Source: Rickettsiales bacterium (lineage in GTDB: Bacteria > Pseudomonadota > Alphaproteobacteria > Rickettsiales > JABIRX01). From it: 64,000 nucleotides of DNA. The stretch lies in contig JABJNB010000018.1 of assembly GCA_018659145.1 (NCBI GenBank), positions 11,039 to 75,038 on the forward strand, given 5' to 3'. Both the position numbers and the translations under genes were made by a program. The notes beneath the pieces are model-generated. The model saw only the letters and a program-made list of their open reading frames with translations, made no database searches and was not told the DNA's origin. Below, piece by piece: positions 1 to 64,000 of the stretch (positions within the stretch are counted from its first letter, which is position 1; the number at the start of each line of letters is the position of its first letter).

Positions 1-317
1 TAAATAAAAAACTTGGCGCTAATTCAATTACTTTATGTCGGGTTTTAATAAATTATTTTACAAAATTACATATGGCAGCATCATATCGTAGCCAGGATAT
101 GAGTAATAGTGATGCCGTTAATAAGGTAAAGCCTCCTGTATTCTTTAAGCAAAAATCTCTAATGATTCAGCATTTGAATAAATGGAGTAATGACAAGATC
201 TTTGATTTCTTAAGCAAAATTCAACAATATGAATTAATGCTCAAGAAAAACTCCATGCTCGATTATTCCGACATCCTCTTTGCAGATTTCTTGGTCAAAT
301 ATTTAAGCCGAGTTTAG
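1..317 (+). CDS. holA: DNA polymerase III delta subunit, C-terminal fragment (5' end outside window)
   Basis: Frame of the 72..317 ORF stays open back to nt 3. C-terminal pattern VKPPVFFKQK...LNKWS...YELMLKKN resembles the HolA C-terminal domain. Confidence 0.55.
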   Translation, partial: NKKLGANSITLCRVLINYFTKLHMAASYRSQDMSNSDAVNKVKPPVFFKQKSLMIQHLNKWSNDKIFDFLSKIQQYELMLKKNSMLDYSDILFADFLVKYLSRV

Positions 318-372
318 GGCCCCAAAAAAATTCAATGATTGATCTAGATAAAGACTTGTTCCTACAAAAGAT

Positions 373-1521
373 TTATTTCAAACCCATAGCATAAGCTATA
401 GCTGATTTTTTTGCGCGCTGGCTCTTGCCAAATAATTTTAAACCAAGATTTCGTACAGAATTCATTAACTTATTATCGTTAGAAAATAATTTAACTAATG
501 CGTGAGTGGATCCAAGCATTAGTATATTATCTTTTTTACGAATCTTCTCAAAAGACTTAAGTAAAATATTTGAGCCAATATCCATACCTAGAGTTTTATG
601 TTTTAAGATTAAATGTGTTATTCGCTCAATATCGCGCATTGTTAAATTAAATCCCTGCCCGGCTATGGGATGCATACTATGTAGAGAATCACCGAGGAAG
701 AGCATCCTAGAGCGATAATACTGATTGCTATGACTAACTGAGAGGGGAAAGCTTTTTATTTCAGAAATTATCTCTATGGCGCCATAAGTATCAGATGCTA
801 TTAGATTTAATTCTGCCTCAATATCATCTATATTTGATATAGTGACATTATTTGATTTGGTGTAAACAATAGAAGATTGATTTGGGTCTTTAAGCGGTAA
901 GAATGCAATTGGACCATCGCTTAGAAATTGTTCTAAAGCAAGGTTGTCATGAGATCTTTCGTGTTTCACATTAAATACATGGGATGCTTGCTGATAATCA
1001 TGCTGCAATTCACTTATATTAAATAGTTTCTTTAAACTGGAATATTTTCCATCAGATACTAGTATAAGTTTAGCTTTAATCTCTAAGCTTTTATCTGTTG
1101 TTGCTATCACATAGTCAGATTTAGTTTTAACATCAACAACCTCCTGCTCGCTCATTAAATATTCGTTATCTAAACAATCAATTAAATGGTTTTTAATTAC
1201 AGAATTCGGGATGATGTAGCCCATTGGGGATGCTTTTATCATCTCTTTAGAAAAATATAGATCAGCTTCATTTAGATTGTTGCGAATTAGGATATTATCA
1301 ATTTTAGACACCTGGCTTTCTAATTTGTTCCAAAGGCCTAAAAATTGAAAATTCTGGGAAACCGTGTAATTTATAGCCGTGGTTCTAAGATCAGTTTTGG
1401 CTAGTTTTTGAATTTTATATTTATCTAATACGATATAATCAATGCCTAGTTTTTCTAGGTACTTTGCAGTGATTAGACCAGTAAGGCCAGCGCCTACTAT
1501 GATAACTGAGGTATTTATCAT
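373..1521 (-). CDS. FAD-dependent ubiquinone-biosynthesis hydroxylase (UbiH/UbiF/Coq6 family)
   Basis: N-terminal dinucleotide fold VIIVGAGLTG. LGDSLHSMHPIAGQGFNLTMRDI signature of the UbiH/Coq6 monooxygenases. Confidence 0.8.
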   Translation of the reverse strand: MINTSVIIVGAGLTGLITAKYLEKLGIDYIVLDKYKIQKLAKTDLRTTAINYTVSQNFQFLGLWNKLESQVSKIDNILIRNNLNEADLYFSKEMIKASPMGYIIPNSVIKNHLIDCLDNEYLMSEQEVVDVKTKSDYVIATTDKSLEIKAKLILVSDGKYSSLKKLFNISELQHDYQQASHVFNVKHERSHDNLALEQFLSDGPIAFLPLKDPNQSSIVYTKSNNVTISNIDDIEAELNLIASDTYGAIEIISEIKSFPLSVSHSNQYYRSRMLFLGDSLHSMHPIAGQGFNLTMRDIERITHLILKHKTLGMDIGSNILLKSFEKIRKKDNILMLGSTHALVKLFSNDNKLMNSVRNLGLKLFGKSQRAKKSAIAYAMGLK

Positions 1522-1580
1522 TCTTCTAGTATAAAGAGATTATATTAATAATTAGCTGAATCTATAGGGAAGTCTAGTAA

Positions 1581-1610
1581 AGAAAAAGCCGACTCATAAA
1601 TGAGTCGGCT
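1581..1610 (-). terminator. Rho-independent terminator downstream of parC
   Basis: Hairpin agccgactca-taaa-tgagtcggct (1587..1610). On the minus strand it is followed by a T-run (A-run 1583..1587 on plus). Confidence 0.65.
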
Positions 1611-1668
1611 AAATCAGAGAGAGATATGAGAGAAATCAACTTTTAGAAGAGTTTTTAACAAGAGTCAA

Positions 1669-3885
1669 TCAATAAAACTTATTTTTCTTTGGAAATTTAA
1701 AAGGGACTAAATATCCTTTACTGCCTTTTGATACTAACCATTTTCTAAGATCTTTCTCGATAAAGCTCCGAGAGTTTAATTTGAAATTTAAACCTTCGTC
1801 AAAATTAATAGTGATAATATCAGAAATTGTAGAATCTGTCTGTTTCTGAATATTGACACCCCGTCCTTTTTGCATTTGCGGAATTTGATCTAATTTGATT
1901 ACAACCATTCTGCGAAGAGTATTTACCACAACTAATGAATCATGCCCTTCTACAAACGGCTCAATTCTCATCAAGTTATTATCCTTGCAAGAGAAGATGG
2001 CTCTTCCTGTTTTTTTCATGCTAAGTAAGCTCTCTGAATCAATGATAAATCCTCTACCATTATCACTAACTAAGATATATTTCTGGTCAGCTTTATGTTC
2101 AAAGATGGTAATGACTTTCTCCCCGGGAGCTAAATCAAATAGAAAGTTTAAAGCTTCACCCTCTTTAGCTGACATATCTAGCTTGTAATTTGTCAGCGTA
2201 TAGAATTGGCCTTTGTTAGTTGCGATAATTAATTTATCGGTATTTTGAGTTTCAATAATATATTGCTCGCTATCACCACTTTTATATTTGATTTTCTTTG
2301 TATCAATACCATGGCCCTTAATAGCTTTAATCCAGAAGTTATTTGAAATAGAAATTGTGATAGCTTCTTTTTCAATTAGCTCTTCTTCGTTAATATTTAC
2401 TTCCTCATGGTTTTTAATAAGCTTGGTGCGTCTTTTTGTAATATATTTATGTCTTAAGAATTCTGCCCTAACATCCTCATTTTCTTTAATCAGCTCTTTT
2501 TGCTGAGTTGCTTTACTTGATAAGATTCCGTTTAATGTTTTAGCCTCGGATGACAAGGCTTTTTGTTCTTTTGTAATTTTGATTTCTTCTAACTTCTGTA
2601 GCGCGCGTAATTTTATTTCCAGAATGGCTTCTACTTGTACTTCTGTTAATTCAAACTTGTTGATTAGGAATTGTTTTGCCTCATCTTCAAAGCGAATAAT
2701 TCTAATCACCTCATCCAAATTTAAATAAACAATAATAAAGCCAGCTAATATCTCCAATCTTCTGTTAATTTTAGCTAAACGAAAATTAGATTTCCGAATT
2801 AATATTTCATAGCGGTGTGCTATATATTGCTCTAACACTGCTTTTAAACCGCAAACTCTAGGTACTTGATGCTTGTCTAAAACATTCATATTTAGGCTGT
2901 AATGCATTTCAAGATCAGATTCTTTAAAGAGCTGCTCCATTAATATATTAGCTTCCACATTGCGATTTCTAGGTATAATTACAATACGGATATCTTCACT
3001 AGATTCATCGGCGATTTGCCCCATGCGTATAACTTTTTTACTGCTATATAGATCAGCTAGTTTTTCAAGTAAGCGTGATTTAGATAGCTGGTATGGAATC
3101 TCGGTAATAATAATTTGGTAAGCGCCATGGGGTAATTCTTCAATTTTCCATTTGGCTCTAAGCTTAAAACTTCCCCTACCCGTCTCGTACATCTTTAGGA
3201 AATCTTCTTGTTTATAAATAATCTCGCCACCAGTTGGAAAGTCTGGCGCTGGAATAAGATTTACTAAGTCTTTATTATTAGTTTCTGGTTCTCTTAATAG
3301 TAATTCTGTAGCATCAAGCAATTCTAAAATATTATGTGGAAAGATAGATGTTGCCATACCAACTGCTATACCTTCGCTTCCATTAGCTAGCAAATTTGGA
3401 AATACTGCGGGAAGCAATGCTGGCTCACTATCAGAATCATCATAGGTTGGGTTAAAATCAACAGTGTTTTTGTCGATATCACGCAAAAGCAACATCGCAA
3501 CAAATGTTAGCTTAGCTTCGGTATATCTCATGGCAGCTGGATTATCACCATCTACTGAGCCAAAATTACCTTGGCCGTCAACAAGTGGATAACGTGAAGC
3601 AAATATTTGCGCGAGTCGCACCAGCGCGTCATAGACAGAGCTATCACCATGGGGGTGATATTTACCAATTACATCACCCACGACTCTTGCTGATTTTTTA
3701 TAACCGGAATCAGGGTCCAAATGTAATTTATACATAGCGTATAATATGCGTCTATGCACAGGTTTCAAACCATCTCTTACATCTGGCAATGATCTTGAGG
3801 TAATTGTTGATAAAGCATAGGCTAGATAACGTTCTGATATGGCTGTGCCAAAGTCGATATCAATTGTGTTTAGTAATTTTCCCAT
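1669..3885 (-). CDS. parC: DNA topoisomerase IV subunit A
   Basis: 738 aa. N-terminus [34 protein letters not shown] and catalytic-Tyr region [10 protein letters not shown] are typical of GyrA/ParC. The size fits ParC. Confidence 0.85.
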
Positions 3886-3888
3886 TCT

Positions 3889-4623
3889 TTATTTATTGAT
3901 ATTGTTGATTAATACTTGCCGCATATAAGTTATCTCTTTGCCGTATTGTTTAAAATAATATTTATTTAAGAAATGTTCTGAGATCGAAGCAGTTTCATGC
4001 AAGCTATCCATATCAGGGTTATCCGAAAAATCCAAAAGGAATTTTGGTAATTTAAATATTTTATTACTATATTCCGTGCCATGCATCCTGCAAACCGCTC
4101 TCCCGGTCTTGGGCGAGATAAATATTAAGTCATTCGATTCACTACAAACAGCGCATTTGCTTAGATCTAGCCCATAGCCCATTTCTTTTAACAACATAAG
4201 CTCAAATATAAAATATTGCTTGTATAAATCAGTGGTAGTTTGATTGGGCTTTAGCATTGAATCAAGCAAATCAGTAAAGTTATCAAAGGCAATATCTAGC
4301 TGAATGTTTTCTGGAAATAATTTGCAAATAAGCTCAGAAGCCACCAACAGCATTAGCAGTTTGCTTTTGTTGCTTAGAAACTCAAAAAAATGGTTGCTCA
4401 TAACCTCGGTATCGCATCTAACCAAGCCGCTATCAAAGCGAGAATTTGCTCTAATACTAAATTTATTACCAATCTCATAAACATTATGATTTTTCTTAGC
4501 AAAAGCACCTTTGATAATACCTTTGAGGATTCCATGTTCTTTAGTTAAAAAACTAACTATGATAGAGGATTCTGAAAATTTCATCTTTGCCAGTAAAAAT
4601 GCTTCATCTTCTATTTTTATCAT
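3889..4623 (-). CDS. recO: DNA repair protein RecO
   Basis: 244 aa. RecO-like N-terminus (EAFLLAKMKFSESSIIVSFLTKEHGILKG) and Cys-rich zinc motif CAVC...CRMHG. 3-nt gap to parC. Confidence 0.8.
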   Translation of the reverse strand: MIKIEDEAFLLAKMKFSESSIIVSFLTKEHGILKGIIKGAFAKKNHNVYEIGNKFSIRANSRFDSGLVRCDTEVMSNHFFEFLSNKSKLLMLLVASELICKLFPENIQLDIAFDNFTDLLDSMLKPNQTTTDLYKQYFIFELMLLKEMGYGLDLSKCAVCSESNDLIFISPKTGRAVCRMHGTEYSNKIFKLPKFLLDFSDNPDMDSLHETASISEHFLNKYYFKQYGKEITYMRQVLINNINK

Positions 4624-4664
4624 TTATAAGTGGGATCCGATGTTAATTTGATTACAGATATAAA

Positions 4665-4841
4665 ATGGCAGAAATAGATAACAAGAGCAAAAATTCAAAA
4701 GCTGAGAATATAGTATCTAAAAATAACCCTACCTCCAAAACTCCAGCAACCAATAGTCCTAAAGAAATCGGCGGCCCAAAAGGCGCAGAGCCAACTCGTT
4801 ACGGAGATTGGGAAAAGAACGGTCGATGCACCGATTTTTAA
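4665..4841 (+). CDS. DUF1674 / SDHAF4-like small protein (58 aa, absent from the ORF track)
   Basis: ATG 4665 to TAA 4839..4841. C-terminus EIGGPKGAEPTRYGDWEKNGRCTDF is the DUF1674 signature typical of alphaproteobacteria and mitochondria. Confidence 0.75.
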   Translation: MAEIDNKSKNSKAENIVSKNNPTSKTPATNSPKEIGGPKGAEPTRYGDWEKNGRCTDF

Positions 4842-4874
4842 TCAGATTTAATTTGATGGGAGCAATTACCTAAA

Positions 4875-5606
4875 TCAAAGCTGATATTCCGGAGAATGGG
4901 TTTGTAACCATTTAGCAGCTAAACGATATTGGGGCATTTTTTTTAAGACCAATGCCCAAAACTCATCCGAATGATTGCGATGTTTTAGATGGCATATCTC
5001 GTGAAGAACTACATACTCTAAGACGGATTTTGGCGCTGCTATCAAGTGCCAGTTTATTTTAATTACTCCACCCTTAGTACAACTGCCCCACATATGGCTC
5101 AGCGCCTCTATTTTTACATCCTGATATTTTAGCCCTAGCATATTGCTATAATATTTAGCCATAAACCTCACATCTACCTTAACCCTATCTTTTAGCCAGA
5201 ATTTTAATGCCATCCCAGCAACGGATTCAACTTTATTTTCATCTATATGCATGGGTATATAAATAGAAAAACCATTTTGATAACTAACCGTAACAGAATC
5301 ACATTTCTCGCGTTTAATGCTTATGCGCATATTACGGCCACGGTAAGCTATTTTCGCACCTGATTGGAGTTTGGTATAATCATTATTCTCAAACCTACTT
5401 AACCAATCACTCATAGCTTCACGCTTGTCATAAACCCAGCGCCGTTTTTTATAGATGAAATCATGAACTTCTGCATCATCATTTATTGCAGGCACAATCA
5501 CCTCAACATCATTGGGCGTAACAATAATGCGCTTTCTAATGGCTAAATCACTATGAGTTATGCGGTATGGTATGTCGGTTTTACCAATGGATAATATTGG
5601 CATCAA
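4875..5606 (-). CDS. DUF45/YgjP-type (M48-like) zinc metallopeptidase
   Basis: C-terminal HExxH motif (LHEICHLKHRNHSDEFW). 4-nt overlap with the hsdR stop. Confidence 0.8.
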   Translation of the reverse strand: MMPILSIGKTDIPYRITHSDLAIRKRIIVTPNDVEVIVPAINDDAEVHDFIYKKRRWVYDKREAMSDWLSRFENNDYTKLQSGAKIAYRGRNMRISIKREKCDSVTVSYQNGFSIYIPMHIDENKVESVAGMALKFWLKDRVKVDVRFMAKYYSNMLGLKYQDVKIEALSHMWGSCTKGGVIKINWHLIAAPKSVLEYVVLHEICHLKHRNHSDEFWALVLKKMPQYRLAAKWLQTHSPEYQL

Positions 5607-8600
5607 GCAATCTTAATATAATGCTTCATTGCATATTCCTCTACTGGTGGTGGTAGCTCTTTAAAATTAGCCAAACCAACCTCATGAGCTTTAAGGCGTA
5701 CTTGCTGCCTGAGCTCCTTTTTTAATTGTTCACGTAAATGCCAACCATTCGGAGCTGTTTGATCTGAGATATATAACAAATTGATCTCAGCAGCAAGATG
5801 TGTTGCCACCTCTATGTTAGAACTACCATCTACGACCTCAATTACCCTACGCAAACCATAAGCTCGCTTATCCAAACCAGAAGTTTTATAACTAGACTCT
5901 TCCTTATCCAGATCTCTCGTCAAATTCTCACATTCTTTTAACGCATCTAAGGCGGAGATTTGCCCTTCTAAAAAACGCTTTAATATTTCCATTACCCGCT
6001 CAGAAAATGGTCCATAGCGAAGTGGATTATCAGCTATTTTTTCTTTTAGAATTTTTTTAAGCTCCGTACCTTTCCGAATAGCAGCCGTGCGAATTTGATC
6101 TTCTGTTTTTTTCTCAATATTAAAATCATCCAAAAACTCTGGATCTGTTAAATGACGTATTTTGCAAAGGGTAGAAATCCCGTTCACATCAAGATGTTCT
6201 TGCAGCATCTGACGTATCTTAGCGCTATAATCACCAAGCTCGAGCGATTCCTTTTGTTCAAAAACTTGCGTTCCCCAATGAATAAACCCTGCCACCCAGC
6301 GTAATATTGCGGTATATTCGAGCACAGATGGATCAGGTGTTAATGCTTCATATGCACGAATAAATAGCTTTGCCTTACGACGAAAACTATACCACACATC
6401 CTCCGAACCTAAGCCTTGAACTAACGCGTCATACTCTTGCTTTAACTCTAACTTACTTACATTACCCTCGCGCCTAATCCCTTTTAAATATGGCTTCAGC
6501 TCAGCATATGCAGCTTTTAACTCAGCGCGATCTACCTCTATATCTTTTAAAGCATTACCAACATCTTCCTTACGATAAGTCTGCAAAGCTTCATCAAGCT
6601 TATTGGTAACACCGATATAATCAACAATCAGACCAAATTGCTTATTACTATTATACACCCTGTTTGTCCTCGCTATAGCTTGAAGCAGACTATGTTCCTT
6701 GAGTGGATTATCCAAATACATCACAGCTTCAATAGGTGCGTCAAAGCCAGTCAAAAGTTTGTTACAGACTATTAAGAAAGACAATGGATGATCTTTCTTG
6801 GTAAAATTATCAATGAGAGTTATCTCCCCCTTTTTATCACGAACATGTTTTTTCAGCTCCGCTCGAAGTGTCGATTTATGATCATCCTCACTTGCATGAC
6901 CATCCGTTTGATTAGTCGAATAAACACATGCACTCATGCTCTTAGCTTTGTCCATGGCATCTTTCTCGCTTAGGCCCTCAGCAATATAATATTCAGTAAT
7001 AACCTTATCCAAAGCTTGTTTATATAACACCACAGCCTCTCTATCAATTGCGACTATTTGTGCTTTAAAACCATCAGGCTGAATATGATTTTTAAAATGT
7101 GTCCAGATATCAAAAGCTATAAGATCAATCCGTTTTTGGTGCTTTGCTAGCTCGGCAATAGTAACGCCACGCTTCTTTAATTGCTCAAGTTTTTCATCAG
7201 ATTCATTCGCAAACCATTGGTCAAAAACTACATCTAATTTCTTTGGATCAATTTGCCATTCCGTTTTGCGGCTCGTATAGCGAATAGGAATTGTTGCCCC
7301 ATCAGCAACCGCGTCATCAATGCCATATTTATCTAAATACCCTTCATCCCCTTCACTAAAATTAGCATATGTATCATGATCTTTTTTCTGTATAGGAGTT
7401 CCTGTAAAGCCAAAAAATTTAGCATCAGGTAAAGTAGCGCGCAAATATGCACCCAAATCTTTTTCTTGCGTGCGATGACATTCATCCACCAATACAACCC
7501 ATTTATCACTACTTGGAATCGGGATCTTCGATCCTTCGAACTTTTGTATTGTAGAGAGCAAAACCAAGCCTTGAGTATTCTGATTTAATTTTTCTTGTAA
7601 TGTCTTTAGTGACTTTACCTGAGTTGGATTAGGAAGACCACATGCGAGAAAAGTTTTAGAAATCTGATTATCCAAATCAACCCTATCAGTTAAGATAAGA
7701 ATGTTGGGGTTATGTTTTATATCATCAGTTAAATGTGTTCTGAGTTTTACAGCCGCATTGACCATGGTTAGTGACTTTCCAGAACCTTGCGTATGCCAAA
7801 TTAAACCACGCTTGCCTTGCTCAAGATATACCCGGTTAAAGATTTTATTTACCGCGCGAAATTGCTGATAACGACAAATTTTCTTTACTGCCCTGCCTTC
7901 ATCCGTTTCAAACACCACAAAATGCGCAAGCAAATCAAGCAAACGTGACGGCTCACATAAGCTATACATCCCCCTTGATAAATCATTACCGAAATCATCT
8001 TTAGCTTTAGGCCAAGGATCTTTCCACTCACCCCAATATTGCGAAGGTGAACTAGTAGCGCCATATAAAACTTTAATGCCGTCAGTTATAATATTGAATA
8101 AATTAGAATAAAATAAACGCGCTATATCCTGCTCATATTGTTTGATCTGATCAAAAGCTTCGCCAGTTTTATCTTTATAAGAAAGTGGGCTTTTGGCCTC
8201 AATCACCACAAGCGGAATACCATTGACATAGAGCACCATATCCGGAATACGGCTTTGCTGCGCTTGCACATAAAGCTGATTGGTTACGGTAAAATTATTA
8301 TTTTCAACATTCTTGAAATCAATAAGATGAATGGTTTTTTTATCACGCTGCCCTGAGATCGTGCGGCTATAATTACCAAGCAAGTTTTTAGTAAATTCCT
8401 TATTATCATTAATATGCAGCAAATCATGATATACCGCCCGCGCTACATCTTCATCCACTTCATTAATGCGCGCAATAGCAGCAATAGCTTCATCACGCAA
8501 AATAACCTGATTCAAACCATCCCGCGCAAGCTCATTATCTTTAGGCTTTAACCATTTCCAACCAAGGGAGATAAGTTCATCTATGCATGGTTTTTCTGCT

Positions 8601-8617
8601 AGTAAATATTCACTCAT
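5603..8617 (-). CDS. hsdR: Type I restriction enzyme, R subunit
   Basis: 1004 aa. Walker A HTQGSGKSLT, DEAD/DECH box VVLVDECHRTQ, SF2 helicase layout and typical HsdR size. Confidence 0.9.
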   Translation of the reverse strand: MSEYLLAEKPCIDELISLGWKWLKPKDNELARDGLNQVILRDEAIAAIARINEVDEDVARAVYHDLLHINDNKEFTKNLLGNYSRTISGQRDKKTIHLIDFKNVENNNFTVTNQLYVQAQQSRIPDMVLYVNGIPLVVIEAKSPLSYKDKTGEAFDQIKQYEQDIARLFYSNLFNIITDGIKVLYGATSSPSQYWGEWKDPWPKAKDDFGNDLSRGMYSLCEPSRLLDLLAHFVVFETDEGRAVKKICRYQQFRAVNKIFNRVYLEQGKRGLIWHTQGSGKSLTMVNAAVKLRTHLTDDIKHNPNILILTDRVDLDNQISKTFLACGLPNPTQVKSLKTLQEKLNQNTQGLVLLSTIQKFEGSKIPIPSSDKWVVLVDECHRTQEKDLGAYLRATLPDAKFFGFTGTPIQKKDHDTYANFSEGDEGYLDKYGIDDAVADGATIPIRYTSRKTEWQIDPKKLDVVFDQWFANESDEKLEQLKKRGVTIAELAKHQKRIDLIAFDIWTHFKNHIQPDGFKAQIVAIDREAVVLYKQALDKVITEYYIAEGLSEKDAMDKAKSMSACVYSTNQTDGHASEDDHKSTLRAELKKHVRDKKGEITLIDNFTKKDHPLSFLIVCNKLLTGFDAPIEAVMYLDNPLKEHSLLQAIARTNRVYNSNKQFGLIVDYIGVTNKLDEALQTYRKEDVGNALKDIEVDRAELKAAYAELKPYLKGIRREGNVSKLELKQEYDALVQGLGSEDVWYSFRRKAKLFIRAYEALTPDPSVLEYTAILRWVAGFIHWGTQVFEQKESLELGDYSAKIRQMLQEHLDVNGISTLCKIRHLTDPEFLDDFNIEKKTEDQIRTAAIRKGTELKKILKEKIADNPLRYGPFSERVMEILKRFLEGQISALDALKECENLTRDLDKEESSYKTSGLDKRAYGLRRVIEVVDGSSNIEVATHLAAEINLLYISDQTAPNGWHLREQLKKELRQQVRLKAHEVGLANFKELPPPVEEYAMKHYIKIA

Positions 8618-9750
8618 TATATCCTCACTAATTTTAGGAGTGGTTCAAACGCATAAAGGGCTGGCCTTCTGCCAGATGCTTCTTCAAGAGTTATAATTAG
8701 ATTTTCTTCCAAAAGTATCCGCGCAAATCTTGCTGCCGTGGATTCAGGAATGCCACTTAATTTTGTAAAATTATTATTTCTAAAATAAGGATAAGTAAAA
8801 ATAAAATCTAAAGCTCTAAGATGCCATTTTGTTCCAAGTTTATCTTCAAAAATAAGTTTCATATTTTCATATAGTTCATGAATATCCTCCACAATTTTAA
8901 GATTGCTTATAGCTTGTTTTTCCATCGCTTCTAAGAAAAAAACACACCAATTTGTCCATTCTCCTTTTTCTGATACCGCCTTCATTGTATCGATATATAA
9001 ATCTTTATGCTCTTCAAAATAACCACTGATATAAAAATGAGGTGCAGATATTACGCCCGCATTCCATAGCATCAAAGTAATAATCATACGTCCCACACGA
9101 CCATTACCATCTTTAAAGGGATGCAGGGCTTCAAATTCAACATGAGCTAGAGCGGTTTTAATTAAATTTTGCTCATCATTTTCTGCTATAAAACGGAGTA
9201 AATCTCTCATTCCATCATTTAACTTTTCTGGAGATATTGGCGTAAACAGAATATTCCTTTTGGATCTGTCAACAATGTAGTTTTGCTCTATTTTAAACTG
9301 CCCTGGTGATTTATCTGCGCCGCGTCCTATAGATAATAATTGCGCATGCATTGAGCGAATTAAAAATTCTGATATTTTATAGCCGCTTTCTATTTCTCCC
9401 TGCGCGGTTTTTAAAGCTCTTTGATACATAATCGTTTCACGCACCTCTGTGCGCATATCGTTATTATCAGTATCATTAATATTATCTGCCTCATATCTTA
9501 AAATTTCATCCATCGTACTCACCGTCCCTTCCATACGAGAAGATATTACAGCTTCCTGATTACGCAATGGAGCCAGCAAAAACTCACTATTATGCATATT
9601 TTTTAACATTTGATCAAAACGAGCAATAGCATCAGAAGCCTTGCTGAGAGGCTTGACGATTTTACTATAATCTAAATCTTTGGGTGGGAATTGATCATAA
9701 TGATATGACACGGCTTTATCAAAATTTAGCTCTGAAACTGAATTTGCCAT
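8617..9750 (-). CDS. fic: Fic family protein (Fic_N + Fic core + C-terminal winged HTH), class II auto-inhibited
   Basis: Canonical HPFKDGNGRVGR (aa 210-221, nt 9088..9123). Inhibitory [ST]xxxE[GN] motif SSRMEG (aa 70-75). HTH-like C-terminus. 1-nt overlap with hsdR. Confidence 0.9.
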   Translation of the reverse strand: MANSVSELNFDKAVSYHYDQFPPKDLDYSKIVKPLSKASDAIARFDQMLKNMHNSEFLLAPLRNQEAVISSRMEGTVSTMDEILRYEADNINDTDNNDMRTEVRETIMYQRALKTAQGEIESGYKISEFLIRSMHAQLLSIGRGADKSPGQFKIEQNYIVDRSKRNILFTPISPEKLNDGMRDLLRFIAENDEQNLIKTALAHVEFEALHPFKDGNGRVGRMIITLMLWNAGVISAPHFYISGYFEEHKDLYIDTMKAVSEKGEWTNWCVFFLEAMEKQAISNLKIVEDIHELYENMKLIFEDKLGTKWHLRALDFIFTYPYFRNNNFTKLSGIPESTAARFARILLEENLIITLEEASGRRPALYAFEPLLKLVRI

Positions 9751-9796
9751 TTTGCTCCTTTAAAGTTTATTTGTTTATCAAAAAAAGTCATATATG

Positions 9797-9900
9797 AGAG
9801 ACAAGCTATTTTGACTCTCTAAGTTAAACATCAAACAAGTTTGTCTGTCAAGTTTTGCCTTTTTTGAACAACAAACTATTTTGAGACTCAAAATTGAGCG
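9797..9900 (-). promoter_or_regulatory. Repeat-containing hsdS-fic intergenic region (candidate promoter/operator of fic-hsdR)
   Basis: acaagctattttgactc (9801..9817) and acaaactattttgagactc (9871..9889), plus a weaker third copy (9835..9856). TTGACA on the minus strand at 9851..9846. Confidence 0.35.
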
Positions 9901-9930
9901 ACAAAACCCTAGTAATCTACCTCCGTATTA

Positions 9931-11106
9931 TTATGAAACCCTCACCCGAACCTTCCCCGTAAGCAAATCATTCATCAGGCCTTTTTTTAGGGTTTGGAGG
10001 GTGGTTAGTTTTTTGGTTTCGGTGGTTATTTGGTTATCGGCGGATTCTAGTATGGAGGCTATGGCTTTTTGTTCTGGGAGGGGTGGGATAATTATAGGAA
10101 CTTTTCTTAGGCCATTTAGCGGTATTTCTTTAAGAGCACTACCGTTCACACGCTTTAATAAGTCCTCTCTCACTACTGGAGACCTTAATGCCCAGAGTAA
10201 AAAAGATGGATGCAAAAGTTCGTCTTTAGGAGATATGAGTGCCAATCCCCTTGTTAAGTTAGCGCCTATCAAGTTCTCTTTAGCAAGAATAACATGTCCA
10301 ATCTCTCCACGAAGAGCCATCATTATATCATTTTCTTTCAGCATAGTACGTTTATAACCATTACTGATTTCTTCAGATGTTCTAATCATGCTTGCAGTGT
10401 TTAATTGCTCTTTTACAATATCCACTACTCTTACACACAGAATTCCATCAGGTATATTATCTCCTGTTTGAACAATTCCATAAGAAATGCTTTTATTCAC
10501 CACCTCTGCAAGCGGCTTAACCTCCCACCCCTCAGGAATCTTGCCAAGTGGGGAGGGTTTGAATTTGGTGTGGGCGATGCCGCGGGTTAGTAGGGTTTGG
10601 AGTAGGCCTTGTTTTACTTTTTTGGTCTGGGCTATGACAGCTTTGCTAGCCTCAATCGCCAAATCCACCCCACCCAAAACCTCCGCAATCCGCTTTTGCT
10701 CTGGAAGTGGTGGTCGTAAATAACTTAACTCTTTGAGTTGTTTAAAATGCCTTGAATATCCTTCGTTTCTTAAAGGGGAATTCAAAAGTAGATAATAGAG
10801 AAATATAGCAGAATTATCACTAGAGTTTTTTATAATTTTTATACCATCAGCACCTTGCGCAAATGGAAAGTCTACAAATTTAAAAACTCTAGTATGATCT
10901 CCAAAAACTACTACTGGCAAATCATTCCTATATATTGCATCTTCATCATCTGTATAACCCGCAATGAAAGCATCACCTTGGTCTATAATAGGAAACTTCC
11001 CATTATTTCTATACTCTAAAGACTTTAGCTTTTTATTAGGCAACGTTACTTTACCTGTAATACTCGCAATATCTACAACTCTCCACCCTTCAGGAATCAT
11101 AACCAA
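9931..11106 (-). CDS. hsdS: Type I R-M specificity subunit
   Basis: Two variable target-recognition halves, each followed by a conserved spacer: PPLPEQKRIAEVLGGVD... and PPLPEQKAIASILESAD...LLTGKVRV. Confidence 0.9.
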   Translation of the reverse strand: MVMIPEGWRVVDIASITGKVTLPNKKLKSLEYRNNGKFPIIDQGDAFIAGYTDDEDAIYRNDLPVVVFGDHTRVFKFVDFPFAQGADGIKIIKNSSDNSAIFLYYLLLNSPLRNEGYSRHFKQLKELSYLRPPLPEQKRIAEVLGGVDLAIEASKAVIAQTKKVKQGLLQTLLTRGIAHTKFKPSPLGKIPEGWEVKPLAEVVNKSISYGIVQTGDNIPDGILCVRVVDIVKEQLNTASMIRTSEEISNGYKRTMLKENDIMMALRGEIGHVILAKENLIGANLTRGLALISPKDELLHPSFLLWALRSPVVREDLLKRVNGSALKEIPLNGLRKVPIIIPPLPEQKAIASILESADNQITTETKKLTTLQTLKKGLMNDLLTGKVRVRVS

Positions 11107-12601
11107 GCCCCTGTAAATGTTTCATCATCACATTCTCAGCTTCATCACGCTTTGCTATCAAATCCTTTAAACTACTTAACTCAGCCTTCACATCAATCGG
11201 CTCTTCTTCTTCTGCGGTATGCACATAGCGGGCGATGTTTAGGTTGTGGTCATTGGTGGTTATCTCGCTGATTAGCACAAGGCGGGCGAAGCGTTCTACA
11301 TCTTGCCAGCTTTCATATGTGCTAACAAAACGCGCTACATTTTCTTCAGTTAGTGTGTTTTGTGCTTTGCCTTCTTTATATTCTTCCGCGCCATTGATAA
11401 TCATCACCTTGCCAGTTTTATCAGCTGGTTTGTTTTTATTTATCAGCAAAATACAAGCCGGAATACCTGCGCCATAAAATAGATTAGGTGCAATCCCAAT
11501 CACTGCTTCAATAAGATCTTGATTTAGTAACCCTTCACGAATTCGCCCTTCCGCACCACCACGAAATAATACGCCATGTGGCAATACCACAGCCATTCTT
11601 CCATCATCTTTAAGACTTGCGATCATATGCTGAACAAAGGCCAAATCACCATAAGATTTTGGCGGGCAGCCATAAATATCACGTCCATATGGATCACCCT
11701 TATCCCAAATATCATAACCCCATTCTTTAAGTGAGAATGGCGGATTAGCAATCACCCGATCAAACTGCTTTAAACCTTTACTACTCTCTGAAACCAAATT
11801 GCGTGGATTACGTAGCGTATCACCACGATCAATCACGGCATCGTCAATATCATGCAAGAACATATTCATCTTGCAAATCGCCCAAGTATTTAAATTCTTT
11901 TCTTGGCCTGCAAGGGATAATGTTTTTGGATTTAGGCCGGCTTCCTGCAAGGCATGATATGATTGAATCAACATACCACCTGATCCACAGGTAGGATCAT
12001 AAACGCTCATCCCCTCTTTTGGCGCGAGCATTTTAACCATCAACTTCACGACATATTCAGGAGTGTAAAACTCACCACCTTTCTTACCTGAATCATCTGC
12101 AAATTTCTTTATCAAATATTCATAACTATTGCCAAGCATATCCGCGCTTACATCGCTATTGCGCAAACGGTATTTATCAAAATGCTGAATTAGCTTTTGT
12201 AATATGCTATCTGGAAAACGTTGTTTATTATTAAAATCAATATCTTGAAAAATATCTTTCAAACGCAAATTCGCATCTTCTATCTTATGAAAAGCATTAT
12301 TTAAATGCTCACCAATATTAGTACTCTGCTTTGCTAGATCATCCCAGAACGCTCCTTCTGGAATAGCAAACCGATGCTCATCTGGATCCGCGGCTAGTTC
12401 TTCATCTTTAAATGTTGCATAAGCCTGCTCATATTCCTCCTGCCACACATCACTCAGACGTTTAAAAAACAGAAGCCCAAATATATAATGCTTATAATCC
12501 GAGCTATCAATACTCCCGCGCAGGATATCAGCTGCCCTCCATAGATGTTGCTCTAATTGAGCTTGAGTAAATTTCTCATCAATCGCATCTTCTTTTTCCA
12601 T
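11090..12601 (-). CDS. hsdM: Type I R-M N6-adenine DNA methyltransferase subunit
   Basis: SAM-binding DPTCGSGGML and catalytic NPPF (VIANPPFSLKEW). 17-nt overlap with hsdS. Confidence 0.9.
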   Translation of the reverse strand: MEKEDAIDEKFTQAQLEQHLWRAADILRGSIDSSDYKHYIFGLLFFKRLSDVWQEEYEQAYATFKDEELAADPDEHRFAIPEGAFWDDLAKQSTNIGEHLNNAFHKIEDANLRLKDIFQDIDFNNKQRFPDSILQKLIQHFDKYRLRNSDVSADMLGNSYEYLIKKFADDSGKKGGEFYTPEYVVKLMVKMLAPKEGMSVYDPTCGSGGMLIQSYHALQEAGLNPKTLSLAGQEKNLNTWAICKMNMFLHDIDDAVIDRGDTLRNPRNLVSESSKGLKQFDRVIANPPFSLKEWGYDIWDKGDPYGRDIYGCPPKSYGDLAFVQHMIASLKDDGRMAVVLPHGVLFRGGAEGRIREGLLNQDLIEAVIGIAPNLFYGAGIPACILLINKNKPADKTGKVMIINGAEEYKEGKAQNTLTEENVARFVSTYESWQDVERFARLVLISEITTNDHNLNIARYVHTAEEEEPIDVKAELSSLKDLIAKRDEAENVMMKHLQGLGYDS

Positions 12602-12718
12602 TACAACTTCACCCTTAATTACATAGCAAGATCGTAAATACTATTACCCGACCCTAAATGCAATTACTTATAAAGGAGCCTTAACATGAATAGGCAGAAC
12701 CAAGAGAATTCTTGGAGG

Positions 12719-13459
12719 CTAGGTTTTAGGATAAAGCTTAATTAGGCATGTCACTATAAAATAGGCAATAACTATGAGGACTCCTGCGGGTAGATCAAAT
12801 GTTATAGCAAAAACAATTCCTAAGATTACTGAAATAATTCCACATGCCCAAGAAATGCATAATGGGTTTTTCTTATTCTTGGCTGCAATTGCTGGAAGTA
12901 TAAGGCTGGCAAAAACAACATAGATTCCAACTAGCTGGACTGATGATGTGATTGCAAAAGCAAAAATTACATAAAACCCAATACCGCTGCGTATTTTGGG
13001 TTTTAAAAACCATAATCCTATTACGCCTATATAAATTGGTAAATGTTGTAGAATATCGTGAAATGTAACAAATAGAATTTGGCCAGATAGCAAATGTTTT
13101 ATCTCATCTGCCCCGTGAGCATGATTTGATAAAAACAAAATACTCAAAGACGCAGCTAACACAAAGCTACAACCAATAATTGCCTCCTCAATATCGGGGG
13201 CTGTTTTTTCTATATAATAGAATAATAGACTAGCGGAGATTGCAAAGAAAAGCGCAATAGGTTGATAGGACCAGCTATGCTCTGGAAAGCAAATACTCGC
13301 TACAATTAACCCAAATCCAGCAATCTGAGCAACCGCAAGATCAATAAAAACTATTCCCTTTTCTAAGACCGAACTTCCAAGCAATCCATGAGTTAGGGCA
13401 ACTAATAAACCAACCACTAAGGCTGGACTCATTATTTCTATCATTTCCAGACTTATCAT
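12719..13459 (-). CDS. Metal (Zn/Mn-type) ABC transporter permease, ABC-3 family
   Basis: 246-aa polytopic hydrophobic protein. 4-nt overlap with the upstream ZnuA-like gene. Confidence 0.7.
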   Translation of the reverse strand: MISLEMIEIMSPALVVGLLVALTHGLLGSSVLEKGIVFIDLAVAQIAGFGLIVASICFPEHSWSYQPIALFFAISASLLFYYIEKTAPDIEEAIIGCSFVLAASLSILFLSNHAHGADEIKHLLSGQILFVTFHDILQHLPIYIGVIGLWFLKPKIRSGIGFYVIFAFAITSSVQLVGIYVVFASLILPAIAAKNKKNPLCISWACGIISVILGIVFAITFDLPAGVLIVIAYFIVTCLIKLYPKT

Positions 13460-14373
13460 TTACTTGCCTCTAAGATCAAATTAATTGTGTTATCAAAAAG
13501 AGAGAATAGATCATTGCTCTGCTTATCGCCTCCAACTGTATATGGCAGTACCAATTCTTTTATTTGAGTTTTTTTATGAATCCAATTGCTAGCATCTTGC
13601 GGATCAAAAGGAGTTCTAATAATAAATTCTGTCGGCTCTTTTTGCAAAATTACTAAGAGATTCTCTAGATGGCTTGAAGTTGGCGCAATTCCTGGCTTTG
13701 ATTCCAGAACTGCTACTTCATCTAACTCAAGCCAATCAATTAAATAACTAAAAGATTTATGATGAGGCAAAACTTTTAGTCCCTTTAGTTGCGATGCTCT
13801 CATTTTCCACTCTCTGATAGATTCGCTCCACTTAGTCATGAACTTGTCATAATTATTTTGATAAGCTTCAGCATTACTAGGATCAAGATCTTGTAAGCGA
13901 TTATTGAGCTCTTTTGCGACCAATAAAATATTATGTGGATTTAAATGAATATGAGGATTGCCTTGTGCATGAATATCTCCTCTAGATCTATCCAGCACTT
14001 CTGATTTTCCAAGTCTAGGCACAAAGTCAGAAGCCATAAAATGACCAACCTTGCCCACCTGAACATTCCTATTAGCCTTAGACAGCAAGATTGGTAACCA
14101 TCCAACCTCCAGGTCTGATCCTGAGCAAATTAATAAATCCGCTTTCCTGACTTTAGCAATGAGACTAGGCTTAGCTCGGATATAATGCGGATCTTGGGCA
14201 GCATATGTAGCGGAGAATGAGTCTACATAACTACCGCCAATTTCTTGAGAGAGAGCATGCCATTCAGGCTCGCAAGCAAAGATATTGACTTTTGCTTGTG
14301 CAGATATTGGCAATAACATAGAAGTTATTGCCAATAAAGAGATAATATAAAATCTTGGCATTCTAATTACCAA
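13456..14373 (-). CDS. Metal ABC transporter substrate-binding protein (ZnuA/TroA-like)
   Basis: Signal peptide. FACEPEWHAL...AQDPHYIRAKPS...ADLLICSGSDLEVGWLP pattern of cluster-9 metal-binding proteins. Confidence 0.75.
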   Translation of the reverse strand: MVIRMPRFYIISLLAITSMLLPISAQAKVNIFACEPEWHALSQEIGGSYVDSFSATYAAQDPHYIRAKPSLIAKVRKADLLICSGSDLEVGWLPILLSKANRNVQVGKVGHFMASDFVPRLGKSEVLDRSRGDIHAQGNPHIHLNPHNILLVAKELNNRLQDLDPSNAEAYQNNYDKFMTKWSESIREWKMRASQLKGLKVLPHHKSFSYLIDWLELDEVAVLESKPGIAPTSSHLENLLVILQKEPTEFIIRTPFDPQDASNWIHKKTQIKELVLPYTVGGDKQSNDLFSLFDNTINLILEASK

Positions 14374-14375
14374 AA

Positions 14376-15704
14376 TTAATATTTATGAGCACTATGAGCA
14401 CCAAAGCTCATTACATATTGCAACATAATTTGATTATCATGATTGTTTTGGGATAATTCCTCATGATTATATTGTAAGCGCAAACGACTAAATTCACTAT
14501 TTGTCCAATCAATCATTGCGGTATATGATTTTGGATCATAATTATTTGAGTCTAGAGAACTTCCAATTAATCCAGTTGGAGTATTAGGAGTTAGGAGCTC
14601 ACTATATCTTAATCCTACACGCCACTGAGATTTGAATTTATAAATAGTTTGGAGATACCATCCTGAAGAATTATCATCAAAATCAACCATACCCGTTAAA
14701 GTACTACCATCTTCATTAATTTCTTCATAAGTGCCAGACTCCTTTCGATAAAAATACTCACCTTGAATAGTTAATTCCTGATTTTTAGCATTACCAGTTG
14801 GGGCAAAAACATATTTCAGATCAGCAATATAAAGGTCGGTATCACCAATAAAAGTCACAGTATCCTCATTAGTAACTCTTCCAGCCTTTGCTTCACCAGA
14901 GAGAGTAGATAAGCCAAATCTCCAGCTTTGATTATCGCCAATATCACCGCCTATCCTAGTGTAAGCAGAATAAGATCCAGTGCCATCACCACCTCCAAAT
15001 GGGAAGTCATCACCCCTAAATGTTCCTCCACCAATTTCTGCATAAAGATCAATTGGCAAAATATAAGAAATTTGGGCTCCATCATCATTAAAGCTATTAT
15101 TTAGAAAGGCTCTATATGGTAAAGGACGATCAGCGAAATCATCTGTGTGAGCATGATTGGCATTTAGATATCCTAAATTCCAAAATGACCTACCAGCCTT
15201 TATTTCAAGTCCAGTAGGTAAACCAAATTCTGGAGAGGTGCTAATAAATGCTTCCTCTAATTCTATTATATCTGCTCCATCTTCATTAACGATCGCTGCA
15301 GTTACACTACCAAAGAATTTATCATCAATATTAGAAGAAAAATTAAGTTCAGATTCGCCGATTGAAAACCCCTCTTTGCCTCTTTCTCCTTCTTCACCAA
15401 TACCAAAGCCAGAAATTTCAGAGGCGTTTTTAGAAAAAGCAGAATATTTACCGTTTAAAATAACCCCTATTGATGGGTTAAATTTATTATCATAAATATT
15501 ACGCGTAGTATTAGCGTTATTTAATATTGAGTTATTTTTATCTAACTTATTTTCTAAATCAGATATTCGCTTCTCATATGAATCCTTGATATTGTTAAAT
15601 TCATTTTTAAGAGATTTGATTTCTGAGTTAGTGGATGCAAATGCAGAGCTTGCACACAAAGAAGCTGATAGCACAATATGTGCCATAATTTTTATTTTAG
15701 TCAT
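14376..15704 (-). CDS. Putative outer-membrane beta-barrel protein (porin-like) with N-terminal coiled coil
   Basis: Signal peptide (ASSAFAS), heptad segment IKDSYEKRISDLENKLDK, alternating Gly/aromatic beta-strand-like composition, aromatic C-terminal residue. Confidence 0.5.
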   Translation of the reverse strand: MTKIKIMAHIVLSASLCASSAFASTNSEIKSLKNEFNNIKDSYEKRISDLENKLDKNNSILNNANTTRNIYDNKFNPSIGVILNGKYSAFSKNASEISGFGIGEEGERGKEGFSIGESELNFSSNIDDKFFGSVTAAIVNEDGADIIELEEAFISTSPEFGLPTGLEIKAGRSFWNLGYLNANHAHTDDFADRPLPYRAFLNNSFNDDGAQISYILPIDLYAEIGGGTFRGDDFPFGGGDGTGSYSAYTRIGGDIGDNQSWRFGLSTLSGEAKAGRVTNEDTVTFIGDTDLYIADLKYVFAPTGNAKNQELTIQGEYFYRKESGTYEEINEDGSTLTGMVDFDDNSSGWYLQTIYKFKSQWRVGLRYSELLTPNTPTGLIGSSLDSNNYDPKSYTAMIDWTNSEFSRLRLQYNHEELSQNNHDNQIMLQYVMSFGAHSAHKY

Positions 15705-15800
15705 TTTCCTAATAATTTATAATTTCTAAATATAAAGCAAAATAGCCACATATCACATTAGTGTTACAAGGCTGATTGCTTTAAAATTGTTTTTAGTTGT

Positions 15801-16088
15801 TTAGTTAGGAAAAAAAGGGGGCGCTCTAGGGTTGTAGAGTGAGTCTTTACCATCAAAAGGTAAAATTTCTTTTGGTAGAGTTACTTTGGACGTTAAGAGA
15901 TTTGGAGTTATTAACTCAGAGAGATTGTTGTTTAATAATTTATTGTTATCTGCACTTAAGCAAATATCACAAGCTTTGCCATTATGCTCATGTTCTTCAA
16001 AGCCATATTTACTAGCATGCACAAGCGAAAAAGCCTGCATACTAAGGAAGATGGTGATGATAAATAATAAATTAAACTTTCTATTCAT
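15801..16088 (-). CDS. Small secreted His/Cys protein (DUF2946-like, CxxC)
   Basis: Signal peptide, then FEEHEHNGKACDIC. Position next to the metal-uptake cluster. Functional call is tentative. Confidence 0.4.
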   Translation of the reverse strand: MNRKFNLLFIITIFLSMQAFSLVHASKYGFEEHEHNGKACDICLSADNNKLLNNNLSELITPNLLTSKVTLPKEILPFDGKDSLYNPRAPPFFPN

Positions 16089-16116
16089 AGAGTGTAAAAA
16101 ATTAACTCAGAAAAGC

Positions 16117-16151
16117 ATAAAGATGTTGAAACTAATTCTCAACATCTTTAT
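16117..16151. promoter_or_regulatory. Perfect 13-bp inverted repeat with 9-nt spacer (operator or terminator)
   Basis: ataaagatgttga (16117..16129) and tcaacatctttat (16139..16151), between the SIMPL-like gene and the small CxxC gene. Confidence 0.4.
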
Positions 16152-16339
16152 GCGAAAAGTTTGCTATGAATCCTGCGAGGTAGTATTGACTTACCTGGTA
16201 GTTACTACACCAGATATAATGTTTTGTATCTCTGCACTAAAATAATTGGCTTTCCTGAGTTGAAACAGCTCCGGACATGCATATGGTTGAGGCCCTACGG
16301 ATTTTGCTATGGGCGCGTAACAAAATATAAACAGGGCTC

Positions 16340-17047
16340 CTAATAAGCAATATGCAGTGTTACTGAGGCTACGATCTCTTGCTCTTTTGGTAAGATAGTT
16401 GGCTTTGGAGAAACTTTTTGAGTTTCAGGTCTAATTTTATATTCAAATTTTGGATAGCGTATATCCGATGTATCGATCTCTATCTTCATAACAGCTTTAC
16501 GTCTTAGCTCTAATTGCTTTAGCACTTTATCTGCCTTGGCTAGAGCTTTATCAATCGCGAACTTAATGGCTTCTTCCTTTTTGCTTTCCAGAAGATCCTC
16601 AGGGGCTGAGAATTTAATATCATGGATTCTATCAATTTTATTTTTTGATAAGAAGTTTAAATATATAGCAACCATATCGCTCGGGACTTTAAATGAGACT
16701 GTGGAGATGGTATCAAAGCCAATCACTTCTCTAGCTTGGGATTCGTAATTATATACAGGGTTTGAAATAAAAGAGGTTGTTTGCAACTCTTTAACTTCCT
16801 CGGTCTCTGATCTTAAATATGTAACCACATTTAATGATTGAGACGCGTAATCTTGATAAGATATATCTGCGTCTGGTCCTCTACCAATCACATCAAATGA
16901 TATTACAGCTTCGGTTGTTTTGAATTTTAAAGTGTGGCTAGCTGATATCTCTAATGTTTTTTGCTCCGCTAAGACATTTGTAGTGGATATAAAGATTAAG
17001 CTTAGAGCAAGTATCAGCTTGTTTAAATTTGTATTTAATCGCTTCAT
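16340..17047 (-). CDS. SIMPL/DUF541-like periplasmic protein
   Basis: Signal peptide. Size and layout resemble BP26/SIMPL proteins. 1-nt overlap with the ribBA stop. Confidence 0.45.
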   Translation of the reverse strand: MKRLNTNLNKLILALSLIFISTTNVLAEQKTLEISASHTLKFKTTEAVISFDVIGRGPDADISYQDYASQSLNVVTYLRSETEEVKELQTTSFISNPVYNYESQAREVIGFDTISTVSFKVPSDMVAIYLNFLSKNKIDRIHDIKFSAPEDLLESKKEEAIKFAIDKALAKADKVLKQLELRRKAVMKIEIDTSDIRYPKFEYKIRPETQKVSPKPTILPKEQEIVASVTLHIAY

Positions 17048-18150
17048 TATTTTACTTCAAGGAATTTTGTAATCTCTATATCATAACCTTGTAATCCAAT
17101 TACAGATTTTGGATTGTTGGTTAGTAGTTGCATTTTCTTAATACCAAGATCTGTTAATATCTGGGCACCAATGCCGTAATCTCTTATTTCTTTTGGCTCA
17201 ACGTCTTGAGTTATTTTGGACTCTATCGAGCTCGAAACCAAATCTTTTTGCATAGAGCGCAAAATAACTACAACTCCCGCTCCCATCTGATCTATTTGTT
17301 TCATCGAGCGTATTAACATATCAGAATCCTTGCCTGAATGTAGAATGTCCCGTAAGAAATTCTGAGAATGCATGCGAACAGGCACTTCATCTAAAGTTGA
17401 TATATCGCCCTTTATCAGCACAACATGCTCGGCATATTCGATATTGCTATGGTAAACTACAAGGTTAAAATCTCCATGCAAAGTACTGATATCACAGCTG
17501 TTAAACCTTGATATAAGTTTGTCATTACGTCTTCGGTAATTTATTAAGTCGGCAATCTTAGCAATTTTTAAATTATGTTCTTTTGCAAATATGGCGAGGT
17601 CTGGCAGACGTGCCATCTCACCATTATCTTTCATAATCTCACAAATAACCCCAGAAGCATTTAATCCGGCAATTATTGATATATCAACCGCGGCCTCTGT
17701 GTGACCGGCCCTAGTTAAGACACCGCCATCTTTGGCTAAAAGGGGAAACACATGTCCGGGAGATACAATATCTAAAGCTGATTTTGAAGGGTCGATTGCA
17801 GATTGAATTGTGTGTGCCCGGTCATATGCTGAAATACCGGTAGTAACACCCTCTTTAGCTTCAATAGATATTGTAAATGCAGTTCTATTCCGAGATTTGT
17901 TATGCTGGGCCATGAGCGGCAAGCTTAACTCCTCAACCCTCTTGCCACTTAATGCTAAGCAAATTAATCCGCGACCATATTTTGCCATGAAGTTAATGAC
18001 ATCGCTGGTTGCAAATTGCGCTGGGATAACTAAGTCCCCTTCATTTTCTCGATTCTCATCATCAACCAAGATAAACATCTTACCGCGTTTTGCATCTTCG
18101 ATAATATCTTCGATTTTAGATATTTTTATTTCTTCATTTTTTATAGACAT
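17047..18150 (-). CDS. ribB: 3,4-dihydroxy-2-butanone-4-phosphate synthase with C-terminal GTP-cyclohydrolase-II-like domain
   Basis: DHBP synthase motifs (DDENRENEGDLV, RAGHTEAAVD). The C-terminal half aligns to RibA but lacks the Cys triad (VRMHSQNFLRDIL in place of VHSECLTGD...CDCG). Confidence 0.85.
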   Translation of the reverse strand: MSIKNEEIKISKIEDIIEDAKRGKMFILVDDENRENEGDLVIPAQFATSDVINFMAKYGRGLICLALSGKRVEELSLPLMAQHNKSRNRTAFTISIEAKEGVTTGISAYDRAHTIQSAIDPSKSALDIVSPGHVFPLLAKDGGVLTRAGHTEAAVDISIIAGLNASGVICEIMKDNGEMARLPDLAIFAKEHNLKIAKIADLINYRRRNDKLISRFNSCDISTLHGDFNLVVYHSNIEYAEHVVLIKGDISTLDEVPVRMHSQNFLRDILHSGKDSDMLIRSMKQIDQMGAGVVVILRSMQKDLVSSSIESKITQDVEPKEIRDYGIGAQILTDLGIKKMQLLTNNPKSVIGLQGYDIEITKFLEVK

Positions 18151-18730
18151 CTCCTGCTCCTACAATATATTTGGCTACCATATCAATCTCAATATTAACT
18201 TTATCTCCAATCTTAGCTTTCGCTAGAGCGGTATTTTCTAAAGTATGAGGAATGATATTAATCAATATAGCATTCTCCAATACCTTGTTCACGGTAAGTG
18301 ATATACCATTAATTGCAACAGAACCTTTATCTATGAAGAAGGCCCGGTGTTTAGTCTCTAGACTAATGTTAAATTGAAATGAGTTATTAATTGGAACAAT
18401 ATCTAAAATATCAGCTATAAAATCTACATGACCAGAGACCATATGCCCTGATAATCCGTCTGATAATTTAAGTGATTTTTCAATATTAACATGATCACCC
18501 TCTTTGACATCAGCAAAATTAGAGCAATCTATAGTTTCTTTAGATAGATAGAATTTCAGGTTACGACCATCAATTTCAGTTACTGTAAGGCAAACGCCAT
18601 TTGTGGCTATGGATTCTCCAAGAACAATGTTTTTAGTGCTTGTTAGCTCAAGGATAATCTCAATATCAGACCCACCAACATGTTTAATAGCGTTAATTTT
18701 ACCTATATCTGTAATTATTCCTGTGAACAT
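18134..18730 (-). CDS. ribE: Riboflavin synthase alpha chain
   Basis: MFTGIITDIGK start. Two internally repeated lumazine-binding halves (NGVCLTV / NGISLTV). Confidence 0.85.
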   Translation of the reverse strand: MFTGIITDIGKINAIKHVGGSDIEIILELTSTKNIVLGESIATNGVCLTVTEIDGRNLKFYLSKETIDCSNFADVKEGDHVNIEKSLKLSDGLSGHMVSGHVDFIADILDIVPINNSFQFNISLETKHRAFFIDKGSVAINGISLTVNKVLENAILINIIPHTLENTALAKAKIGDKVNIEIDMVAKYIVGAGDVYKK

Positions 18731-18859
18731 TTTTTCTTAAGTACTATTTCTAAGGCGGCAAGTTAATACTTATTGCCATCAAATTGCAAGTTTGTTGTAA
18801 TGGATTAGCCGGGTACGTTCTTCCAACGATTTTGGAGCATGTGTAATACTCTTTATCTT

Positions 18860-19032
18860 ACCCCCTCGCGCTTTGCCCAGGATCACTATCATTATACTTT
18901 GAATTGTGACACAGCCTGTTATGCTCGCCCGGGGATCTGCTAAAAATTCAATGATTGATATGGATGAAGGTTTTCGTGCACCATAAGGGTTGTTACAAGG
19001 GGTTGTCTCATTTGAATTCTAGGTAGTAATGA
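18860..19032. repeat. Cluster of dispersed repeats: degenerate family B copy, family B left half (18913..18970), family A terminal fragment (18971..19032)
   Basis: agcctgttatgctcgccc...aaaaattcaatgattgatatggatgaagg matches 22763.. and 26534..26620 (rc). ...tctaggtagtaatga matches the family A terminal inverted repeat. Confidence 0.7.
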
Positions 19033-19093
19033 GCCTTGTTCTTGCCTGGTATCAAGCGATCTTTTAGTACATGTTTATTCACTAATTGCAGAG

Positions 19094-20416
19094 CTACTTT
19101 CCAATACAAAATTCTTTGAAGATCTTATCCAAGATATCCTCAATATCAATTTTTCCAGTGATCCTAGATAAGCAGTTAGCAGCTAGGCGTAAATTCTCGC
19201 AGGCTAGAATTAAATCATTAGTTAGGTCGAATCGGTTTAGATATTTTACAATATTTTCGATTTCATTTATATGGCGTTCTTTGGAGATAGCATAACCTTT
19301 TCCCCAATTAAATTCGGATTTAATTCTCTCTTGTATCAGGTTGATTAGTTCATTAATACCAGATTTAGTTTTTGTTGAAACGGTATTTAACTTATATTTG
19401 GCTATAAGATCCTGATTGCTCTTATTTAAAATATCTTCTTTGTTAACAATTATGAGATCGCCCTCCTTTACATTCTCATTAGTCAAATCATCTTCTGATA
19501 ATATCGCGCCACCATCTAATAATAAAATTCTAAGATCTGCATTTTGGGCAGTGAAAATTGCTTTTTTAATACCAATATTCTCGATCACATCTTGGCTTTC
19601 TCTGATACCTGCGGTATCTGATAAAATTACAGCAAGGCCACCTAGGTCTAACTCCACATCAATTACATCACGAGTCGTGCCAGCAATATCTGAGACGATT
19701 GCAACATCCCTACCAGCTAATTCATTTAAAAGAGATGATTTGCCTGCATTAGTTTTGCCAATTAATGCAATCTTGATGCCATTACTAATTTTGCATCCGG
19801 CCTTATTATCGTTAAGGAATTCTGAGATGGCAGCATTCATATCATTTAATTTAATTGTGATCTGGTCAACTATTTCAAGCTCAATATCATCATCTGGAAA
19901 GTCGATATAAGCTTCTAATATTGCTAGCATATTAATTAAATTATCGCGCCAAGTATTATAAATTACCGAGACATTTCCTTTTAATTGTTTTAGCGCTTGA
20001 TCTGATTGTAGTCTGGTTCCAGCTTTTACTAAATCATTTACAGCTTCAGCCTGTAGCAAATCCATTTTGCCATTTAGGAAAGCGCGTTTAGAGAACTCTC
20101 CGGGAGCGGCGAAACTAAATCCATCAAGGCTACTTAAGATTTTAAGAAACTCTTTTAAGATGGCAGGTGAGCCATGAAGATTAAATTCAATTACATCTTC
20201 ACCTGTAAAGCTATATGGCCCTTTAAAATAGATAAATAAGCCATTATCGATCAGTTGTCCCTCATAGATAAAATCTGAATAATATGCAAATCGAGGTTTG
20301 ACTTTTTGTCCTAAAGAAAATACATCAAGTAGCTGAGTAGCGTCTGGTCCTGATATTCTAATAACGCTAACAGCGCTTGGAATCTCTGATGTGATTGGTG
20401 CGAAAATGGTGCTCAT
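19094..20416 (-). CDS. mnmE: tRNA modification GTPase MnmE
   Basis: G-domain GKTNAGKSSLLN and DTAGIR. C-terminal CIGK motif. Confidence 0.9.
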   Translation of the reverse strand: MSTIFAPITSEIPSAVSVIRISGPDATQLLDVFSLGQKVKPRFAYYSDFIYEGQLIDNGLFIYFKGPYSFTGEDVIEFNLHGSPAILKEFLKILSSLDGFSFAAPGEFSKRAFLNGKMDLLQAEAVNDLVKAGTRLQSDQALKQLKGNVSVIYNTWRDNLINMLAILEAYIDFPDDDIELEIVDQITIKLNDMNAAISEFLNDNKAGCKISNGIKIALIGKTNAGKSSLLNELAGRDVAIVSDIAGTTRDVIDVELDLGGLAVILSDTAGIRESQDVIENIGIKKAIFTAQNADLRILLLDGGAILSEDDLTNENVKEGDLIIVNKEDILNKSNQDLIAKYKLNTVSTKTKSGINELINLIQERIKSEFNWGKGYAISKERHINEIENIVKYLNRFDLTNDLILACENLRLAANCLSRITGKIDIEDILDKIFKEFCIGK

Positions 20417-20446
20417 TATTAACTTTTATAAATATTTTTAACTCAA

Positions 20447-39141: not shown

Positions 39142-39462
39142 ATGAGAAGTAAAGAAGCGGTATTCTTGTTTAGTGCAATGGGTCATGAATATAGGTTGGC
39201 TATATTTAAGATGTTAGTTCAGGCGGGTAGTAAAGGCTTAAACCCTTCAGAAATTAATTCCGAATTAAATATCCAAGATAATAAATTATCTTTTCATTTA
39301 AATCATTTGAAGAAAATTAATTTAATAAGTTTTAAACGCTCTGGGAGAAATCTTATTTATTTTGCTAATTACGATAAGATCAAGCATCTAATAGATTACT
39401 TATTTGAAAGATGTTGCGAAAAGTCTGATAGCGATGCATGTGTTCCAAAGTTAAAAATATAA
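39142..39462 (+). CDS. ArsR/SmtB family transcriptional regulator
   Basis: FSAMGHEYRLAIFKML...PSEINSELNIQDNKLSFHLNHLKKINLI winged-HTH pattern. Confidence 0.75.
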   Translation: MRSKEAVFLFSAMGHEYRLAIFKMLVQAGSKGLNPSEINSELNIQDNKLSFHLNHLKKINLISFKRSGRNLIYFANYDKIKHLIDYLFERCCEKSDSDACVPKLKI

Positions 39463-39540
39463 AAACTTTTGTAATTTTAATTTAACAAATAAGATTATCT
39501 TGCTTAGATCAAAGTTCACTTACATAACAAAACTTAGGTA

Positions 39541-40743
39541 ATGCTAAAATATCTTATTATTATCATTTTACTTGCTTATCCAGCTATTACAAATGCAGAT
39601 GCTCCGACTGTTGATCTATCAGTAAAGACGGGCGGAGTAGATATGGATATCGTACTGACGTTAAATAAACCCATCGAATATGATTTTTTTACCCTCTCTG
39701 ACCCATATAGGTTAATCATTGATTTAAAAAGTCCGGGCATAAAATTCACAGCTAAAGGTCTCAAAGTTACAGAGAGCGTTATTAGAGATGTTTCAGAAGT
39801 TAAACTTAATGAGCATCATAGAATAACTGTAGAATTTATGCTTCCTATGCAGCTTATTGAAGTGAATATGGAAAAACATTCTGATGATAATTATCATCTA
39901 ACATTTGTAATTAATAGCAGTAAAGAAGCATTAAGTAAAAATAATGCTCGTGATATGAATGAATTTTTAGATATTATTTTATCTCAAGATCATTTTTTGG
40001 ATATTGCAAAAAATAGCTTTGAGGAAGCGCAAACAATTTTAACCAATCAAATTGTTGATAAGCCAGATAGAAAGCCCGTTATAGTTATTGATGCTGGACA
40101 TGGTGGCAAAGATCCAGGGGCTGTTAACAAGGGAGGTGATAGGGAAAAGAGTATCACACTTCAATACGCACTTGATTTAGCAAAGCGTCTGAGAAAAAGT
40201 AATCATTATGAAGTTTATTTAACGAGGGATAAGGATAAATTTATTTCGCTTGGAGGAAGGCAATATTATGCACGTCGTAAAAATGCTGATTTATTCATAT
40301 CGCTTCATGCCGATTCTGCTCCAAGTAGTAAAGCTACAGGTCTGTCAATTTATACCCTCTCTAATAAATCCTCTGATAGTGTAGCAGCTATGCTTGCTAG
40401 AAAAGCTAATAAATCAGATGTCATAGCTGGTATTGATTTAACTGGTGAGAATAAAGATGTGGCAAATTTTATGATTGATCTATCCCAAAGAAAAGGCATG
40501 CAGAAGTCTAAAAACTTTTCTGATATCTTGCATAAAAATATTAAAAACAAAATCAATACAGTTAGCAAGGAGCAAAGATATGCTGGATTTGCGGTTCTTA
40601 AAAATTCTAATATGGCATCCATATTAATTGAACTTGGTTTTGTCTCTAACAAGTCGGATGTTAAAAAACTAAAATCTCCTGCTTACCGAAGGGTTCTTAT
40701 CAAGACAATTGAGAAGTCAATAGATGATTATTTTGGTTATTAA
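39541..40743 (+). CDS. amiC: N-acetylmuramoyl-L-alanine amidase (AMIN domain + Amidase_3)
   Basis: Signal peptide. PYRLIIDL AMIN segment. VIVIDAGHGGKDPGA and SLHADS catalytic motifs. Confidence 0.85.
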   Translation: MLKYLIIIILLAYPAITNADAPTVDLSVKTGGVDMDIVLTLNKPIEYDFFTLSDPYRLIIDLKSPGIKFTAKGLKVTESVIRDVSEVKLNEHHRITVEFMLPMQLIEVNMEKHSDDNYHLTFVINSSKEALSKNNARDMNEFLDIILSQDHFLDIAKNSFEEAQTILTNQIVDKPDRKPVIVIDAGHGGKDPGAVNKGGDREKSITLQYALDLAKRLRKSNHYEVYLTRDKDKFISLGGRQYYARRKNADLFISLHADSAPSSKATGLSIYTLSNKSSDSVAAMLARKANKSDVIAGIDLTGENKDVANFMIDLSQRKGMQKSKNFSDILHKNIKNKINTVSKEQRYAGFAVLKNSNMASILIELGFVSNKSDVKKLKSPAYRRVLIKTIEKSIDDYFGY

Positions 40744-40844
40744 TTTTATATCAATTTTATATCAATAAGAGCTGCACAATTTCACCGCCCACCATTTGGT
40801 CACCCTTCTTGATACAAATTCATATCTCTCTTGCTTCCGGGCAA

Positions 40845-40982
40845 TCACAGGGCGCGGGATATATATTCAACACCACAATACACAACCCCTTCCTAGGTGC
40901 GGGGCCGACTACGGAGCATAATTATAATGCTTTATAATGCATGGCCGACTCTTGTTTGATCTCGAGCACATAAAGGTTGCTA
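40845..40982. repeat. Degenerate family A core fragment followed by a family B copy (about 40893..40982, rc)
   Basis: tgcttccgggca... matches 55832..; ...cttgtttgatctcgagcacataaaggttgctac aligns with the B end tttgcgtgatcctgggcgaccataaaggtagcc. Confidence 0.5.
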
Positions 40983-41003
40983 CAATTCTTTCTTAAATGT
41001 GAT

Positions 41004-42158
41004 TCACACCAAAATTTGCCCAGTTATGTAATTGGTAATTCCGGTCCTATTAGGGCTGATATGTAGGATATTTGCATTTATCTGAATTAAATCTTCTGAT
41101 ATTAATTTATCAATTTTTCCTTGTTCGATTACATCTGCAAATGAAATACCGAACTTCTTGCTGAAGTCTTGGAGATTAATACCCTCTTTTAAACGTAGTC
41201 CCATCATTATATATTCTTCGATTTGGGTATTTTGATCTAGGGATTCTTTGCTTTGTATAGCATTACCGTTTGCTAGATTCTCCTGGCACCATTTTTTGGG
41301 CATATGGTAATTTACAAAAGCATATTTGATATTATCTTTGGTGATACGCGAATGAGCACCAGCACCGATGCCGACATAGTCTCCACTTCTCCAGTAATTT
41401 AAATTATGCTGTGATTCATATCCAGCTTTGGCAAAGTTTGATACTTCATAACGCTCAAATCCATGCTTCTTAGTTTTGCTATAAGTAAAGTCATACAAAT
41501 CAGCTTGGCTATCATCATCCATTATAGCTAGATTATCTTTTTTGAACTGGCGGTAGAACTCAGTGCCCTTTTCAATAGTTAGTTGGTAAAGCGAGATATG
41601 ATTACTGTTAAATTCAAGTGCCCTATTTAGATTTCGCTCCCAAGCTTTTAGATCCTGTCCCGCTATACCATAGATTAAATCGAGAGAGTAATTACTGAAA
41701 TGTTTTTGGATATTCTCAAGTGCTGATATTGCGGTATTTACATCATGTTTTCTGCCTAAGAATTTTAATACGCCTTCATCAAAAGATTGAACTCCTAATG
41801 ATAAGCGATTTATTCCATTATCTTTAAAAAATTTTATTTTCTCATTTTCAATAGTTGATGGATTAGCTTCTAAAGTAATTTCTATATCATCTGCTAATTT
41901 ATAATTTACTCGGATATGCTCTAACAATTCAGCAAGTAATTTTTTATCCATCAATGACGGAGTACCTCCACCAAAGAAAATAGTGCTTATTGTGAAATCT
42001 TTTTCTACAAATCTGCTATAATATTCTAGCTCGCTAATATAAGCCCCCAGCATATCCTTATAATCAATAGCAGTTGCTACATGTGAATTAAAATCACAAT
42101 AAGGGCACTTGGATAAGCAATATGGATAATGTATATAAAGCGATAATTGTTTATCCAT
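41004..42158 (-). CDS. hemW: Radical-SAM heme chaperone HemW (HemN-like)
   Basis: LYIHYPYCLSKCPYCDFNS motif. 384 aa. Confidence 0.85.
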   Translation of the reverse strand: MDKQLSLYIHYPYCLSKCPYCDFNSHVATAIDYKDMLGAYISELEYYSRFVEKDFTISTIFFGGGTPSLMDKKLLAELLEHIRVNYKLADDIEITLEANPSTIENEKIKFFKDNGINRLSLGVQSFDEGVLKFLGRKHDVNTAISALENIQKHFSNYSLDLIYGIAGQDLKAWERNLNRALEFNSNHISLYQLTIEKGTEFYRQFKKDNLAIMDDDSQADLYDFTYSKTKKHGFERYEVSNFAKAGYESQHNLNYWRSGDYVGIGAGAHSRITKDNIKYAFVNYHMPKKWCQENLANGNAIQSKESLDQNTQIEEYIMMGLRLKEGINLQDFSKKFGISFADVIEQGKIDKLISEDLIQINANILHISPNRTGITNYITGQILV

Positions 42159-42163
42159 ATCGA

Positions 42164-42943
42164 TTAATATGGAGGCTTGGTGAATCCTTTTTGTGATAAG
42201 GTAAAAATTTCATAGCCAGTTTTTGTCACTGCAAGAGTATGCTCATATTGAGCAGATAGAGATTTGTCTTTTGTAACCACGGTCCATTCATCTTTTAGCA
42301 TTTTTCCTGCATATCCACCAATATTAATCATTGGTTCTATTGTAAAGAACATCCCCTCTTTTAATACTTCTCCTTGACCTTTTTTACCAAAATGCATGAC
42401 ATTAGGTTCTGTATGAAAGATTTGCCCGATTCCATGACCACAAAAATCTCTTACAACTGAGTAACCATGACCTTCAGCGTAGGTCTGTATGGCATGCCCG
42501 ATATCACCAAGAGTTGCGCCTGGTTTGACCTGTTCAATACCAAGTATTAATGCATCATAGGTTACGTCACACAATCTTTTAGCTTTTATTGATGGCTTAC
42601 CAACGAAATACATACGACTAGTATCCCCATGCCAACCATCAATAATGACCGTCACATCAATATTAATAATGTCACCATCTCTGAGCTTCTTATCAGATGG
42701 GATGCCATGGCAGATGACATGATTTACGGATGTGCATATTGATTTTGGAAAGCCGCGATAATTAAGTGGAGCTGGGATTGCATTATTCTCGATGATTTTA
42801 TCATGGCATAATGTATTTAACTGATCTGTCGTAACGCCAATTTCAACAAAATCGGTAATATAATCCAAGATTTCGCCAGCTAATTTTCCAGCTTTACGCA
42901 TTTTGATATAATCAGATTCTTTATGTAATATAATTTCAGGCAT
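42164..42943 (-). CDS. map: Type I methionyl aminopeptidase
   Basis: Metal ligand contexts NIDVTVIIDGWHGDTS, CGHGIG, FTIEPM and QYEHT. Confidence 0.9.
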   Translation of the reverse strand: MPEIILHKESDYIKMRKAGKLAGEILDYITDFVEIGVTTDQLNTLCHDKIIENNAIPAPLNYRGFPKSICTSVNHVICHGIPSDKKLRDGDIINIDVTVIIDGWHGDTSRMYFVGKPSIKAKRLCDVTYDALILGIEQVKPGATLGDIGHAIQTYAEGHGYSVVRDFCGHGIGQIFHTEPNVMHFGKKGQGEVLKEGMFFTIEPMINIGGYAGKMLKDEWTVVTKDKSLSAQYEHTLAVTKTGYEIFTLSQKGFTKPPY

Positions 42944-43047
42944 AGTTTTTTCTTATTTTTTCACTAGGAATTTGCAATATTTATTGCATAGTCATTGTAT
43001 ATTTATGAAATATACAGATTAAACGCTAAAATAAACTCTTTATTATT

Positions 43048-43806
43048 ATGATACGCGAAAAAACAGCAGCTTTTATTGTAATTGGTAATGAAATCCTCTC
43101 TGGTCGAACGAAAGATAAAAATATTAATTTTTTAACAACTAAGTTGACTGAGATAGGGGTAAATGTAAAAGAAGTTGCAATCATAGAAGATGACGAGAAG
43201 AAAATAATTGAGACCGTGCATAGGTTAAAGGATAATTATGATTACATATTCACATCTGGCGGTATAGGCCCTACTCATGATGATATCACTTCGGCCTCTA
43301 TTGCTAAAGCATTAGGAGTAAAGCTTATTTCGGATCCAAGAGCAGTTAAAATCTTAGAAGACCATTATAGCGGACAAGAATTAAATGAAGCACGTCTTAA
43401 AATGGCAATAATACCAGAGGGAGCTACATTATTAAATAACCCTGTTAGCTCTGCACCTGGTTTTAAAATTCAGAACATATTCGTATATGCTGGGGTTCCA
43501 GTCATAATGCAAGCTATGCTTGAAGCTAGTATGGAATATTTAGAGGGCGGATCTAAAAAACTTAGTCGGACAGTGGAGATATTTTTAACGGAAAGCGTTA
43601 TTGCAACAGAAATGTCTCGGATTCAGGATAAATACAAAGATATTGAAATAGGTAGCTACCCTTTTGCTCGGGATAATAGATTAGGCACAGCTGTTGTTTT
43701 TCGCAGTATTAATCAAGATTCTATCGATCTTGCTCTTGCAGAGTATGTTGAACACCTCCAGTCAAAAAACAGTAATATTGATACATTAAATTTGAATATT
43801 ATGTAG
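43048..43806 (+). CDS. CinA-like molybdopterin-binding (MoCF_BD) domain protein
   Basis: FIVIGNEILSGRTKDKN...FTSGGIGPTHDDIT. The last Met codon and the TAG stop overlap the family C repeat that starts at 43802. Confidence 0.75.
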   Translation: MIREKTAAFIVIGNEILSGRTKDKNINFLTTKLTEIGVNVKEVAIIEDDEKKIIETVHRLKDNYDYIFTSGGIGPTHDDITSASIAKALGVKLISDPRAVKILEDHYSGQELNEARLKMAIIPEGATLLNNPVSSAPGFKIQNIFVYAGVPVIMQAMLEASMEYLEGGSKKLSRTVEIFLTESVIATEMSRIQDKYKDIEIGSYPFARDNRLGTAVVFRSINQDSIDLALAEYVEHLQSKNSNIDTLNLNIM

Positions 43807-43949
43807 AGACGCATCATCATGAGTCTGGTGACCAACTTAAAGTAAATAAGAGCCATGAATCCAAAAACTCCTATCTCCCAAACATACCAACGATAATTAT
43901 ATTTATGTATCTACCACCTCACCCAGATGCAAGATTTTATGTCTCTACA
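43802..43949. mobile_element. Family C MITE-like element (148 bp) with terminal inverted repeat tgtagagac / gtctctaca
   Basis: TIRs at 43802..43810 and 43941..43949. Internal hairpin agacgc-atcatcat-gagtct. Related fragments at 31199..31376 and 36266..36300. Confidence 0.65.
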
Positions 43950-43982
43950 TTGATTGATTAATATGGAAGTATAAGATATAAG

Positions 43983-44783
43983 TTGGTGATGCAAATTAAG
44001 TTTTTAATCCACAGCGCTTTATATTTTGAAGCTCAATCATTCATTATTAAATATAAGCTTAAGAGGGATATGGAAATTAATGATTTCATGTTTTTCTATA
44101 ATCCAAAAAATCAGATGGGATTGATTACTAGTACCAAGAGTCGTGCTAGTGTGGCATATGCCTTTGGTTATATCAAAGCAAAATATAAGATATATCGTGA
44201 TTGTAAGATTTTAAATTTTGGTATTTGCGGAGCAGATAATATAGCGATTGGGAGTTTAAGAGAAGTCGTAAAGATTACAGATAATATTACTAATGAGAAC
44301 TACTATCCTATCTATATAGATGAGCCATATTTTGAGACAGCTAATCTTACAAGCTTTGCATCTCCTAACACAGATTATGAAGTTATTGGCCTATATGATA
44401 TGGAAGCTGCATGTTTCTTTGAATCAGCATCAAGGCTTGTTCTATGTGAGAATATTAGAATTATTAAAATTATCTCTGATAATAGTAATAATTCTCTTGA
44501 GAATTTTGATCATAAAGTTTTAACAAATCATATAGAAGTAATCGCAAATGAACTATTCTCTTATATCGAAAAAATATTACTAAATCAGGAGGAGATAGAC
44601 GATATTCTAGAAAGTAGAATTGAGCATTTTAGCTTCTCCGAGCAAAGGATATTGCGATCCCTTGTCAGAAGTATCAGTGCCCTAAGGGCTGACTTTAATG
44701 CGAAGGAAGAGGTCTGGAAAGATTTTGATTTCGTAAAAAACAAGCTAGAAGAGCAATTAGCTCAATGTGAGATTAAATATTGA
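43983..44783 (+). CDS. Nucleoside phosphorylase/nucleosidase-family protein (PNP_UDP_1; MTAN/MqnB/HpnG-like) with helical C-terminal extension
   Basis: ILNFGICGA, LYDMEAACFFESA and IIKIISDNSNN align with the MTA/SAH nucleosidase motifs INTGSAGG, VEMEATA and VRAISD. The ATG at 43989 is a more likely start than the TTG at 43983. Confidence 0.55.
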   Translation: MVMQIKFLIHSALYFEAQSFIIKYKLKRDMEINDFMFFYNPKNQMGLITSTKSRASVAYAFGYIKAKYKIYRDCKILNFGICGADNIAIGSLREVVKITDNITNENYYPIYIDEPYFETANLTSFASPNTDYEVIGLYDMEAACFFESASRLVLCENIRIIKIISDNSNNSLENFDHKVLTNHIEVIANELFSYIEKILLNQEEIDDILESRIEHFSFSEQRILRSLVRSISALRADFNAKEEVWKDFDFVKNKLEEQLAQCEIKY

Positions 44784-45771
44784 AATGAGTTTTATTTATA
44801 TAGAATCACAAATTAAGGGTCATCCAGAAAGTTTAGCTATTATTAATAAATTTCCTAAGCGTGAAGTTATCGAGATTAATCATTATGGTGAGATATTTAA
44901 TCCGACAAATCAGAGCTTTCGTAAACAAAAGCAGAGCCCGTCTATTATCATTGCAAAAAAGACTAATAATCTAATCTTAAAATCACCTGAGAATTTTGGT
45001 ATTGGAGGTAGTGGGAATTACTACTTCTCTCATATGCTTAATTGCCCTTATGATTGTCGTTATTGCTTCTTACAAGGCATGTTTAACAGCGCAAATTACG
45101 TGATCTTTGTTAATTATGATGATTATAAGGCTAAGATTTCTAACCTGGATAAAAAGGCCAAAGATAAACAATATTTCTTTTCTGGCTATGATGCAGATTC
45201 CTTAGCATTTGATCATGTTACAAATTTTACAAATAGCTTTGTTCCATTCTTTCATGATTTAAAAAACTCTTATTTGGAGCTTAGGACAAAATCTACACAA
45301 ATTCGGAGTTTGTTAAAGTACCCTGCTCATGATAATATAATCATTGCTTTTAGCTTTACTCCCGAGGAGATATCTAAAAAGATAGAGCATAAAGTTCCTG
45401 ATTTTAATAAGAGACTATTGGCGATAGAGAAGCTGGTATCGCATGGTTATAAGATTGGCCTAAGATTTGACCCACTGGTTTATTGTAGTAATTTTGAGGA
45501 ATTATATTTAAAGATGTTTGAAAAGATTTTTAAGGCAGTACCCAAAGAGAGTATCCATTCTATATCCATTGGTAAATTACGTTTTCCAAATAAGATGTAT
45601 GATAAGATTATTAAGTTATATCCCGATGATCCAATGCTCAATTATAAAATTACCAAAGATAAAAAGCATAGTGGTTATGGGGCAGATATTGAAAAGCAAA
45701 TGTTTGATATTGTACAATCGGCTTTAGAGCCTTATGTTGATCAGGCTCTAATTTTTAAATGTTACACATAG
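44767..45771 (+). CDS. Spore-photoproduct-lyase-like radical SAM protein
   Basis: CxxxCxxC cluster NCPYDCRYCFLQG. N-terminal IYIE...INHYGEIFN...QKQSPSIIIAKK resembles the SplB family. The alternative start at 44785 gives MSFIYIE. Confidence 0.65.
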   Translation: MRLNIEMSFIYIESQIKGHPESLAIINKFPKREVIEINHYGEIFNPTNQSFRKQKQSPSIIIAKKTNNLILKSPENFGIGGSGNYYFSHMLNCPYDCRYCFLQGMFNSANYVIFVNYDDYKAKISNLDKKAKDKQYFFSGYDADSLAFDHVTNFTNSFVPFFHDLKNSYLELRTKSTQIRSLLKYPAHDNIIIAFSFTPEEISKKIEHKVPDFNKRLLAIEKLVSHGYKIGLRFDPLVYCSNFEELYLKMFEKIFKAVPKESIHSISIGKLRFPNKMYDKIIKLYPDDPMLNYKITKDKKHSGYGADIEKQMFDIVQSALEPYVDQALIFKCYT

Positions 45772-46457
45772 TGAGTAAAATATTAATTACAGGAACAACT
45801 TCGGGAATTGGTTTTGCAGCAAAGGAATATTTTAAACAAGATCACGAGATTATAGGTATTGCCAAAAGTGGTTTAGCTCACGAAAGTAATTACACGCATT
45901 ATCAACAAGATTTAGCCAGAACCTCTTACATCTCACCATTATTAAATAGAATAACAAAAGAGCATAAAGATATAGACTGTATTATTTTAAATGCTGGCTT
46001 TGGAATTTTTAAGGAGTTGGATCAGTTTAGTGAGTCAGAGATTATAGAATTACTAAATGTTAATCTTCTAGCTAATATTTTAATTACCAAGGCCCTGCTG
46101 CCGAATCTGCGTAATAATCCCAATAGTAAGATCTTCTTTATAGGCTCAGAAGCATCTATAGATGGTCAAAAGAAAGGTTCAATTTATTGTGCTAGTAAAT
46201 TTGGTTTACGTGGTTTTGTTTTAAGCCTACAGAAAGAATTAAGTAAAAACAATACTCAAATCAGCTTAATTAACCCTGGTATGGTGAAATCTAATTTTTA
46301 TAAAAAATTAAATTTTACTCATGGCGAAAGTCAGGAAAATTATATAAATCCTATAGACATTATAAAAATAATTGACCTTATGATCGAGATAGGTAATTCT
46401 TGCCTAGTCGAAGAAGTCAATCTGAGACCATATAAGAAAGTAATAATAAAGAAGTAA
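45759..46457 (+). CDS. Short-chain dehydrogenase/reductase
   Basis: TGTTSGIG cofactor motif and catalytic YCASK. Overlaps the upstream stop (ATG 45759 or GTG 45771). Confidence 0.8.
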   Translation: MLHIVSKILITGTTSGIGFAAKEYFKQDHEIIGIAKSGLAHESNYTHYQQDLARTSYISPLLNRITKEHKDIDCIILNAGFGIFKELDQFSESEIIELLNVNLLANILITKALLPNLRNNPNSKIFFIGSEASIDGQKKGSIYCASKFGLRGFVLSLQKELSKNNTQISLINPGMVKSNFYKKLNFTHGESQENYINPIDIIKIIDLMIEIGNSCLVEEVNLRPYKKVIIKK

Positions 46458-46471
46458 ATAAGAGGCATAAT

Positions 46472-46945
46472 ATGCAAGCATATTTAATTACGAAGCCAGG
46501 TTTTGAGAAAATGGAATCTGAGTTAAAGCAGCTCAAACAAGTGGAAAGACCAAACATCATTAAAGCAATAGCTGAAGCTAGAGAACATGGTGATTTAAAA
46601 GAAAATGCTGAATATCATACAGCTAAAGATAAACAAGGTTTTATAGAAGGACGTATTCTTGATTATTCAGATAAAATAGCTAGATCTCACGTTATTGAAC
46701 CTGAGAAAATAGAGGCGGATGTAATAAGATTTGGTGCTACAATCAAAATCTTAGATGAGAAGACTGAAGTTGAAATAACATATCAGATTGTTAGTGACTA
46801 TGAAGCTGATGTAAAAGTTAGCAGAATCTCCGTCTCATCCCCTATTGCTAGGCATCTGCTTGGAAAATCAGTTGATGATAGCGTTGAAATCATAACCCCA
46901 AGAGGAACAAAACATTACTCAGTTATCTCCATAGAATATAAATAA
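46472..46945 (+). CDS. greA: Transcription elongation factor GreA
   Basis: AREHGDLKENAEYHTAKD and SVSSPIARHLLGK motifs. Confidence 0.9.
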   Translation: MQAYLITKPGFEKMESELKQLKQVERPNIIKAIAEAREHGDLKENAEYHTAKDKQGFIEGRILDYSDKIARSHVIEPEKIEADVIRFGATIKILDEKTEVEITYQIVSDYEADVKVSRISVSSPIARHLLGKSVDDSVEIITPRGTKHYSVISIEYK

Positions 46946-46953
46946 ATTATTTT

Positions 46954-46976
46954 CGTAAGGGCGGGGTCCTCCCCCC
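46954..46976. repeat. Half-copy of the family A GC-rich hairpin, immediately after greA (possible terminator)
   Basis: cgtaagggcggggtcctcccccc followed by ttctttc. Confidence 0.5.
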
Positions 46977-47040
46977 TTCTTTCAAACACAAGGTCTCTCT
47001 TATATATTATTGCAACTAAGGAAGTTAAAAAGGTTAAATT

Positions 47041-49800
47041 ATGCCTGCAAAAAACCAAACAAAACAACGAGAAGCAAGGTCTTCTGGTTTAGCAGCAGAA
47101 GAGCCACAGGACCCATTATTGCTAGAAGAATATCAAGCTCTTGAAGAATTAGAAATATCTATTTCCAACGAGGGAGATGCTAAAAAACTTTATAAATTTG
47201 TAGAAAAATCTATAAGAGAAAACTCTGGTAAAAAAGTTGTTCTTAAACTTAAACTTAATTCAAACAAATCTCTTGCCAAACAAGATGAACAGCAGCGTAG
47301 GCTTGCTGAAAAGGTAAGAGAGGCAATCAAATTAGCAATTAAGCATGAAAAAATTGAAGTTATATGTTCATTGATAGCAACCAAATTAGAAAATCAAACA
47401 CGATATAGGGAAGGGATCCGCTTATTGCTAAAAACAATTAATCCAGATTATCAGATGGTCTGCATAGCAGCCAAGACAAACAACCCACAAATTACAGACT
47501 TTCTCTTACAAGAAGGGGTTAGTCAGACGGTTGTTAATGAAGCTCTTAAGCAGCAAAACATCAGAATGCTTAAATTTCTTTTAAACTCTGGGGCAAGTTT
47601 AGATGGTGGAGAGATATTGGAGGCTATTTTTTTAGGGGATATAAAAACTATAAATTTTCTTTTAGAGGAATCTCTTCTCTCACCTCGAGATCTATTCTCT
47701 GGCTTAGAGCAGGCCTTTTTCCGCCAGAAAGATAGGGTTAGAAAATTACTTGAAACCAAACTTAAGGAAAATAATTTTAAACTTCTAAAACAAGCCATGA
47801 GTCTACCTGTAAGGATTTATGATTTAGATAGCTGCTTGGAATCCTACGCAGAAGAATCTGCACAAGAGAATACAGAAATAATTGAATTTTTAAAACATTT
47901 TAAAACGTTATATTCAGATTTACTAGCTGCGGCAGAATCAGGAAATTGCCCCAAGATTATGGAGTTAGGAGGTCAAGGATTAAACTATAACTTAGTCTGC
48001 GATGATGACTTAAGTTTATTAGATAAATCCGTAATTCCAGGAAATATTGCAGCTATAGAATTGCTATTAACATTAGGCCTAAAACCTAGTTCTACTACAT
48101 TAGTTAAAGCGATTAGTTCTGGAGAAGCAGAAATTGTTCACTTAATTTTAGGGAGATTAGATGAATCTTTAAGCTCTGAGATATTATGTAAGGCTATTGA
48201 TTCTAAAAACCTAGATATCGTTGCAATGATTCTAAGTAAAGGAGTTGATACTAGCGGCTTTATAGATGTGTTGCTCCATGCCGCTAAATCTAAAAATTTA
48301 AGAATGGTTCAGCTTCTTAAAGAGAAAGGGCTAAAAATTAGAGAATGTAATTTTTCAGGTGGAACGTTAAATAAAGAAGTTATGCTAGGTAATATTGAGA
48401 TTGTTGATTACCTTCTAGAGAATGGAGCTAGTCCTAATAGAATGATAAGCTATAATTATACTGATGCAGATTATGGACTAAACTATGTTGCTAGATTAGG
48501 TCGGCTAGACCTTGTCCGACTACTTTTTAAATATAAGGCGAAGACTCACGCAAATACATTAAGCTGTGGGATTGAGTCAGGTAGAATAATACTTGTTAGG
48601 TTTTTGCTAGATAATATAACAGCTTCTCAATACCTTGGTAATTCATTTTTAGTAAATCAAGCGACTAGCATGGGTAATTATATGATGGTTGAATTGCTGA
48701 TAGAGCATGGTCTAAAGCCTGATATAGGTTCATTAAATAGTGCTATAAAATTAGGCAGAATAGATCTCGTTACGTTGTTTCTAAAGCATGATATACCACT
48801 TCAAACCAAGGATGCTTTCAATTCAATAAATATAGCCATTCAATATAAAAAACTAAATATGCTTAAGTTTCTCCTGAGAAATGGTGCCGAGCCTAATGAA
48901 TATACTTTAAATGAAGTTGTTAGATCAGAAAATATAGAAATAGCAGGCTTAGTTAGAGAGCTTGATGTTCAAGCTAATAATAGCGAGGTAGATGACGTTA
49001 CAGCATTCAGAGGTATGGCGTCTAATACTCTAAATATAGCGATTAGATTAGGAAATCATGTAATGCAAATGATAGCTGTGGAAAAAGGAGCTAAGCCTAA
49101 TTCTCATACATTTAATGTAGTAGCTTCTATGGGGCGCTTAGATTTGGTAAAATATTATCGTAATATAGAAGGTTCAATTAATCATCAGACTCTGGACTAT
49201 GCTATTAAATCTGGCAATTCTGAAGTTATTTCTTATGTCATAAGCAATGGAGCCAAGCCCATCTGTAAAGCAACGCCTTCTTGGGATTCTTGGGACAACA
49301 CATTAAATAGAGCTATTTCCACAGGTAATTCCAGAATTATAGATTTGGTTTTATTAAGTGGGATTAGTACAGAGAATATAACTAATTCTGGCCTTAGTCC
49401 TCTTCAGCAAAATAAATTTCTAGAAAGACAGAGGTTTTTACTAGAAGAGAGAGATATTAGAGCATTAAATCTCTTAAGTAAGGAGGGTTTAGAAGGACAT
49501 CTAGCAGATAACCCAGTCAATGAAGTTAGAGAATGGCTGTCCGATACTAGAGAGAGTACTCAAAGAGAAGTTCTATCAGCAAGTTGGCCAGCAATCTCCA
49601 AACGAGCAGAATTATTAAGTATTGCTGCAGATCCTTCAGTTAGTGGTTTACGTCCTAATCTGGCTGCAGCAGATGAAACCTCACTACAAAGATTTCCTGA
49701 TAGCACAAAAACTACACAGGCAGAAGAAAGGGTAAGATCTCCTTTTTTGGGTCCCCCTGATAGAGCTTTTAAAGAATCAACTGGTCAATCTAGATTTTGA
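47041..49800 (+). CDS. Ankyrin-repeat protein (919 aa), candidate secreted effector
   Basis: Many ANK-like units (e.g. GNIEIVDYLLENGASPN, GNYMMVELLIEHGLKPD, GRIDLVTLFLKHDIP, LNMLKFLLRNGAEPN). Non-repeat acidic N-terminus and Pro/Ser/Arg-rich C-terminal tail. Confidence 0.85.
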   Translation: MPAKNQTKQREARSSGLAAEEPQDPLLLEEYQALEELEISISNEGDAKKLYKFVEKSIRENSGKKVVLKLKLNSNKSLAKQDEQQRRLAEKVREAIKLAIKHEKIEVICSLIATKLENQTRYREGIRLLLKTINPDYQMVCIAAKTNNPQITDFLLQEGVSQTVVNEALKQQNIRMLKFLLNSGASLDGGEILEAIFLGDIKTINFLLEESLLSPRDLFSGLEQAFFRQKDRVRKLLETKLKENNFKLLKQAMSLPVRIYDLDSCLESYAEESAQENTEIIEFLKHFKTLYSDLLAAAESGNCPKIMELGGQGLNYNLVCDDDLSLLDKSVIPGNIAAIELLLTLGLKPSSTTLVKAISSGEAEIVHLILGRLDESLSSEILCKAIDSKNLDIVAMILSKGVDTSGFIDVLLHAAKSKNLRMVQLLKEKGLKIRECNFSGGTLNKEVMLGNIEIVDYLLENGASPNRMISYNYTDADYGLNYVARLGRLDLVRLLFKYKAKTHANTLSCGIESGRIILVRFLLDNITASQYLGNSFLVNQATSMGNYMMVELLIEHGLKPDIGSLNSAIKLGRIDLVTLFLKHDIPLQTKDAFNSINIAIQYKKLNMLKFLLRNGAEPNEYTLNEVVRSENIEIAGLVRELDVQANNSEVDDVTAFRGMASNTLNIAIRLGNHVMQMIAVEKGAKPNSHTFNVVASMGRLDLVKYYRNIEGSINHQTLDYAIKSGNSEVISYVISNGAKPICKATPSWDSWDNTLNRAISTGNSRIIDLVLLSGISTENITNSGLSPLQQNKFLERQRFLLEERDIRALNLLSKEGLEGHLADNPVNEVREWLSDTRESTQREVLSASWPAISKRAELLSIAADPSVSGLRPNLAAADETSLQRFPDSTKTTQAEERVRSPFLGPPDRAFKESTGQSRF

Positions 49801-49914
49801 GCAGTTATTGAAATACGAGCTAGAAATTAGCATAATTACAATAATTTCGATAGACCAACTTTCTAATTAAATTTACGAGTTCAGCCTAGAAATGGCGCTC
49901 GCCCTGCCTCTATT

Positions 49915-50165
49915 CATTACTGCCTAGAGTTAAAAACTATTAATAAAAATCCTGCGCTTTTTTACAAATCTGACCAATATATAAAATTGCGTAGGGGCGG
50001 GGTCCTCCCGCCCTTGGTAGACCGATCTCGGTGTTTCTGGGCGGGAGGACCTCGCCCCTACGATTCTTTGTTGAAAAAAAATTAAATTCATTTTTCTTGT
50101 ACGCCTAACCCTTTTTATATAAGGCTTTTTATCGCATAATTCTGCTTTAACTCTAGGCAGTAATG
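49915..50165. mobile_element. Family A MITE-like element (251 bp) with perfect 20-bp terminal inverted repeats and a central 73-bp GC-rich palindrome
   Basis: TIR cattactgcctagagttaaa at 49915..49934, with its reverse complement at 50146..50165. Core cgtaggggcggggtcctcccgccc...gggcgggaggacctcgcccctacg at 49990..50062. Inverted copy at 22842..23080. Confidence 0.8.
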
Positions 50166-50174
50166 CGCCCCATC

Positions 50175-51107
50175 TTAGGAACCGCTTTTAAGATGGGAAT
50201 TGGTATAAGACTCTATATATCCCTTTAGATCTGATTCTTCATAACAAGCTAAGGCATCGCTCGCATTACTAATAATTTTTTCTAAATTATATTGTTTATC
50301 AAATGCATTCCCGTGAATTGGTTCACTTGGTACTAGGGCTTGCTCAATTCCTATTTTTATTTGTAACAAAAGTGTAAATAACACCATATTTGGATCAGCA
50401 TTTGGCACAGCTACTCTATATTCTATATGTCTATTATCTGGATCATAAACAGAATCTGGAATTCTAATCGCAACAGTTCGATTATTTTTGCCCCAGCAAA
50501 TATGAGTTGGCGCATAACTGCTACTGCAAACATATCTTTTTTTGCTGGTATCAATGTTTATATTTGGCTTATATCGAGAGAAGTCTGACTCTTCTTCATT
50601 CATAAATATTAATCCCGCATTTATATATTCTAATAAGCCAGCTACAGAATACAGTAAAAGTTTTGACTCTCTCCCCTCTTCTTTGCAATATACGTTATTT
50701 AAGTCATTGTTATATAAAGAAATATGTATGTGCATACCATTACCATGAAAGTCATCTCCAAAAGGCTTTCCGGTAAAATTTAGCTCTAATTTATATGTTT
50801 TGGCTAAATCCATCATTATGGTTTTTAGCATCAAATAATGTTTAACCAATTGAGGAATATCAAAGCTATGTTTCATAGCTATCTCAAATTGATTATTAGA
50901 AGCCTCGATGGCAATATCATGGATCTTTATACCACGATTATGAGCAAAGTTAGCAATATCATCGAGGAACTCTTTATTATCAATATCCTTAACATAAAAT
51001 TCAAATTCTATAGAACAGCAAGGTTTTAGCTTTAGCTGATTATTATAGATATCTAATAAATTATTTAATAAGTTTATGCTATTAACGCCAGGCAGACTCA
51101 TATTCAT
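50175..51107 (-). CDS. Glutamine-synthetase-family protein, catalytic domain only
   Basis: CSIEFEFYV and GNGMHIHISL motifs of Gln-synt_C. At 310 aa there is no room for the N-terminal beta-grasp domain. Confidence 0.65.
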   Translation of the reverse strand: MNMSLPGVNSINLLNNLLDIYNNQLKLKPCCSIEFEFYVKDIDNKEFLDDIANFAHNRGIKIHDIAIEASNNQFEIAMKHSFDIPQLVKHYLMLKTIMMDLAKTYKLELNFTGKPFGDDFHGNGMHIHISLYNNDLNNVYCKEEGRESKLLLYSVAGLLEYINAGLIFMNEEESDFSRYKPNINIDTSKKRYVCSSSYAPTHICWGKNNRTVAIRIPDSVYDPDNRHIEYRVAVPNADPNMVLFTLLLQIKIGIEQALVPSEPIHGNAFDKQYNLEKIISNASDALACYEESDLKGYIESYTNSHLKSGS

Positions 51108-51205
51108 TTTGTAAAAATGCTAAAGTTATTTAGCAGAAGCAATTATACTGAATCCTATCTGCAAATTATGATTTATAGATAGGATGGGTATAATAAGTCT
51201 ATTGA

Positions 51206-51523
51206 TTAAGCAAAGCTAGAAATCCACTCATCTAATGCTGCTTTAGGTATTGCCCCAACTTTTGAATCAACATTTTTACCATCTTTAAATAAGATAAGAT
51301 TTGGAATACCGCGCACTCCATATTTTGTTGGTACTTCTGGTGAATCATCAATGTTAAATTTTACAAACTTAACTTTACCTTTATACTTTTCAGCTAGTGC
51401 TTCAAAAATAGGACCTAATATTTTACATGGTCCGCACCATTCTGCCCAGAAGTCAACCACTACAGGTATATTGGAGTTTATAACGTCCTCTTCAAAGCTT
51501 TTATCGTTTGAATATGTAATCAT
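51206..51523 (-). CDS. trxA: Thioredoxin
   Basis: WAEWCGPCK active site. 105 aa. 4-nt overlap with the upstream REC gene. Confidence 0.9.
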   Translation of the reverse strand: MITYSNDKSFEEDVINSNIPVVVDFWAEWCGPCKILGPIFEALAEKYKGKVKFVKFNIDDSPEVPTKYGVRGIPNLILFKDGKNVDSKVGAIPKAALDEWISSFA

Positions 51524-52551
51524 GCGCTTAATTTTAAATGTTTAACTAAATAATTAGGAAGGCTCAGTAAGTGATGAGTCTTCCCCTCTTTTTCGATTAT
51601 GGAAAACTTACCATTATGCAATTGCAACATAAGTTCTAAATCCTCTGATACAACCGGAAGAGATGTATATGAGGACACAGATATAATTAAATTTTCTTGG
51701 TAATCAAGAAAAATATTTACAGTGATTTCTCTAGCGCTTGCACTTATTTGCTGAGATAGATAGGCAACCAAGTTACTCTTCAGTGATACAAGATTACCTT
51801 GCAGTGTAGGTAAATCTGGCAATAGAGTAAATTCAATAGGAAAGTCTTTGAAAATATCTTTTAATTCTTCTGACAACAGATTTAAATCTATATTATCTTT
51901 GAGGTTATTAACTTCATTCTTAATATTATCTCCACATAATGCTTTAGAGATCTGCACATTAAGTTTTAATGATGCGATATATATCTTGGTTGCTAGCTCG
52001 ACATATTTAGGTTCGATAAATGCCCCAAAAGATTCTTTCTTAAGCGTAGCAGAATATTTTATAATAGCTTCTAGAGGCTCGTGAACTTCTTTTGGTAACA
52101 AATGTGAGACCTGATCACAGAATTGATTTAATTTATTTTCTGTAAATTCTTGGTTAGAATCAGATTTTGCTAGCTTAGAATTAATCATCGATAGCAATAC
52201 TTCGAAATCTATAGGCTTTAGAACATATTCATCAGCGCCAAGATCTATACCTTTGATAAAGTCATTTTTTTGACCAAGTGCTGTTAAAAATATAAAGGGT
52301 ATTGTATTTTGATTCTCAGGAAAATTTGCCTTTAATTTTGCCAGAAATTCATGCCCATTCATTTTAGGCATATTGACATCGCATAGGATTATATCCGGCT
52401 TTTCAGAAATATATTTATTATATGCTTCTTCACCATTTGCAGCTTCAATTATCTCAAAGCCTTTTTGCTTTAAGTAGAAAGCGATGTTTTCTCTTAAATC
52501 TTTTTCATCCTCTACGCATAAAATCTTTTTTACAATTTTCTGATTTTGCAT
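51520..52551 (-). CDS. Response-regulator receiver fused to a histidine-kinase-like DHp plus degenerate catalytic domain (pseudo-kinase/phosphotransferase-like)
   Basis: REC: ILCVEDEKDL...PDIILCDVNMPKMNG...LKPIDFE. C-terminal half has an H-box-like VSHLLPKEVHEPLEAII, but no G1/G2 glycine boxes are visible. Confidence 0.75.
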   Translation of the reverse strand: MQNQKIVKKILCVEDEKDLRENIAFYLKQKGFEIIEAANGEEAYNKYISEKPDIILCDVNMPKMNGHEFLAKLKANFPENQNTIPFIFLTALGQKNDFIKGIDLGADEYVLKPIDFEVLLSMINSKLAKSDSNQEFTENKLNQFCDQVSHLLPKEVHEPLEAIIKYSATLKKESFGAFIEPKYVELATKIYIASLKLNVQISKALCGDNIKNEVNNLKDNIDLNLLSEELKDIFKDFPIEFTLLPDLPTLQGNLVSLKSNLVAYLSQQISASAREITVNIFLDYQENLIISVSSYTSLPVVSEDLELMLQLHNGKFSIIEKEGKTHHLLSLPNYLVKHLKLSA

Positions 52552-52572
52552 TTAATCCTCTTAAGTTATGCC

Positions 52573-53472
52573 TTATTCAATCGGTAAGATAATAATAAAT
52601 TTTGTTCCTTTATTTAACTTGGACTCCACCTTAATATCACCGTGATGTAAGTCTATAAATTTCTTAACTAAGTACAGCCCTATACCAGTTCCTGCAATTC
52701 CGATAGAGTTTTTTGCTCTAAAAAACTTTGTAAACAAACGTTTCACATCTTTCGCATCTATACCAATACCATTATCTGCAATCGTAATGACATACTTATC
52801 AGATTCTTTTTTAACCATTATTTTTAGCTTGGCCTCTTCTCCCGAATATTTTAATGCATTACCAATTAAATTGTTAAATATTTGCTCTACTAAACCTTTA
52901 TCTCCATTGTAATAATCGTGAGTAATATCAATCTTTGTTATAATTTGCGCCTCTTTATGCAGGTCCTGGAATTTTTCGATTGTCTCAGATAAAACTGTTT
53001 TAATAGAAAACAAAGAAGGTGTAAATTGCAATTGTCCTGTTTCTAACTTGGATAGATTCAAAGTGCTATCGATAAGTGACGTCATCCTAATGATAGCCTT
53101 GTCGACTTTTTCTAATTGCTTGGTGATAAACTCTGCATCCGAGAGGTTCTCTGAATATAACTTTAAAATATCAGATGAAGCCTTGATAATTGAAAGGGGT
53201 GTTTTGAATTCGTGTGATACCAGTGAGACAAATTCTGATTGCAGATTATTTATATTTTTCTCATTATCCAATGCACGAGTTAGTCGGTTGGATTTCTCTT
53301 TCAGGCTATTATTATTTTCATACAAATCATGTATAACCTTGCTCCTCTCTAGGGACAAGACTAGGTTAGCTGATAAGTTATCCAGCGTAAAGTTATCAGA
53401 TAAGTTCCTATCAGAAGATTCGATATATTGAGTTTCGGCCTGCTCTTTTTGTTTTTTTATAGTTTCTGACAA
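52573..53472 (-). CDS. Soluble histidine kinase (coiled coil + HisKA + HATPase_c), no TM or sensor domain
   Basis: H-box SHEFKTPLSII, N-box NLIGNALKYS, G-boxes DNGIGI and GTGIGL. Confidence 0.85.
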   Translation of the reverse strand: MSETIKKQKEQAETQYIESSDRNLSDNFTLDNLSANLVLSLERSKVIHDLYENNNSLKEKSNRLTRALDNEKNINNLQSEFVSLVSHEFKTPLSIIKASSDILKLYSENLSDAEFITKQLEKVDKAIIRMTSLIDSTLNLSKLETGQLQFTPSLFSIKTVLSETIEKFQDLHKEAQIITKIDITHDYYNGDKGLVEQIFNNLIGNALKYSGEEAKLKIMVKKESDKYVITIADNGIGIDAKDVKRLFTKFFRAKNSIGIAGTGIGLYLVKKFIDLHHGDIKVESKLNKGTKFIIILPIE

Positions 53473-53559
53473 AGTTCAATTTAAAATAATCACTTAGTAT
53501 GGATTATATAAATAGATTTTTAATTATTACAAATTAATTTAGCCCCGCCCCTTATTTTT

Positions 53560-54429
53560 TTACTTTAAATCTGTAAGTACAAATATCTCTACCCTTCTAT
53601 TTACTCTATCAGCATATCCTTGTTCACTTTTATTATCCTGCTTTGTTTCTCCATAGGCATTTTCTTTAAGAATATTTTCTCTTTTTACACCTAGCTCAAT
53701 TAGTTTGTCTCGAGTCGACATAACACGCTTACGTGATAATGCTATATTATTATCAACCGCACCTAGTTTGTCGGTATGACCTTCAATTACGAGTTTATAT
53801 TTAGGTAACCTCTTTAGATAATATGCCAACTTATTAAGTTCTTTGATGGCTGTAATATCTAAGTTTGATTTACTCTGATCAAAATATATAGTATATAAAT
53901 TCTTCTCAGTTAATTTCTCAGCTTTAAGCTGTTCATCTCGAAGAATCTTTATCGACTTCTTTAACTGCCTATAGCCTTCGATAAATTCTTTGCGGAATCT
54001 AAGAGTTGTTTTTTCATTGGGATTTTCTTCTGTTTGCTCAACCCAACTATCATATAAAATTTGTAGACTCGCGGCTTCTAAGGCAAATTTAACTTTTATT
54101 TCATCAGTTTGTAATTTAGAAAACTCCAGGCGATAGAATAATAATTCATCTAAGTAATCAGCATCTTTAATATTGCGCTCTGTCGGATCTTCCAACCCCA
54201 CACTAATATTTCGTTTAGCTCTTAGGCCCTTTTTAGCAAAGTGATCTGAAGCTTGCCAATCATATTTTTTCTCTTCCCATATAGCTAGATTCCTATAACC
54301 AACCACTAAGGCGTCATGATAATTACTTTTTAGATCAGTAGATTGACTTTCTAAAAGCTCTCTATTCGTGCATGATGCCTGCAATATGATTATCAGAGAG
54401 ATAAAAGTCGTATAAAAGTTAAATTTCAT
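53560..54429 (-). CDS. OmpA-family lipoprotein
   Basis: Lipobox LQASC. C-terminal OmpA domain IEGHTDKLGAVDNNIALSRKRVMSTRDKLIELGV. Confidence 0.8.
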   Translation of the reverse strand: MKFNFYTTFISLIIILQASCTNRELLESQSTDLKSNYHDALVVGYRNLAIWEEKKYDWQASDHFAKKGLRAKRNISVGLEDPTERNIKDADYLDELLFYRLEFSKLQTDEIKVKFALEAASLQILYDSWVEQTEENPNEKTTLRFRKEFIEGYRQLKKSIKILRDEQLKAEKLTEKNLYTIYFDQSKSNLDITAIKELNKLAYYLKRLPKYKLVIEGHTDKLGAVDNNIALSRKRVMSTRDKLIELGVKRENILKENAYGETKQDNKSEQGYADRVNRRVEIFVLTDLK

Positions 54430-54486
54430 GGCAATTAAATTCTTTTAAAATATAGGTTAACTTAAGTTATTATAATTTAAGATCCC

Positions 54487-55098
54487 GTGAATTTAGCATC
54501 ATATACACAAAAAGGCAAAGTAATTATTGGGATTGATGAGGCTGGAAGAGGTCCATGGGCAGGACCGGTTGTGGCTAGTTCATTATTATTTAAATCTCCA
54601 GATGTAAGTCGTGATTATTATTTGCAGATTAGAGATTCAAAAAAACTCTCGGAAAAAAAACGTGAGGAACTTTATTACGCTATCATTGATGATCCAAATA
54701 TTGAGTATCATTATAGCTTTGTAGCAAATGATATTATCGATGAGATAAACATCCTTCAGGCAACTAAGCAAGCGATGTTAAATAGTCTAAATAAGCATAA
54801 AGAAAAACATGATTTAGTACTGATAGACGGCAATCAATTGATAAATTATACAAAAGCACCAATGGAGGCAGTAATTGGCGGCGATGATAAGGTTCTCTCT
54901 ATAGCAGCCGCATCAATCATAGCCAAATATATGCGCGATGAGTATATGAGGGAGATTGACCAAGAATATCCACAATATGGTTTCGCCAAGCATAAAGGTT
55001 ACGGCACTAAACTTCACCAAGAAGCATTAAAACAATATGGCCCCTGTGAATATCACAGAATGAGCTTCAAACCAGTCAAAGCTGTGATGGGAATTTAG
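54487..55098 (+). CDS. rnhB: Ribonuclease HII
   Basis: GIDEAGRGPWAGPVVA and DSKKLS motifs. GTG start. Confidence 0.9.
   Translation: MNLASYTQKGKVIIGIDEAGRGPWAGPVVASSLLFKSPDVSRDYYLQIRDSKKLSEKKREELYYAIIDDPNIEYHYSFVANDIIDEINILQATKQAMLNSLNKHKEKHDLVLIDGNQLINYTKAPMEAVIGGDDKVLSIAAASIIAKYMRDEYMREIDQEYPQYGFAKHKGYGTKLHQEALKQYGPCEYHRMSFKPVKAVMGI
55035..55079 (+). repeat. Direct repeat copy 1 (functional 3' end of rnhB)
   Basis: 45 nt, 43/45 identical to 55735..55779, exactly 700 bp apart. Confidence 0.85.
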
Positions 55099-55125
55099 TT
55101 TTTCCATATTAGGATTACTACTGCA

Positions 55126-55629
55126 TCACAAATCGACATGCTGAATACATTCTAAACTATCCCTTAAATCTAAATATTCTTGCCAAGTAGTATCAGGACT
55201 TTGCTTTTTATGGAAGCTACTACTCTCTTGTGTAATCACATTATTACGCCCTTCTGACTTCCATTCTCTTGCACCTAATAGGGAGCTTGCTTCACTATCA
55301 AAATGGGGGTATAAATTATCTGTATAAACATCATTCTCGCGCAGAATCTTATTTTCTTCTAAGAAGGCCTTTCCTTTGGATGCCATTTCTGTTTTTATAT
55401 CTGAATATACAGGATAACTTAATGAGGATGATATCAATACAGAGATCACGGGAGCTAATAATGTGCCAACACCAAGTGATAGTAGTGACATCACTATTAA
55501 AGTTTGTAATAGTGTAAATAAGGTAATAGTTAAGATTATTGGCACCGCCTCTCTCTGGTAACGGTATCTTCTATATAACTTTTCATCCTCTTTTGTCTGA
55601 CGTACTTTCTCTTTAATATGCTTTTTCAT
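55126..55629 (-). CDS. Hypothetical membrane protein (167 aa) with bilobed hydrophobic domain (Inc-like)
   Basis: Basic N-terminus, then a hydrophobic stretch of about 45 aa (VPIILTITLFTLLQTLIVMSLLSLGVGTLLAPVISVLISSSL), then a hydrophilic C-terminal half. Lies inside the 700-bp insertion. Confidence 0.55.
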   Translation of the reverse strand: MKKHIKEKVRQTKEDEKLYRRYRYQREAVPIILTITLFTLLQTLIVMSLLSLGVGTLLAPVISVLISSSLSYPVYSDIKTEMASKGKAFLEENKILRENDVYTDNLYPHFDSEASSLLGAREWKSEGRNNVITQESSSFHKKQSPDTTWQEYLDLRDSLECIQHVDL

Positions 55630-55734
55630 ATCATTCTAAACTCTCTCATTTTCTAAAACTGAGCGCACTATAGAAGTGAAAAATTATAGTTCAAGAAAAA
55701 TTGAATTATAATTTAAAGAATCTAGCTTTGATGC

Positions 55735-55779
55735 ATATGGCCCCTATGAATATCACAGAATGAGCTTTAAACCAGTCAA
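55735..55779 (+). repeat. Direct repeat copy 2 (displaced rnhB 3' end remnant)
   Basis: atatggcccctatgaatatcacagaatgagctttaaaccagtcaa. It would encode ...YGPYEYHRMSFKPVKV followed by a stop. Confidence 0.85.
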
Positions 55780-55789
55780 GGTATAATTT

Positions 55790-55862
55790 CGTATGGGCTG
55801 GATCCTCCCGCCCATGACAGACCGAACTCGATGCTTCCGGGCACAAGGACCCCGCCCCTACG
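55790..55862. repeat. Family A 73-bp GC-rich palindromic core (solo copy)
   Basis: cgtatgggctggatcctcccgcccatgacagaccgaactcgatgcttccgggcacaaggaccccgcccctacg. Same orientation as 49990..50062. Confidence 0.75.
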
Positions 55863-55962
55863 TTATGTTATATTTGCCCTAATGCCAATTGATGGGATTG
55901 TTGATAATATACGCTTGAATTATTCATCAAATTAATCTGTTGAGTAATCTCATACCCAGCCC

Positions 55963-64000: not shown

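Follow-up and report, generated by a model that had tools for sequence, protein, structure and literature searches.

Organisation of the locus

The window analysed here, a 64,000-nucleotide stretch of DNA from a marine Rickettsiales genome, carries a type I restriction-modification (R-M) operon whose called open reading frames (ORFs) all lie on the minus strand. The genes run in the order hsdM, hsdS, a 180-nt gap, fic, hsdR and a YgjP-like (DUF45) gene encoding a HExxH protein (Table 1). Our ORF check returned exactly the coordinates and strand that a previous sequence-only reading had given for all five genes, and the family matches and gene order agree with its description of a type I R-M operon in which a Fic gene takes the position held by PrrC in EcoprrI. 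The Fic is of class II and intact. HsdM matches Pfam N6_Mtase (E = 3e-105) and HsdM_N, scores above the cut-off of TIGR00497 and carries NPPF at residue 286. Its gene overlaps hsdS by 17 nt. The specificity subunit contains two target-recognition domains, with Methylase_S matching in two stretches, and matches PADLOC Specificity_I with E = 2e-56. HsdR is recognised by TIGR00348 (E = 4e-159) and by Pfam HSDR_N, SWI2_SNF2, T1R_D3-like and T1RH-like_C, and contains the motifs GSGKS and DECH together with the nuclease residues D126...E140-A-K142.

The stop codon of fic and the start codon of hsdR share the sequence TAATG, giving the 1-nt overlap that had been claimed. At the following junction, TTGATG, the reported 4-nt overlap holds if the DUF45 gene starts at the TTG at 5606; with the ATG at 5603, which is the probable start, the overlap is 1 nt. 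Given this spacing, fic, hsdR and the DUF45 gene are probably translationally coupled and, we infer, co-transcribed. The DUF45 protein has its HExxH motif, HEICH, at residue 201 (positions 4989-5003).

Table 1. Features at the R-M/Fic locus, in window positions
Feature	Position	Strand	Basis
DUF1674	4665-4841	+	left neighbour of insertion
Lineage-specific 11.5-kb insertion (R-M/Fic block and metal-uptake cluster)	4853..16339	.	blastn and relatives' gene order
YgjP-like / DUF45 zinc metallohydrolase, hsdR companion	4875..5606	-	PF01863, E = 2e-47
hsdR, restriction/translocase subunit, 1004 aa	5603..8617	-	TIGR00348, four Pfam domains, motifs
fic, SoFic-family class II Fic AMPylase, 377 aa	8617..9750	-	PADLOC, Pfam and PDB matches
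fic cassette 5' region, non-coding 180-nt gap	9751..9930	-	sequence reading
22-bp palindrome AGAGTCAAAATAGCTTGTCTCT, candidate operator for Fic wHTH	9797..9818	-	palindrome-class enrichment
hsdS, specificity subunit, 391 aa	9931..11106	-	Pfam Methylase_S, PADLOC Specificity_I
hsdM, type I R-M methyltransferase subunit, 503 aa	11090..12601	-	N6_Mtase, HsdM_N, TIGR00497, PADLOC MTase_I
Metal-uptake cluster	12719-16088		within 11.5-kb insertion
SIMPL	16340-17047	-	right neighbour of insertion

Fic as a member of the SoFic family

Fic matches the PADLOC SoFic model PDLC03963 end to end (residues 14-375, E = 1.3e-104), and also the Fic-containing candidate families PDC-S04 and PDC-S24. Pfam identifies Fic_N and Fic domains, and a wHTH-like domain forms the C-terminus. 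Matching structures are PDB 9vjc (E = 3e-31) and SoFic 3eqx/3zcn (~1e-26), with the SoFic and EcSofic crystal structures aligning to residues 27-372. The protein shares the class II plan of SoFic, with N-terminal dimerisation and an SxxxEG inhibitory helix, an HPFxDGNGRxxR core and the C-terminal wHTH-like domain. Both motifs named in the sequence-only reading could be located in the translated gene, the catalytic motif HPFKDGNGRVGR at residues 210-221 (positions 9088-9123) and the inhibitory motif SSRMEG at residues 70-75 (positions 9526-9543), which makes the numbering of E74 correct.

SoFic is a validated stand-alone, single-gene Fic anti-phage defence protein (Millman et al. 2022 preprint). 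It has been reported to be toxic, with a mechanism that the authors term abortive (PMC12249575), and it binds its own promoter and, in S. oneidensis, AMPylates EF-Tu (bioRxiv 2026.07.09.737422). Identity between the window protein and the SoFic proteins studied biochemically is only about 25-30%, which makes an EF-Tu target and a defence phenotype extrapolations here; a toxic role in defence of the abortive-infection type is plausible from the family match. A small antitoxin, AS1, lies downstream of SoFic in E. coli, whereas we found no AS1-like small ORF 3' of the window fic. A further difference from the SoFic system is that the window gene sits inside an R-M operon and overlaps hsdR.

The hsdS/hsdR junction as a variable cargo slot

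A survey of 80 further related hsdR loci, 61 of them informative, shows that the hsdS/hsdR junction is a variable slot for accessory defence and toxin cassettes. The slot is empty in 36 loci and filled in 25. Its cargo includes SoFic-like Fic (3), Shedu, DarTG, SIR2, GmrSD, HepT/MNT, AbiEii, Abi_C and Cap15, as well as IS200 and rve transposases and classical TA modules. SoFic-like proteins are the most recurrent family (3 of 52 proteins); the three are only 22-29% identical to one another, which points to independent capture. The nearest HsdR relatives, 65-73% identical, hold DarT and Macro (twice), SIR2 or nothing in the slot.

What is conserved across relatives is thus not the order hsdS-fic-hsdR-DUF45 put forward earlier, only its hsdR-DUF45 part. 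A DUF45 homologue lies directly 3' of hsdR in 60 of the 61 informative loci, whether the slot is filled or empty, and in all four nearest relatives; HExxH is retained in 64/64 homologues. On Rhizobium and Haloferax plasmids the gene after hsdR is annotated as a 'SprT family zinc-dependent metalloprotease'. The HExxH protein had been suggested as a further partner of Fic, but its distribution instead points to a partner of hsdR that would serve the R-M enzyme.

The same layout has been described in the EPEC RRDM island, rptR-hsdM-hsdS-darTG-hsdR-M48 peptidase, whose authors regard the hsdS/hsdR site as a potential recombination hotspot for defence systems (NAR 2025, PMC12255303). The two loci share the plan hsdM-hsdS-embedded toxin-type defence cassette-hsdR-zinc metallopeptidase, and the closest relatives of the window HsdR, at 72-73% identity, have a DarT and Macro slot with a YgjP-like gene after hsdR. 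This likeness rests on gene layout, and no DNA-level match between the window locus and EPEC RRDM was found. The cargo of RRDM is DarTG2, whereas that of the window is a single-gene SoFic-type Fic; unlike RRDM, the window has no rptR-like regulator upstream of hsdM, where 117 nt separate it from the neighbouring gene, and no flanking IS elements or integrases. That diverse defence genes are embedded in type I R-M is a general phenomenon, also catalogued in a guilt-by-embedding survey that covers BREX and DISARM as well (Payne et al. 2024 preprint; PADLOC PDC families). Neither the main text nor the supplements searched name SoFic. The locus is an example of a layout already described and not a new kind of system.

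Is Fic controlled by the R-M enzyme?

In EcoprrI, too, a latent toxin gene lies between hsdS and hsdR, and translation arrest of the infected cell is the expected outcome in both cases. By analogy, the Hsd complex could mask Fic until a phage anti-restriction factor frees it as a suicide AMPylase, with DUF45 as an additional partner. The position of fic, its 1-nt overlap with hsdR, the SoFic-like Fics in the slot of three unrelated R-M lineages and a 76%-identical homologue that follows hsdS in another R-M family all fit such gating, as does the block of translation in which SoFic, like PrrC, ends. The flanks of the close homologues, however, speak against it. Among homologues 50-76% identical, none of 33 species-representative genome loci has an Hsd neighbour, in a search whose positive control worked, and three of four metagenome contexts and both plasmids examined are likewise stand-alone. 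With 36 of 37 homologues with readable flanks outside any R-M locus, a PrrC-like dependence on Hsd is unsupported; the sequence-only reading had itself named such unlinked occurrence as a finding that would refute an R-M-gated Fic. The genes around the sole R-M-adjacent homologue run differently, as hsdR-hsdM-hsdS-fic, and their Hsd family is unrelated. PrrC, by contrast, is almost exclusively embedded in R-M (Payne et al. 2024). It is an ABC-ATPase-like anticodon nuclease masked by the Hsd complex, whereas Fic is an AMPylase of unrelated fold and chemistry that carries its own inhibitor. SoFic also defends as a single gene, with an intramolecular inhibitor and a candidate operator of its own, the slot also houses unrelated modules that are self-contained, DarTG and Shedu among them, and DUF45 is indifferent to the state of the slot. 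We therefore consider gating by the Hsd complex unlikely, and of the abortive-infection effector proposed earlier it is the toxic defence role that stays plausible.

A candidate operator upstream of fic

No ORF was found in the 180-nt gap between hsdS and fic. By eye the gap contains a TTGACA-like -35 element and repeated ...TCAAAATAG(T/C)TTGT... elements, and a promoter scan of it did not rise above chance; it would act as fic's own promoter. The palindrome AGAGTCAAAATAGCTTGTCTCT lies 68 nt upstream of the fic ATG. Its class, AGnGACAAA-N4-6-TTTGTCnCT, occurs 24 times in the 35 upstream regions from fic homologues, where dinucleotide shuffles give 1.2 +/- 1.1. This amounts to 0.68 per region against 0-0.06 in control regions, and is kept upstream of embedded and stand-alone genes alike. 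[quoted passage not shown]

Such an operator could also mean that Fic is mainly a transcription factor, comparable to a C-protein or RptR, which acts at the palindrome on a fic-hsdR-DUF45 transcript and thereby times HsdR expression, AMPylation being secondary. Both SoFic and CccR bind their own promoters, hsdR follows immediately 3' of fic with no terminator detected, and the RptR-type regulator of RRDM-like islands is missing here. Nevertheless the catalytic and inhibitory motifs of Fic are fully intact, which argues for retained enzymatic function. Stand-alone fic genes carry the same operator, which therefore belongs to the cassette rather than being an adaptation to hsdR, and in relatives whose slot is empty hsdR is expressed with no Fic present. 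A primarily regulatory role thus appears improbable.

The block as an acquired islet

The blastn homology of relatives to the window ends at 4852 and returns at 16340, and two related lineages lack the R-M block at this site, which supports a horizontally acquired islet. A defence islet splitting core genes had been proposed; the islet stands, but the metal-uptake cluster, taken as its core flank, belongs to the inserted segment, because DUF1674 adjoins SIMPL-ribBA-ribE in relatives (SIMPL next to DUF1674 in L132, L134 and L135). A search around the insertion for tRNA genes, an integrase and flanking repeats found none. The block was also said to be richer in GC than its neighbours, and its GC of 0.383 indeed ranks first among 226 7.7-kb windows (mean 0.355, sd 0.015), but its GC3 is not distinctive and fic reaches only 0.349 against 0.385-0.403 for the Hsd genes.

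This lower GC suggests a separate history for fic, and together with the transposases and TA modules in the slot and the homologues found in conjugative and prophage-like regions it would suit a selfish toxin cassette in a permissive hotspot that stabilises the island or hitch-hikes with no defence role here, a view we hold to be very improbable, since anti-phage activity has been shown experimentally for the SoFic family, most slot cargo consists of recognised defence families, and fic is intact and tightly packed in the operon, suggesting selective maintenance.

A proposed model of two stacked defence layers

Our preferred reading, to which we give a probability of roughly three in four, is an acquired R-M operon of the hsdR-DUF45 family with a slot-borne SoFic-type Fic, in which HsdMSR and Fic form two independent, stacked defence layers. 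In this operon family hsdR would always be followed by a YgjP-like zinc hydrolase, annotated as M48 or SprT-like, and the SoFic-family fic would have entered the slot together with its own 180-nt promoter/operator region. HsdMSR would methylate self DNA and cut unmodified incoming DNA. As the second layer, Fic would be kept inactive by its intramolecular SxxxEG helix, and it would probably repress its own promoter through the wHTH domain, until infection activates it to AMPylate an essential host protein; if this were EF-Tu, the target in S. oneidensis, translation would stop with an abortive-infection outcome. We infer the enzymatic activity, target, trigger and autoregulation of Fic, and likewise the independence of the two layers. 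The 1-nt overlap with hsdR, the position of fic directly after hsdS in two (the window and L036) of the seven closest homologues whose context could be read and the recurrence of SoFic-like proteins in the slot leave room for some functional synergy or shared regulation, which may exist between Fic and type I R-M.

A type I restriction-modification operon with a SoFic-family Fic protein

The ORF list places every gene of the hsdM-hsdS-fic-hsdR-YgjP-like/DUF45 block on the minus strand, at positions identical to those assigned in the sequence-only reading. HsdM is a gamma-class N6-adenine methyltransferase (N6_Mtase, E = 3e-105; TIGR00497, 275 bits against a 243-bit cut-off) with the NPPF catalytic motif at residue 286. 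HsdS, at 391 aa, has two target-recognition domains (Methylase_S in two stretches; Specificity_I in PADLOC), and HsdR joins an N-terminal PD-(D/E)xK nuclease to an SF2 translocase (TIGR00348, 531 bits against a 285-bit cut-off), with the motifs D126...E140-A-K142, GSGKS and DECH. Since the HEICH, NPPF, GSGKS, DECH and D...EAK motifs are present, the R-M genes look intact. The overlap of fic and hsdR was read correctly, the junction being TAATG. For hsdR and DUF45, where a 4-nt overlap had been proposed, the junction is TTGATG; the TTG at 5606 is a possible start, but the ATG at 5603, which would give an overlap of 1 nt, is no less likely.

Features of the window and positions of the YgjP-like/DUF45 gene in two further loci
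Feature	Sequence	Position	Strand	Evidence or remark
YgjP-like/DUF45 gene	window	4875-5606	-	Pfam; HEICH motif; after hsdR
hsdR	window	5603-8617	-	Pfam, NCBIfam, PADLOC agree
fic	window	8617-9750	-	Pfam, NCBIfam, PADLOC agree
Non-coding gap, 180 nt	window	between hsdS and fic	-	ORF list
22-bp palindrome	window	9797-9818	-	in the 180-nt gap upstream of fic
hsdS	window	9931-11106	-	Pfam, PADLOC
hsdM	window	11090-12601	-	Pfam, NCBIfam, PADLOC agree
Metal-uptake cluster	window	12719-16088		ABC-3 permease, ZnuA-like binding protein, 442-aa ORF without family match, 95-aa ORF
Inverted repeat	window	16115-16153		perfect, 15 bp, 9-nt loop; between the 95-aa ORF and SIMPL
SIMPL, ribBA, ribE	window	16340-18730
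YgjP-like/DUF45 gene	locus L138	8001-8741		after hsdR
YgjP-like/DUF45 gene	locus L139	8055-8714		after hsdR

The block had also been judged by eye to be GC-rich, and at 0.383 it is the highest 7.7-kb stretch in the 64-kb window (mean 0.355, sd 0.015). The GC profile confirms this for the block as a whole, but fic itself reaches only 0.349, and GC at third positions does not stand out. Both values for fic (GC 0.349, GC3 0.257) lie below those of the flanking hsd genes (GC 0.385-0.403, GC3 0.31-0.33), and the lower GC is consistent with a separate origin of the fic cargo.

The PADLOC SoFic profile PDLC03963 matches the window Fic with E = 1.3e-104 (residues 14-375 on profile positions 7-358 of 361), and residues 27-372 align with the solved SoFic and EcSofic structures. 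The protein carries a C-terminal wHTH homologous to that of SoFic, as seen in sequence alignments to PDB 9vjc (residues 27-372) and 3eqx/3zcn (residues 31-363). Its score against the NCBIfam SoFic equivalog is 154.7 bits, below the 550-bit cut-off, and the window Fic is therefore a member of the SoFic family and not the S. oneidensis orthologue. The two motifs previously described as intact are so: the catalytic motif HxFx(D/E)GNGRxxR is present as HPFKDGNGRVGR at residues 210-221, and the class II inhibitory helix (S/T)xxxE(G/N) as SSRMEG at residues 70-75, inside the Fic_N match.

The literature describes SoFic as a Fic-domain protein that acts alone against phage (Millman et al. preprint). 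In E. coli the homologue is toxic and works as a dimer; its authors term it abortive and describe a 47-aa antitoxin, AS1, encoded downstream (PMC12249575). SoFic of S. oneidensis AMPylates switch I of EF-Tu, blocking translation, and its C-terminal wHTH binds its own promoter (bioRxiv 10.64898/2026.07.09.737422). From this literature it is reasonable to regard the window Fic as an abortive-infection effector; the proposal is plausible by family, although SoFic proteins are generally understood in this way already. For the window Fic, a defence role as a single gene, known from other family members, gains indirect support from close homologues that stand alone. The window Fic differs from E. 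coli SoFic in having no AS1-like gene. Nor is the locus arranged like a class I FicTA or SoFic-AS1 pair with an adjacent small antitoxin gene: hsdR begins directly at the stop codon of fic, the inhibitory motif lies within the Fic protein itself, and a small antitoxin or RptR-like ORF within the 180-nt gap is ruled out by the closure of all six frames.

The exact Fic sequence has no record in the contig index. On a GC-rich MAG contig (0.56) named 'Rickettsiales bacterium' (L034, 10001-10162) the locus search found a match to Fic residues 1-54 only, at 67% identity, which a separate tblastn did not recover; this may be a gene remnant.

Fic homologues outside restriction-modification loci

In the sequence-only reading the Fic, lying like PrrC between hsdS and hsdR, was proposed as a possible abortive-infection effector gated by the R-M enzyme. 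Nearly all PrrC genes lie within type I R-M systems (Payne et al. preprint). Close homologues of the window Fic (51-81% identical) are spread over many phyla, and we examined their neighbourhoods in species-representative genomes, metagenomes and plasmids. None of the 33 full-length fic loci in species-representative genomes (51-74% identical; downstream sequence of 3 kb or more in 22) has an HsdM, HsdR, HsdS or DUF45 match. Three metagenome homologues (P0005, P0006 and P0007; Fic 74-76% identical) lie in unrelated, partly mobile contexts, and two plasmid homologues (58% and 50%) are stand-alone. Overall, an Hsd neighbour is absent from 33/33 genome loci, 3/4 metagenome contexts and 2/2 plasmids. 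The fourth metagenome homologue (P0004, 76%, at locus L036) sits in the order integrase-hsdR-hsdM-hsdS-fic-integrase with an unrelated Hsd family. The HsdR and HsdM queries detect this R-M system at 25-29% identity, a positive control that makes the absence of Hsd matches in the genomes meaningful. At L036 (57-11263) fic follows hsdS at the end of the system, with one integrase gene on either side, and its 172-nt upstream gap holds two copies of the palindrome described below.

Homologues standing alone at unrelated loci are what the sequence-only reading had itself named as evidence against an R-M-gated Fic, and that proposal is not upheld. A PrrC-type effector was rejected on architecture as well: the window protein has Fic_N and Fic domains, searches of Pfam, NCBIfam and PADLOC gave no PrrC match, and the ABC-ATPase-like plus ACNase arrangement is absent. 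The near-exclusive R-M embedding of PrrC is likewise not shared by the Fic homologues, with no Hsd neighbour at 33/33 genome loci. PrrC-like gating by Hsd thus lacks support, and we consider it improbable. Our literature search found no paper on a Fic within a type I R-M operon, and the RptR and SoFic papers are silent on the arrangement; the strings SoFic and PDC-S04 do not occur in the parts of the Payne et al. supplements covered here.

The hsdS/hsdR junction as a cargo site

Before hsdR, two of the four nearest HsdR relatives carry DarT with Macro, one carries SIR2_2 and has RhuM between its hsdM and hsdS, and one carries nothing; DarT with Macro fills the slot in the relatives P0122 and L043. 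A further 80 related loci, with HsdR at 30-60% identity, were retrieved and analysed by tblastn and ORF calling. The hsdS-hsdR junction in related loci is empty in 36 and filled in 25, with 8 unclear cases, and by sequence the 101 cargo ORFs form 88 clusters. In Pfam and PADLOC scans, SoFic-type Fics occupy the slot in the window, L062 and L096, at mutual identities of only 22-29%, and Shedu SduA is found there twice. Further cargo includes DarT with Macro, SIR2_2, GmrSD_N, HepT with MNT, AbiEii, Abi_C, a Cap15 receptor domain and WYL, along with some transposases. Judged from these gene orders, the window Fic is one of many interchangeable cargoes. The hsdM-hsdS interval is a second cargo position (L044, L056, L067, L073 and others), holding RhuM (4), ThsB-like TIR (3), NYN (3), DUF3800, AbiJ, PemK/MazF and HNH.

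Across the related loci L043-L125, cargo genes of different families nearly always end a few nucleotides before the hsdR start codon or overlap it, and at empty slots hsdS overlaps hsdR by 4 nt. Exchange of cassettes before hsdR therefore seems precise almost to the codon, with no evident mechanism.

Defence genes embedded in type I R-M systems have been surveyed systematically (Payne et al. preprint). The RRDM island of EPEC has the layout rptR-hsdM-hsdS-darT-darG-hsdR-M48 peptidase, and its authors note that the hsdS/hsdR site may be a recombination hotspot and is a location for defence systems (PMC12255303). The order hsdM-hsdS-[cargo]-hsdR-zinc metallopeptidase, in one orientation, is common to the window, its nearest relatives and this island. 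The EPEC island carries the repressor gene rptR upstream of hsdM, whereas in the window the 117 nt between the hsdM start at 12601 and the next gene at 12719 hold no ORF; the cargo is DarTG2 in EPEC and a SoFic-type Fic in the window. At the DNA level the window hsdR and DUF45 have no match in E. coli genomes, so the link between the two rests on architecture and literature.

A YgjP-like/DUF45 gene accompanies hsdR

In all four nearest HsdR relatives (65-73% identical) a YgjP-like gene abuts or overlaps the hsdR stop. A DUF45 homologue follows hsdR in 60/61 related loci with at least 1 kb downstream (28 with an empty slot, 14 with a filled one), and HExxH is kept in 64/64 aligned homologues. 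Annotated plasmids of Rhizobium and the archaeon Haloferax have the order hsdM-hsdS-hsdR-'SprT family zinc-dependent metalloprotease'. The HExxH protein had been suggested as a further partner of the Fic; because the pairing holds in 60/61 loci whether the slot is filled or empty, gene order assigns it to hsdR and not to Fic. The only PDB relative of the DUF45 protein is the minigluzincin proabylysin (4jiu), a weak match (E = 0.03). Searches for COG1451/YgjP with restriction were fruitless, and we found no paper assigning DUF45 a role in R-M. Makarova's 2011 work on 'defence islands' reportedly linked COG1451 to type I R-M. It is possible that this HExxH hydrolase, present after hsdR from bacteria to haloarchaea, is an unrecognised fourth functional component of this type I R-M family; it may, for example, be a protease that is built into the system to alleviate restriction or to destroy anti-restriction proteins.

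A palindrome upstream of SoFic-family genes

We scanned the upstream 200 nt of the fic homologues L001-L041 for the palindrome found in the 180-nt gap. The class AGnGACAAA-N4-6-TTTGTCnCT was counted 24 times in the 35 upstream regions, where dinucleotide shuffles gave 1.2 +/- 1.1. Its density is 0.68 per upstream region, and three sets of control regions gave 0, 0 and 0.06; as the pattern was defined after seeing the data, these figures overstate the enrichment, but the difference remains large. The class is enriched whether the SoFic-family gene is stand-alone or embedded. Together with the reported binding of SoFic to its promoter, this suggests wHTH-mediated autoregulation of fic through a candidate operator. 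The 180-nt gap would supply the fic cassette with control sequences of its own. Between 4.5 and 13 kb, scans returned 30 sigma-70 promoters (29.4 expected by chance) and 7 terminators (6.6 expected); at these chance-level counts they support neither the presence nor the absence of an internal promoter.

Borders of the inserted segment

In two related lineages (RecO 72% and 65% identical) ...ribE-ribBA-SIMPL lies beside DUF1674-recO-parC. Since the nucleotide match to these relatives breaks off at 4852 and begins again at 16340, and the relatives join SIMPL to DUF1674, the comparison marks 4853-16339 (11.5 kb), with the R-M block and the metal-uptake genes, as a lineage-specific segment. The idea of a defence islet splitting core genes holds in that the block is inserted, but the metal-uptake cluster, taken as its core flank, lies in the same segment. 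This cluster is missing at this site in the relatives. The inverted repeat at the far edge of the segment resembles a terminator hairpin. Six metagenome contigs, independent of one another, match window positions 2470-6291 at 99.9% identity, showing that the hsdR-DUF45/DUF1674 junction is stable in the population. At the segment borders we found no tRNA and no integrase, and direct or inverted repeats at chance level only; relatives of the R-M element, in contrast, carry flanking integrases.

Discussion

We favour, with a probability of about 0.75, a reading of the locus as stacked, independent layers, in which type I restriction would stand beside an autonomous SoFic-type abortive effector and the YgjP-like hydrolase would serve as an accessory of HsdR. 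It is very doubtful that this SoFic-like clade is instead functionally wired to the restriction enzyme, whether as an Hsd-gated, PrrC-like effector or as a regulator of hsdR-DUF45. In the first variant the Fic would be released once phage anti-restriction proteins hit the R-M complex. In the second, its wHTH and the palindromic operator would control transcription of the translationally coupled hsdR-DUF45 pair, and one sensor would then set the restriction and abortive layers together.

None of these findings overturns current views. The window locus is one more well-resolved case of type I R-M operons docking swappable second-line defence cassettes, and shows that a SoFic-type Fic can serve as slot cargo in a streamlined marine alphaproteobacterium. 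The analysis also brings to attention the near-invariant, functionally unexplained pairing of hsdR with a YgjP-like gene, and points to a conserved palindrome upstream of SoFic-family genes as a candidate operator. At 7.7 kb, the block is a compact natural construct for asking whether the R-M and SoFic layers add up or synergise.

Follow-up and report, generated by a model that had tools for sequence, protein, structure and literature searches.

The 251-bp repeat at positions 49915-50165 of the window (the whole stretch of 64,000 nucleotides of Rickettsiales DNA that we analyzed) is probably a REPIN of the GTAG-REP/RAYT subclass 2.4, carried in a lineage-specific, small, MITE-like unit bounded by terminal inverted repeats (TIRs). 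The two layers are treated in turn below: the GC-rich core with the transposase that would serve it, and the outer unit in which the core is embedded.

Architecture of element A

Element A consists of a left TIR, a 55-nt left arm, the REPIN, an 83-nt right arm and the right TIR, in that order:

49915..50165, plus strand: element A, complete TIR-bounded unit (inverted-repeat and self-search evidence)
49915..49934, plus strand: left TIR, CATTACTGCCTAGAGTTAAA, 20/20 complementary to 50146-50165
49990..50062, plus strand: REPIN core, two inverted GTAG-tagged REPs with a 25-nt spacer
50146..50165, plus strand: right TIR, TTTAACTCTAGGCAGTAATG, partner of the left TIR

The preliminary description of this DNA had reported exact TIRs, a palindromic center with a GC hairpin in each arm, and a GC-rich core in AT-rich surroundings, and all of these were borne out. 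The TIRs are reverse complements over all 20 nt (100%). The core arms (49990-50013 and 50039-50062) are 24 nt each, 96% complementary, and separated by 25 nt, while the background has a GC content of 32 to 40%. Each arm contains a REP built of GTAG, an 8-bp GC stem and a 3- to 5-nt loop (GTAGGGGCGGGGTCCTCCCGCCC), at 49991-50013 on the plus strand and at 50039-50061 on the minus strand. For the core as single-stranded DNA, folding predicts a single long hairpin (-35 kcal/mol, z = -9.2); RNA folds reach -66.5 kcal/mol on one strand and -58.7 kcal/mol on the other. The whole of element A, as single-stranded DNA, gives -59.3 kcal/mol (z = -11). The element is flanked by two convergent reading frames, an ankyrin-repeat ORF (47041-49800, plus) and a GlnA-like ORF (50175-51107, minus).

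A tRNA-like identity for the 73-nt core was considered and dropped; ARAGORN found nothing there.

A GTAG-tagged REP doublet at the core

A GTAG tag on a hairpin is the hallmark of REPs that are handled by RAYT/TnpA_REP Y1 transposases (PMC3733652, PMC6006769), and two inverted REPs make a REPIN, which forms one long hairpin (PMC3116915, PMC3733652). Judged by its sequence, the 73-nt core is such a REPIN: two inverted GTAG-tagged REPs, 25 nt apart. The consensus had been described as unrecognized, but GTAG-tagged REPs are a catalogued class (PMC3733652, PMC6006769); the core is thus catalogued in kind, and what is new is the host lineage.

Allowing up to 4 substitutions, REP-like 23-mers occur 8 times in the window, versus 0 in each of 20 shuffles, and three REPs of the window have exactly the master sequence. 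We scanned one genome per species with GTAGGGGCGRGGTCCTCCCGCCC, and 94 stretches were returned. Most came from a single MAG, "Rickettsiales bacterium SI075_bin127," many of them within tens of bases of contig ends, as is characteristic of high-copy repeats. The remaining matches fell in Chloroflexi/Anaerolineae, cyanobacteria, Elusimicrobiota, Deltaproteobacteria, Bacillota and further phyla, where the 23-mer usually occurs as inverted pairs with variable spacers and, in several phyla, within and beside RAYT-like genes.

The matches from other phyla also speak to the hairpin itself. Partner arms show compensatory stem changes, such as GGGCGCGG/CCGCGCCC and GGGTGGGG/CCCCACCC. For an unbiased test of covariation, we collected all 23-mers matching GTAGGGGC-N11-GCCC in the other-phyla loci (25 distinct sequences), a pattern that leaves four stem positions free. 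These free positions were paired in 96% of cases, compared with 68 +/- 3% in column shuffles, a value reached by 0 of 2,000 shuffles. Stem pair 10-18 alone was GC in 9, AT in 9 and CG in 5 sequences of this set.

A sister genome with REP arrays and an intact RAYT

MAG SI075_bin127 is syntenic with the window at 75 to 87% nucleotide identity; at this distance it represents a sister species and not the source of the window. In 303 kb of its loci we counted 155 REP-like sites (up to 4 substitutions), a biased sample and not an unbiased density, as the loci had been chosen for holding the motif. Among the REPs aligned from the MAG, positions 1 to 4 read G, T, A and G in at least 144 of 150. Neighboring REPs are mostly inverted and lie preferentially 25 nt or about 90 nt apart. 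There are also tandem arrays of alternating REPs, whose spacers fall into two classes of about 90 and about 108 nt.

From element A, only positions 76-100 and 125-148, that is, both REPs, recur in the sister MAG. Neither arms nor TIRs had a match in the 303 kb of loci by blastn, nhmmer or a TIR regular expression allowing up to 4 substitutions, and the sister's pth-sodB spacer, orthologous to one that holds a full copy in the window, contains a REPIN whose own spacer differs, at about 80 nt, but no TIRs. The widely repeated module is the REP and not the 251-bp unit. The earlier picture of a dispersed TIR-bounded MITE holds in part: there is a dispersed, non-coding unit with a hairpin core, but the module that is widely repeated is the REP.

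Candidate transposase genes were sought with an E. coli RAYT sequence, which served as bait for candidate finding only. At eight loci the bait matched ORFs adjoining or overlapping the motif. All four of the ORFs tested match the NCBIfam family NF047646, "REP-associated tyrosine transposase" (E = 1e-18 to 1e-19, 66 to 70 bits), and 7 of the 8 candidates have a weak match to Pfam Y1_Tnp. One gene was taken as the reference:

L018:1228-1773: intact RAYT of the sister MAG (NF047646 REP_Tyr_transpos, E = 2e-18)

Its score of 66.7 bits lies under the 80-bit equivalog cut-off of NF047646, a variable insert splitting the match. It matches Pfam Y1_Tnp weakly, and its sole match in the PDB is the E. 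coli TnpA_REP (4ER8). The MAG's own copy aside, none of its homologues in the protein database exceeds 48% identity; these often bear the name "REP element-mobilizing transposase RayT." The protein has the motifs PNHMHGII (HUH), WQRNYYEH and YIYNNP. REPs both flank the gene and sit inside it: a REPIN lies in frame between the HUH and Tyr motifs, encodes MVGAGLSRPEIWGLFNDGWENPTPT, and has the same geometry as the core of element A. Homologues carry variable inserts at the equivalent place (VGARSPRP, RRGEVTSP and GGETPPLR). Published TnpA_REP proteins of subclass 2.4 have NH[IFV]H, WQ and YIxNNP motifs, long and "double-foot" REPs, in-frame REPs and a patchy distribution across phyla (PMC6006769). 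On these motif and context grounds, we assign the REP population of the core to a RAYT/TnpA_REP Y1 (HUH) transposase of subclass 2.4 (Bertels Group 4).

The middle residue of the HUH motif in the L018 protein is M, which lies outside the published NH[IFV]H set (PMC6006769, Table 1).

Other copies and pieces in the window

Besides element A, the window holds the following copies and pieces:

22842..23080, minus strand: element B, second complete copy, inverted, 85.5% identical to A
61612..61784, plus strand: element D, third copy, truncated and decayed (nhmmer E = 6e-7)
55790..55862, plus strand: solo REPIN with a 25-nt spacer, without arms or TIRs, decayed (nhmmer E = 1e-16)
61136..61158, plus strand: single REP, exact master sequence, in frame within the bioD ORF, encoding SRGGVLPP
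46955..46977, plus strand: single REP with 3 substitutions, 10 nt past the greA stop codon
18975..19031, plus strand: partial element, right-arm fragment and right TIR TTGAATTCTAGGTAGTAATG (3 substitutions)

Element B had been recognized as an inverted full copy, and it is one. Its segment 22842-23062 is 85.5% identical to A over 221 nt; it has TIRs at both ends, 22842-22861 with 3 substitutions and 23061-23080 with 2, and its REPs occupy 22946-22968 and 22994-23016. The genes on either side, pth (22219-22752, plus) and sodB (23101-23805, minus), are convergent.

Two solo cores had also been claimed, and they fared differently. The one at 61651-61712 is no solo core, as a left TIR (61612-61632) precedes it and remnants of the right arm and TIR follow. 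Element D, to which it belongs, has a left TIR with a 1-nt insertion, a shortened left arm, a degenerate REPIN, and a right-arm and TIR remnant; a self-search of the window gave a composite match at 61608-61712. Its neighbors are convergent bioD (60937-61596, plus) and folB (61787-62125, minus). The one at 55790-55862 was confirmed (80% identity; self-search extent of the core-only copy, 55782-55862), although it is decayed, with a fold z of -1.25. It lies downstream of an M24 peptidase ORF (55963-57684, minus). Copies C and D, both decayed, have a fold z of about -1.3.

What had been called half-arms at 46954 and 61135 are genuine, each being a single REP hairpin. The match around the first spans 46951-46978 in the self-search, and the second coincides with a 10-residue insertion relative to the BioD of solved structure PDB 3of5. 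The right-arm and TIR fragment at 18975-19031, which had been missed, comes right after a copy of repeat module X; the similarity of its arm was judged by eye. An nhmmer profile recovered the sites of the self-search, but three supposed decayed pieces (29045-29096, 40845-40892 and 53541-53554) gave no match at E < 1. By eye, those at 29045 and 53541 resemble REP halves, and that at 40845 is unconvincing.

The preliminary description had likened the family to the Rickettsia palindromic elements. Might it be an RPE-like repeat that spreads by in-frame insertion into genes? The host is Rickettsiales-like, by the title of the sister MAG; one REP lies in frame in bioD, and a REPIN lies in frame in the sister RAYT. 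In-frame intragenic copies are, however, a general property of REPs (PMC3733652). RPE-4 and RPE-6, which are short rickettsial repeats, are CGTC tagged (PMC3733652), whereas the repeats here are GTAG tagged and have a RAYT partner, and the full copies are intergenic. Reading frames across the element are not conserved among A, B and L106 (a metagenomic copy described below): the longest is 53 amino acids in A and 107 in B, L106 has none of at least 80, and the 53- and 107-amino-acid frames gave no Pfam match. The RPE-like label was not sustained, and we regard that origin as highly improbable.

The same copies bear on a different possibility, that the repeat is a structured RNA or terminator (an sRNA or 3'-UTR element) selected by the host, with copies made by recombination and kept by selection. 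The core hairpin is very stable on both strands when folded as RNA, copies always lie at gene 3' ends, and Rfam offers a look-alike, STnc400. That match stays below threshold, though, at 37 bits against a gathering score of 80; no Rfam family is found at threshold, and a scan of element A for intrinsic terminators returned no canonical one. The GTAG tag, the RAYT association, contig breaks within the repeat and the insertion in bioD all indicate a mobile repeat. We therefore consider an RNA module very unlikely as the explanation of the element; any RNA role would be secondary and compatible with a REPIN. As for known RNA families in general, Rfam at its gathering threshold gave tRNA-Arg only, and a permissive scan of the element gave sub-threshold generic hairpins.

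A RAYT pseudogene in the window

The window contains one RAYT sequence, also missed earlier, which we found with a profile of 120 RAYT homologues:

26563..26862, minus strand: RAYT (TnpA_REP) pseudogene

It is truncated and broken into fragments in three frames, at 26800-26862 (E = 1e-3), 26728-26796 (E = 6e-7) and 26567-26749 (E = 7e-7). Only the N-terminal half is present; the YVIMPNHM (HUH) segment is deleted, and the half with the Tyr motif is missing. Identity to the sister RAYT is 56% in protein and 68% in DNA. The flanks of the two loci are not conserved, the RAYT fragment alone matching.

A population variant, P0122 (L111 plus a 39-kb contig syntenic with the window), has kept the HUH segment and the GTAG of the internal hairpin and is truncated at the same point as the window pseudogene. 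A search for an intact RAYT of the window's organism returned only this truncated variant, the Tyr half being missing in all variants, and no entry of the protein database came nearer to the sister RAYT than 48% identity. REPIN decay after the loss of a RAYT has been documented elsewhere (bioRxiv 10.1101/2021.07.10.451892), and the decayed copies C, D and F fit that pattern, although the three REPs with the exact master sequence do not show such decay.

The pseudogene carries a second type of REP, REP-2, of the form GT(AG)GGGCTACCTTTATGGTCGCCC, with the internal hairpin GTAGGGGCTACCTTTATGGTCGCCC. A scan of the window for solo REP-2 hairpins gave none besides that of the pseudogene.

Could the 251-bp unit itself be what an internal deletion left of a RAYT gene, a "REPtron" remnant in which only the in-ORF REPIN and the gene flanks survive? 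Its REPIN agrees exactly in length and frame with the in-frame REPIN in the sister RAYT (25 codons, V...T), but that similarity is forced by the REP sequence itself. The 120-homologue profile, which does find the pseudogene at 26567-26862, has no match in any frame of A, B, or the metagenomic copies L106 and L108. A RAYT remnant is exceedingly improbable.

The outer unit: copies, flanks and ends

The TIR-bounded unit is present as three copies and one fragment in the window and as two copies on unrelated metagenome contigs, L106 and L108; in all, 5 or 6 loci are known. When a metagenome was scanned for the TIR pattern, there were eight matches, one of which was locus A itself (L105). L106:4672-4922 is a full-length copy, 89.7% identical to A. 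L108:3496-3864 has the left arm and REPIN of A and a longer, different right arm. Both contigs come from the same organism as the window or a closely related one. The other five matches were chance: L104, L107 and L110 hit the start of rplT (MPRVK), and L103 and L109 hit another gene. Contigs of the window's organism in the metagenome end inside the element.

Convergent ORFs flank every full or near-full copy (A, B, D, L106 and L108). Assuming that one spacer in four is convergent, we estimate the chance of five in five at about 0.25^5, and the gene-end location matches the distribution of REPs described in PMC3733652.

Might the whole unit with 19 nt on each side, GTAGGGGCGA...TCGCCCCTAC, be a long "double-foot" REPIN moved by RAYT alone? 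It would then be a giant single-stranded DNA hairpin, the "TIRs" would be just a portion of its stem, and no DDE-type transposase would be involved. L108 has perfect GTAG...CTAC feet 19 nt beyond both TIRs, L106 and D have a GTAG-like left foot at the same distance, and the outer feet pair in single-stranded DNA folds. Such REPs are described for subclass 2.4 (PMC6006769), and the feet are of the same type as the REP-2 inside the RAYT pseudogene. Yet the feet are about 65 to 75% identical between copies, by eye, versus 85 to 92% for the TIRs and arms, and they are barely recognizable in A and B, the opposite of what is expected of feet that serve as recognition sites. The arms between TIRs and core are not complementary, and the bases abutting the TIRs in L106 and B are direct, not inverted, repeats (7/8). 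We judge a double-foot REPIN unlikely, though deserving serious consideration.

The ends of the unit look more like those of a MITE. TIR complementarity is 20/20 in A, 18/20 in L106, 17/20 in L108 and, counted by eye, about 15/20 in B. The direct end repeats are CGGGCGCG/CGGACGCG in B and CTTTATAG/CTTTACAG in L106; A and L108 agree at 4/8 each, so that an 8-bp target duplication is clear in 2 of the 4 copies only. Pooled, the end repeats agree at 22 of 32 positions, against 15.2 +/- 2.1 for window-derived nulls at the same offsets (P of about 0.0015). Outside the TIRs, the flanks read GTAGGGGCGA-ACCCATGTG and CCATAAAGG-TCGCCCCTAC in L108 and GTCGGGGCGA-GCTTTATAG and (A)CCTTTACAG-TTCCGCCC in L106. 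In both contigs they are the two halves of a GGGGCGA...TCGCCCC hairpin of the same type as the REP-2 of the pseudogene.

Because the TIRs are conserved, the arms are not palindromic, the ends carry repeats, the unit is nested in a REP-2 hairpin and the feet are less conserved, the outer layer is best read as a putative MITE-like carrier of the REPIN, a reading less certain than the identity of the REPIN itself. A check for its transposase, in the window and in 804 kb of fetched loci, found no IS or gene bounded by matching TIRs.

Relation to known repeat systems

The closest known system is REPIN/RAYT subclass 2.4 (Bertels Group 4). The features held in common are a 5' GTAG foot and a GC stem with three G-C pairs at the bottom, inverted doublets that make one long hairpin, sites past gene 3' ends with occasional in-frame intragenic copies, "double-foot" variants, and a RAYT with NHxH, WQ and YIxNNP motifs and an in-frame REP or REPIN between HUH and Tyr. 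The differences lie mostly in setting. The host here is a small, AT-rich, Rickettsiales-like marine lineage, and Alphaproteobacteria, including Rickettsiales, are reported to have no or few tnpA_Y1 genes (PMC6006769). REP density is high compared with other Group 4 RAYTs, for which about 14 occurrences of flanking 16-mers were reported. The only RAYT seen in the window's organism is a pseudogene, and three of the four REPINs in the window lie inside a larger TIR-bounded unit.

Enterobacterial BIMEs and the "double inverted repeats" of P. putida and P. fluorescens, in which degenerate GTAG-1 units are joined to unrelated stem-loops (Di Nocera 2013, PMC3733652), likewise place REPs in longer, species-specific mosaics with conserved non-REP segments, and the tandem alternating arrays of the sister MAG recall BIMEs. 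The mosaic described here differs in having 20-bp TIRs unrelated to the REP and a REPIN that is central, not terminal.

Insertion sequences that target REPs, along with IS-derived MITEs, offer a parallel for the outer unit, which is likewise small, non-coding, multicopy and TIR-bounded, lies inside REP-like hairpins and, in L106 and B, shows a putative short target duplication. IS1397 and ISKpn1 are examples of such REP-targeting elements. Another is ISPpu9 of P. putida (PMC8450116), and the phenomenon is credited to Tobes and Pareja (2006) as they are cited in PMC5581495. Unlike these, our element is without a known autonomous partner and carries a REPIN of its own, and its target duplication is clear in just two of four copies.

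The RPEs share with it palindromic repeats in a Rickettsiales-like genome that can lie in frame inside genes. The repeats described here differ in their tag, GTAG in place of the CGTC of the short RPEs (PMC3733652), and in having a RAYT partner and mostly intergenic sites.

A possible route of spread

By analogy with the E. coli TnpA_REP and the IS200/IS605 transposases, the RAYT would recognize the GTAG foot and hairpin on single-stranded DNA; it would cut and rejoin at the foot and so spread REPs and REPINs in trans. The elements would settle just past gene 3' ends, where a strong hairpin may be tolerated. From position and hairpin strength, we infer that the hairpin may also aid the formation or stability of transcript 3' ends. 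One REPIN would have become part of a non-coding unit of about 250 bp with 20-bp TIRs, and this unit may then have spread to at least 5 to 6 loci, each between gene ends; it sits in or next to a second REP-like hairpin, REP-2. Most likely the unit is a MITE moved by a putative TIR-recognizing transposase that would target the loops of REP hairpins and produce an 8-bp duplication.

A bolder version is that the two transpositions are nested and interdependent, the REPIN-carrying MITE homing to REP loops and the in-frame REPIN of the RAYT acting as a travelling seed copy. We regard this as speculative and rather doubtful. Were it true, every jump of the MITE would plant a further REPIN, and every REP would offer the MITE another landing pad; a RAYT-borne REPIN would cross phyla with its gene and found genomic REPIN populations, which would explain how an identical 23-nt REP comes to lie alongside RAYTs that are at most 48% identical.

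Implications

These results would extend subclass 2.4 of the REP/REPIN-RAYT system to a marine, Rickettsiales-like lineage that is small and AT-rich. The twist is a modest one: a REP containing a MITE-like unit that in turn contains a REPIN, along with an intact RAYT in one sister and a truncated one in the other. An intact RAYT with dense REP arrays, set against a truncated RAYT with partly decayed REPINs, makes a sister pair that could serve the study of REPIN decay after RAYT loss.

There are practical consequences as well. Before a GC-rich hairpin repeat of an AT-rich, symbiont-like genome is called "RPE-like" or new, it should be examined for a GTAG tag. Such repeats can generate spurious ORF calls (the 107-amino-acid "gene" over B) and in-frame insertions (bioD). 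They also break metagenome assemblies, as seen in the contigs that end within the element, and may yield chimeric joins. Contig L095 is a case to consider: in it the glnA-side arm with the REPIN runs straight into glyQ at the edge of the REPIN, which is either a chimera or a rearrangement.

REPs within coding sequences

The REP, a GTAG-tagged GC hairpin of 23 nt, is found in frame within genes. The bioD (dethiobiotin synthetase) ORF at 60937-61596 carries a single copy at 61136-61158, which, by comparison with PDB 3of5, supplies ~10 extra residues (SRGGVLPPA) in a loop. The gene for the REP-associated Y1 tyrosine transposase (RAYT) of the sister MAG, SI075_bin127, contains an in-frame REP/REPIN region (L018:1470-1555), a REPIN being two inverted REPs. 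RAYT genes of this subclass (L018 and database proteins P0002-P0070) hold their REPs or REPINs in frame in the interval between HUH and Tyr, some as tandem multiples; P0021, with RRGEVPSP x4, is an example. In-frame REP inserts are known from RAYTs of this subclass (Quentin 2018, PMC6006769). The exact 23-nt REP is common to several phyla, while the RAYT proteins share no more than 48% identity with that of the sister MAG.

The RAYT pseudogene and repeat module X

The window holds a RAYT pseudogene and a third repeat module, module X, of ~50 nt, whose copies are 84% identical.

RAYT pseudogene and module X copies in the window
26563-26862, - strand: RAYT pseudogene, N-terminal half over three frames
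18913-18968, + strand: module X, precedes the partial TIR fragment 18975-19031
22763-22811, + strand: module X, abuts element B (22842-23080)
26563-26612, - strand: module X, forms the end of the RAYT pseudogene

The pseudogene has its HUH motif deleted and lacks the Tyr half. Its population variants, L111 and P0122, retain the HUH motif and are truncated at the same point as the window copy. REP-2 is a second REP type, found as a hairpin within the pseudogene. Module X opens with the 3' half of this hairpin (TATG[C/G]TCGCCC) and continues ...AAAAATTCAATGAT.GATAT.GATGAA.

In the sister MAG, REPs form BIME-like tandem arrays (L018:1-2350, L005 and L021) in which their orientation alternates. 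Two spacer classes, of ~90 nt and ~108 nt, are conserved, as are the flanks. This mosaic is distinct from the window organism's TIR element.

A junction at element A

Metagenome contig L095 (3284-3365) matches element A (49915-50165) through the arm on the glnA side and the REPIN, and then passes directly into glyQ. The switch to glyQ falls at the edge of the REPIN (window position 49990) and reflects either a genuine rearrangement or a chimera created when the repeat was assembled. L095 differs from the window at far more positions in the element part than in the flanking genes.

Chance matches and neighboring ORFs

Public assemblies annotate as a gene a 107-aa ORF that runs through element B (22771-23094, + strand; L100:1087-1410). 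This ORF matches no Pfam family, and an equivalent is not conserved in the other element copies; hence, it is probably a spurious gene call produced by the repeat.

The 20-nt TIR variant CACTAATGCCTAGAGTTAAA occurs in L104 (11705-11724), L107 and L110, where it coincides with the first codons of genes for ribosomal protein L20 (ATG CCT AGA GTT AAA, MPRVK). These are unrelated freshwater contigs, and the match is due to chance and does not mark a related element. Rfam STnc400, a gammaproteobacterial sRNA, matched 49982-50102 (+ strand) below threshold (37 bits; gathering score, 80), which may simply mean that this family contains a long, REP-like hairpin.

The 919-aa ankyrin-repeat protein encoded at 47041-49800 (+ strand) weakly matches Shigella OspC at residues 716-777 (E = 4e-4). 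It looks effector-like, which fits a host-associated lifestyle.

Follow-up and report, generated by a model that had tools for sequence, protein, structure and literature searches.

In the 64,000-nucleotide stretch of DNA analysed here (the window), which comes from an uncultured marine bacterium, the genes rnhB and pepP lie tail to tail. rnhB (54487-55098, forward strand) encodes an RNase HII of 203 amino acids (Pfam RNase_HII, E 8e-40) and is intact. pepP (55963-57684, reverse strand) encodes an Xaa-Pro aminopeptidase of the M24 family (Pfam Peptidase_M24, E 3.5e-48, with Creatinase_N and M24_C domains). No record matches the PepP sequence exactly. The two convergent genes are 864 bp apart. 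Judging from the comparisons set out below, a 655-bp piece of DNA with a single small membrane protein gene is inserted between them, with rnhB as the target gene. This segment (55080-55734) comprises the AVMGI-stop tail of rnhB (55080-55098), a 27-nt spacer, the reverse-strand gene ORF167 (55126-55629) and 105 nt upstream of ORF167.

The segment is bounded by two copies of the rnhB 3′ end. The first-pass annotation had described a 45-nt repeat of this end, and both its coordinates and its identity were reproduced: R1 (55035-55079) and R2 (55735-55779) match at 43 of 45 positions with a spacing of 700 nt. A pair like this is expected by chance about 2e-12 times in 64 kb, and the similarity starts and ends abruptly on both sides. 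R1, on the forward strand, is the gene-body-proximal, functional and attL-like copy; it leaves rnhB intact with a different five-codon tail, so that the gene currently ends in FKPVKAVMGI-stop. R2 appears to be a relic of the rnhB 3′ end (attR-like; 55735-55786, forward strand), made of the 45-nt repeat plus GGTATAA and reading GPYEYHRMSFKPVKV-stop. As the first-pass annotation had proposed, it would close the reading frame with a short alternative tail: read in the rnhB frame, R2 gives YGPYEYHRMSFKPVKV-stop, the TAA lying at 55784-55786.

The two differences of R2 from R1, G>A and C>T, are both G:C to A:T changes. The first converts a nearly invariant Cys of the RnhB family to Tyr, a change that had previously gone unmentioned. 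In the left half of the repeat, R1 thus has the ancestral Cys codon (TGT) and R2 has TAT. The right half together with the following AAGG shows the opposite polarity, as R2 is here 2 nt nearer to the closest orthologue, that of the relative L096, than R1 is (at TTT and AAGG). The repeat does not fold better than shuffled sequences (z -1.2). A metagenome scan for the repeat pattern matched one contig, which belongs to the same species.

The orthologous junctions of related bacteria look different. RnhB orthologues are 61-75% identical to the protein encoded here, and gene order is conserved in two relatives, whose RnhB proteins are 61% and 75% identical. In L089, rnhB and pepP overlap by 4 nt, and, ORF167 apart, the genes occur in the same order all the way from the glnA-like gene to AlaDh. 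In L096, the two genes are separated by a spacer of ~20 nt. The segment is absent from both junctions, which upholds the earlier claim; by these alignments, what separates rnhB from pepP is an insertion specific to this lineage, with a duplicated rnhB 3′ end at its flanks. The proposed search for empty sites was successful in so far as L089 and L096 provide insert-free junctions, but neither is an exact pre-insertion site, since the palindromic repeat that follows R2 (family A, see below) is absent there. Neither an empty site within the species nor a circular junction was found among the contigs examined. The first-pass annotation would have been contradicted by the same arrangement in all relatives and an unconserved ORF; instead, there are insert-free relatives and five homologues of the ORF. 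A third relative (RnhB 69% identical) carries different genes of unknown kind after rnhB, so that the rnhB/pepP junction is a recurrent insertion site.

The tail of rnhB itself is ambiguous. With 203 amino acids, RnhB is as long as the protein of the 75%-identical relative, and AVMGI resembles the tails of the relatives both in length and in the hydrophobic residue at +2. AVMGI could thus be the native tail, which speaks against a tail derived from the insertion. RnhB variants of at least 99% identity all end in AVMGI, and their contigs also carry the start of the insert. In a scan of the genome collection, relatives had at most 52% RnhB identity among the matches listed.

Many metagenome contigs break within the region (at 55161/2, ~55186, 55410 and 55419), a pattern that could point to a chimeric join made during assembly or binning of the MAG. 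However, one SPAdes contig (L001/L007) runs from 53558 to 56050 with 99.96% identity, and contigs L002 and L003 from two other assemblies span 55041-55946 at 100% identity. These independent contigs cross the structure and effectively refute an artefact, to which we assign a vanishingly small probability. Contigs L095 and L098, which come from the same sample, do not overlap and could not be linked.

Immediately downstream of R2 lies a family A core (55790-55862), where the first-pass annotation had placed it. Family A is a GC-rich, 73-nt palindromic repeat in a REPIN-like form, and the copy at this site is degenerate, with three mismatches per arm. Further copies are found at 22945-23017 and 49990-50062 of the window, along with half copies. 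The minus-strand RNA of family A is predicted to form a strong hairpin (-43.8 kcal/mol, z -5.6). Family A is reminiscent of REP/REPIN-type repeats, as it is a multi-copy, GC-rich palindrome of ~73 nt that occurs after gene ends, has solitary half copies and folds into a strong hairpin. It differs from them in that pepP takes its stop codon from the family A terminus: positions 55954-55967 (ACCCAGCCCCTACG) are a half copy of this terminus and contain the final codon of pepP along with the TAG. The pepP tails of relatives end at the homologous position. Beside the terminus, a possible relic of a pepP 3′ end (55863-55953, reverse strand) reads NPINWH-stop-GKYNIT-stop, compared with NEITWIKGHNIT-stop in the real gene. 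In line with this, the repeat pair D2 (55849-55869 and 55954-55974) is identical at 19 of 21 positions. Once the family A part is left out, however, the support for a duplicated pepP end is weak (p ~0.05).

The single 167-amino-acid ORF reported on the opposite strand is present at 55126-55629 and, on sequence grounds, is a real conserved gene of an uncharacterised family with six members. An ORFan or a non-coding frame was rejected: a word-indexed search returned the ORF alone, but a full HMMER search gave five distant homologues with 25-46% identity (P0127, P0128, P0129, P0131 and P0132). Conserved across the family are a DExxYRxxRY motif at the N-terminus, a hydrophobic hairpin of two helices and a SYPVYxxIKT motif. 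ORF167 and its closest homologue P0127 (46% identical) also have a C-terminal WxxYLDxR motif in common. The ~45-residue bilobed hydrophobic domain noticed at first reading corresponds to residues ~28-72, in which the turn SLGVG separates two helices, and ORF167 is predicted to be a small two-pass membrane protein. The AlphaFold2 model suggested at that stage shows a helical hairpin with a mean pLDDT of 66.

No family in Pfam, PADLOC, PHROGs or NCBIfam matched ORF167 above threshold, and a Foldseek search against the PDB gave no solved-fold match (best E 0.78). The weak similarity to Pfam DUF4229, a family of small two-TM proteins, covers the hairpin (E 0.0054, 17.2 bits). This score is below the 27-bit gathering threshold and the flanking motifs are not covered, so that ORF167 is not a member. 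The variant P0122 was considered as a frameshifted ORF167 and ruled out from the other reading frames; its tail is encoded nowhere in the window. A candidate sigma-70-like promoter for ORF167 lies within the insert (55667-55694, reverse strand; TTGAAC, 16 nt, TATAGT). It is a consensus match only, and shuffled sequence contains at least as many promoter-like sites.

ORF167 homologues occupy non-syntenic chromosomal sites in related bacteria, one of them inside an ars/pst-type cluster and others among housekeeping genes. No flanking repeats were found around the homologues, and no R-like sequence was found beside them. One homologue converges on rnhA, an arrangement that the other homologues do not share, and a conserved association with RNase H genes was therefore rejected. 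The search for further copies of the cassette revealed a near-identical ORF167 (amino acids 1-150 identical) next to hsdR in another metagenome contig; the junction in this second context (~55177-55180) lies inside the ORF and not at a repeat boundary. This hsdR-ORF172 contig, 4201 nt long, belongs to JGI metagenome 3300072015, where a further contig of 5203 nt stops 88 nt beyond rnhB.

The topology of ORF167 poses the question whether it acts outside the bacterial cell, and the first-pass annotation had compared it with Inc proteins and other effectors of the vacuole membrane. Like chlamydial Incs, ORF167 has a hydrophobic domain of ~45 residues with two transmembrane lobes, a short turn and a hydrophilic tail; residues 28-72 fall within the ~40-60-residue bilobed domain by which Incs are recognised. 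In addition, the source is labelled as a Rickettsiales MAG, and the window encodes a 919-residue ankyrin-repeat protein, a class that is common in intracellular bacteria. The likeness ends with the two-lobed topology, as the searches above related ORF167 neither by sequence nor by fold to any family, be it Inc, effector or defence. The N-terminus is strongly basic, with a net charge of about +6. Following the positive-inside rule, this suggests an N-in/C-in hairpin in the bacterial inner membrane, with the basic N-terminus and the hydrophilic C-tail both predicted to face the cytoplasm. The conserved motifs would flank the hairpin on this side. The genomic contexts of the homologues, in an ars/pst-type cluster or amid housekeeping genes, also speak against an effector. 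We accordingly consider it quite improbable that an intracellular bacterium secretes ORF167 as an Inc-like effector of the host membrane.

The insert has a GC content of 0.336, compared with 0.354 for the window, its GC and GC3 are the same as those of the host genes, and its base composition reveals no anomaly or foreign signature. Inverted repeats at its termini do not exceed chance (246 of 2000 shuffles score equally well), and the duplication measures 45 bp where 2-14 bp would be required; the segment thus does not qualify as an insertion sequence or MITE. It has no similarity to the remainder of the window. A phage or plasmid origin was not borne out, as no matches came from viral contigs or from phage and plasmid records. 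A tandem duplication of a 700-bp unit was ruled out, as the insert does not resemble the 655 nt after R2 and ORF167 is unrelated to PepP. No integrase is encoded in the insert or among the syntenic housekeeping genes that flank it for ~5 kb in each direction. With a membrane protein as its sole ORF and no integrase, the segment cannot be an autonomous element, while the appearance of a cis-mobilizable element is retained.

Cis-mobilizable elements (CIMEs) keep their att sites and have lost their genes for integration and transfer (PMC5704250). The rnhB segment resembles them in its flanking direct repeats R1 and R2, one of which is the 3′ end of a target gene that stays intact, in the lack of integration and transfer genes inside, and in its absence from the orthologous sites of L089 and L096, where family A is also missing. 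The described CIMEs are kilobases long, whereas the rnhB insert has merely 655 bp and one gene. Described integrative elements in general are far larger than this. To our knowledge, there is no cognate integrase or related autonomous element for the rnhB islet, and a brief literature search did not find rnhB as an att site. Another parallel exists within the window. At 31517-33385, a second copy of the 3′ half of a tRNA-Arg gene lies 1772 bp away, and one PLP-enzyme gene stands between the two. This second islet likewise has a duplicated gene 3′ end around a single cargo gene and no integrase, and thus provides a precedent in the same genome for att-type integration in which the recombinase was later lost. 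The rnhB islet differs from it in its protein-coding target and its shorter and younger repeat (45 versus 70 nt; 96% versus 86% identity). The insert also differs from an integron gene cassette. It has no attC-type palindrome and no inverted repeat at its ends, and ORF167 is preceded by 105 nt of upstream DNA of its own, which includes a promoter-like site, where the ORF of an integron cassette is promoterless.

Our leading interpretation, which we put at slightly below an even chance, is that recombination across the rnhB 3′ end left the structure behind as an attL/attR-like scar, a decayed or non-autonomous integrative islet. In the ancestral state, rnhB and pepP would have been tail-to-tail neighbours. 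Family A probably landed between them earlier and gave rnhB a short end, KV-stop. DNA flanking an insertion with direct repeats is, beyond the distal repeat, the original flank. Incoming DNA with a 45-bp look-alike of the rnhB end may then have recombined with the chromosome inside these 45 bp. This single event would have produced R1 as a hybrid, attL-like copy that completes rnhB with the new tail AVMGI-stop, followed by 655 bp of inserted DNA with one gene and its own candidate promoter, and R2 as an attR-like non-coding relic that is now decaying. As no recombinase gene remains, mobility of the islet would depend entirely on a recombinase provided in trans. A crossover within the 21-nt identical core of hybrid attL/attR sites predicts exactly the observed mismatch pattern. 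However, ordinary mutation explains the three diagnostic R1/R2 positions equally well, and a single-step insertion is not proven by relatives whose sites have no family A. The earlier proposal that the 3′ end was regenerated in the manner of integrative elements thus stands with regard to the duplicated end and the intact rnhB, but finds no counterpart in an integrase, inverted repeats or a within-species empty site.

Homology-driven insertion ranks nearly as likely as the att-like islet. Here, a resident ORF167 would have been relocated by homology-driven or illegitimate recombination that needs no site-specific recombinase, a real but lesser possibility in our estimate. A circular or linear ORF167 fragment from the same lineage may have entered in Campbell fashion via a short stretch like the rnhB end, or by homology-facilitated illegitimate recombination, and selection would have retained the outcome that keeps both convergent genes intact, hence the duplicated end. 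The host-like composition (GC and GC3) and the second-context junction inside the ORF of the hsdR-adjacent copy are easier to reconcile with general recombination acting on a resident gene than with a precise element. In line with this, family members lie at non-syntenic sites of related bacteria without flanking repeats, integrase and terminal inverted repeats are both missing, the junction holds a different insertion in the third relative, and the possible second duplication on the pepP side has an interior too small for an element. On the other hand, 45 bp is short for RecA-dependent recombination, a foreign fragment has no clear reason to carry an rnhB end, and the sharp repeat boundaries and hybrid-like mismatches suit att sites. 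Alternatively, R2 may be a secondary templated patch rather than an insertion boundary, in which case ORF167 arrived otherwise and AVMGI-stop is native. A later break at the family A hairpin palindrome would have been mended with 45-47 nt copied from the rnhB end close by, perhaps together with a pepP-end piece on the opposite side. R2 indeed lies within 10 nt of family A, and the pepP-end-like stretch abuts the other arm; the family-like length and +2 residue of RnhB and the Cys to Tyr change, expected in a copy that was never functional, also agree with a patch. Yet two independent, correctly oriented patches would be required, the pepP-side similarity is weak (p ~0.05), and a recent copy of R1 should not be nearer to the orthologue than R1 itself at TTT and AAGG. 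We know of no established bacterial precedent for templated patches of 45 nt, and consider this scenario improbable.

Taken together, the insertion scar is real and fairly ordinary, and in its present state the finding is modest and descriptive. It offers a clean example of how a tight convergent junction gains DNA while neither gene is lost, with one gene end duplicated and one copy decaying. An uncharacterised, six-member membrane protein family gains a first anatomy, consisting of an N-terminal motif, a two-helix hairpin and a post-hairpin motif, and the rnhB/pepP junction is flagged as a recurrently variable site of this lineage of uncultured marine bacteria. More speculatively, and with little probability in our view, ORF167 and its promoter could form a minimal, integrase-less one-gene cassette that still moves within the natural population by a recombinase acting in trans and that targets and regenerates gene 3′ ends. 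The rnhB islet, the tRNA-Arg islet and the hsdR-adjacent copy would then belong to one shuffling system in marine Rickettsiales-like bacteria. If this cassette is indeed mobile without its own recombinase, this would bear on the exchange of single genes among small, streamlined genomes.

The last 45 nt of the conserved rnhB coding sequence (R1, 55035-55079) recur at 55735-55779 (R2), at an offset of exactly 700 nt and with 43/45 nt identical. The similarity has sharp edges on both sides, and the chance expectation for a pair of this type in 64 kb is ∼2e-12. The rnhB gene, which encodes RNase HII, is intact (54487-55098; Pfam E 8e-40). R1 forms its end, so that the protein terminates in ...FKPVKAVMGI-stop, while R2 in the same frame translates as ...GPYEYHRMSFKPVKV-stop. 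An assembly artefact is excluded, because independent metagenome contigs span the structure: one SPAdes contig covers 53558-56050 with 99.96% identity to the window, and contigs of two further assemblies cover 55041-55946 with 100% identity. The duplication and the insertion beside rnhB are real, and the geometry and position of the duplicated 3' end described in the first-pass annotation are confirmed, as is the single opposite-strand ORF between the repeats.

On the plus strand, R1 is followed by the tail AVMGI and the rnhB stop at 55098. After a 27-nt spacer comes ORF167 (55126-55629, minus strand), a predicted two-pass membrane protein gene of 167 aa. The 105 nt of AT-rich DNA upstream of it contain a sigma-70-like site (sequence match, 55694-55667, minus strand). 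R2 with its relic stop extends to 55786 (plus strand), and past it lies the 73-nt, GC-rich family A palindrome (55790-55862) that had been noticed at this place before. Of the next 91 nt, the first ∼25 resemble the end of pepP, the Xaa-Pro aminopeptidase gene convergent with rnhB, reading GKYNIT-stop where pepP itself has KGHNIT-stop. The last codon and TAG stop of pepP come from a 14-nt half terminus of family A (55954-55967); the end of pepP overlaps it, and the gene continues rightwards. This pepP-side duplication (55849-55869 and 55954-55974, 19/21) has weak support past the palindrome terminus (p ∼0.05), and is probable but not established. Together, R2, family A and the pepP-like relic have the look of an older junction with the palindrome lying directly between both gene ends.

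The RnhB homologues in the protein collection are P0003 (75%), P0004 (69%) and P0005-P0010 (61-63%), with all others at ≤55%. Locus L089 (GCA_038120515.1, RnhB 61%) has the same gene order as the window: glnA-like, thioredoxin, response regulator, histidine kinase, OmpA-family, rnhB, pepP, ilvD, SLT_2, DPBB_1, AAA_26 and AlaDh. Its rnhB and pepP lie tail-to-tail with a 4-nt overlap, and in L096 (RnhB 75%) the pepP stop is ∼20 nt past that of rnhB. In the window, 864 bp separate the two stops, so the intervening DNA is lineage-specific. These ORF167-less junctions bear out the proposal that DNA was inserted beside rnhB; family A was likewise found at the rnhB locus of none of the relatives compared. 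In L095 (RnhB 69%, 1237-3648), a 539-aa ORF and an ORF of >227 aa, on the rnhB strand, take the place of pepP after the OmpA orthologue and rnhB. Neither ORF has a Pfam match or a counterpart in the window, and the rnhB junction has therefore received different DNA at least twice independently.

When integration, Campbell recombination or target duplication produces an A-R-X-R-B arrangement, the original flank is the DNA past the distal repeat. Small details agree with R2 and its flank being the original side: the right half of R2 and the next two bases (TTT...AAGG; R1 has TTC...AAAG) match the closest orthologue, and the left half of R1 keeps a nearly invariant Cys codon at which R2 has TAT. 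This is the pattern expected of hybrid att sites that had crossed over within the 21 nt identical between them. Against this, R2 departs from R1 by two G:C to A:T changes, as would also result from decay in an AT-rich genome. The AVMGI tail of rnhB could also be native, since its length equals that of relatives' tails (4-5 residues; 203 aa, like the 75% relative) and it has a hydrophobic residue at +2, as they do.

Our preferred, still tentative reading is that one recombination event across a mimic of the rnhB end generated R1 and R2 as attL/attR-like sites, and that they bound a decayed or non-autonomous integrative islet, a cis-mobilizable element in the sense of PMC5704250. The first-pass annotation had likened the insertion to an integrative element. 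That label is plausible, but no integrase was found in the insert or within the ∼5 kb of syntenic genes on each side. No attC-like fold was found; the insert has no terminal inverted repeats, and its composition does not differ from that of the host (GC 0.336 vs 0.354; GC3 0.29, like its neighbours). A second islet of the same architecture lies at 31517-33385. There, a second copy of the 3' half of tRNA-Arg(ACG), whose gene is at 33309-33385 on the minus strand, together with 20 further nt occurs at a distance of 1772 bp, at 31517-31586 (70 nt, 86% identity). The two copies enclose a single gene, for a Cys/Met-metabolism PLP enzyme (31801-33072), and no integrase. This islet shows that the genome has undergone att-type integration with subsequent recombinase loss.

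A close, only somewhat less likely rival is that homology-driven or illegitimate recombination moved a resident gene here, with selection retaining only those outcomes that leave both convergent genes intact. The ORF167 cluster holds a 172-aa variant, P0122, whose residues 1-150 are identical and whose unrelated 22-aa tail is not encoded anywhere in the window. It lies on a 4201-nt contig of JGI metagenome 3300072015, 412 nt downstream of a 1038-aa type I HsdR gene. The ORF167 body thus occurs in at least two contexts. The two versions diverge at ∼55177-55180, away from R, which is at odds with a precise element whose ends are fixed. The rnhB contig of the same sample ends there, 88 nt past the rnhB stop (∼55186). 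The window's version is the complete one, because P0127 shares its tail. Contig ends also coincide across independent assemblies made with different assemblers (55041, 55161-55162, ∼55186, 55410, 55419 and 55945-55946), that at 55419 being exact in three independent contigs; the ends in the insertion point to population-level branch points. Contigs that are otherwise 99.9% identical vary between strains at further points: L001 departs from the window left of 53558, just past the stop of ompA, and L005 does so left of 51423. That R2 is instead a templated repair patch beside the hairpin-forming palindrome strikes us as improbable.

ORF167 is on record as a hypothetical protein (HON23_01895) of a marine MAG labelled 'Rickettsiales bacterium'. 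A word-indexed search gave no match beyond the ORF itself; exhaustive HMMER against 1.84 billion representative proteins retrieved five small homologues, P0127 (46% identical, sharing a C-terminal WxxYLDxR motif) and P0128, P0129, P0131 and P0132 (25-31%). In the family alignment, the basic N-terminus carries DExxYRxxRY and is followed by two hydrophobic helices (residues ∼28-72), SYPVYxxIKT immediately after the second, and a variable, poorly predicted tail. AlphaFold2, one of the checks proposed earlier, returned a helical hairpin (H2-51 and H58-106, mean pLDDT 66). Foldseek found no match in the PDB (best E 0.78), and nothing in Pfam, PADLOC, PHROGs or NCBIfam exceeded threshold (best DUF4229, 17 bits vs a cut-off of 27). 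The net charge of ∼+6 over residues 1-27 suggests, by the positive-inside rule, an N-in/C-in hairpin in the bacterial inner membrane. The likeness to Inc proteins is one of topology only, and the suggested Inc-like effector role is unsupported. The homologues occupy unrelated chromosomal sites, between unknown ORFs (L098), convergent with rnhA (L099), adjoining an IS1 fragment (L100) and within an ars/pst-like cluster (L103), with no long flanking repeats or R-like sequence nearby; phage, viral-contig and plasmid records gave no matches to ORF167. In L099 (6001-6882), the stops of the P0128 gene and the RNase HI gene are 15 nt apart, mirroring the rnhB layout, which is probably coincidence, as the other homologues lack that arrangement.

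Full family A copies (CGTAGGGGCGGGGTCCTCCCGCCC...GGGCGGGAGGACCCCGCCCCTACG) are present at 22945-23017, 49990-50062 and 55790-55862, with further sites at 46954-46977, 61135-61158 and 61651-61674; copies are found after gene ends, and solitary halves exist. The 49990 copy lies within a larger inverted repeat, CTGCCTAGAGTTAAAA, with arms at 49920-49935 and 50145-50160; one of these arms recurs at 23060. A second family, GTAGAGACGCATCATCATGCGTCTGATTA, with a short internal hairpin, is located just past gene ends (31282-31310, 36267-36295 and 43803-43831; longer copies 31280-31361 and 43801-43882). The window also encodes a 919-aa ankyrin-repeat protein with a faint Shigella OspC-like match (47041-49800), at whose position L089 has a 635-aa ORF without Pfam match, and a 1004-aa type I restriction HsdR (5603-8617).

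There is a slim chance that the ORF167 islet is part of a trans-mobilised one-gene cassette system targeting gene 3' ends. Taken together, the rnhB insertion is a scar of a known kind, in a new and very small instance from an uncultured lineage, and the gene that it carries belongs to a tiny membrane-protein family that is uncharacterised.
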